Position numbers and translations under genes: made by a program. From Reclinomonas americana ATCC 50394 (lineage: Eukaryota): DNA of 45,511 bases. The notes under the pieces were generated by a model. It saw only the letters and a program-made list of their open reading frames with translations. It was not told where the DNA came from and made no database searches. The DNA lies in NCBI GenBank assembly GCA_048213135.1, contig PS015072.1:259403-304913 (forward strand), given 5' to 3'. This document shows positions 1 to 45,511 of this stretch, one piece after another; within the stretch, counting starts at the first letter, position 1, and each line of letters starts with the position of its first letter.

Positions 1-110
1 CGTACTACGTACGTCTCCTTCCGTCCGTCCGTCCGTCCGTCCGTCGTCCGTCCGTCCGTCCCGTCCCGTACCGTACTACGTACGTACTACTCGTCGTCTC
101 TCTACTCGTC

Positions 111-167
<57 letters not shown>

Positions 168-464
168 TGTTTCCCTTCGTTCTCTCTTTTTAACGTTACG
201 GTCTATCACACCTCTCCCACCAAGTCGCAGACTCTCTCCGTTCCTCTCTCGCTCCCACTTCGCGCTACTGCTTCTCTCCCTTGTCACTGCCTCTCTATTC
301 ATGCCCTGCGCATCTTTCTCTCTCTGCATGTCACAGTCGTTCTCTCTTCCTGTCGCTCCAGTTTGTGTTTCCCTTATTGTCTGCATCCATTCGCTCCAAC
401 GTCTCCCTCTCTCGCATCCCCATCCCACTCTCTCCCTCCCCACTCCTTGTTCCTCCCATCGTGA

Positions 465-1334
465 TCACTCACCAATGGCCATCAAGCAAACAGCCACATA
501 CTTCTGCGTGTTGCTCCACCGCGTGCACAACTCGTACGTCCCCGAACTCGCACCAGCAGCGTTGATGGTGATAACAATCTGCGTGGCATTCGTGAACGAG
601 CTGGTGATGCTGGTGCTGGCGACACTGGTCGGCGGGTTGCCGGCCCAGCAGCGCGGCGCGGCAAGCACGAACGCCGACGAGTCGCCAGAGTTGTTCACCA
701 TGTTGGTGCCCGTCAGTGTCACCACCTGAGCCGCCGCGGCACTGATCGAGGTCGTCGAGGTGGACGTCACCGCCACTGTGACAACAACGAAGTGAGCTCG
801 CTGTAGCGAATATGATGTGAGGCAAGCAACACTGACCAGCGGCAATCGTCAGCGTCTGCGAGAAACTCATCGCCGGAACTCCATTGTCGGTGGTGCTCAC
901 AGTCACTACAAACGACTGCTGAATGCTGTCGGCCACCGTCCACGTCAGCTGACTGCCGGAGACGGAAAAGCTGCTCGCATTCGCGCCGCCGGTGATCGCG
1001 TATGTGAAACTCTGGTTCGCGTTTGGATCGGTGGTTGCCAGTGTGACGGCCACCGCTCCAATCGCCGTGGGTGGCGCGTACGCCGCCGGGCTGAACGTGA
1101 TGGCCGTCGGTGCATCGTTCACTGCGATACACGCGGGTATACGGTGTGTGAACCGTGACCAATGGGAATGCGAGAGCACACACCCATTCTCTCTCTCCCT
1201 CCCTTATTCTCTTCTCCCATTCTCATTCTTCTTACTCTCCCTCTCCCTTTTTCTCTTCACCCATTCTCATTCTTCTTTCTCTCCCTCTCCCTTATTCTCT
1301 TCACCCATTCTCACACTTCTTGCTCTCCCTCTCG

Positions 1335-1372
<38 letters not shown>

Positions 1373-3778
1373 CCCCCTCTCTTCTCTGATTGAGTACCTG
1401 ATGTGACGGTGAACGACTTGTTGAACGACAGCGCACCGCTGTCGGTCGTGCTCAGCGTCACTGACAGGGAGGCCGTCGTTTGACCAGCCGCCGTGATCAC
1501 CAACTGCGAGTTGGACACGATAGAGAACACGCCGGCCGGCGTGCTGCTGACCACCGCATACGTGAACGTGTCGCCGACATCCGGGTCCACCGAGCTGAGC
1601 GTGCAGATCACCGTGTTGGCCGTCGACGGCGCCACATACGTGGTCGTCGAGCATCCAACGTCGGTGGGCGCACTGTTGTTGGTCGACGGCGTCGTGAAGG
1701 ATAGTGGAGCGCCGCTGTACGCCAAGCCCGAGGCTGTGCCCAGCGCGCGGAAGTAGTACTTGGTGCCGAGGGTGAGCGAGCTGATAGCGGCAGATATCGA
1801 AACGTTGGAGGAGCCGGTGGCCGTGGCCGGCGTGGCCGCCACCGTCGACGACGGACCGAGAGTGAGGCGTCGGATGGTGTTGTCGAGTTGATCTGCAACA
1901 AATACAAGAGTTAGCGACCAACAACTGCCTCACACGCTGGCTGCAGCACGTACCGGCAACAAGCAGGGAAGCATTCGCGGGGTCCCAAGTCAGCCAATAC
2001 TGCATGATCGTGGAATAGTCATGAGCAAAAACACATAGGACATGTGAGTTGGCACCATGACGCCTCATCGACTTACTATGCTTGTATTGAATGCATTTGT
2101 GGTCAACGCAGCGCCAGTGGCTGCTCCCAAGGTGCCTGTGCCGGCGATCTTGGTAATCGTGCTGGCGTTCAGGTCAATCTGCCGAATGGTATAGCTTCGC
2201 TGTGCATGACAGGAATCGCAAAACGTGAAAACCGTGGTGACAGTGCAGTTACTACTCCACAGCGGTCGAGTACTCAACGCCAGCAACGTAGAGCACATTC
2301 AGATCTGCGTTGTAGGCAATGGCTTGTGGTTGCTGGATCGTGGCCATATTTACTGCAGGAGCACGCAAGCAGATGAGACGAAGACCGGTGCATCAACAAC
2401 TCAAGCAACCATAAAAAGCAACGCAACGCGGTCCGTCATTGGAACCTGCCGTATTGGTGCCCGCGAGCGTGGACACGTTGCTTCCTGCAATGTCGAATAT
2501 GCGAATTCTCTGGGCGGACGTACGGAATGGTTGAACGACGTGGCGCACAAGCACACGCGCAAGCAGACACACGCAAGTGTTCGCACATTGTTACTTTTGT
2601 CGGCGATCCACAAAATGGTAGCGCTGGAATTTAGCGCCGTTTGACACGGCGCACTGAACTTGGCGGTGGTGAGTGCGTTGCCGTCTGCAAACCCACCCGT
2701 TGATCCTGCGACGGTGGTCACGACGGCGCCAGGAAGTGTAACCTGTGATGAGAGTCAGATACCGGGAAATGTGGTCTCGTCTACTTGTCCACCGCAGTAC
2801 CTTGCGACTGCACAAGTGATGCACGTGACGGGTGTTAGTGCTGATGCTTGCCTGCAACGGGACGAAGACAGAGATGTGCATGTCACGTAACATAGTGTTG
2901 CCAAAGGCTTCCGAGACGTACATCACCGAGTTGGCTTCGTCAACACTGACACCCGATGGGCCATAGAACCCCGCACTGCTTCCAGTACCATCGGTAGCCG
3001 AGGCTGCACTGCCGCAGGTGCCAGCAAGCGTGGTCACCTGGGTGGTGGCTATGTTCACGACACGGATGCAGTTGTTGGAGTTGTCGGCCACGTAGATCAA
3101 GCCACTGGAGGTGCATTCTATGCCCCGGGGACTGCAGATCATGAAGGTACACGCACACCACGAGTTCAGTGACGAGAGGAAACGGTGCACTCTTAAGCTT
3201 GCTGTTCAGGCACGTACCCCTTGAAGAATGCGCCAGTGCCGTACCCGTCAGCGCTGCCGGATGTAGTACTCCCGGCAAAGGTGACAACGTATCCGTTCTG
3301 AAACACTCGGCGAATAGTATTCGACCTTTTTGACACGTGGCGCACACACGTATGTGCACAGGTGAGTGCGAGACTGGTGGTGGACGGCACACGACTACTA
3401 CAAACGCACTGAACGCTTGAGACATACAAGTCTCCCGAGTTGCGGTCCATACACATTCCTTGTATCGAGTACAACGTAGCCGTTCCGAGGGCACCATCTC
3501 CGATGCCGGACGTCAGACTCCTGCCGGCATAGATGGACACCGCGGCGCTGGCGTACGAGGACTGTGTGGTGCCGTAGGTGAACGAGTTGGTGAGACCGCC
3601 GGCCACATTGTTGGCGTTGGCAGAGCCTTGCAGCGTGGCGGAGGTGGTCAACACGCTGGTGGCCGCCGAGGTCGTCACTGTCTGAGCCACTGCGAGTGAA
3701 ACAAGCAAGGACACAGTGAGTCACGGATAATCAATTCACAATGACCACAGCAGGAAAGGCACCAGACACACGCGCATT

Positions 3779-3815
<37 letters not shown>

Positions 3816-3982
3816 GAGAGCATACACACACAAAAAAACATTCGCTCATGTCCGCGCAGCGCGCGCGAACGCACATGTCCACTCAGAACACGCGAACACA
3901 AACACTCACCAGCACACAGTGCACATGCGTTCAGCGCGACGGCGAACACCAGGAGCACCAACAGTGACCCACGCCCACGCAT
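465..3982 (-). CDS. Multi-exon secreted protein: signal peptide, NHL-repeat propeller, FN3-like domain, two cadherin-like domains and a C-terminal beta domain
   Basis: ATG 3982 starts MRGRGSLLVLLVFAVALNACALCA (signal peptide), exon 1 3910-3982, acceptor at 3690. NHL-type repeats: SPRGIECTSSGLIYVADNSNNCIR, FYGPSGVSVDEANSVMYVSE, VTTVAGSTGGFADG. FN3-like LTLGTKYYFRA. Cadherin-like NSAPTD...VDPDVGDTFTY...TTDSG (1400-1680) and VNDAPT...TDPNANQSFTY...TTDNG (840-1120). Stop at 465; no TM helix seen. Confidence 0.8.
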
Positions 3983-4931
3983 TTGTCGTCGTGCGCCCAG
4001 AGAGAGAAACAAAACGGGCAAAAACGAGAGCAACTGAAATGCGCGGGAAATGTTTACGGATCGAGTGAATGGCTTGCATCAACACTTGACCAACGGGCAG
4101 TATTGTCTCGTCGCAGCTGGCCAACTGCAAGGCATTCGGATCTGTGAGAGGGGACGGGGAAGAGGTCGAGCGAGTGAGGAAGACCATGAGCACGTTTCAG
4201 TGTCCACGACTTCCCTCCGTGGAACATAAACATGACGCGGTCGCAAAGAAGACAGTGGAGGAACACGAGAAGGTAATGGATCAGAAATGCAAGGGCAGCA
4301 AAAAGAAAGATCAGTGAGGCCTGGCAAGCTCCTCTGCCGGTTTCCCTCTCCAACGCCCGCATGCACTCACCTCACTAACCATTAGCGCCACTGCACGATA
4401 TGAGACTCTGTGAACATCAAGCGGAAGATAGGGGGCACAGAGCGCAGCGTAGTTTCCACTCACCTCTGCATTCTCCACAGCCGCATGGCCAGTTGCGTGG
4501 ACAGACTGAGCAGCCGCCGTTGCGCGTGCCATCGGCGAGTGCGCGAGCTCGAAAGTCGACAACACGTTGCTCACTCGCCTCTGGAGTCTCAGAGTGGAGG
4601 CGGCACATGCTTGATGTCGCAATGAGCGTTCTGGAACTCGAGGAGCGCGACGCCAAGCGCCACCAGCTGGGGGGTTAGAATGTGTGGCATGATGGTCCTG
4701 CACTCGAGTGAGAGATGCAGAGTGGAACGAGAATGGAGAGGTCACGCGCGACGAAACTCGAAAGTACGCATGCAAAGATTCACATTTCGTCTCTCACCTT
4801 CAGATTCCCTCCCATTCCTCGATCCCTCTCGCCTCGCTGAGTGTCAAATACTTTCACACCTTCCGCAAACGCATCTCCACTCCTTCGTTTACCAGTCCTT
4901 CCGCTCCCCGCCCCTTCCCCTTTCCATCCCC

Positions 4932-6092
4932 TCACAAAAACTGCCTCTCCTCCGCCCACTTGCGCACCACAAGTCGCGCCTCCTCCACCATAAAACACCG
5001 CAACACAAACTCCACCAGCAACCGCTCTTCTTCCTCCTCCTCCTCCTCCTCCTCCTCTTCGCCCTCTTCCTCTGGCGGCTCCCACCTCTCCAGCAGCATC
5101 TGCTTCACCCACAGCAACGCCTCGTCGGCACACTGCAGTTCACGCCGTGCCATTCCGTACATGGTGGACCACAGCACCACCGCGCATCTCGTCGGGCTGC
5201 TGCTCACAATGTGCTGCCCGTCGCGGGATATCGCCACCGAGTACACCGGCTGCCCCGCGTGACCCTCCAGCCGTCGCACCTCCTCGCCACTCTCCAGCGC
5301 CCACACGCGCACCGTGCCATCACCACTGCCACTCACCGCATGCCGCCCATTCGGAGTAACCGCGAGCGACAACACCGCCCCCGTATGACCACGCAAGCAT
5401 CGCTCCTGCTTGCCACTCGCCAGCGACCACACGCGAACGACATCGTCCCAGCCGCCACTCAACACACGTCGCCCGCACGGAGTCACCGCCACCGCCTGCA
5501 CACTGCGCGTGTGCCCCACCAGTCGACGCACCTCCTCGCCTGTCTGCATCGACCACACTCGCACACTCGCATCCCAGCTGCCGCTCACCACCAGCGCACC
5601 ATCGGGCGTCACCGCCACCCCGCACACGCGATCCGTGTGACCCGTCAGTCGATGAACCCAGCTGCTGCCTCGCGACGACAGCAGAGACCACACTTTCACA
5701 GAGCAGTCGCCGCCTCCACTGACCACATACTGCGCGTCGGCTGTCACCGCGACACAGAACACCTCGGCAAAGTGGCCGCCGAGCACCCACTGCTCGCCAC
5801 TCTCCACGGCCCACACGCGCACTGACTCATCGCTGCTGGCGGAGACAATGAGGCGCCCGTCGCTTGAGACGCACACCGCGGCTATGTCGTCGGTGTGGCC
5901 CTCCAGGCGACGCATCTCCGCCGCGGGTGACGGAGAGAGCGACCACATGCACACTGTGCGGTTCCAGTTGCCGCCGACAATGTGGTGTCCGTCGGGGGTG
6001 AAGGTGACGCAGAGGCCGCCTCCTTTGCGCTGGTCGTCGTCGTCGTTGTCGGCAGCAGGAGTGATGCGCGTGCAGTGGAAGTCGGCGGTCAT
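4932..6092 (-). CDS. WD40-repeat protein, apparently single exon, with poly-Glu and a short helical C-terminus
   Basis: About 7 repeats of GH..V..VAV.PDG..VVSGS.D.SVRVW in ORF 4932..6509. Likely start is ATG 6092 (MTADFH); the upstream part of the ORF crosses an (AG)n tract. Confidence 0.85.
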   Translation of the reverse strand: MTADFHCTRITPAADNDDDDQRKGGGLCVTFTPDGHHIVGGNWNRTVCMWSLSPSPAAEMRRLEGHTDDIAAVCVSSDGRLIVSASSDESVRVWAVESGEQWVLGGHFAEVFCVAVTADAQYVVSGGGDCSVKVWSLLSSRGSSWVHRLTGHTDRVCGVAVTPDGALVVSGSWDASVRVWSMQTGEEVRRLVGHTRSVQAVAVTPCGRRVLSGGWDDVVRVWSLASGKQERCLRGHTGAVLSLAVTPNGRHAVSGSGDGTVRVWALESGEEVRRLEGHAGQPVYSVAISRDGQHIVSSSPTRCAVVLWSTMYGMARRELQCADEALLWVKQMLLERWEPPEEEGEEEEEEEEEEEERLLVEFVLRCFMVEEARLVVRKWAEERQFL

Positions 6093-6702
6093 TTGAAATG
6101 AGGAGAGAGAGAGAGAGAGAGGGCGGTGTCCCGCCCATTTGGAGAATGGCGAGAGTGTCTCTGTACTTGTGCACTTTGCTTGGAAAGAGTTGTGCATGCC
6201 CCTTTGCACAGCCGCAGGAAGAGCAATCCTGGCTATGGTCTGCAACGTCGACGTCGACTCTAGATCTTCCTTGTCGCGCTCCTGCAATGTTCTGGTGCCT
6301 TGAGAGTCCAGGTCTGTAGAAAACACGAGGCGACCTGCGCGTCTCTCAGCCTGTACGGAGCTGCTGGTGCTCCACTCGCTGCCTAAAAGCTTCGACGTCG
6401 ACGAACTGTACTTCGACGTCCGTTTCTTCCTTTTGCAGAGAAAAGGATCCAAAAGGGCACCAACGCAACGGACCTGGTGTATAGTGTCCCGGGTGAGCTG
6501 CGTACACACGCCGCCGTTCGACCAGGAGCTCAGTTTCCGACAGGACGCTGATCATTTGCATAAAAAGGTTTCAACTCGCTGTCTCTCTCTGTCTTCTTCA
6601 CTCTTCACTTTCCATCCTCTGTACTATCTCGCTCGTTTCTCTTCCGCTCCCTTCGCGATGTGTTGTCCGCCGGAAACCAATGTGTCACAATAACACGACA
6701 AA

Positions 6703-8421
6703 ATGAAACCTCCGCCCGCCGACCTCGCCACCACTCTCCGCGCAATGCGTCTCAGCGGGGACGCCATCGCTCCCGCCATCGAGCTGCTCGCCACGCACCT
6801 GCCTCCGAACTCCGACGCCGCCTCTTCACCTTCCTCAGCTGCTGCTGACGTCGACGCCAACGATGCCGCCTCTGCTGCCTCTGGATCAGCTCCGCCCGTC
6901 ACCATGCACCTCTCGCAGCGCACAGAGACACAGCTCATCGAGTGCCTCCAGTCGTGGACAGTGGACGCCATCATCGAGGCGGCGCGAGTCCGCGCGCTGG
7001 AGACGTCGCCGCATTGTCTCGTGCCCGCGGCCTCGGCCCTGCTGCGCTCCGCCATGCGCGTGCACACGGACAGCGAATCGGCCGCCAATTTGCAACTGGA
7101 GCTGGTGTGCACCATGGCGTGGCGCGTGTCCTCGCAGAACTACGAAAGCGGCTTTGTCGTCGAGCTGAACAAGCTTCCCGCGCAATTGCCGAGCGAGGTG
7201 GCCTCGTGTCGTGTGCTGCTCGCGCGCGCTCTGGCGCATCTGTACGCCAATGGACCGAAGCAGGCGGTGAAGGCGTGGCAGGATGCGCGCGAGGCCAATC
7301 ATCGCGTTGTATTGCGATTACATCAGGAACCGGCGGAGCTGTATGTGGCCGCCCAGACGCTGATGTTGTGGGCGCTGTTGGAGCAGGGACAGGTGCCGCA
7401 GGCGGCGGATATGGTCGTGCAGGTGGAGGGGGTGTGTAAGCAGTCGGGGTTGCCGAATTGGAACGAGTGGATGTTGTTGGCGTTGGCGCAGCGGACGCGC
7501 TTGGCGTGTGCGCGGGAGCAGTTTGTGGTGGCCGATGATCTGGCCGTTTGCGGTCTGCAGGGCTGCTTGACGTTGCAGGAGGCGCGTCGGCATGTGCCGC
7601 AGCGTATGTGGACGTGGTTCGAAAAGTCGTTGGTGCATGCCAGGGAGAGGCAGGGGAAGGAGCCGCCGCAGTTGCCAAGTTGAGTGGAGGGGCGTAATGG
7701 GAGAAGGGGGAAAGGGGGAGGGGGGAGAAGGGGAAGGGGAGAAAGGGAGAGGGAGAGTGGGAAAAAGGAGGGAGAGGGAGGTGTGTGCTTGTCGTTTATT
7801 GTTTCTTTTTTGTTTCTTCCTTGTTGCTTTCTTGCTTTCGTCGATGATGTGCTCTCCATGATGCTGTCAGTGTCAAGCGTTGTTGAATAGAGGAAGGGAA
7901 GGAAGGATGGTGCGGTTATCTTTCTTTGTTCTTCTTGTTTGCCTACCACCTTTCCTCTGCTTCTTGTGGTGGTTCGCTCACTCTGTTACTGTGCGTTTCA
8001 TGCTGCTCCTCCTCTCCACACTCTCCCTTTTCCTCATTTGCTCCTCCCGTCGTTCACGCACGGCAGACCGCCCCCGCCCGCTGTCTCGAAGTGTCGATTC
8101 TCCGGTGGTCGGCGACCCGAACTCGCCGGGGACTCTCTTTCCCGGTGGCACTCGTCGAGCATCCACCCCTACTTCCTCTTCCGCCTCCGCCGGCGCCGCT
8201 GCTGCCGCTGGTGCGATTGCCGAGGTCGACGAGCTGCGCGAGCGCTTGCATCAGATGCAGGCCGAGTTACAGCGGCTGCGAAGCGAAGTGTTCGTGGAGC
8301 ACACCGGCAGAATCACCGCCGAGCAGCAGGCGGCAACGCTGCAGGGCTTGCTCACTGCAGAAAAAGAGCGCGTTGTCGGGCTCAACGAGACGCTGGATCG
8401 CTATGGTGAGTAGCGTCGTTG

Positions 8422-8506
<85 letters not shown>

Positions 8507-11188
8507 CATGGTGTTGTGCGCCGCTGACTCTAAAACCTCGCCAGGCCGCATTCGCCCTGTGCAACTCACCTGGGACAACATCATTGATATTACCCGCGAC
8601 TTTGCCGACTTGGTGGGTGAAGGCGGCGCCGGCAAGGTCTACTGGGGTACGATGGCCGGCAAGAAGGTAGTGGTGAAGCGCTTCGACAAGCAGGCTCCGT
8701 GGGGCGAGGAGTCGTTCCGGGTGGAGGTTTGTGTTGGATGGAGAAAGGGGGTTCTTTGCATGTTGTTTTGTTTGCTAACCATGCAGCAGCGCTCCATGCT
8801 CGCCCAATTCAACCACATTCCCGGCATTGTGCGCATGCTCGGCTACGCCATGTCCGACGACCACGATCAGTGCATTGTGCTGGAGGCCATGAGGTGCACA
8901 AGGGTGTGAGAGGGAGAGAGGGAGGAGTAAGACATCTTCACTGACTGAATATGCAATCGCCAGTCCGCATAACCTGGAGCACCGTCTCTTTGATCGCGAG
9001 AGTTCGATGACGATTCTGGAGCGCATGAGACACATGTATCGCCTTGTCAAGATCATTGTCAGATTGCACCAGTTGCGTGCGAGTTGTTGTGACTCGTGCT
9101 GACTTGCTGTTGTTCCTCACGCTTGCGATGATAATGAATGTTTGCAGGGAGGTTTCGTGCCACGTGTCCTTCTCGTCTTATCCCTTTTTGTTTCCTCACC
9201 GTCGTGCTCCACATGGCTTGCATTCACCTCACAGCATGGTTGGTTTTTCACTCCAGCTCTCTGCATGGCTGCTCCATTTTTTCTCACTCCTGTTGCTCGT
9301 GCAGGAATTCATCGCGACCTCAAGCCGGCCAACATCCTGTTTGACGACGCAGGCCGACTGCATGTCGCCGACCTCGGCATTGCTCAGCTCATGAACGACC
9401 CGAAAAAGGTTCTCCTTTCTCTGTCTCCAAGGGGAAGAGAAGGGGAAGGGAAAGGGCAAAGAGGGAAAAGGAGTGAGAAGTAGGGAAAAGGAGGGAGGAG
9501 GAGAGAGAGAAAGGAGAAAGAGGGAGAAAGAGGAGGGAGAGACAGACTCAGAAGCCGAGGGAAGCAAGAGACACACACAGACAGAGGCGACAGCTCTCTT
9601 CCCCTTCTCTTCCCCTTCTCATCCCCCTTTCCCCCTTCTCTTCCCCCTTCCATTCCCCCTTCTCTTCCCCTTCCATTCCCCCTTCTCTTCCCCTTCCATT
9701 CCCCTTCTCTTCCCCCTCTCTTTCCCCCTTCTCTTCCCCCTTCTTTTTCCCTCTTCCTTCTTCACGTTCCACCTTGTCTTCCCCCTGTTCCTTTCCCCTC
9801 TCACACACCCCTTTCTCCCCTCCCCTTCNNNNNNNNNNNNNNNNNNNNNNNNNNNNNNNNNNNNNNNNNNNNNNNNNNNNNNNNNNNNNNNNNNNNNNNN
9901 NNNNNNNNNNNNNNNNNNNNNNNNNNNNNNNNNNNNNNNNNNNNNNNNNNNNNNNNNNNNNNNNNNNNNNNNNNNNNNNNNNNNNNNNNNNNNNNNNNNN
10001 NNNNNNNNNNNNNNNNNNNNNNNNNNNNNNNNNNNNNNNNNNNNNNNNNNNNNNNNNNNNNNNNNNNNNNNNNNNNNNNNNNNNNNNNNNNNNNNNNNNN
10101 NNNNNNNNNNNNNNNNNNNNNNNNNNNNNNNNNNNNNNNNNNNNNNNNNNNNNNNNNNNNNNNNNNNNNNNNNNNNNNNNNNNNNNNNNNNNNNNNNNNN
10201 NNNNNNNNNNNNNNNNNNNNNNNNNNNNNNNNNNNNNNNNNNNNNNNNNNNNNNNNNNNNNNNNNNNNNNNNNNNNNNNNNNNNNNNNNNNNNNNNNNNN
10301 NNNNNNNNNNNNNNNNNNNNNNNNNNNNNNNNNNNNNNNNNNNNNNNNNNNNNNNNNNNNNNNNNNNNNNNNNNNNNNNNNNNNNNNNNNNNNNNNNNNN
10401 NNNNNNNNNNNNNNNNNNNNNNNNNNNNNNNNNNNNNNNNNNNNNNNNNNNNNNNNNTCTTCCTTCTTTACCTTCCCCCTTCACCTTCCCCCTTCTCTCC
10501 CCTTCTCCTTCCTCTTCTCCTTCCCCCTTCTCTCTCCGTCCTCCATCCCCCTTCTCTCCCCCTTCTCCTTCCCCCTTTCCCCCCTCCTCGTCCCCCTCCT
10601 CTTCTCCCTCTCCCTTCGCCCTTCTCATTCCCCTCACTTGACCTCCTCCACAGACATACGTACGCACCGACGTCCAAGCCGACTGGCAGTACCTCGACCC
10701 GTCGGCACGCGGAGGAATGCTGCGCAAAGCCTACGACGTCTACACCATCGGTCTCATCCTCATGCAAGTCTTCACCGGCCTCGACATCACCTCGGTGCAC
10801 ACCTATCTCGACCACCTCCGCGATCTGGATCTGCTCGGCAGCCGGGATCCGAGCCACAAGGCTGAGTATCTGCATGTCTGCCGCGAGCTCGGCGACAAAT
10901 CTTCGTCGGATGTGTGGCCGATCAGCATGAAGGAGGAAATTGTGGCACTGGCCCTCCAGTTGCGGCGTGCGCTCTGCGGTGTGTGTGTGCCTCTCTTTTG
11001 GCACTCATTCTCTTGATCTCTCTCTCAGATGCACCGACCCGAACCACCACAACCGCCCCACCAGTGAGGAACTGCTGAGGTCTCTCGCCGCGCTGAAGAA
11101 GCGCTCCATGGAGATAGTATGCGCCGTGTGCGATGAGGTTCTCACGCACGATGCACGATGTCGCACCTGCATGAGGCGCGGACTGTGA
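6703..11188 (+). CDS. Multi-exon IRAK/Pelle/RLK-like (TKL) protein kinase with a helical N-terminal domain and coiled coil
   Basis: Kinase motifs LVGEGGAGKVYWG, VVVKRF, SFRVE, GIHRDLKPANILFD, ADLGIA, YLDPS, YDVYTIGLIL, NRPT. It has the Pelle/RLK-typical lead-in LTWDNIIDITRDF. Exon 6703-7678 (phase-1 donor GTTGAG) joins the acceptor at 8066 in frame; further exons start at 8545, 9305, 10654 and 11029. The C-terminus has CxxC...CxxC. One intron spans an N gap. Confidence 0.8.
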
Positions 11189-12378
11189 AACAGCAGTCCG
11201 CAGAGAGGCGACCTGTTGAGGAAAAACAATGCACCGCAATGCGTGTTTCGACGTTTCCTTGGCTTTGCTAGAGGAGAAGCAGCCGTGTCGGAAGAAGCAG
11301 GCTCTTCTTGCGTTGGGGAGTTTGACAAGCCGGCCGGTTGATTTTTATGTTTTGCTTGGCGCTGCGGTACGTGGTGGGCTGTCGAGAAGAGCAGAGACAA
11401 CAGCTGTCTTGATGACCAAGTCCACCCACCTGCAGATTAGGCGACTGAAATCACCAGCAGTTGGCTGTCGCGGCTTCAAAAACATGCATCTGCTGACGAC
11501 GTGCTGAACAAGTGGACTGCGAGTGCTTCAGAAAGACCGAACGACTGTCACCAGCAGTCACAGGGCTGAACTGTACGACAAGCATGCATGTGCATTGGCC
11601 ATGGGTTGCATCATTGCATTGGTGCCAATGCTGAATTTGAGCCGGTCGCGGCGCCTCAACGGTGGACTGTCAAGGCTTCGCAAAGGCTGACTACTCTCAT
11701 CTGCAGGTATGCACACACGTCTCATGATCGATTGCAACGCTCCAAAAAAGGCCATGGCCAAAAAAAGCACTTGCAAGAACTGATCATGACTAGTACTGTG
11801 CAGTTCTTCAATGATGCACGGGCTTGTGGGTACCAGACACTCGCAGCGTGCAGTCTCCATGCAGATGGTTTACGAGTCGAGAGGTGTGCGTGAGTCACTA
11901 GATTCTAATATGCATTTCCATTTCGCATTCGATTTTCTCCGCTTTGCGCGCCAGTTGAGTGTGGTTTTCCCTTCTTCGTCGCTCATGATGCATTTGTCAT
12001 GAGCGACAACACACTCACTGCATATTCGTTCGCCTCTCTCCCTTGGCACAGAGAGACACACACACGCGCGCACACACACTCTTTGCATAATGTCTCTTTT
12101 CACTCACTGCGCGTGCACACACAAGCGGCTCTCTCTTGTCACCCACTCTCCTGTCACGCACTCTCTTCTGTGCGCACGTATCTCTCTCTCTGTGGGTGTG
12201 TCTCTCTGCATGTGTGTGCATGCGTGCGTGTGTGTGATGAGACACGCACGCAACCGACTTCACCAATACACATTATAGAAAACAAGAATATATAATTATC
12301 CCGCAATTTGCATGCTTCTGGACTCATGCATTAGCACTCTCTCACGCGCAGCACACGGTCAACCACACACACACGAGA

Positions 12379-15300
12379 ATGTCTGCATCCACTGGCATCA
12401 TGCGCTCTCTGCTTGCGCTTGTGCTGGTGATGATGTGCGCCATGTTGGCCATGGCGCCCCATTCCGCGCAGGCCGACCCCGCCAAATGGAACGGTTTCAA
12501 CTATCTGAGTGATCAATGGGCCTCGGCGTACCCGTACGACTCGGCCACGGCGACCACGCAGCTGGGACAGGTTTGTCGAGTTTTATTGTTTTTGGCATGC
12601 ATTCGGTTGCTTTTTACTATATTTGGTGATCGGCTCTCCTTTGCCTGCTCTCCTTCCCACTTGCCTTGTTCTCCTTTCTATATTCGATGCCGCCCTGTTC
12701 TCATGCCCTCTCACTGCCCTTTTCCTTTCACTTTATGTTTCTTGCATCCGGATTTCGATATCCTTCTTCTTGCCCCATTCTGCTTCTCGCATCCTCTCCC
12801 CCTCATTCTCGTTGCCCTGTTACTCTCCCCTCCCGCTTTCGCATCGTCTTCTTTCTTCTCCCTTTTCGTTCCCTTCTTCATTCCTCCATTCTCATTGCTC
12901 TTGTTCTCCTCCCGGTGTATCTTCCCAGTCTGTTCCTCTCTCTCTTCCTTGCCCGTATACGCGTGCGTCCCCCCGGCACCCTTTTGTTAGATCATTTGAT
13001 CCCTACCCATCTTTTCTATACCTTGCCCTTATAGTGTGACTTTATAGTTGTTCTCTACTCCTTTACCCTTGACCCCTTACCCTTGCTCCGTCGAGAAACC
13101 CGTCACCCGGTCACCAGGGGCCGTTCTTGTTGTGACCGTCAATGAGGATTTTGCGAGTCTGAAGTACTCGCTCATTGTCATTCGCTTTTCAGCCTCGTTT
13201 TGTTTGTGTTCTTGTGAGAACTGGTTAGCGCACTTTTAGCGCTGGAGTGGACCACCTCACTTAACATAGACACAGGCTTCCTCGTCTCTCAAGAGGACTC
13301 TCTCTACGCCTGTGCGTGATCTGAGCCGCAGCCATGGATCGTCTGTCTCCCGCGCATGAAACTGCGGGCAACGACTCTGTGCCTGAGACTCACACCGCGC
13401 CCTCGCGCTCGCATGACGCCGACTCTGACTCCTCTGGCCACATGGAGATGCGGTCGCCAGTGGATGATGAGATGACGTTTGAGGGCGACATGTCGCCCCC
13501 TGTTTCCCGCCCTCCCGCCCATGGCCACGACGACGCTTACGCGCCCGCTTTCGAGTCGAGTCCAACCATCTCTCTCCGTCGTGGTGCCCCGCGTGCGCCT
13601 CCGCCCCCGCCCACCGAGCCGCTTCCGTCGCCACCGGCTCAGTCGAGCGCGCGCCCGGCATTTCTTCGCTCACCGCCAGCGCCATCTGCCACCGCCACCG
13701 CCGCCGCCGACGCCGTCGACGGCGAGGTCAGTGACACCGGTGTTATCTTTCAAGGTCAATCGTCTGCGGATTCGGCGCCGCCACGCCGTTCCCGCACTGG
13801 CCAGCGCCAACCTGCCCGTACTCATGAGCGCCTACTGGAAGGCCTCCCCGACGCGGAGCAAGCAAGCGTCACGTCTCTTCTGGACAAGGCGCAGTCGCGT
13901 GGCGCGCCTCTTACCCGCTCGGCTGCTCGCGCGCAGTCACAAGCGCAAGTGCAAGATTCCGTTGGCAATGCGTCAGCACCCCCTCGCCAGCAGCAGCAGT
14001 CGCCGCCCGTTTCCCGCACCTCCGCGCCCGTCAAGCACACCTCGGATGCCCGCCGTCGGGAGCACTTCCGCAGTTCTCGTGATCGTGATTATGAGGACCG
14101 CCGCGACCGCTCTTCGTCGCCGTCGCGCTCCCGCCACCGCAGCGGCCGCCACCGCTCGTCAACCAGGTCGCCTCGTGGCTCGTCCAGTCCTCGCCGACGC
14201 AGTCACCGCTCGGACCGCTACGATTCTCGCTCGCCGTCGCGCAGTCGCCGCTCTCGCCGCACGCGCTCTCGCCACCACCGGCACCGAGGCAGCTCGCGCG
14301 AGTCCTCTTCGGCATCGTCTCGCGACTCGGCCTACTCACGTCGCCACCGCTCCCACCGCAGTCGCCGTCACGAGCGCCGCTCCCGCCGCGATGAGAGCTG
14401 GAGTCGCAGTCGCAGCGTCAGCCGGGAGCATCGCGCAGCCTCATCGTCGACTTTGCCCGGCATCAGTGCCACTGCAGCGCAGCCGGCGGGACCACTTTCG
14501 ACTCATGACCGGAACGCCACAACGCCCGTCGACCTCCTGAGGGACCACTCGCACGAACAAGGGTGGTCTGCGCACAACGAGCGCCCAGCTCAGAGCGTCG
14601 CCGAGCGTAGCACGATTTTGGCTGGCGTGCCGAACGGAATGGTCCTTGCCGCTGCCGCTCCGCCCGTTGCCGCCACCAGCTCCGCTGCCGCCACAGTGGC
14701 TGGTGCTGCCGCTTCGGACAAGCCGCGCTCGCAGTACACGCTGCCCAAGCTCACGCCGCCCTCGCTGGAAGAGAGTCTCCAGATGCTCGACGGCGGCTCC
14801 AACTACGAGGAGCGTAAGATCCTTCAGTTGACGGATCCCACTCACAACGTCTTCTTGAACTCCGCGGTGCTCAGTGCCCTTTCCGCTGCGAAGGACCACG
14901 GCTACATGAACGCCCAGTACACCAACCTGTGCGCGCTCACCCAATTGCTCCTGGAAATCATGCAGAACATGCGAGATAACCAGGTGCTCAACGCCGACGT
15001 GCTGGGCTCCGACGTTTTGGAGGACCTCAACCTGCTTCGTGGGCACTTACATCAGTCGGTTCTGGAGCACACGGCCTTTGTCACAATCCACGGTGCCGCG
15101 CCGAACAGGCTGCGAGAGTTTGTTGGCCATGTGTGGCAGCGGCTGCGCCCGTCGATCTTTGATTCCGGCGTCGCGCAATTCGCGGAGCGCGCCCACGCGG
15201 AGCGTAAGCTCAGCAAGCACGGCTTCGCCGTGCCAGTGGTTTCGCAGCCGATGGATCTCGGAGCCAACGCGCCCGTCACGTACACGCAGCCCGGTCCGAG

Positions 15301-18300
15301 CCAGTCGGCGGGTTCCAGCGACTACCGTGGCAATCGCACTGTCGACCGGCCGTCCGGCGCGCGCTACCGGCCCTTTCGTGGCAACTCGGAGCGCCCTGAC
15401 ATGGACGAGTACTTTCGCCGCCGCAAGCCCAACAACCGCAACGCCACTCTGCCCCGTGCGTCCGGCCAGCCTTCCACGTCAGCCACCACCACCACCACCT
15501 CTGCGAACCCTGCCGGTGGAGCCAAAAGCTCCGCCGGCGGCGGTCAATGAGCCCCCCCTTCAGCGCCTTGCCGGTCTCCCCGAGTCGGGACGACGGCTGT
15601 CCTTCGCGGCACACGATCACGTCAACCACTCTCAGTCCGCTGTCTCCAGCGTTGCTTCACGCCCCGCCGTACTTCGGCGGTCGTTGGACACAATCGGGCT
15701 TGTGGATTCCACCGCCGCGTCCGCCCGCTCCGTTGGCGAGCGATCCGATCCACCATTCGTCGGTGGAGCGGGTGGCATCGGACACCGTTCCGCTCACAGG
15801 CCGTCTAGCACGCTGCCTGCCGGCATGGCGCACCATTTGTCCAAGGGGGGACTCTCAAGTGCTACACTGGATCAACCACGGCTGCACGCCGCACTTCAAC
15901 GGAACAACACCACCGCCAATCATTCGACTTTCCAAGCCAATTACCGACCCCTCGCACCTCCACTTCGTCCGCACGGAACTCGTCCGACTACAAGGCCTGG
16001 GCGCCATTCGGCCGGCCTCGCCAGAGGAAGTGGAGCACTCCTCTCCGATCCGAGTGGTGACTCGTCGCCACAGCGCCAAGCTCCGCATCGTCACCGACCT
16101 CCGCTTGTACAACCTCTCCGTCTCCCCGCCACGCATCAAGTTCGAGGGCCTGCGGGACGCGGCGCAGATCGTCGGGCCACACGCGTGGATGTGCTCGATC
16201 GATATTCGCGACGCCTACCTGCACGCGGCTCTGGCGGAGGACATTCAGCACCCGATCCACTTCAACGTCAACCTGGCCGGAACCATTTCCCACTGGCGCG
16301 CGACAGCGATCCCATTCGGTCTGGCCGACTCGCCGTACTTTTGGCACACGATGATGAGCGTCGTGGTCGGTCACCTCCGTTCCCACTACCACATGCGGGT
16401 CTGCTGGCTCCTGGACGACCTCCTGTTAGTGTCGGAGTCGAAGGATCAAGCCGCCAAGGACGCAGCAATCGCCTGTCAGCTGATCGAGTCGCTCGGCATT
16501 GTCATCAACCGGCAGAAGTCTCAGCTGGAGCCGCTGCAGTCAATCAAGTTCCTCGGCCTGCTCATCAACACCTCGCAACAATCCCCACTCTTCGAAGTGC
16601 CGGAGGAGACGGTCAACGACATTCGCACGTTCGCTCGCTCAGTGCACTCAATCGCGACACGCTCGGAGGGTCGGGTGCCGGCACGGTTGCTGGCCAGTTT
16701 TGCGGGCAAGGCCAACTCCATCTCTCTGGCTCTGCGCTCGACACGCCTGCACACTCGCGAGTTTTTCAACTGCCTGTCGACTCTCCCACCGCACAACCGT
16801 TGGTCTCGTTGGGTCTCACTGTCGCCCCTGGCGATGGAGGAACTCAGCAACTTCTGGGCAACGCTGTCTCCGACGCAATGCATCAACTTCACCCGTCCGC
16901 CGTCTCTGCTTCGAGCGCTGCGCATCACGACCGACGCGAGCGACCAGGCGTGGGCGGCGACTTTGGACGCACCACTTCCATCAGCAACGACAACGCGTTT
17001 GGAGCTGGCGGAGCTCCCTCAGCGCATGATTCACGGTCCGTGGCTGCCGACGGCCAAGCGGTCCTTCACCATCGCAGCCAAAGAATTGGCAGCGGTGCTG
17101 ATTGCGGCCCATCACTTCCTCCCGGCGATTCGCAACCAGCGTCTGCTCCTGATCTCGGACAACAAGGCAGTGGTCTCCATCATCAACTCGGGGTGCAGCC
17201 GATCACCGCAACTGTTCTCTCTGGCACGCGAGCTGTGGTCGCTGCTGACGGAGGCCAACGTCGAGTTCTCCTGCCGGTGGACGAGCACCCACACCAACCA
17301 GGCCGACCGGCCGTCTCGCCAGTTCGACAAGTCAGCGTGGTCACTGTCGGACGAGGCGTGGCAGACAATCGTCTCGGCATTCGGCCTGCCGGAAGTGGAC
17401 CTCTTCGCATCACGCGACGCGCACCTGGTGAGCCGCTACTGCAGCTTCTTCCCGGATCAGGCGGCGTGGGCAATGGACGCCTTCTCGGTGCCGTGGTGCC
17501 GCGACGCTCTGCCGGACGGTCCACCGGATCGGCCGCCTCTCGTCTTCGCCAACGCGCCTTTTCGGCTGATTCCGCGCGTGCTCCAACATGCCGCCGAGAC
17601 TGGCCCCTGCAACCTCATTGTGGTAGCGCCGGTCTGGCCTTCTCGTCCGTGGTGGCGTCAACTGGTGACGGCGGCCTCTCATCACGTCGATCTGCCGTCG
17701 GACAGCTGTCGGCCGACACCGCTGCGGAATCGACGCCTCTTGCCAGAGCCATGGACGCACTGGCGTCTGCGCCTCCGCGCCTTCTTGATTCCTCCAGCTC
17801 CATGCTGGCTCGGGTCTCGAGGCGTGTGTGGCTCAACCCTTTGGAGCTGAAGCTGGCCGCATGACGCAAAATGGAGCAATCTGGGTAGGGAACAAAAGTT
17901 CCAACACTTTCTCGTTCCTCAATATCTCTCACTGCCCTTGTTCATCCCCCATTCTCCTCTCCGTTTTCCTTCTCCCATCTTCTTTCTTCCCTTGTCCTTC
18001 TCCCAATCAGTTTCCCCAGTCCTCTTCCCCTGCAGGTGCCCTTGTCTTTCACTCTTTTTCACCCATCCTCTCCCCCTCATACTCATTGTCCGTTCTCTCT
18101 CTCCTTCTCCTTCCTCCTTCTTCTTCTTCCTCTCCTTCTCCTTGCCCTTCTCCTTGCCCTTCTCCTTCTCCTCCTCCCACTCACTCTTTTGTCATCTTGC
18201 AGCTTGCCACCACCACCAGCTCCAACGCTGTGGCCTTCACCTGGGTCTGGTACATCAACAACGTCAACACGGCCACGACGCTGTACCGCGCACCGAATAC

Positions 18301-21300
18301 CCCCACCGACGCGGCTTTGGTGGCCATCACCAAGCAGGTCAGAGGGGAAGCGGAAAAGAACGCCAGCTTTTGCAGAGGATCACTCACTGCTCCCTTTTTG
18401 TGCCAAACAGGCCAAGACTCGTGGCCTGTACGTGATGTGGCGGTGAGTCGTTGATGTTGACTCCTCTCTTCTTCATGCACGACACTGACGACTTTTGCGC
18501 ACCCACCAGCCCCACGATCGACCCCGACTGGAGCATCTCGTCCAACAAGAACGAGTGGCGCGGACATATTGGCCAGGGATTCACCTCGGCCTCGCAGTGG
18601 ACCGCCTTCTTCTCCAGCTACCAGACCTTCATGGTCGCCTACGCCACGCTGGCGCAGGCCAACGCTGTCGACCACTTGTGCATTGGTCTGGAGATGACTG
18701 TGGCCTCGCGGCAATCGGCCTCCTACTGGACCACCGTTGCGCCCTCTCTCAATCATAACTTTATGCGTGTGTCTCTTTGTGTGCTCACACTTGTCCTCCA
18801 TACACAGCTGATCGCTGCTGTCCGCGCCAAGTTCACGGGCAAGATCAGCTTCCAGGCCAACCAGGGCGACGAAAACGTGGTCACCTTCTGGTCCTCGGTC
18901 GACTTTATCGGCGTCGACGCCTACTACGCGCTGGCGGCCAACATCTACCAGCCGACGGTCACCGACTTGACCAACGCCTGGAAGGGCATCATCACCAACC
19001 TGGCCAAGCTCTCCACCACCTACGGCAAGCAGGTCATTTTCGGCGAGATTGGCTACTGCTCGTCGAGCGGAACCAACGTCACGCCGTGGGACTGCGGCAA
19101 GAATGGAGTCAACCTGGTGGCACAGAAGAACGCCTACGAGGCGTTTTTCAAGGCGGTGTACTCGCAGACCTGGTTCAAGGGCGTGTTCTTCTGGGCGTGG
19201 TTGGCCGATCCCTCCGACAGCGGTGTGAACAACCCCGGCTACACTGTCAGCGGCAAGCCCGACGTCACGGCTCTGGTCAAGGCGTACTTTACTGCCGCTG
19301 CTGGCACGCCAGTGGTGGTGCCTCCCACCGTCACCTGCTCCGATGTCGCACCCACCTCGACGCTGACCTGCCCGCAGCAAGGTGCAACTCGGAGAGAGTG
19401 TGTTTTCCCCACACCGCACTTTCTCGTAACTCACTCTCTCTATTCCTCATCCAGCCGCCCTCGGAAACTGTGGACAGTCATGGATGAAGGGCTATTGCTG
19501 CAGCTCCTGCTTTGCCTGCACCGGCTGTGCGACTGCCGGCACTGGCCTGACGTGCGCTGATGTGCCGCCGCCGGCCGCCGCTGGTCAGACGCAGTACTCC
19601 TGCGCCCAGCAGGCCCTGTGGGGACAGTGCAACCAGACGTGGATGAAGGGCTACTGCGCGGCCACTTGCTTTGGCTGCCAGAATCAAGGCGCTCCCGGTG
19701 GCGGCGTCGCCAACCCGCCGTGCTCGGATGTGGTCGTGCCGACGGCCTCGCAGTACACGTGCGCCCAGCAGGCCTCGTGGGGCAAGTGCAACCAGGACTG
19801 GATGGCTGGCTACTGCTGCAACTCCTGCGGCACCTGCGGCACATCGCGGTGCACTATTCCCAACACGCCGGCTTGCGCTGATGTGCCGCCGCCGGCCGCC
19901 GCAGGCCAGACGCAGTTCACGTGCGCCCAGCAGCTTTCGTTCGGTGCCTGCAGCGCCTCATGGATGCAAGGCTACTGCTGCTCCACCTGCTTTGGCTGCA
20001 AGGCCGGGTGCGGAAAGACCAACCTGCCCGTGTGCACCGACACTCCGCCGCCAGCCTCCGGCGGCGTCTCATACACGCACAGGTACCCGTTTTTCCGGCC
20101 ACGTCACGGTACCATCACGGTCGCGTCACATGACGGGACAGTTCGGCTGTCGCGTCACGGTGACGTCATGTGATGCTACCGGACACTGTCCCGTCATGTG
20201 ACGCGACTGTGACGCGACTGTGACGCGACTCTGTTATATAATCCGGCGGCTGGCTGCGGGCGACCGTACTGCTTTGCCATGCGATGCTACAATATACTAC
20301 AACGTTCATTCATATTAAAATGCTCCAGCTGCACACAAAATCAGCTTCTGTGACCCTGCAGAGACACACAGATCGAGTGAGACGCCGGATGCTCAAGTAC
20401 ACACCACTGTACCGCCGCACCATTACCTCCACAGTGAGGCGATAGACAGCAGGCACTGGGTCCTGCCTCCGCACAATCACACACACACAGACAACTTGGC
20501 GTGAGACACTGCGCGGCAAGGCGGTGTAACACAAGCACCACCACCACCACAACAGCAACAAGGCCATCTCTCTCCACTCCTTTTCCTCCTCCTCCCACAA
20601 TTACCCAACAGCACGCAAGGCAGCAGCCGCACATACACGTCTCACTCCACTCCTCCTTCTCCTCCCACAATTACCCAACAGCACACAAGGCAGCAGCCGC
20701 ACATACAACATCTCACTCCACTCCTCCTCCTCCTTCCTCCTCCCACAATTACCCAACAGCACACAAGGCAGCAGCCGCACATACAACATCTCACTCCACT
20801 CCTCCTCCTCCTCCTCCCACACTCACCCCACAGCACACAAGGCAGCGGCCGCACATACAACATCTCACTCCACTCCTCCTTCTCCTCCTCCTCCTCCCAC
20901 ACTCACCCCACAGCACACAAGGCAGCAGCCGCACATACAACATCTCACTCCACTNNNNNNNNNNNNNNNNNNNNNNNNNNNNNNNNNNNNNNNNNNNNNN
21001 NNNNNNNNNNNNNNNNNNNNNNNNNNNNNNNNNNNNNNNNCACAAGGCAGCAGCCGCACATACAACATCTCACTCCACTCCTCCTTCTCCTCCTCCTCCT
21101 CCCACAATTACCCAACAGCACACAAGGCAGCAGCCGCACATACAACATCTCACTCCACTCCTCCTTCTCCTTCCTCCTCCTCCCACAATTACCCAACAGC
21201 ACACAAGGCAGCAGACGTACATACACGTCTCACTCCACTCCTCCTCCTCCTCCTCCTCCCACACTCACCCCACAGCACACAAGGCAGCAGACGTACATAC

Positions 21301-23982
21301 AACATCTCACTCCACTCCTCCTCCTCCTCCTCCTCCTCCCCCTTCCCGCACACTCACCCAACAACACACAAGGCAGCAGCCGCACATACTCGACGTGCAG
21401 CAGGCACTGGGCCTCCTGCCTCCACACATACACGCAGAAGACCGCGTGAGATGGTGCGACAAAGGAGCAAGTCCAATCAAATCACAACCACACACGGACA
21501 CACCCCACACGCACTCTCCGTAACAAAGACACTCACCCGCAGAAGCGCACACACCACAAACACAAGCGGGAGACCGAACGGACAAGTAGAGAAGAAGAGA
21601 AAGTGTAACACTGAAAGAAAGGTGTTCATGGAGAGAGACCACTCACCACAAGAGGAACGTCGCCACTAATGCCGGCGAGGGTGGACCAGCGTGCGCGTGT
21701 GTGAGTGATGACGACATGTGCGCGCGCGCGCGAAAACTCACAGTCACACACTTGTCACACGCATGCTGCTTTCACTCGCAAACGGTGTCCAATGACATCG
21801 GATACCGAGCTACACATCAAGCACACCAAGATGCGCTCAAACACACGTCAAACAACCATCGCGCGCTGGAAAGTGCGATTGGGCAGCTGACGTCATCTGT
21901 CCGGGCCACATCTGTCCCACGCACTCGACATCGATGTGGGGGCAGCCGTGGTGCGTTCTTTAGATTGTGGTAGTTTAGTGCAACTGTAGTGGTCGACGAT
22001 GCCTTGTGCGCAGCAAATAACGCGCGCTTTCCTCCGGTCGAGGATCGCTTCGCATTAATATTTAGAGCGCTCGTTGCGCTTGCAGAGGTGATGGCGAGCT
22101 CAAGGGTGTACTCAGTGTGTGCGCGCATGTGGCTCGGCGCGGCAACGTGTTCCACGCCAGTCTGGAGAGTGAGTCTGTCATCTCCACCAAAATTCCCTGA
22201 TGCGACTGGTCCGCACTTAGNNNNNNNNNNNNNNNNNNNNNNNNNNNNNNNNNNNNNNNNNNNNNNNNNNNNNNNNNNNNNNNNNNNNNNNNNNNNNNNN
22301 NNNNNNNNNNNNNNNNNNNNNNNNNNNNNNNNNNNNNNNNNNNNNNNNNNNNNNNNNNNNNNNNNNNNNNNNNNNNNNNNNNNNNNNNNNNNNNNNNNNN
22401 NNNNNNNNNNNNNNNNNNNNNNNNNNNNNNNNNNNNNNNNNNNNNNNNNNNNNNNNNNNNNNNNNNNNNNNNNNNNNNNNNNNNNNNNNNNNNNNNNNNN
22501 NNNNNNNNNNNNNNNNNNNNNNNNNNNNNNNNNNNNNNNNNNNNNNNNNNNNNNNNNNNNNNNNNNNNNNNNNNAGGTTGGCATGGCGACGAGTCATTGT
22601 GCCTCGGCACTGCGAACATTGGGAAAACTGGCGGTCTCTTTTTCTCCTGTTTCTGACAACTCTGTCGACTTCTGTTTGCGCGGTACCACGTGTGGTACAT
22701 CTGTGCACTTATGCGAGTGTACAAGGGTGGTCCTCGTGCACTCCCTGTTGTGTTTGAGCGTGTTTTCTCCCGCGCCCGCTTTTCCCGATTTGGAAAGTGG
22801 TGCGCGAAGTTCGGTCACGCACAGTTCTCGTTCCACACGTCTTCCCGTGCACAGAGGCATACGAGAATGACCGACGGGTGTTCCTCTTTGTATTCCACTG
22901 CTTAAATCTAGAAGGGCTGCTCACACTGCAGCGTCACTGTCGCGTCACACGACGGTATTGCGACGCGACATTGTTCGTCTGAAAACTTTTCGACCACGTT
23001 TCTCCCCAGTGGCGAGCCCATTTGTCGTGATTTTCACTCCTGGGCTCTTTACACACATGGCACTACATCTTCTGTGGAGTGGCGCACCAAAACATGCACC
23101 TCAGTGACGCTGTCTCGTCATTGTCCCGTCACATGATTGTACCGTGACGCGACAAAATTGGTATTTTTCATTTTTCTCGACAACCACGCATGCACATCGC
23201 ATGCCACACATACCAAACAACTCCTGAGACCACAGCGCACCGGGCGCATACCACAGAATGCGAATCCAAGCAACTTTTGTCGCGTCGCTGTCGCGTCACA
23301 CGTGATGGTACCGTGACGCTGTCCAAAAAACGGGGACCTGTGACGTGCGCCCAGCAGGTTCGTTTTGGAAAACACTGCACTTTGTTCTCTGTATGTCCGT
23401 CCACTCACTGTGTTGGAACGCCTGCAGCTCGCCTGGGGCAAGTGCTCTGCGTCGTGGATGTCTGGCTACTGCTGCTCGACGTGCGGCGGATGCAACGGCT
23501 GCACGCAGATCGCTCCGCCGGTGCAACCGACGGTTCTGCCGGCCTGCACCGATGTGGTGCCTCCCACCGCCACGCAGTACACGTGCGCCCAACAGGCCTC
23601 ATGGGGCAAGTGCAGCCAGTCGTGGATGCAGGGCTACTGCTGCAACACTTGCGGAACGGCCTCGTGCCAGAACTGCCGACAGACTGTCGTCAATGTGCCA
23701 GCCTGCACCGACATTGTGCCGCCCTCCTCGCCGCAGTACACGTGCGCTCAGCAGTCCGGCTGGGGCAAGTGTGGCGAAACGTGGATGGCTGGCTACTGCT
23801 GCAACACATGCGGCGGTTGCTCTGGTTGCAGCCGCGCGACGTCGACGTGCACCGACAACCCTCCGCCGGCCGCCGCCGGCCAGACGCAGTACTCGTGCGC
23901 CACCCAGGCCAGCTGGGGCAAGTGCGGCGAGACATGGATGAAGGGCTACTGCTGCAAGAGCTGCTTCAACTGCTCGTGCTGA
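12379..23982 (+). CDS. Secreted GH113-like glycoside hydrolase (beta-mannanase-like) with eight C-terminal ShK-like Cys-rich repeats; interrupted by two mobile elements
   Basis: Exons 12379-12570, 18203-18337, 18411-18442, 18510-18735, 18808-19381, 19455-20077, [insertion], 23346-23357 and 23428-23982 join in frame. Signal peptide present. GH113-like motifs: WRGHI, WTAFFSSY, YATLAQ, CIGLE (acid/base Glu 18691), LIAAVRAKFTG, FWSSVDFIGVDAYY, VIFGEIGY (nucleophile Glu 19045), GVFFWAW. Confidence 0.85.
13334..15550 (+). CDS. Gag-like ORF1 of the DIRS-like element (738 aa, Pro-rich and RS-rich, with a helical C-terminal core)
   Basis: Long intronless ORF directly upstream of pol; its TGA overlaps the pol ATG (ATGA 15547-15550). 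The gag call is positional, and no zinc knuckle is seen. Confidence 0.7.
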   Translation: MDRLSPAHETAGNDSVPETHTAPSRSHDADSDSSGHMEMRSPVDDEMTFEGDMSPPVSRPPAHGHDDAYAPAFESSPTISLRRGAPRAPPPPPTEPLPSPPAQSSARPAFLRSPPAPSATATAAADAVDGEVSDTGVIFQGQSSADSAPPRRSRTGQRQPARTHERLLEGLPDAEQASVTSLLDKAQSRGAPLTRSAARAQSQAQVQDSVGNASAPPRQQQQSPPVSRTSAPVKHTSDARRREHFRSSRDRDYEDRRDRSSSPSRSRHRSGRHRSSTRSPRGSSSPRRRSHRSDRYDSRSPSRSRRSRRTRSRHHRHRGSSRESSSASSRDSAYSRRHRSHRSRRHERRSRRDESWSRSRSVSREHRAASSSTLPGISATAAQPAGPLSTHDRNATTPVDLLRDHSHEQGWSAHNERPAQSVAERSTILAGVPNGMVLAAAAPPVAATSSAAATVAGAAASDKPRSQYTLPKLTPPSLEESLQMLDGGSNYEERKILQLTDPTHNVFLNSAVLSALSAAKDHGYMNAQYTNLCALTQLLLEIMQNMRDNQVLNADVLGSDVLEDLNLLRGHLHQSVLEHTAFVTIHGAAPNRLREFVGHVWQRLRPSIFDSGVAQFAERAHAERKLSKHGFAVPVVSQPMDLGANAPVTYTQPGPSQSAGSSDYRGNRTVDRPSGARYRPFRGNSERPDMDEYFRRRKPNNRNATLPRASGQPSTSATTTTTSANPAGGAKSSAGGGQ
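15547..17850 (+). CDS. DIRS-type pol: reverse transcriptase, RNase H and Dam-like N6-adenine methyltransferase (767 aa)
   Basis: RT: GRLARCLPAW, LRIVTDLRLYN, SIDIRDAYLH, IPFGLADSP, WLLDDLLL (16408-16419), INRQKS, FLG. RNase H: TTDAS, KELAAV, SDNKAVV, NQADRPSR. MTase: VDLFAS (17398), DAFSVPW, FANAPF (17551), APVWPSRPWW. Confidence 0.93.
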   Translation: MSPPFSALPVSPSRDDGCPSRHTITSTTLSPLSPALLHAPPYFGGRWTQSGLWIPPPRPPAPLASDPIHHSSVERVASDTVPLTGRLARCLPAWRTICPRGDSQVLHWINHGCTPHFNGTTPPPIIRLSKPITDPSHLHFVRTELVRLQGLGAIRPASPEEVEHSSPIRVVTRRHSAKLRIVTDLRLYNLSVSPPRIKFEGLRDAAQIVGPHAWMCSIDIRDAYLHAALAEDIQHPIHFNVNLAGTISHWRATAIPFGLADSPYFWHTMMSVVVGHLRSHYHMRVCWLLDDLLLVSESKDQAAKDAAIACQLIESLGIVINRQKSQLEPLQSIKFLGLLINTSQQSPLFEVPEETVNDIRTFARSVHSIATRSEGRVPARLLASFAGKANSISLALRSTRLHTREFFNCLSTLPPHNRWSRWVSLSPLAMEELSNFWATLSPTQCINFTRPPSLLRALRITTDASDQAWAATLDAPLPSATTTRLELAELPQRMIHGPWLPTAKRSFTIAAKELAAVLIAAHHFLPAIRNQRLLLISDNKAVVSIINSGCSRSPQLFSLARELWSLLTEANVEFSCRWTSTHTNQADRPSRQFDKSAWSLSDEAWQTIVSAFGLPEVDLFASRDAHLVSRYCSFFPDQAAWAMDAFSVPWCRDALPDGPPDRPPLVFANAPFRLIPRVLQHAAETGPCNLIVVAPVWPSRPWWRQLVTAASHHVDLPSDSCRPTPLRNRRLLPEPWTHWRLRLRAFLIPPAPCWLGSRGVCGSTLWS
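20078..23342. mobile_element. Non-autonomous CMC/CACTA-like DNA transposon inserted in a coding exon
   Basis: TIRs 20078-20119 and 23301-23342 (CACAGGT(A/C)CCCGTTTTT...CGTCACGGTACCATCACG, 36/42 identical). The 3-bp TSD ACG lies at 20075-20077 and 23343-23345. Removing the element plus one ACG restores TAC ACG TGC GCC CAG CAG (YTCAQQ). Confidence 0.92.
20590..21390. repeat. Minisatellite, about 10 copies of a ~65-85 bp unit, inside the DNA transposon
   Basis: Repeated CACAAGGCAGCAGCCGCACATACAACATCTCACTCCACTCCTCC...TCCCACAATTACCCAACAG with a variable (TCC)n stretch; spans an N gap. Confidence 0.9.
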
Positions 23983-24396
23983 GCAACAGAAGTGATTCTC
24001 GGGAGATCAGCTGCAGCACAACGAAGTGTGCTGATGTGCGACTTTTAGTGAACCTCCTGCTTGAAGAAGGGAAGAAAGGGGGAGGACAGGCCTAGGGAAA
24101 GGGGGAGGAAAGGAAAGGGAGGTGAGTCTTGCTCAGACGTGGACGACAAGCCGGCTGAATCGACATCGTTGTTCTTCGTGGTCATTCATGACCAGTTGCA
24201 CAGCTTCAACCTGGCTGGCATCTGCAGACTTTTCCTGCGTGTTCATTTTCCGGGCTTCACAATGACCACGAGCTCACGATCATCTGCATGCAGCTGCGCG
24301 ATATCGATCGTCGATCGCGATATCGATGTCGATACAGTATCACGCATAGAAGTGAGTTCGCCTGAGGTGTTTTGTTGTTGTTGTTGTTGTTGTTGT

Positions 24397-24464
<68 letters not shown>

Positions 24465-24955
24465 TCTCTCGTGTCGTCGTCGTCGTCGGGTCGGGTACGT
24501 ACGTAGTGTACGTAGTACGTACGTAGTAGTAGTATTACGTACGTTACTTACCTAACTAACGTAAGTCGGTACGACTAACTAACTCCGTCCGTCGTACGGA
24601 CGACCGAACGACCGCCGACGANNNNNNNNNNNNNNNNNNNNNNNNNNNNNNNNNNNNNNNNNNNNNNNNNNNNNNNNNNNNNNNNNNNNNNNNNNNNNNN
24701 NNNNNNNNNNNNNNNNNNNNNNNNNNNNNNNNNNNNNNNNNNNNNNNNNNNNNNNNNNNNNNNNNNNNNNNNNNNNNNNNNNNNNNNNNNNNNNNNNNNN
24801 NNNNNNNNNNNNNNNNNNNNNNNNACTACTCGTCTACGTCGTACGCGACGTCGTCGGCGACGTATACGTACGTACGTCGTACGTACGTCGACGTATACGT
24901 AGTAGTCGTACGTACGTAGTATACGTACACGACTAGTAGTAGTAGTGTCGTCGTG

Positions 24956-25050
<95 letters not shown>

Positions 25051-25456
25051 GCTCTCTGTGCTGCTCTGGGGTCGACTAGTGATCGATCGATGATATCGAT
25101 TCCATCCAAATGTCGGCACAAATTCCAGCCTCTGGAGCCAGAACGCCGCAGGCATGCACTGCATACAAATACGTTGACAGCGACAGAGCGGCCATCTGCA
25201 CCGACTTCGCCGCTCCGAATTCTATGCATTTTTTACCGGCGCGCGCCGGCTTTTCCGGTATTTTCTCCTGCACTTCAACATTCTTGCCACCGTTGTCAAG
25301 AGGAAGCGAGGATGCACCTGCTCTCCTCAGCCTGCCACACACCTTCCTGCACTGACATGCGCAGGACGAATCGCGTGTGTCATCAAAAGGGTGCATTTTC
25401 ACTAATTCGTTCGCCACTTCTTCTCGCACGCACACACACTTACAACACGCACACTC

Positions 25457-27368
25457 ATGTTGCGCGCACAATTACCCGCACTACTCCTGCTACTGCTGGT
25501 CATCGTACTTTCAGTGAGTGCACCCGCGCACGCCAATCGGTGAGCAAGTGTTTTTCCCTTTTTCAACAACAAAAGCGAACACACTCGCAGCGCTCACACA
25601 CACACGCACACAGCGATGACATTCATACAGAGGCAGTGTCGTGTCCCATTGCGCAGCCCATTGTGGGCTACGCGTCTGCCACGAAAACAGCCACCTCCAT
25701 CACGTTGAATGTGTATGCCGGGTGAGTGACAGACAAGCCACATCATGCCACTCTCTCTCCCTCTCTCTCTCACACTCTCTCACTCACACTCACTCACTGA
25801 CACAGCACTCCGTACGCTGCGGGTGTGATTGAGCTGTTTGAGTACCCGCCTGGAGCCACTGCGTACACCTTCCCACAAAACGTTCTCGGCTCAGTGGCGT
25901 GGCCCACTCAGCAGCAAGCTCCACAAGGAGTCAAGGTCACCGCCTCCGGACTGCAGGTAACCCCCCCCGTTTCCACTCTCCACTCATTGCTGCTGTATCT
26001 AATCATCGATATATGCATTGTTGATTGCAGCCCAACACCGCCTATCGTCTGGCCGTGGTTCTCCGCTACCTCTCGTGCCCAAACGCCTCGTGTCCCGCGG
26101 GGCCGTGCTGGGCGGCCACAGCGCCTGCGCAAGTCATCGCCGTCACGACGTTGTTGGGCGAGACGGCGCAGGTGTTGTCCGTGGACCGACCGTCGCCAGT
26201 GACACTGGCCAATCTCACGCAGCTGCTGGTGACAGTCAAGGCCTCGGCCGCCCCGCAGGCGACCTATGCGGCGCCTGCGTTTGATTTTGCGTACCTGGAC
26301 GCCAACAATGTGCCGACAGTGCTCGGCGTGTACCCGGCGTGCGTGTGGAGCTCGGCCAATGTCGCCGTGTGCACGCTGTCGAGTCTCAAGCCGAACACGC
26401 CGTATCGTATCACCGCGCGGCTCACCGTCACCGGCAATCGCGGCGACTATGTGCTGCCGTTCCCCGCGACGGCCACCTACTCGCCGGTCAACACTGTGCT
26501 CACGATCACGTCGGTGGCGACGCCCATGGATCCGACCGACGCGCGCCTCACCGACGCCCTCGACACGTACCAGATTGTGACGGTGCGCTCGTCGGCGCTT
26601 CCCGATCCGCTGGTCGTCGCTGGCAACCCGCAGCTGGTCATTATGGTGTCGACGACGGATGCCAATGTCGGCACGGCGGCCGCCACCATTCCTTCGCCGT
26701 GCATGCTGAGCACGACCACGCAGATCACCACGTGCTGGGTGTCGGGCCTGCCGACGAATCGCACTCTCCGCTTCCAGGCCAAGGTGGTGACGCCGGGCCA
26801 GTCGGAGGGCGCCCTCAGCTCGGTGGTCACGGGCGAGACGAGTCTCATTTGCCCGAACCTGCCGGCCATTGACTGCTCGAACTCGCTCAATGAGCCGTTC
26901 CGCCACATTGACGGCACCTGCAACGTGCAGGGGCCGTCGGGAGTCGGCATTGGCGCCGCCTGCCAGGGCTACTACCGCCTGTTCAATGTCGACTACCAGT
27001 GCGACCCGCAGACGGGATTCATCAGTGCGCTGCCGGGCTCGGGGGCGCCGAAAAAGTGCACCTGCAACTGGTTCGATCCGGCGTCGCCGCCGCCACCCGG
27101 GCTGCTCACCTCGCCGCCACTGCCGCCGTGCACACCGGCCGACCTCACGCCTGTGCGTCCGCAGCCGCGGGCCATCTCCGATGCCGCGTGTGTGCAGCAG
27201 CCGGGGGAGTCGGTGTTGAATCGTGAGTCGCCAAAAGGGAAAGGGAGAAGATGGGGAGCGAGAGGGAGAGAGAAGGAGGGAGAAGGAGGAAGAAGGAGGG
27301 AGAAGGAGGGAGACGGAGGGAGACGCAGGGAGAGGGAGAGGGAGGGAGAGGGAAGGAGGGAACAGGGG

Positions 27369-27408
<40 letters not shown>

Positions 27409-27531
27409 TGGTGTCGTTGCGAGAGTACAACGTGGAGTCGTTAGAACGGAAGGTGTTGCATGCAGAGGTGAGAGCGACTATCGCTGACAGTGAGGAGGTT
27501 GTCGTTGGTGGNNNNNNNNNNNNNNNNNNNN

Positions 27532-27611
<80 letters not shown>

Positions 27612-27642
27612 GGAGGAGAGAGAGGAGGAGGAGGAGGAGGAG

Positions 27643-27690
<48 letters not shown>

Positions 27691-30600
27691 GGTGCTTGCA
27701 GAGTCAACTGGAGTCTTGAACGAAGGTGTTGCATGCAGAGGGTGAGAGCGACTATCGCTGACAGTGAGAGGGTTGTCTTGGTGTGGAGAGCTGCTGTACA
27801 CAAGTGTGTGGGAGCGGTCTTATGCGTTGTGAAGCGAGAGGAATTGCACCGCTGCTGAAATGAGTGGGCATCTTTTCTGTCTTGAAGGGCGAAAGAGAGA
27901 ACGAGAGAGTGAAGAGCTGGTGCTTGCAGAGTTAGACCAGCAGCTCTGCTGGAGAAAGTGTCTTGTGGCATGTTAGGCGCAGAATAGTTGCATCGCCGTC
28001 GTGAGTTTAAATTCTCTTGCACTACGAAGAAGCCGTTCGGCGGGAGTAAATCGCACCGCTGCTGAATGAGAGGGCATCTCTTCTGTTGTGAAGGGAGCAG
28101 AGAGAGAGAGAGAGGGTGTCTTTTGTCGTGAAGGTAGCCATCGGAGCAGAATCAGAGATGGCGCGACGCAACAAGTGAGATCATGTCTTTCGATGTGACG
28201 AAAGGCAGAGTCAGAGTCGCTGGGTGGAAGGGCGTGCGCAGAGATTACGGGAGTGAGAATATGTGTCATGAAGGGATTGTAGCGTGACGCAAGGAGTGAG
28301 GAGAGTGCACACCGCGATAGTACTGGATAAGAAAATGTCTCTTTGTTGTATCTGGTGGCTGACTGCTCTCTGCGTCGTGTTGTGCAGGCTTCGGATTGAC
28401 TGACAGTTGCGGAGTGAGGTGCTGGCGTTTTTTGTTGTGCAAGAACTGACATTGCGTGTGTGTTTCTTTCCCCACACTGTGCGATACAGTGTTCTGGGTG
28501 CGTCTTTCGTACTGAAGCACGTTCGATGTGCCATCCTCTTGCTCACTCTTTGTTTGTCTTCTGCAGGCGTTTGGCCAATTCATCGCCCAGTGCGTAGCTT
28601 CTCTTCCGTCTTCTTTATCATCGCATTGCTCACCACTTCTCTGTACCCCTTTCACCCTTGCCATCAACAGCGACATGGTGAGTCTCACGCTTTTCACAGC
28701 CGCCTGTCTCCCCCCTGCTCATTTCCTCCCCCTCTCAGGAAATGGCTCGCCGCGAGACACGCACCCTGACCAACGGCAGCCCGCCGCTCCCGACTCGCGC
28801 CGACATTACCGGTGTCGAGATGTGCGGGTCGGTCGGCAGCATTCCCTTCACGCGCAACTACAACACCATCTACCCTCTCGTGAAGGTAACGAGGAGTATG
28901 TCGCGAGTCCTTGGCGTCTTCTGTTGCTCACTGTCACTGCTGTGCAGGATAACATCACAACGCCGTCGCAGACCAATGTCGTGACGCACTACGTGGATGG
29001 TGCGCTTCGCCGTTCCTTCTCCTGACTGTCTTCCTCTCTTCTCATATCGAGACGTGCAGCTTCCACTGTGTACGGCAGCGACCCGCTGCGTGCGAATGTT
29101 CTCCGAGAGCACGTCGGTGGTCGCATGCTCGTCTCAAATGCGCCGGCCGATGCCATCATCAACGACGGTCCACTGCCTCCGACCAACACTCGCGGCCTCG
29201 CCAACCAGCCGATTCACTCGCCCGACTTCTTTGTCGGTGGCGACATTCGTGCCAACGACAATCAGGCGATCCTGGCGCTGCACACGCTGTTCTTGCGCGG
29301 TGCGTCTGCACAATAAGGAAAGGGTGCGATTCATGCACTCACCCCTTTTCGTAGAGCACAACCGCATCGCCAATTGCCTGAGCACCACGGACACGGTGCA
29401 GCCAGCGACGTGCGAGGACGGGTTGTGGGCGTTGCGCTCGCAGCCGCGCGTGCCGCTGGTGGACGATGAGTCGATCTATCAGTACGCGCGGCACTTGCTG
29501 ATTGGACAGTATCAGCGGATCTTTTTCCAGGATTATTTGGGGAAGGGTGAGCCGGGGGGAAGCGGGAGAAGGGGAAGGGGGTGAAAGGGAAAGGGAGAAG
29601 GAGGGAAGGGGGAAGAATATGTGAGCGAGAGCGAGGAGGCAGGAAAGGGAGTAAAGTGAGAGAGGAGGAAGGGAGAAGAAAAGATGAGGAAAGTGAGAAG
29701 GAGGGAGGTAGTGAGGGGGGAAGGGGGAGAAGGGGAAGGGGGCGCAAGGGAAAGGGAGAAGGAGGGAAGGGGAGGAATGAGTGAGCGAGAGCGAGGAGGC
29801 AGGAAAGGGAGTAAAGTGAGAGAGGAGGAAGGGAGTAAAGTGAGAGAAATAGTGAGGGGGGAAGGAGCGAGGGAAAGAAGGTGAGGAGGCAGAAAAGGGG
29901 GGACATGTGAGAGTAGAAAGAGGAGAGGAAGAAAGAAGAAGAGACGAGGAAAAGAAAGAAGGTACAGCGAGGTGCGGTGAGGAAAGAGACGCATGTTAAT
30001 TGGAGTGACGCGGTAAGGGGAGAAGAAATGAGCAGGAGAGGGAAAGCGGTGAGAAGGTGGGCATGCTGGAACAGTGTAAATGAGAACCCTTGAGAGAAGA
30101 GAAAGAAACGACGGGGACAAGTGACGAGAGAGCGGCGCAACTGGAAGAAGTGATGTGCAGCGCTCAATTGAAGCGTAAAGGATTGAGCGGCGTTCGCTTA
30201 CAATCGTGATGCCTGATAACAGTGTTCTTCCTCAACGCGCCGCCGGTCAACGGCAAGGTTCCGAAGTTCACCGATGATTACAAGGTGTGTTGGGGTGGGA
30301 GAAAGGGAGTGCGAGAGAGTGGGCCGAGTCACGGACCGTTGGCTGAATGTCGCGCAATGTTGCACGAAGAGTGGAGAGAGACTCGTCCGCGAAGAACGCA
30401 GATAACTCTCTTGGCCAGAGAGGGGAAGAGAGCCGGAGGCAGGGAAAGCAGCAGCAAGAGACATGAAGCGAGAATGTGCAGAATGAGGTGCGCGCAGCTA
30501 CCACTGCTGGCAAGCTTGTACACGAGAGAGAAACAGTGACAAGCTTGTTCTTCGATGAGAGAGAAAGAGATAGCAACAAACACTGAGAATCGTGGCCGAA

Positions 30601-33033
30601 GACAAGGAAGACAAGAGTGAGAAAAGTAAGAACCATAGAGAGAGGGAACGAGCAGGAGCAAGCATGGCGCAGAACGAGTCATTAACGTTGGCAATGCTTG
30701 CGTAACTTTGAGACAGGCAAAGAGAAAGCGGTGAGACCTAACCTGCGACTTCCTGGTGCTCACTGTGTGCGCGCGATTGCAGGGAGTGATCAGCACGAAT
30801 CCACGAGTGCGGCAGGAGTGGGCTCACAGGTAAAGTGATGATAATGAGAGATGGCACCCTCTTTCTTAACGCTCTACGCCCTCTGTGTCTCTTCACCTGT
30901 CTCTTGCCTCCACTGCGCTCTCTTTCACACTCTACCCTCTCTGTGTCTCGCCCTCTCCCTCTCCCTCTCTCTTTCTATCTCTCTTGCCCTAGCCTCTCTG
31001 TGTCTCGTCCTTTTTCCTCCGTGCACTCACTTTCCCCCTATCTCACGCAGCGGCTGGCGCCTTCACTCGCTCGTCTCCGAGGACATTCGTCTCAGCACGC
31101 TGCCGAACGACCCGCCAACCCCGCCGTTCGTCTCCCTCATCGATGGCTTCTTTGCCACGGCGAATGCGGCGCACGTAAGCAAGTACGGCATTGGTGCCAT
31201 TCTGCGTGGTCTCTCCACCCGCAAGGCGCAGGAGCGTGACACAAAGGCACGTGGGGGGGTTTCCCCTTTGGAAAGGGCAATATGTGGGTAGTCTTCACTG
31301 AACCGTCGTGCTGCAGGTCGTGGATGCTCTGCGCAACCTGAGCAAGTGCAGCCCCGACTACAACCTCATGTTTGACTTGGCGGCATTCAACATTCAGCGC
31401 GGCCGCGATCATGGTGCGTGCATGAAGGAAGAGAGAGAATGCGGTGAGCTCGCGCACTCACATTCTTCCTTTGCGCAGGCGTCGCCTCGTGGTACACCGC
31501 GGCCATCAAGTTCTCGCTGGCGCCGACCACACGCCCTCCGACCTATGTGGATGTCACGGGCGAGGTACCGCGTGTGTGCACGACGAGTGCGCAATGCCCC
31601 GCCGGCACCACCTGCAACGCCGGCGTGTGCTCCTGCAATGTGGACACTGATTGCCAGCCGGGCAACCAGGGTCAGTGTGTGAATGGCGTGTGCACGACGC
31701 CGTGGGCGGATCTGCTGCGAAAGGCGTATGGCACGACCACGGATGCTAATGGTGAGGGAAAGGGGAGGGAAGGGAAGGGAGAACGAAGAGAGAAGGGGGA
31801 GGGAGGAGAGAGCGCAGTCGTGGCGGAGAGACGAGGAAGAAGGGTGCAGTTGTTTCATTCAGTGCTGTTGTCAGCAGACATGCATCCTCCCTCACTTGCT
31901 TTCTCTATCTGTTTCTCTCTCTGCTTCTCCCTGTCATATTCTCATTTTTCTCTTTCTCTGTCTCTCTCTTTCTCTTTCGCTCTCCTTTCCTTGCCTCTTT
32001 TCTCTCCTACTGTCTGTTTTCCCTCTATTTGTTCTCTCTTTTTTCAGTTTTCTATCTCTATTCGTTTCTCTGTCTCTGTTTCTCTCATTCTGTGTCGCGT
32101 CTTCTCTCCCGTTTTCTCTCACTCTAGCTCTCTGTCTCTTCATCTCTTTCTCACTCTCTTTCTCTCTTTGTCTCTTGTTCTCTCTTTCTATGCCATTCTG
32201 TGCCTCTTTTCTGTCTCTCTCTCTCTCTCTCTCTGTCATTCTCGCTCATTGACTCATTTTCTCTCTCTTCTGCCTCAGGATCTCTGTCGCTCTCTTTCTC
32301 TCTCTGCTTCTCTCTCCCCTTCTCTGCCTATTTTCTCTCTCTGTCCCTGTCTCTTCTCTCTCCCTTTCTCTGTTCCTCCTCTCTCGCTTCTGTCTCTTGT
32401 CTCTCTCTTTTTCATATCCCTCTTTCTCTCATTTCTCTCTCACCTTCTCGCTCTCTCTCTCTCTCTCTCTGGTTCTCTCTGCTTCTCTCTCCCCTTCTCT
32501 ACCTATTTTCTCTCTCTGTCCCTGTCTAGCTTTTTCTCTCTCTGTTACTTTCTCTCTCTATTTATCTTTTTCTCTCTCTGTTGCTGTCTCTAATTTTTCT
32601 CCTTCTCTTCCTCTTTTGTCCCTCTCTCGCCTTCCCTCCCTTTCCCTTTTCTCACTTCCCTCTCCATCTCAGGCAACGTGATCGACGCCGCCGACCGAGT
32701 GGATCTGTGGACGGGCATCATGGCGGAGGCCCCGTACGCCGGTCGCCGCACGCCGTTCGGCCGCACTCAGTACTGGATGCTTGACACGCAGTTCCGCGAG
32801 ATCCGCGATGGCGATCGTTACTTCTTCCTCGGTGAGTATCGCTGTATTCAACATGCACAGCCTGCGGATGATGGTGTGCACTCAATCGCTGTTTGTTTTC
32901 AGCCCCTGGCGCGTACTCGGCGGCCGAGCTGGATTGGATCAACTCGCGCTCGCTGTCCAAGATCATCGCCTCGAATCTCTCCAACTGCTCCGGCGCCGCG
33001 TGCGCCATCCCCGACGATGTGTTCCAGATGTAA
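25457..33033 (+). CDS. Secreted animal-type heme peroxidase (peroxidase-cyclooxygenase superfamily) with N-terminal FN3-like repeats, 18 exons
   Basis: In-frame exons: 25457-25539, 25614-25721, 25806-25956, 26031-27222, 28388-28413, 28567-28589, 28671-28677, 28739-28885, 28948-28999, 29060-29299, 29355-29546, 30223-30284, 30783-30829, 31051-31246, 31317-31413, 31479-31751, 32673-32831, 32903-33033. Motifs: FRHIDGTCN, FGQFIAHD, THYVDASTVYGS, GDIRAND, LHTLFLREHNRIA, WRLHS, DLAAFNIQRGRDHG, VDLWTG, QFREIRDGDRYFF. Confidence 0.92.
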
Positions 33034-33112
33034 GATACCGCAGGCTGCTGGACCACTCGTGTTTGCTTTTTCAGTTCTCAGCCACCTTGCCCAACAATTA
33101 ATGAAGATGTGG

Positions 33113-33300
33113 AAGGTGAGAAGGCTGAGAAGGGTGGAGTGGAGAGTTGATTGTCGGCAGAGCTGGAGTGGTTTGAGAAGGACTGAGGACGACAGAGAAC
33201 ATGCGCGCTTTTGTCACTCTACAAAGGTGAGAAAGCTGAGAAGGGTGGAGTGGAGTTGACTGTTGTAAGAGCTCAAGTGGTTGAGGATGACAGAGAGCAT
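33113..33300. repeat. Diverged ~110 bp tandem duplication downstream of the peroxidase stop
   Basis: AAGGTGAGAA(G/A)GCTGAGAAGGGTGGAGTGGAG at about 33113 and 33223. Confidence 0.75.
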
Positions 33301-33795
33301 GCACCGTCGCTTGCTGCGGCTGAATGTCAATGAGACAATGTGAGAGAGCTGACAGGAGGGAGGACCGCAAAGAACAGCAACTGTGCATCAGAGAGGGACG
33401 AAAAATCTAGAGGAAGAGGACTGCAAAAAACAAACCACTTTCCCAAGCGCTGCATGTCAGTCAGCTCTTTATTAGAAAACGAAGCAGTTTACCGCGCGGA
33501 GAACTTGTCACTCGCTGAAAGCGCAGCTGACTGTCAACGGAAAGGAAAGGGACAACACTGTGTACCACTGCAAGTGCTGCACCCGCCACTGGTTTCAGAG
33601 AGGGGATGAATGAAGGAGGACGCACAGCTACTCCTCCCAGTACTCGTCTGTCCTTTTCTCTCTCCCCTTCCCCTCACCCTCCCCCCCTTCTCCTCAACAC
33701 ATAAACAGGTACAACAACGTTTAATTCCACCACATTCCCAACAACAAAAAAGTCAACAACACCTACAAACACTATTCTTCGATTGGCCAAGCGCG

Positions 33796-36700
33796 TCACG
33801 CACTCTCCTCACGCGCGCGCAACTTGACATACAGAATGGCATCACGCAGTTCTGCGTGAGCGAGTCTCCTCTTCCTCTCCACCCACAGACCCACACGATC
33901 CTCGGTGCCGTCGGGGCACGTGCGCAGCAGGTCAAAGCCGGGAGCCGCCAGCTCACCGGCCGCCTCCGCCGCCACCCACTCAAAGAGCGTTTGCACGCGG
34001 TCGTTCAGGCTGAATGTGTTGTACAACTCGCGCCCGCTCGGCAGCACAAACGTCAGCCGCATGCGCTTCTTCACTAGCGAGTGGTCGGACTGGTCGGCCA
34101 TGCCGCGGAACATGCGACGAATCACCGACTCGGGTGTCAACAGCCAGGCTGTGTGAGGAGAAAGGAGAGAGAGAGATATGAGCAACTCCTCGCGCCAACG
34201 CCTGTCTCCCCCTTTCCCTTCATCGCAACTTCTGTAATCCGCCAGCACCGTCGGCAGCGAGTCGGGCGCCGTGAGACTGCACAGCGCTTGCGGGTCGCGC
34301 AGCGAGAGCAGCGTGCAAAAGTCGCTCAGATAGAGCGCCATGAGGTGGATCTCGGTCATGGTGATCGGTCTCTTGGGGCCGACCTCCGACGGCAACACGA
34401 GAAACTCCTCGCGCTCCAGCCGCTGCGGGCGGAAACCGAGCAGCTTGAGCAACGACACCGTGCCCTCCGGCTGCATGACGAGGTTGGTGACGGTTTCGTT
34501 GTGCAGGCGGAGGCGGCGGTACGTGCGGCTCAGCGGGTACGAGACCACGTTGAAGAGGATGATGGAGAGGGTGCGGAAAATCGCCAGCGCCTGCGCGTTG
34601 GTGGAGCGGCCGCTCATGCCGCGCAGGAGGCGGCGCGAGACAATCGTTTGCGCCTCGTCAATGACGTGTGCGCGCTGCGGGTCGAGTGCCATCTCGCACA
34701 GCGTTTCCAGCGGCATGTCGAGGGTGTTGAATTCGACGCGGGCGTTGTCCTGCGTGAAGGGGAAGTATGAGGGGAAGGAATAAGGCGAGGGGCAGGAGAG
34801 AGAGAGAGAAAGGCAAGGGAGAATGGGTAGGAAAGGGTGGGAAAGGATGGGAAAGGATGGGAAAGGGTGGAAAGTATGGAGAAGGGCGGAATAGGAGGAA
34901 TGGGGAGTGAGTAAATGGAGGAAATGGAGTGGCGAGAGAGACGACAGAAAGGAAGACGGGAAAGTGGACTGAGTGAAGAGAGAGTGGGAGTCATCGACAC
35001 ATGGGAGACACGCTTCACGAGATGGAGGGTGCCTGAGTTTGAAAGAAAGGTGTAGTCGGTAAAGAGGAAGATGAATGAGGTTCTTGGATAGCTGTTGAAG
35101 AATTCAGAATGCACGAGCGGAAGTGCGTCCACCACGTTTGACTTGACACGAAACAGACGACAGGTGAACCAGAAAGGAAGATAGGATGAGATGCGTTCCT
35201 CAGAGGAGTCTCCAAGAAGTAACTGCGATGAGAACTCGCACCCATGCCCCGGAAAAAAGGAGAGCACAAGAAGGTAGGCTTGTGAAAGAATGAGTAAGAA
35301 GAAAGACGTAGTAACGAACTGAATGCAGGATACGGTGCAGAGCGAGAGTGGGAAACCTGTTCAGAAACGCAACAGAGGAAGGCTTGCGACCGTCGTACAG
35401 CTTCTCAATCTCTCGTGCAATCTCCCGCGGCCCAGTGTGCTCCTCGCCGAATGATCTGTTCGCAAGCACAGTCAGCACAGTGCTTCACAATTGTCTCACA
35501 GAACACGAAGCGCAACTCAATGAGCGGGTGCAATTTCTGTGAGTGGGAGCACAGCGAGTTAGCGGTTGTGAGGAGAAAGACGACAGCAGGGAGAGGAGGG
35601 GGAAGCATACCCTTCTGGCGGTCTCTGGTGGTCTTGACGCCTCGGGAACAATGATACCAGACGGGCCGGCCAGCTGTGTGTGTGATGCAAGGTGAGCAAC
35701 GGGCTGAAAAGGGCTTGACAATGAGGAGACTCACCGCTCTAGCGCGCACTGCATCCTCGGCCGTGGGTATCGACAAGACAAAGGTTGTGGGATTGCTCTG
35801 TGCTTTGCAGTCAGCATCTTGGTGGATCAGAAAGAGAGGGAGAGTGACAAACCGATGGTGGTGGAGGTGGCGATAACCGCTGTGAGAATTGTGGTGGCGG
35901 CGATCGCACATCGTCGGCAAAGGCAAATGTGCGCTCGTAGGCGGGGGAGCGAGCACGTGCCGCCTCGACAATCATCATGGCCTCGTTTTGTCGAACTGCA
36001 AATAGAAAAGAGTGAGATTGTGTGGAAACACGAAATGTGGAAGCAAGGGAGTACGGAACCTCGCTCCTTGTTGCGCTCTCGTCGGGTGATGCGCTCCAGC
36101 AAGATCTGCTCACGTTGCCATTGCTTCTCCACGCGCACGAACTCGCGATTTCTGTGGAGGAAAGGGGTGAGAAGGAGAAGGGGGAAGGGGGAAGGGGGAA
36201 GGGGGAAGGAAGAGGGGAAGGGGGAAAGGGGGAAGAGGGGAAGGGGTGAGAGGGGGGAAGGGGAAGGGGAAGGGGGAAGGGTGGGAGACGAGTGGGCAAG
36301 ACGAAGTGGGGGAGGAAGAGGGGAAGGGGGAAAGGAGAAGAGACGAGTGGGGAAGACGAGAGAGGGGGAGGACGAGTGGGGGAGGACGAGTGGGGGAGAC
36401 GAGTGGGGGAGACGAGTGGGGGAGGACGAGTGGGGGAGACGAGTGGGGAGAGACGAGTGGGGAGAGACGAGTGGGGAGAGACGAGTGGGGAGAGACGAGT
36501 GGGGAGAGACGAGTGGGGAGAGACGAGTGGGGAGAGACGAGTGGGGGAGAGAGAGCGGGGGAGAGCGAGCGGGGGAGAGCGAGCGGGGGGACGAGAGACT
36601 GGAGGGCAAGAGACGAGATGGGAAAAGAGTAACACATCGCCACAGCTTCTGCAACCTCGCGAAGACTCGCACGGCGAGACGCTTGTGGCGAAGAATTCTA

Positions 36701-38329
36701 CAGCAGAATGGCTGGAACATCGAGTTCAAATGCAAGCAGAACTGATAGGAAACGGAGGCGAGAAACAAAGAGAAGACTCATAATGAAGGAAACAGAGGCG
36801 AGAAACAAACAGACAGCTAATATCCAAGGAACCACGCATATCAGCTTGCAAAAGCGAGCGACTTTCTGTCCACAGACACAGAGACAGACAGACAACACGG
36901 AAAAGAGGGGAAAGGGGAATGTGCAACGAGAATGTCACATTGACCAACGACCAGTCGGAAGAATGCGCACACACGCACACAATACAGGCACCAACGCACA
37001 TGGGACACTCACAAAAAACACACTCTCTCGCTCTTGCACTTCTCACAGAACACACTCTCTTGCTTGCACACAGTCACAGTCTCTGAAAAAAACGCGGACA
37101 TGACAAACACAACAAATCCGACTCTCTCAAACTCACACCCTCACACTCTCACTCACACACTCACACACTCTCAAATACACACAGTCAACGCCTGCATACA
37201 CAACAGCACATAAAGCGATCCAGAACGTGACGAAAACGCGACTAAAATGCGACGATTATCCCTCGCCTTGCGCACCTTTTTCCCCCCGCTTTTTCTCACG
37301 CAACGCTGCCGACCCCAATGCTCTCTCTTTCTCACACGCCCTCACACACTTCCTCCCTCTCTATCTCTCACATATTCTCTCATTTGGTTGACTTCGGACA
37401 ACGGAATCTCCGCATCACAACACAACTGTTTCGCTCGATGACACAAGAACGGCCACAGCGGCAAGCACAGCACTTTGAACAGCGTCGAGCACACATTTGC
37501 ACACGACTACATAAGGCACAGAGTGAGCCACATTTCTCGCCAAACGCATCAAAAGACGAGCAAAGACACAAACCGTCGATGTCTCGCACATGTAGCAGCA
37601 GCAGTAGGCCGCCTCCGGATCCATCCACTCCTTCTCCACCCAGTCCATTGCCTCCTCGACACACTCCACAGCCTCCGCGCCTGCCTCTGCAGCAGACACG
37701 CCCACTGCATCAGCGGCAGTGACTGCGGTCGACGAGGACGCAATCGTCCCATGTGCCACAGTCGTCGCCGCGTCGTCGTCCTCCACCTCGTCCTCCGCGG
37801 GCTCCAGCTGCACACCAGCCGCAACGTCGTCGTCATCCTGTTGTTGTTGTTGCGCCAAGGGTGGACATGGCGCGTGATCATCGTCCTCATCAACGACAAT
37901 CTCCTCGGCGTCGCAGGCCAACACAATGCGCGGTGGCCGATGCAGCGAGATCGACGTGCACGTCGACGACATGGCCGTCGCCGTTAGCGTGCTGTTGTCC
38001 TGACTTGCCTCGTCCTCCTCCTCCTCCACATCATCGCTCGTGTTGTTGCTGCTATTGGCGACTGCGGGTGGCGATCGGTAGTCTTCGGCGTCGAGCAGGT
38101 GCGTGCATGAGGAGGACACGACGAGGCACTCCAGTGACGTGGCCATGGCCATTGTCGTGTTGTGCGCGGCCTCGCTGGAGGGCGCAGAGGAGGACGAGGC
38201 CGAGGTGCACGTCGACGAGGCCGAGTGTTGCAAGTGGAGCAGGTATTGGCGCGGAGGAGGCACTGCGCTGCCTCGCATCCCGTGTCCTCCTAGTCCACTG
38301 CCACTGCCTCCACTGTGGTCGTGCGACAT
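33796..38329 (-). CDS. PUB + UBX domain protein (p97/Cdc48 cofactor-like); 5' exon structure uncertain
   Basis: PUB-like LSIILFNVVSYP..RTYRRLRLHN...LLKLLGF (34430-34580) and C-terminal UBX-like RLTFVLPSGRELYNTFSLNDRVQTLFEWV (33970-34070). Small coding-like exons near 35400-36150 and 36636-36741. Linkage to the acidic ORF starting at 38329 is an inference. Confidence 0.65.
36285..36590. repeat. Intronic minisatellite with a ~14-15 bp unit GACGAGTGGGG(G)AGA
   Basis: More than a dozen adjacent copies visible directly. Confidence 0.9.
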
Positions 38330-39273
38330 CGTGGGGACAACCTTTTAGTCGTTTTTTGCTGCGTGCTGTGCTTGTGTGCGCTCTCTTTCACTCGAAAATC
38401 AGAAATGTCCAGAGTTCGATCGAACGGACAGCGCGGAAGATTAGAGTGGAAACAGGAGACGGTGCATGGAGGGATACAGGGAGGATGAGAAAGGGTGGGA
38501 GAAGGGGAGAGGGAGGGAGAGGAGGAGGGAATGGACTGCAATGTATCCGGCAAGAGAGTTCACGCGCCCGCTGCGTTGATTGGCTTTGCCTTCTGAAAGG
38601 TAAGATGACTGTTGGAGAAGAGTAATTATGTGTTTTGTAGATTGTTGGTGTGCCAAGGTCATTGTCGGCAAGGGATTTGTGGACATTTGTCGCATTATTG
38701 GATTGTGGTGAATGAAGTGTTTTGTTTGTACGAGTTCGTTCGGATTTACTGAAGCGATCTTCAGCTCTCCTGCACACCATGATGAGGAAAAGGGCCGACC
38801 AGGTGACTTGCTCTCCGGGCAGATGAAGACAAGCTTGCAAACCGAGAGGACATCGACATAGGAGGCAAGAGGTTTTTTGCGTAGTTGTCGTATTCCACGT
38901 ATTCAGGCAATAAAAACGTGATGCCAAAGCTGTTGCTTGTTTGTTGGTGAATGAATTTGTTGCTGTTCAACTGTATCCAAAACATTAACACAGACACCAG
39001 TCTTCAGAGCAGCAGCAGGTTTCTTGTGTGTGCGTTCGCTTTCGGAGCTCCGAACAAGTCGAGAACTGCGATCTTCACCATAAAAGCGTGGTTGAACAGT
39101 GGATTTGACGCACTTGCATGTGAAGTCATGCAGACAGCAGTGAGACATGGTCAATCAGAAGTTGCTACCCTCTTTGCATCCAACGACCTGCAACCCTTCC
39201 AATCTTCGCCATAATTACATTACCACCATCCCTCGCACACCATATCACATCACCACCATTCCACTCCACAACC

Positions 39274-39843
39274 TCACGTCGAGTACTCCTGCAGCAACTC
39301 CATGTACCGCCGGAAGCTCATGGACGGCGGCTTGCGCGGAATCTTCGGCAGCTGGAAGTTTCGCAGGGCGCCGCGCTTCCGCATCACCTCAATGAGGCAG
39401 CCGAAGAACGTGGGTTCCTGTGGCTCCTCAATGGGGTCCGGGAGCAGGCTCGGGCGCACGAGCAGGTCGGGAATGAGAGTGACGTCGAGCCCGGAGCTGG
39501 CGTGGCCCTGATGTGGTAAAGGGGGAGGGAAGGGGGAAGGGGGAAGAGGGAAGGGTGTCAAGATCGAAGACGCATGCTTAAAGAATAAGAGGGTGGAGAG
39601 TGTGAGACACTTCGATGTAGTGCGAGCGTTGCGTAATGCTTCTGTTGCCCAATGTTCTCACTGTCACATCACTCTCTCTCCTCTTCGACCTCTTGCGTTC
39701 GCGCATACACGCCAGGAGAAGAGGAAGTCAGATGCTTTCTTTTCTCAGTCGTATGCAACACGAGAGAGAGAGAGAGAGACAGTGCCCTACCAAATGCACA
39801 AACACACAGACATATCTTGCCAGATTGTCTCCCTTCTTCTCCT

Positions 39844-39890
<47 letters not shown>

Positions 39891-41260
39891 CTCTCTTTCT
39901 CTGATCTTCGCGTGCCTACTGGATTATTCGTACAAGAATAAGACAGGCACAAGGATGCAATTGATTTCACACTTGTGCAACACGTGAGTGAGAAACGAAA
40001 TAAGTGCCCATCGTCGCAGCACAGCCACATAAACTCTCTCTCGCCCTTCTTAGATATCATCCTTTTCCCTCTCCTCTCTATCTTTCTCCATTTTCACCCG
40101 CATTCTCATCCTCTCACTCCCCTCATTGCCGTCAACTCAAATTCAACTTTCCTCTCTTCATCCTGCACCCACTCTCCGTCTCTCTGTTTCTTTCCCTTCA
40201 GTACCATTCGTCCAGATGCTCTCAACTCTCTCTTCTTTTCTCCTTCTCTCTCTCTCTCACACTTTCTACGTTCTTCACCCGCATTCTCATCCTCTCACTC
40301 CCCTCATTATCGTCAACTCAAATTCTACTTTCCTCTCTCCATCCTGCACTCACCTGCACTCACTCTCCGTCTACTCTGTTTCTCTCCCATCACTATCATC
40401 CTCGCATATTTTCTCATTCTTTCTCGTCTTCTCATCCTCTTCTTCCACTCACTCTCTCCTCTCTCTTGATTCTTCACCCGCATTCTCAACCTCTCACTTC
40501 CCTCATTACCGTCAACTCAAATTCTACTTTCCTCTCTCCATCCCGCACTCACTCTCTGTCTCTCTCTGTTTCTCTCCCCGCCCATATGCTCTCTCTCTCT
40601 CCCTCTCTCTTCTCTCCCTTTCCCTTTCCCTTTCCCTACCTCCCTCCACGCAACTCTCCCACTCGAACCCCCCGCATGCGCCCGCTCCGCCAACAACACA
40701 TCAATCAGCGCATGCACCGGCTTCACCGGCTTGTCCAAGAAGCACAACTCCCACACGGTGCGCAAGTCGGCCAACAAGGCCGGATCCGGCGACAACCCCT
40801 GCTGCTGCTGCTGCACAAACGACGACTGCTGCTGTTGCTGTTGTTGTGGTTGAAGCGGCGACGGTGGTGGCTGTTGTTGCTGATGTTGTTGCTGCTGGTG
40901 CGGCATCGACACGAACGGCGATGAATCCATGCCCGCCGACGCCACCTTGCGCGACACATAGTCGTCCAGAAACGATCGTGCCGAGGCGACAGTCGGCGGT
41001 GGCTGCTGTTGTTGCTGTTGCTGTTGCTGTTGAATCGGCTGCGCTCGTTGCATTTGCGGTGGCGGCGGGGGAGGCGGAGTCGGCTGCTGTTGCTGCTGTT
41101 TGAACGGCGATTGGGAGAACGGTTGCGAGTCGAGAAACGCGCTCGTGTACGACGGGTGCTCCCGCGCGCGCACGGTTTCTTGCGCGTGCTGGAACATGTA
41201 CGATTGCCGCGTGGGTGACAGCGATGCCGAGTTGCTAAGCGGGGAGGGGGAGAAGTCGCT
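39274..41260 (-). CDS. Hypothetical multi-exon protein with a poly-Gln/Pro region
   Basis: Coding-like exon ~40663-41260 (polyQ, then PALLADLRTVWELCFLDKPVKP) and last exon 39274-39507 (LIPDLLVRP...FFGCLIEVMRKRG...RYMELLQEYST*). Internal and first exons are unresolved. Confidence 0.55.
40093..40550. repeat. Three diverged intronic copies of a ~180-200 bp unit
   Basis: TTCACCCGCATTCTCA.CCTCTCACT.CCCTCATT..CGTCAACTCAAATTC recurs at about 40093, 40274 and 40474. Confidence 0.85.
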
Positions 41261-41915
41261 CTGCGAAGGGAGGGGAAGGGTGAGGGAAGGCGGCGAGGGT
41301 GAGGGAGAGGGAGAGAAAGGGAGAGAAAGAGAGAGAAAATAGAAAGGGCAAGTGGACGAAGGAGAGCGTAGGAATGACGAAGAAAGAGTTAATGTGAGGG
41401 ACAGGAGAGAACAAGGGAGAGTAAGTGACTGTGAATGTGTGCGCACGCGCAAGAGGGCGATGGAGAGTGGAGGAACGAAGAAGAAGAGAGAATGCTGCTC
41501 ACGGAGCAGAAGGCGAGCAGTGAGAGAAGCGCAATGGGGAGGAGGCGAATGCCGGAGCGGATTGCACTTGCAAGTTTCCGCAACAGGAGGAGGATGAGGC
41601 AAAAGAGCGAGAGCGAGTGAGAACGTGCATGAGCGAGTGTATGCGCGAGGGAAAGAGGAGAGTGAGAGCGGTCGGTTTGGTGAGAAATTGGGCCCACCTT
41701 GACTCGCACGGTGGAGATGGCATGTAGAACGGTTGGATACGCATGAGTGGAGAAGGAGAAGGAGAGAAGAGGAGGGAAGAGGACACGACAGAGAGCAAAA
41801 TATGACGGAAAAAGGTCGCGCTTCTCAGAGGTGTGCGCGCGTGTGCGTGAGTGTGTGCGTGTGAGTGCGTGCGAGTCAATAAGAGACCTCATATCTCCGT
41901 CCCCAACTCTCTCTC

Positions 41916-42152
<237 letters not shown>

Positions 42153-42157
42153 CATAG

Positions 42158-44413
42158 TTTGAATCTTTGCGATCGTCTAAGACTGATGCTTGTCAACGCA
42201 GTGGAACAAGGGAAGAAGGCGAAACGTGCGGACCTGCTTGTCCACCACCGCGACAGGCTTGGCATCAACTACGTGACTGCCGACGCCGAGATGCAGAAGG
42301 AGTACGGAGAGCTTGAGCATTTGTGCGTCACTGTCTTATTGAGTGTATTATCTACACACTGTGTCGTGTGTGATGCGACCTCATTCTCGTCTGCGCAGCT
42401 ATTCGTTCACCGCCTTTCAGCGCCTGTTCAGCACCACCGCGTTCCACGCTGACTTTGTGAAGACCGTGGTCAACGGATGCGCGTGCTTGAAGACGCTGCT
42501 GATTGCGATTGGCAACTCCACGGCACAGGATGCCGTGTTCTTCAGCTGGCTGTTGGCGCCTCTTGGCCTGTCGCTGTGGCAATTCGCTCCATATTTCAAC
42601 ATCCACGGGACGTCCGATGATGTTCGTGTCTCTGGCGTTCGCGTCACGGTGATTGGCACCTGGGACCTTGAAGAGGGTGGCGGCCGTGGCTCTCGTTTCG
42701 TCTTTTGATACAAGTTCGACTTTGTGTATGCATTCTCAACACTTTGTACGTCACTTATCGCAGGAGTCGGATCTGTGGCGTCGCTGCTGCAAGCTCAATT
42801 GCGCGTATTTCGCGCTGTTCGCCACACTGCGCACTTGGTTCGCGACAGCTTGCTGAGGGCCCGCACAGGACTTGTTGTTGACATTCCTCGTGTTGAAATG
42901 GTGTCGTTGATGCCCGCGGAAATCTCATCGACAAGCTTCTTTGGTCGTCTCGATGACGGCAAGAAGAGTGACAAGGAGGTGGCGGCGAGTGACAATGTCA
43001 ACGAGGATGCACTGTTGCCGTTGCCTGGACCCGGTGTTGACACTGTCGACGTCCTCCGCTCTGAGGCACACGTTGTGGTGGTGGTCGACAAGGGTTCGTT
43101 CATTTGTGTGTGCACTGCTGTGTGTGTATGTGGTTGTGTATGTGTGTGTGTATGTGTGTGTGTATGCGTGTGTGTATTTTTCTTGTGACTTATGCAAGCG
43201 ATGTTGGCGTGTCTCAGAGCGACGCATTGTGACCAAGTGGGGAAAGAGTCGGGAGAAACGCGAGGCGAACAGCGTACGAGCTGAAGCCGTGGTGCTGCGG
43301 CGGGTGTTGGGGAGCGACGATGTCACGTTCTTGCCGTCGGTCATCGCGCACGGCTGGCATCGCCAGAAGCGAGACTGGTTCGGATTCAGCATGCCGTTTT
43401 ACGGCAACGACGTGCCGGATCCATTCGACGAGAGTGAAGTGCGGCAGTACATGACGGACGTGACGCGTGCGCTGGCGTACGCTCACCGCTGCGGTGTTGT
43501 GCATGGCGATGTTCGTCTCGGCAACGTCTTCTACAGCCGTGAGCATCGACGAGCCGTGCTTGGTGACTTTGGCCACGCGCGCAAGCTGAACAGAGACGGT
43601 CTGGTGTCGGGAGGTGCTGGGACGTACGGATACCAGGTATCTATGTCTGCGATGTGTTTTTTTTCTTGTTGCAGAAGGAGAGAATGACCTGTGCACGTGA
43701 GCAGCCGCCTGAGATCTTTGTGTCGGACAGCGACATGGACGAACTCCCGCAGTACTCGACGGCCGCCGACTCGTGGTGCCTCGGACTGCTGCTGGTGGAG
43801 GTGATGTCGGGCTGCTTGCTGCATGGCGATAGCGACGGGTTCGTGGCGTTCGAGCCGAGTGAGGTTCTCGATGTGGCGCGAGAAGTGATGCTGGACGAGG
43901 TGCCTGCGATGCACCGCCGCCACTCCGGGCAGGAGATGTGCCCCAAGTACGTGCAGCAGGCAGCCAAGTTGTTCAAGAGGCTGACGGTGATGGAGCCCGA
44001 GGAGCGTCTGCTGGCCGGCGACGCTCTGATGCACGCGTTCATGGTGCAGCCGACAGCACCGATGATAGTGGAGGTATGTGCGAGTGGTATATACAATTGT
44101 GTGTCTACATCGTGTGAGTTGACAGGCCCCACAGCGTGTGCATGTGAGCACGTGCACGACACCGGGTGCGGAGCGAGCAGTTGTGTCGGCAGAGCCGCCA
44201 CCACCACCACCACCGCTCTCAGCGGCCTCGGAAGCAGCGCTTGTGGAGGAGGATCACGATGGCTCTTCGGGATCCAGCTCAACGCACTCCAGCGCCACTG
44301 GCAGCCCAGAGTCCCAGCTTGCGCATTCGGAGGCGGATGTCGGTGAACGAAGCGGAGTCGTTCTTCCGCTTGATCTTGACGTGGCTGTCGATCAGCTTCG
44401 CACTATGTCTTAA
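42158..44413 (+). CDS. Multi-exon Ser/Thr protein kinase, Crinkler-kinase-like; 5' end unresolved
   Basis: IVTKWG...RAEAVVL, ALAYAHRCGVVHGDVRLGNVF, LGDFGHA, GTYGYQ|PPE, ADSWCLG, PEERL. Last intron 44074-44125 leads to the stop at 44413. Acceptor at 42157 follows the long (GT)n. Confidence 0.8.
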
Positions 44414-45189
44414 CAACGCGAAGAAGAAGATCAAGGAGATGATGATGACGATAATGAGCAGTAGCAGAAAAGAGAGAGAAGGACGAAAACGCATCACAAA
44501 CGCGCGCACATTGTCGATTTACAAAAGGCGCGCAAAACTTGTGCTTTTGTAAAACACACGCAAGTTTGTCAGCGCAGTGTAGGGCATCCCTTGACACGCG
44601 CAGACACACACACACGCATACGCAAGAGGCACAAGGGCGCGAAAAAAACGGGCAACTTTGTCGCACACCTCCAGCTGCTGCGGCTACTTAAAGGGACCGT
44701 TACTACTATAAAATTCGAATTGTCCAGAAACGTGAGCGGGAATGCGTGTTTTTGCACCTTCGAGAGCAAAGACAACTCGGTCATCCCGAACAAAAATGAC
44801 CACACACACTCAGCAGTGCACTGTGGCGTGTCTCTCTGGGTGCCAACGTGTAGGGGTGGTGTTCCTCGTGGTGTGTGAGCACACAGTTCGTGTGTGCAGT
44901 GGAAATGGGGGGCGTGTGGTTGACGACATGGGAGGAAATTGCCACCAATACACACTCGACAAGTTTGGCCCTTCCACTGCCCCACACGCCGCAAAAACAC
45001 ACTCCCAGCACTCTGTGACTATGTGCACTCATGCTCCTCTAAGTGGCGGCTCTTGCCGATGAGCAGAACGTGAGATCGAATTTCGGGTGTCCACCCGCGA
45101 AAATAGGTACAAGGGTCCCTTTAAGCTTGCAAGAGCGCGCCAGATGATGATGCCTTGCCGAGCTGTCGCATGCGATGGACGTACGTCCC

Positions 45190-45300
45190 GTCGCGCAGAG
45201 CGCTCAACATTGCCACCAGTTGTCAGTCGCAACGTTGCCACCAGTTGTCGCGCAGAGCGCTCAACGTTGCCACCAGTTGTCATGATCAGTCGCAACGTTG
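45190..45300. repeat. Short compound tandem repeat
   Basis: GTCGCGCAGAGCGCTCAAC(A/G)TTGCCACCAGTTGTC occurs twice, interleaved with AGTCGCAACGTTG; TTGCCACCAGTTGTC occurs three times. Confidence 0.8.
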
Positions 45301-45511
45301 TCCAGATTTCCACTGTCATTCGTTTTTCACTTTCTTTCCTATTGAAATGTGGTGAATGAAGTGTTTTGTTGTTCGAGTCTGCTTGCGCGGAACGCTGGAT
45401 GATATCGATATCGCGAGGATCGAGACAAATGCGTGTCCCAAGCGCGATCGATTGTCCCACAGATCCCCACACAGCGATGAGCAGACGAGGTTGATCACTC
45501 TCTCTCTCTCT

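Follow-up and report, generated by a model that had tools for sequence, protein, structure and literature searches.

What becomes of a retroelement that has open gag-like and pol genes but no gene for the enzyme that inserts it? A tyrosine recombinase is the defining feature of DIRS elements, whose replication is understood less well than that of any other retrotransposons. A member of this group with two long open reading frames and no recombinase gene raises the question of how it moved, or whether it can still move. We examined such an element in a 45,511-nucleotide (45.5-kb) stretch of Reclinomonas americana ATCC 50394 DNA, hereafter the window; positions are those of the window, and the exons of the host gene and the ORFs, domains and repeat arms of the element read along its forward strand. 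Our analysis suggests that this element probably either uses the recombinase of a related element or is no longer functional.

Insertion site and borders of the element

Intron 1 of a secreted GH113-type gene contains the element, which is oriented in the same direction as the gene. The first host exon is an ORF coding for a signal-peptide-like N-terminus (12379 to 12570), followed by a GT donor at 12571, and the downstream host exons (within 18203 to 19557) follow an AG acceptor at 18201 to 18202. A GH113 domain was found in the open frame at 18436 to 19557 (Pfam, E 5.2e-38). The 12379 to 12570 piece itself has no GH113 match in Pfam and is taken, from the GT..AG pair and the reading frame, as the putative first exon of the downstream gene. 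The intron spans 12571 to 18202 (5,632 nt), of which approximately 710 nt are left once the element is subtracted, and the flanks of the element are matching halves of one intron with GT..AG borders and a continuous host reading frame. Elsewhere, the window contains a PUB/UBX ORF, for which a protein search returned no matches, and Rfam and tRNA scans over the whole length of the window were likewise negative.

The initial annotation had set the element at 12995 to 17896. These ends are here refined to 12985 and 17906, giving an element of 4,922 bp (about 4.9 kb). The new borders are marked by an imperfect terminal inverted repeat of 25 nt, whose left arm (12985 to 13009, TGTT...CCCA) and right arm (17882 to 17906, TGGG...AACA) are complementary at 21 of 25 positions, with an imperfect outer part of 15 nt and a perfect inner part of 10 nt. 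Directly outside the two arms, the tetranucleotide CTTT is found at 12981 to 12984 and again at 17907 to 17910, forming a 4-nt flanking direct repeat. The arms coincide with both composition breaks: as originally reported, pyrimidine-rich intron sequence resumes after pol, and it does so at 17907, 56 nt past the pol stop, with 87% C+T. The left break is gradual, and the first 100 nt or so (13010 to 13110) of the 324-nt 5′ leader (13010 to 13333) still contain 71% pyrimidines. Counted from the left end, 349 nt precede ORF1.

A 17-mer of the terminus, allowing up to three mismatches, occurs in the 45.5 kb only at the two ends (0.04 expected; two matches in 0 of 100 shuffles). The inverted-repeat score was reached by none of 2,000 shuffles, as opposed to 35 of 2,000 (1.75%) pairs of real window sequences 4.9 kb apart, and the support for the repeat is thus moderate. 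For the CTTT match, the chance of a 4-nt identity in this intron is 1.9% at a fixed register and larger if the register is free, and its presence on both sides fits a shared recombination core and a 4-bp duplication equally well. DDE integrases also leave a 4-nt flanking repeat and TG...CA ends. No direct repeat of at least 20 nt joins the two ends, meaning that there are neither LTRs nor split direct repeats, and within the window we found no solo terminus or further copy of the element. With both termini present, the element does not appear to be a plain 3′ truncation, which speaks against the ordinary 3′-truncated copy that the initial annotation had named as the opposing scenario.

Coding capacity

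The two long uninterrupted ORFs of the first description are present, with 738 aa for ORF1 (13334 to 15550; 741 aa stop to stop) and 767 aa for ORF2, the pol gene (15547 to 17850; 816 aa stop to stop), and they overlap by ATGA. For comparison, when the element was shuffled 300 times, the longest ORF had a mean length of 230 aa and never exceeded 425 aa. Three regions can be delineated in ORF2. The reverse transcriptase (RT; approximately 16153 to 16560, with an LLDD motif at 16408) matches RVT_1 at aa 203 to 338 (Pfam, E 2.5e-15). The RNase H region (approximately 16918 to 17196) has its D/E/D/D residues in TDAS, KELAA, SDNK and ADRPS; its Pfam match to RT_RNaseH is weak (20.7 bits, under the cut-off of 24.8), and a 10-sequence profile that includes ORF2 hits the RT-RNase H structures of CaMV (E 7.9e-48) and Ty3 (E 7.5e-42) across both domains. 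The Dam-like tail (approximately 17332 to 17770, with DLFAS at 17398 and NAPF at 17551) gives no Dam match in Pfam for ORF2 itself. It is aligned throughout with its relatives, and 5 of the 10 aligned sequences have a Dam match at E ≤0.01. Among named ESM Atlas clusters, the top one for residues 596 to 767 (score 0.92) has Dam in 11% of its members; the motif is NAPF in ORF2 versus FPPF or NPPF in the others. Of the RT-RNase H-methylase order proposed for this protein, the RT and, through the profile matches to CaMV and Ty3, the RNase H are thus borne out, while the methylase is assigned from homology only. The catalytic residues of ORF2 are kept across the alignment.

ORF1 is gag-like by position only: the open frame that had been called gag is there, and its identity as gag does not extend beyond that position, with no Pfam family and no credible homologue. 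Its N-terminal half is of low complexity and includes an Arg/Ser-rich stretch (approximately 14090 to 14490), and its C-terminal 300 aa or so are predicted to be helical and have a coding-type GC3 (GC by codon position 0.64/0.51/0.79). A word-indexed protein search with residues 440 to 738 returned no matches. An exhaustive search of 1.84 billion representatives with ORF1 returned just two proteins, P0047 (in eight stretches) and P0048, both of which are internally repetitive and were judged spurious. The single-sequence structural model is all-helical and of low confidence (pLDDT 42.8), and hence too poor for a fold search, and in the Atlas ORF1 falls near unnamed eukaryotic clusters only (best score 0.91). 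Both ORFs are open and have a coding-type GC3, so that either this is a young copy or the ability to code for protein has been maintained.

The missing integration module

The absence of a tyrosine recombinase or DDE integrase, as initially stated, was confirmed across the 45.5-kb window by Pfam scans, tblastn searches and a custom HMM of the DIRS recombinase. Neither the 47 six-frame ORFs of at least 90 aa between 11.2 and 21.5 kb nor the 117 ORFs of at least 130 aa in the rest of the window match Phage_integrase, integrase core or transposase families in Pfam. Three DIRS recombinase regions used as tblastn queries found nothing in the window, recombinase-bearing DIRS proteins matched it through their RT-RH-MT part alone, and the best hits of the custom HMM had E values of 1.4 in the window and 8.6 inside the element. 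An aspartic protease family was likewise not detected by Pfam in any frame, and the window holds no partner element with a recombinase. In DIRS-1, the recombinase ORF overlaps pol. A 984-aa alternative frame over pol (14910 to 17861) was considered as a hidden recombinase ORF and rejected: Pfam gave no family for it at E ≤1, and a GC of 0.71/0.65/0.56 over the three codon positions is not what coding sequence shows.

A spacer of only 31 nt (17851 to 17881) separates the pol stop from the right arm, which leaves no room for an internal complementary region (ICR) or an ORF. Internal sequence resembling the joined ends of the element scores 18 and 21 at best, as shuffled sequence does (mean 20.3, maximum 31). 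A published experiment reports that DIRS-1 retrotransposition requires the ICR (PMC7192593), and its absence makes full autonomy via the canonical route unlikely. Compared with the DIRS1-like plan, what is missing is the recombinase ORF together with the ICR and the greater part of the right repeat.

Relatives of the pol protein

All 46 protein matches to ORF2 carry RVT_1. The closest are P0001 (773 aa; 44% identity, 94% coverage) and P0002 (679 aa; 42% identity), and the other 44 are 24 to 30% identical and include RT-RH-MT-recombinase fusions of about 1,000 aa. The DIRS-like assignment of the initial annotation is upheld by these matches, with ORF2 being of DIRS type over its full length and recombinase fusions occurring among its relatives. 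In the fused proteins P0008 and P0029, the recombinase directly follows pol, and P0029 has a precomputed PF00589 match; this post-pol recombinase region is exactly the part that is absent from the element at 12985 to 17906. ORF2, P0001 and P0002 form a separate clade in a quick tree (SH-aLRT 98) and share LLDD, where the other seven aligned sequences have Y-x-DD. The pol of P0001 and P0002 ends where ORF2 ends, with no fused recombinase. This says little, because a separate recombinase ORF is described as the usual DIRS layout (bioRxiv 10.64898/2026.05.21.726589).

Metagenome contigs yielded four related loci, all short and distant (25 to 31% identity), and neither viral contigs nor prokaryote genome contigs contained a relative. 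At one metagenome locus (L002), a frame starting at the pol stop matches Phage_integrase with an E value of 1.8e-4, below the cut-off. At another (L001), the frame after pol had been read by eye as a recombinase N-terminal domain; this was not supported, with a BLASTP E value of 0.11 at the position expected for it and no Pfam or HMM match.

How the element may have moved

Taken together, we tentatively favor a coding but integration-defective ("half-autonomous") DIRS1-like derivative that synthesizes cDNA by itself and depends on a recombinase supplied in trans. The RNA of the element would be copied to cDNA by its own pol, whereas completion of the ends and insertion of the DNA would be performed by the recombinase of an autonomous relative recognizing the same termini, probably with other help. 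The flanking CTTT would then represent the short sequence common to the element junction and the target, in line with the DIRS1 integration model, in which a 3-bp junction is described as recombining with the same sequence in the genome (PMC3266345). The same source describes DIRS1-like termini as a "divergent ITR" plus a conserved boundary of at least 10 nt, a pattern that the imperfect outer part and perfect 10-mer seem to match. Action in trans has been reported for the RT and proteins of DIRS-1 (PMC7192593), and TOC1 has been termed a non-autonomous DIRS element (PMC9940879). Against this reading, only 31 nt and a 25-nt terminus are left after pol; a random deletion would rarely be so neat, and a native architecture would explain this equally well. 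Also against supply in trans, full-length ends would lack a clear ICR-free route of regeneration even with a recombinase at hand, the 25-nt repeat is far below the 66 to 316 bp of annotated DIRS1-like elements, and the window has a single copy and no partner with a recombinase.

It is also possible, if rather unlikely, that this is a one-off dead copy: a normal DIRS1-like element with a recombinase would have inserted here, a single later internal deletion would have taken out all that lay between a point just past the pol stop and the last 25 nt of the element, and the copy would never have moved in that form. Incomplete copies are the rule for such elements (in fungi, most are described as short, truncated or incomplete; PMC3783388), and one internal loss would keep both ends with their flanking CTTT, explain a right repeat of 25 nt versus 349 nt before ORF1 on the left, account for the lost ICR and agree with the lack of a second copy in the window. 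However, one breakpoint would have to lie no more than 31 nt from the pol stop and the other no more than 25 nt from the end, which we estimate at well under 1% if they were random, and with all 1,505 codons of the two ORFs still open the deletion would have to be recent. The cleanness with which the module is absent could instead point to a deep DIRS-derived lineage comprising the element, P0001 and P0002 that permanently dropped recombinase and ICR. Such a lineage would insert in linear form, with inverted ends of 25 bp that read TG...CA, and would duplicate 4 bp of the target, using a borrowed DDE integrase or transposase or host repair. The ends TGTT...AACA with CTTT on each side would suit this reading, given that tyrosine-recombinase elements are described as transposing without target-site duplication (PMC4157794, PMC3266345), and so would the separate three-protein clade of the quick tree (SH-aLRT 98) with its common LLDD and identical pol ends. 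We nevertheless consider it improbable: there are no LTRs or other known means to regenerate full ends, the window has no integrase or transposase, the unfused pol is a weak argument where separate recombinase ORFs are usual, and recombination via a short common core would leave such a flanking repeat just as well. In addition, the chance of a 4-nt match is about 2% at one register, and higher with a free one.

Two further explanations are less likely still. Were the inverted repeat and CTTT fortuitous and the true left end elsewhere in 12985 to 13110, the element would be an ordinary 3′-truncated copy. Such copies are common, 35 of the 2,000 real-sequence control pairs equal the inverted score, and the left composition break is gradual (71% pyrimidine in 13010 to 13110). 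Yet the arms sit exactly at both breaks, the right one stopping where the 87%-pyrimidine intron restarts, the repeat was equaled in 0 of 100 and 0 of 2,000 shuffles, and a truncation 56 nt past an intact pol stop is itself unlikely, so that we regard this as very improbable. Finally, collapse or mis-joining of a repeated element during assembly could have created the pol-stop-to-terminus junction, the window being a gapped draft with five runs of N (1,292 N in total). This is hardly credible, as 10458 to 20954 is free of N and the intron halves match on either side, with GT..AG borders and a continuous host frame.

An element with open gag-like and pol genes and both termini that has lost exactly the recombinase and the ICR would uncouple cDNA synthesis from the later steps of completing the ends and integrating. 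If it represents a family, the integration step could come in trans or proceed in another way, and the family would offer a natural test case for the terminal sequences that the recombinase requires. A single deleted copy, on the other hand, would be ordinary decay, and a recombinase-independent lineage would amount to a retrotransposon class without an integration enzyme of its own.

Comparison with known systems

As in DIRS1-like elements, ORF1 precedes a pol with RT, RNase H and a putative Dam-like tail, the same short sequence borders the insertion at either end, and there is neither a DDE integrase nor a protease. Its inverted termini also resemble theirs, for which an imperfect outer stretch and a fully conserved core of at least 10 nt are described (Piednoel et al. 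2011, PMC3266345). It differs from them in having no tyrosine recombinase ORF and no ICR, in its LLDD in place of Y-x-DD, and in an inverted repeat of 25 nt compared with 66 to 316 bp in the 28 DIRS1-like elements annotated there (PMC3266345). The pol-then-recombinase order of the relatives that we found is that of PAT-like elements, which also carry the MT domain; PAT-like and Ngaro-like elements, in contrast, have split direct repeats (A1...B1 A2 B2), of which none of at least 20 nt exists here, and Ngaro elements are described without the MT domain (PMC3266345). DAM-LTR retrotransposons are likewise reported to lack a tyrosine recombinase and to carry a Dam-like domain of DIRS origin, although these are described with a Ty3/Gypsy-type RT, LTRs and a DDE integrase, as opposed to a DIRS-type RT and neither LTRs nor integrase here (bioRxiv 10.64898/2026.05.21.726589). 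In the open-access literature that we searched, we found no paper on a recombinase-less DIRS lineage.

From LTR retrotransposons in general, the element is set apart by having neither long terminal direct repeats nor a DDE integrase. To our knowledge, TOC1 of Chlamydomonas encodes no gag or pol. Like the present element, TOC1 (PMC9940879) and SIRE, a short element built of VIPER end pieces (PMC6681497), are described as having no recombinase of their own and as presumably depending on an autonomous relative with the same ends. Unlike both, the element described here still has its gag-like and pol ORFs complete and open, the integration module being all that it has lost.

Termini and extent of the element

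The DIRS-like element carries open gag-like and pol genes and retains both of its termini, the latter being new relative to the initial annotation, and it lacks a recombinase, the internal complementary region (ICR) of DIRS1-like elements and most of the right repeat. Its ends, TGTTAGATC...TCCCTACCCA, read TGTT...AACA and belong to a 25-nt inverted repeat (12985-13009 and 17882-17906; 21 of 25 positions complementary) that lies at both changes in base composition, with the inner 10 nt perfect and the outer 15 nt imperfect. When the window was searched with a 17-mer from the right arm, allowing up to three mismatches, only the two ends were recovered in 45.5 kb (0.04 sites expected), and two matches were obtained in 0 of 100 shuffles. 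The inverted-repeat score was reached by none of 2000 shuffles and by 35 of 2000 real pairs of window segments 4.9 kb apart; support for a terminal inverted repeat is good but not overwhelming. Immediately outside both arms we find CTTT (12981-12984 and 17907-17910); at this fixed register, four matching bases would arise by chance in the surrounding intron with a probability of 1.9%. Taken together, the inverted repeat, the flanking CTTT and the composition changes delimit an element of 4922 bp, from 12985 to 17906. The two sides are unequal: 349 nt precede ORF1 and only 56 nt follow pol, after which intron sequence of 87% pyrimidine restarts at 17907, in line with the roughly 50 nt noted previously. 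No direct terminal repeats were found at the element ends, and internal sequence matched the joined termini no better than shuffles did, leaving no sign of an ICR.

Coding content

The two long uninterrupted ORFs of the initial annotation are borne out. ORF1 (13334-15550, plus strand) encodes 738 aa and pol, ORF2 (15547-17850, plus strand), 767 aa; from stop to stop they span 741 and 816 aa, respectively, against a mean longest ORF of 230 aa and a maximum of 425 aa among 300 shuffled versions of its sequence. The stop of ORF1 and the start of ORF2 overlap by four bases in the ATGA at 15547-15550. Since the ORF2 reading frame is free of stops from 15400, pol could be expressed either by reinitiation or by a -1 shift. 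GC content by codon position is coding-like in ORF2 (0.62/0.53/0.76) and in the C-terminal 298 codons of ORF1 (0.64/0.51/0.79), both resembling a host exon (0.50/0.48/0.83), while the N-terminal half of ORF1 is of low complexity and flat by this measure. We also considered a third plus-strand frame (14910-17861, 984 aa), which covers nearly all of pol, as a hidden overlapping gene and rejected it: it matches no Pfam family and its codon-position GC (0.71/0.65/0.56) is non-coding. It is probably a shadow ORF, a by-product of GC-rich coding DNA.

ORF1 matched no Pfam family and no credible homologue in protein searches, and its structure model is helical and of low confidence; "gag" is therefore a label by position. 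Its overall composition is rich in Ser (15%) and Arg (13%), and residues ~255-385 (14090-14490) form a long Arg/Ser-rich tract resembling the RS domains of splicing factors. Some gag proteins contain a zinc knuckle, and the tract may be a nucleic-acid-binding part in its place.

Domains and relatives of pol

ORF2 matches the reverse transcriptase family RVT_1 (E 2.5e-15) and, weakly and under the Pfam cut-off, RT_RNaseH. In an alignment of 10 sequences, the RT aspartates, the four acidic residues of RNase H and the C-terminal DLFAS and xPPF motifs are kept, and a profile built from it hits both domains of the CaMV and Ty3 RT-RNase H structures. At E<=0.01, RVT_1 was found in all 10 members, RT_RNaseH in six and Pfam Dam in five. 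Because the window ORF2 is not among these five, and because the best named ESM Atlas cluster for its residues 596-767 has Dam in 11% of members, we call the tail only "Dam-like by homology". Of the RT-RNaseH-methylase architecture proposed initially, the first two domains stand, and the third is a putative methylase.

Two proteins stand out among the 46 database matches to ORF2, namely P0001 (44% identity, 94% coverage, 773 aa) and P0002 (42%, 679 aa); the remaining 44 show 24-30% identity. A quick maximum-likelihood tree of 26 rows (22 of the 46 matches after omission of near-identical and fragmentary ones, three translations of metagenome loci and the window ORF2) groups ORF2 with these two in one clade (SH-aLRT 98), with the metagenome locus L001 as sister (95). 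All three have LLDD at the RT active site (16408-16419; ORF2 residues 288-291), where the other seven aligned DIRS-type sequences have Y/M/V-x-DD; LLDD marks this clade. In the alignment, their pol proteins end at the same point, and the pol C-terminus is therefore natural rather than truncated.

Absence of an integration enzyme

The initial annotation had seen no tyrosine recombinase, DDE integrase or endonuclease, and this holds across the window. Phage_integrase, integrase core, transposase and endonuclease families were absent (Pfam) from the 47 six-frame ORFs of at least 90 aa around the element and from the 117 ORFs of at least 130 aa elsewhere in the window. In tblastn searches with recombinase-bearing DIRS proteins, only the RT-RNase H-methylase part was matched (residues 47-624 of 1007 in P0008, a recombinase fusion), and a recombinase HMM built from 23 matched proteins and metagenome locus L002 gave best E values of 1.4 in the window and 8.6 inside the element. 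Among the 44 more distant ORF2 matches, a group of ~1000-aa proteins runs from the same RT-RNase H-methylase region on into a tyrosine recombinase, and P0029 has a precomputed PF00589 match. The distant DIRS-type relative L002 (3-2216) shows the same order, with Phage_integrase matched at E 1.8e-4, below cut-off, in the frame starting at the pol stop; in L002 and a further distant metagenome locus, L003 (257-2143), a frame overlapping the 3' end of pol extends past the pol stop, with only a faint N-terminal-domain signal in L003 (HMM E 0.17). The L002 frame and the fused proteins indicate that the recombinase of relatives occupies the place where our element has only 31 nt.

Genomic setting

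A 5632-nt GT..AG intron (12571-18202), which divides a signal-peptide exon from exons with a GH113 domain, harbours the element in sense orientation; we infer that exon 1 belongs to this GH113 gene. 3' of the GH113 domain, the open frame (19430-20170) holds repeated six-cysteine modules (C...C...C...C..C..C, ending YC..TC.GC) that match no Pfam family at E<=0.001. The remainder of the window contains ordinary host genes, encoding a WD40 protein (4935-6551, minus strand), an NHL protein, a haem peroxidase (exons in 28985-33256, plus), a PUB/UBX protein (33799-35103, minus) and a protein kinase (exon 42911-43684, plus), and the surroundings are gene-rich DNA rather than a repeat cluster. Five N runs totalling 1292 bases (9829-10457, 20955-21040, 22221-22574, 24622-24824 and 27512-27531) mark the assembly as a gapped draft, and low GC near them is partly due to N.

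Possible origins of the recombinase-less layout

We tentatively prefer to see the element as a recombinase-less derivative that would supply its own RT and depend on a recombinase encoded by an autonomous relative that shares its ends; on this view, the CTTT on either side would represent the short core shared with the target in recombination. A one-off internal deletion following insertion would account for the asymmetric ends in one step, but both breakpoints would have to fall at very precise positions in a copy of which 1505 codons are still open, and we regard it as rather doubtful.

A lineage independent of any recombinase would fit the TG...CA ends with their 4-nt flanking repeat, the fact that the module is so cleanly missing, and the grouping of the three pol proteins in a clade of their own; with neither an integrase nor a means to regenerate the ends in sight, we hold it to be unlikely. 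Less likely still is a plain 3' truncation with chance repeats: the ordinary 3'-truncated copy, named initially as the refuting case, is disfavoured by the 25-nt inverted repeat and the CTTT at both ends. Mis-assembly is very improbable; no N runs lie near the element.

Comparison with known DIRS-type elements

The initial observation is confirmed and sharpened, and the element is a variant of the known DIRS-type retroelements. Non-autonomous or incomplete relatives are reported, including TOC1, a non-autonomous DIRS element (PMC9940879), SIRE, a truncated non-autonomous VIPER (PMC6681497), and fungal copies, described as mostly truncated or incomplete (PMC3783388). Phrase searches of open-access papers turned up no description of a recombinase-less DIRS lineage. 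According to a recent preprint, the Dam domain and the recombinase typically lie in separate ORFs, and the Dam domain has been transferred into LTR elements having their own integrase (bioRxiv 10.64898/2026.05.21.726589). Only if the gag-pol-only layout is that of a propagating family would its importance be high.

As described by Piednoel et al. (2011, PMC3266345), DIRS1-like elements insert via a 3-bp sequence common to the target, without duplication, and their inverted repeats combine a short outer stretch termed "divergent" with a boundary that is conserved over 10 nt or more. The same source places two ICRs, 85-130 bp together, ahead of the right repeat, and the ICR is reported as essential for DIRS-1 retrotransposition (Malicki et al. 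2020, PMC7192593). In DIRS1-like elements, gag, recombinase and RT-RNase H-methylase genes lie between inverted repeats of 66-316 bp (PMC3266345), whereas the element described here has repeats of 25 nt and neither recombinase nor ICR; an ORF1 and a pol with RT and RNase H are common to both, and the tail of pol is here Dam-like by homology.
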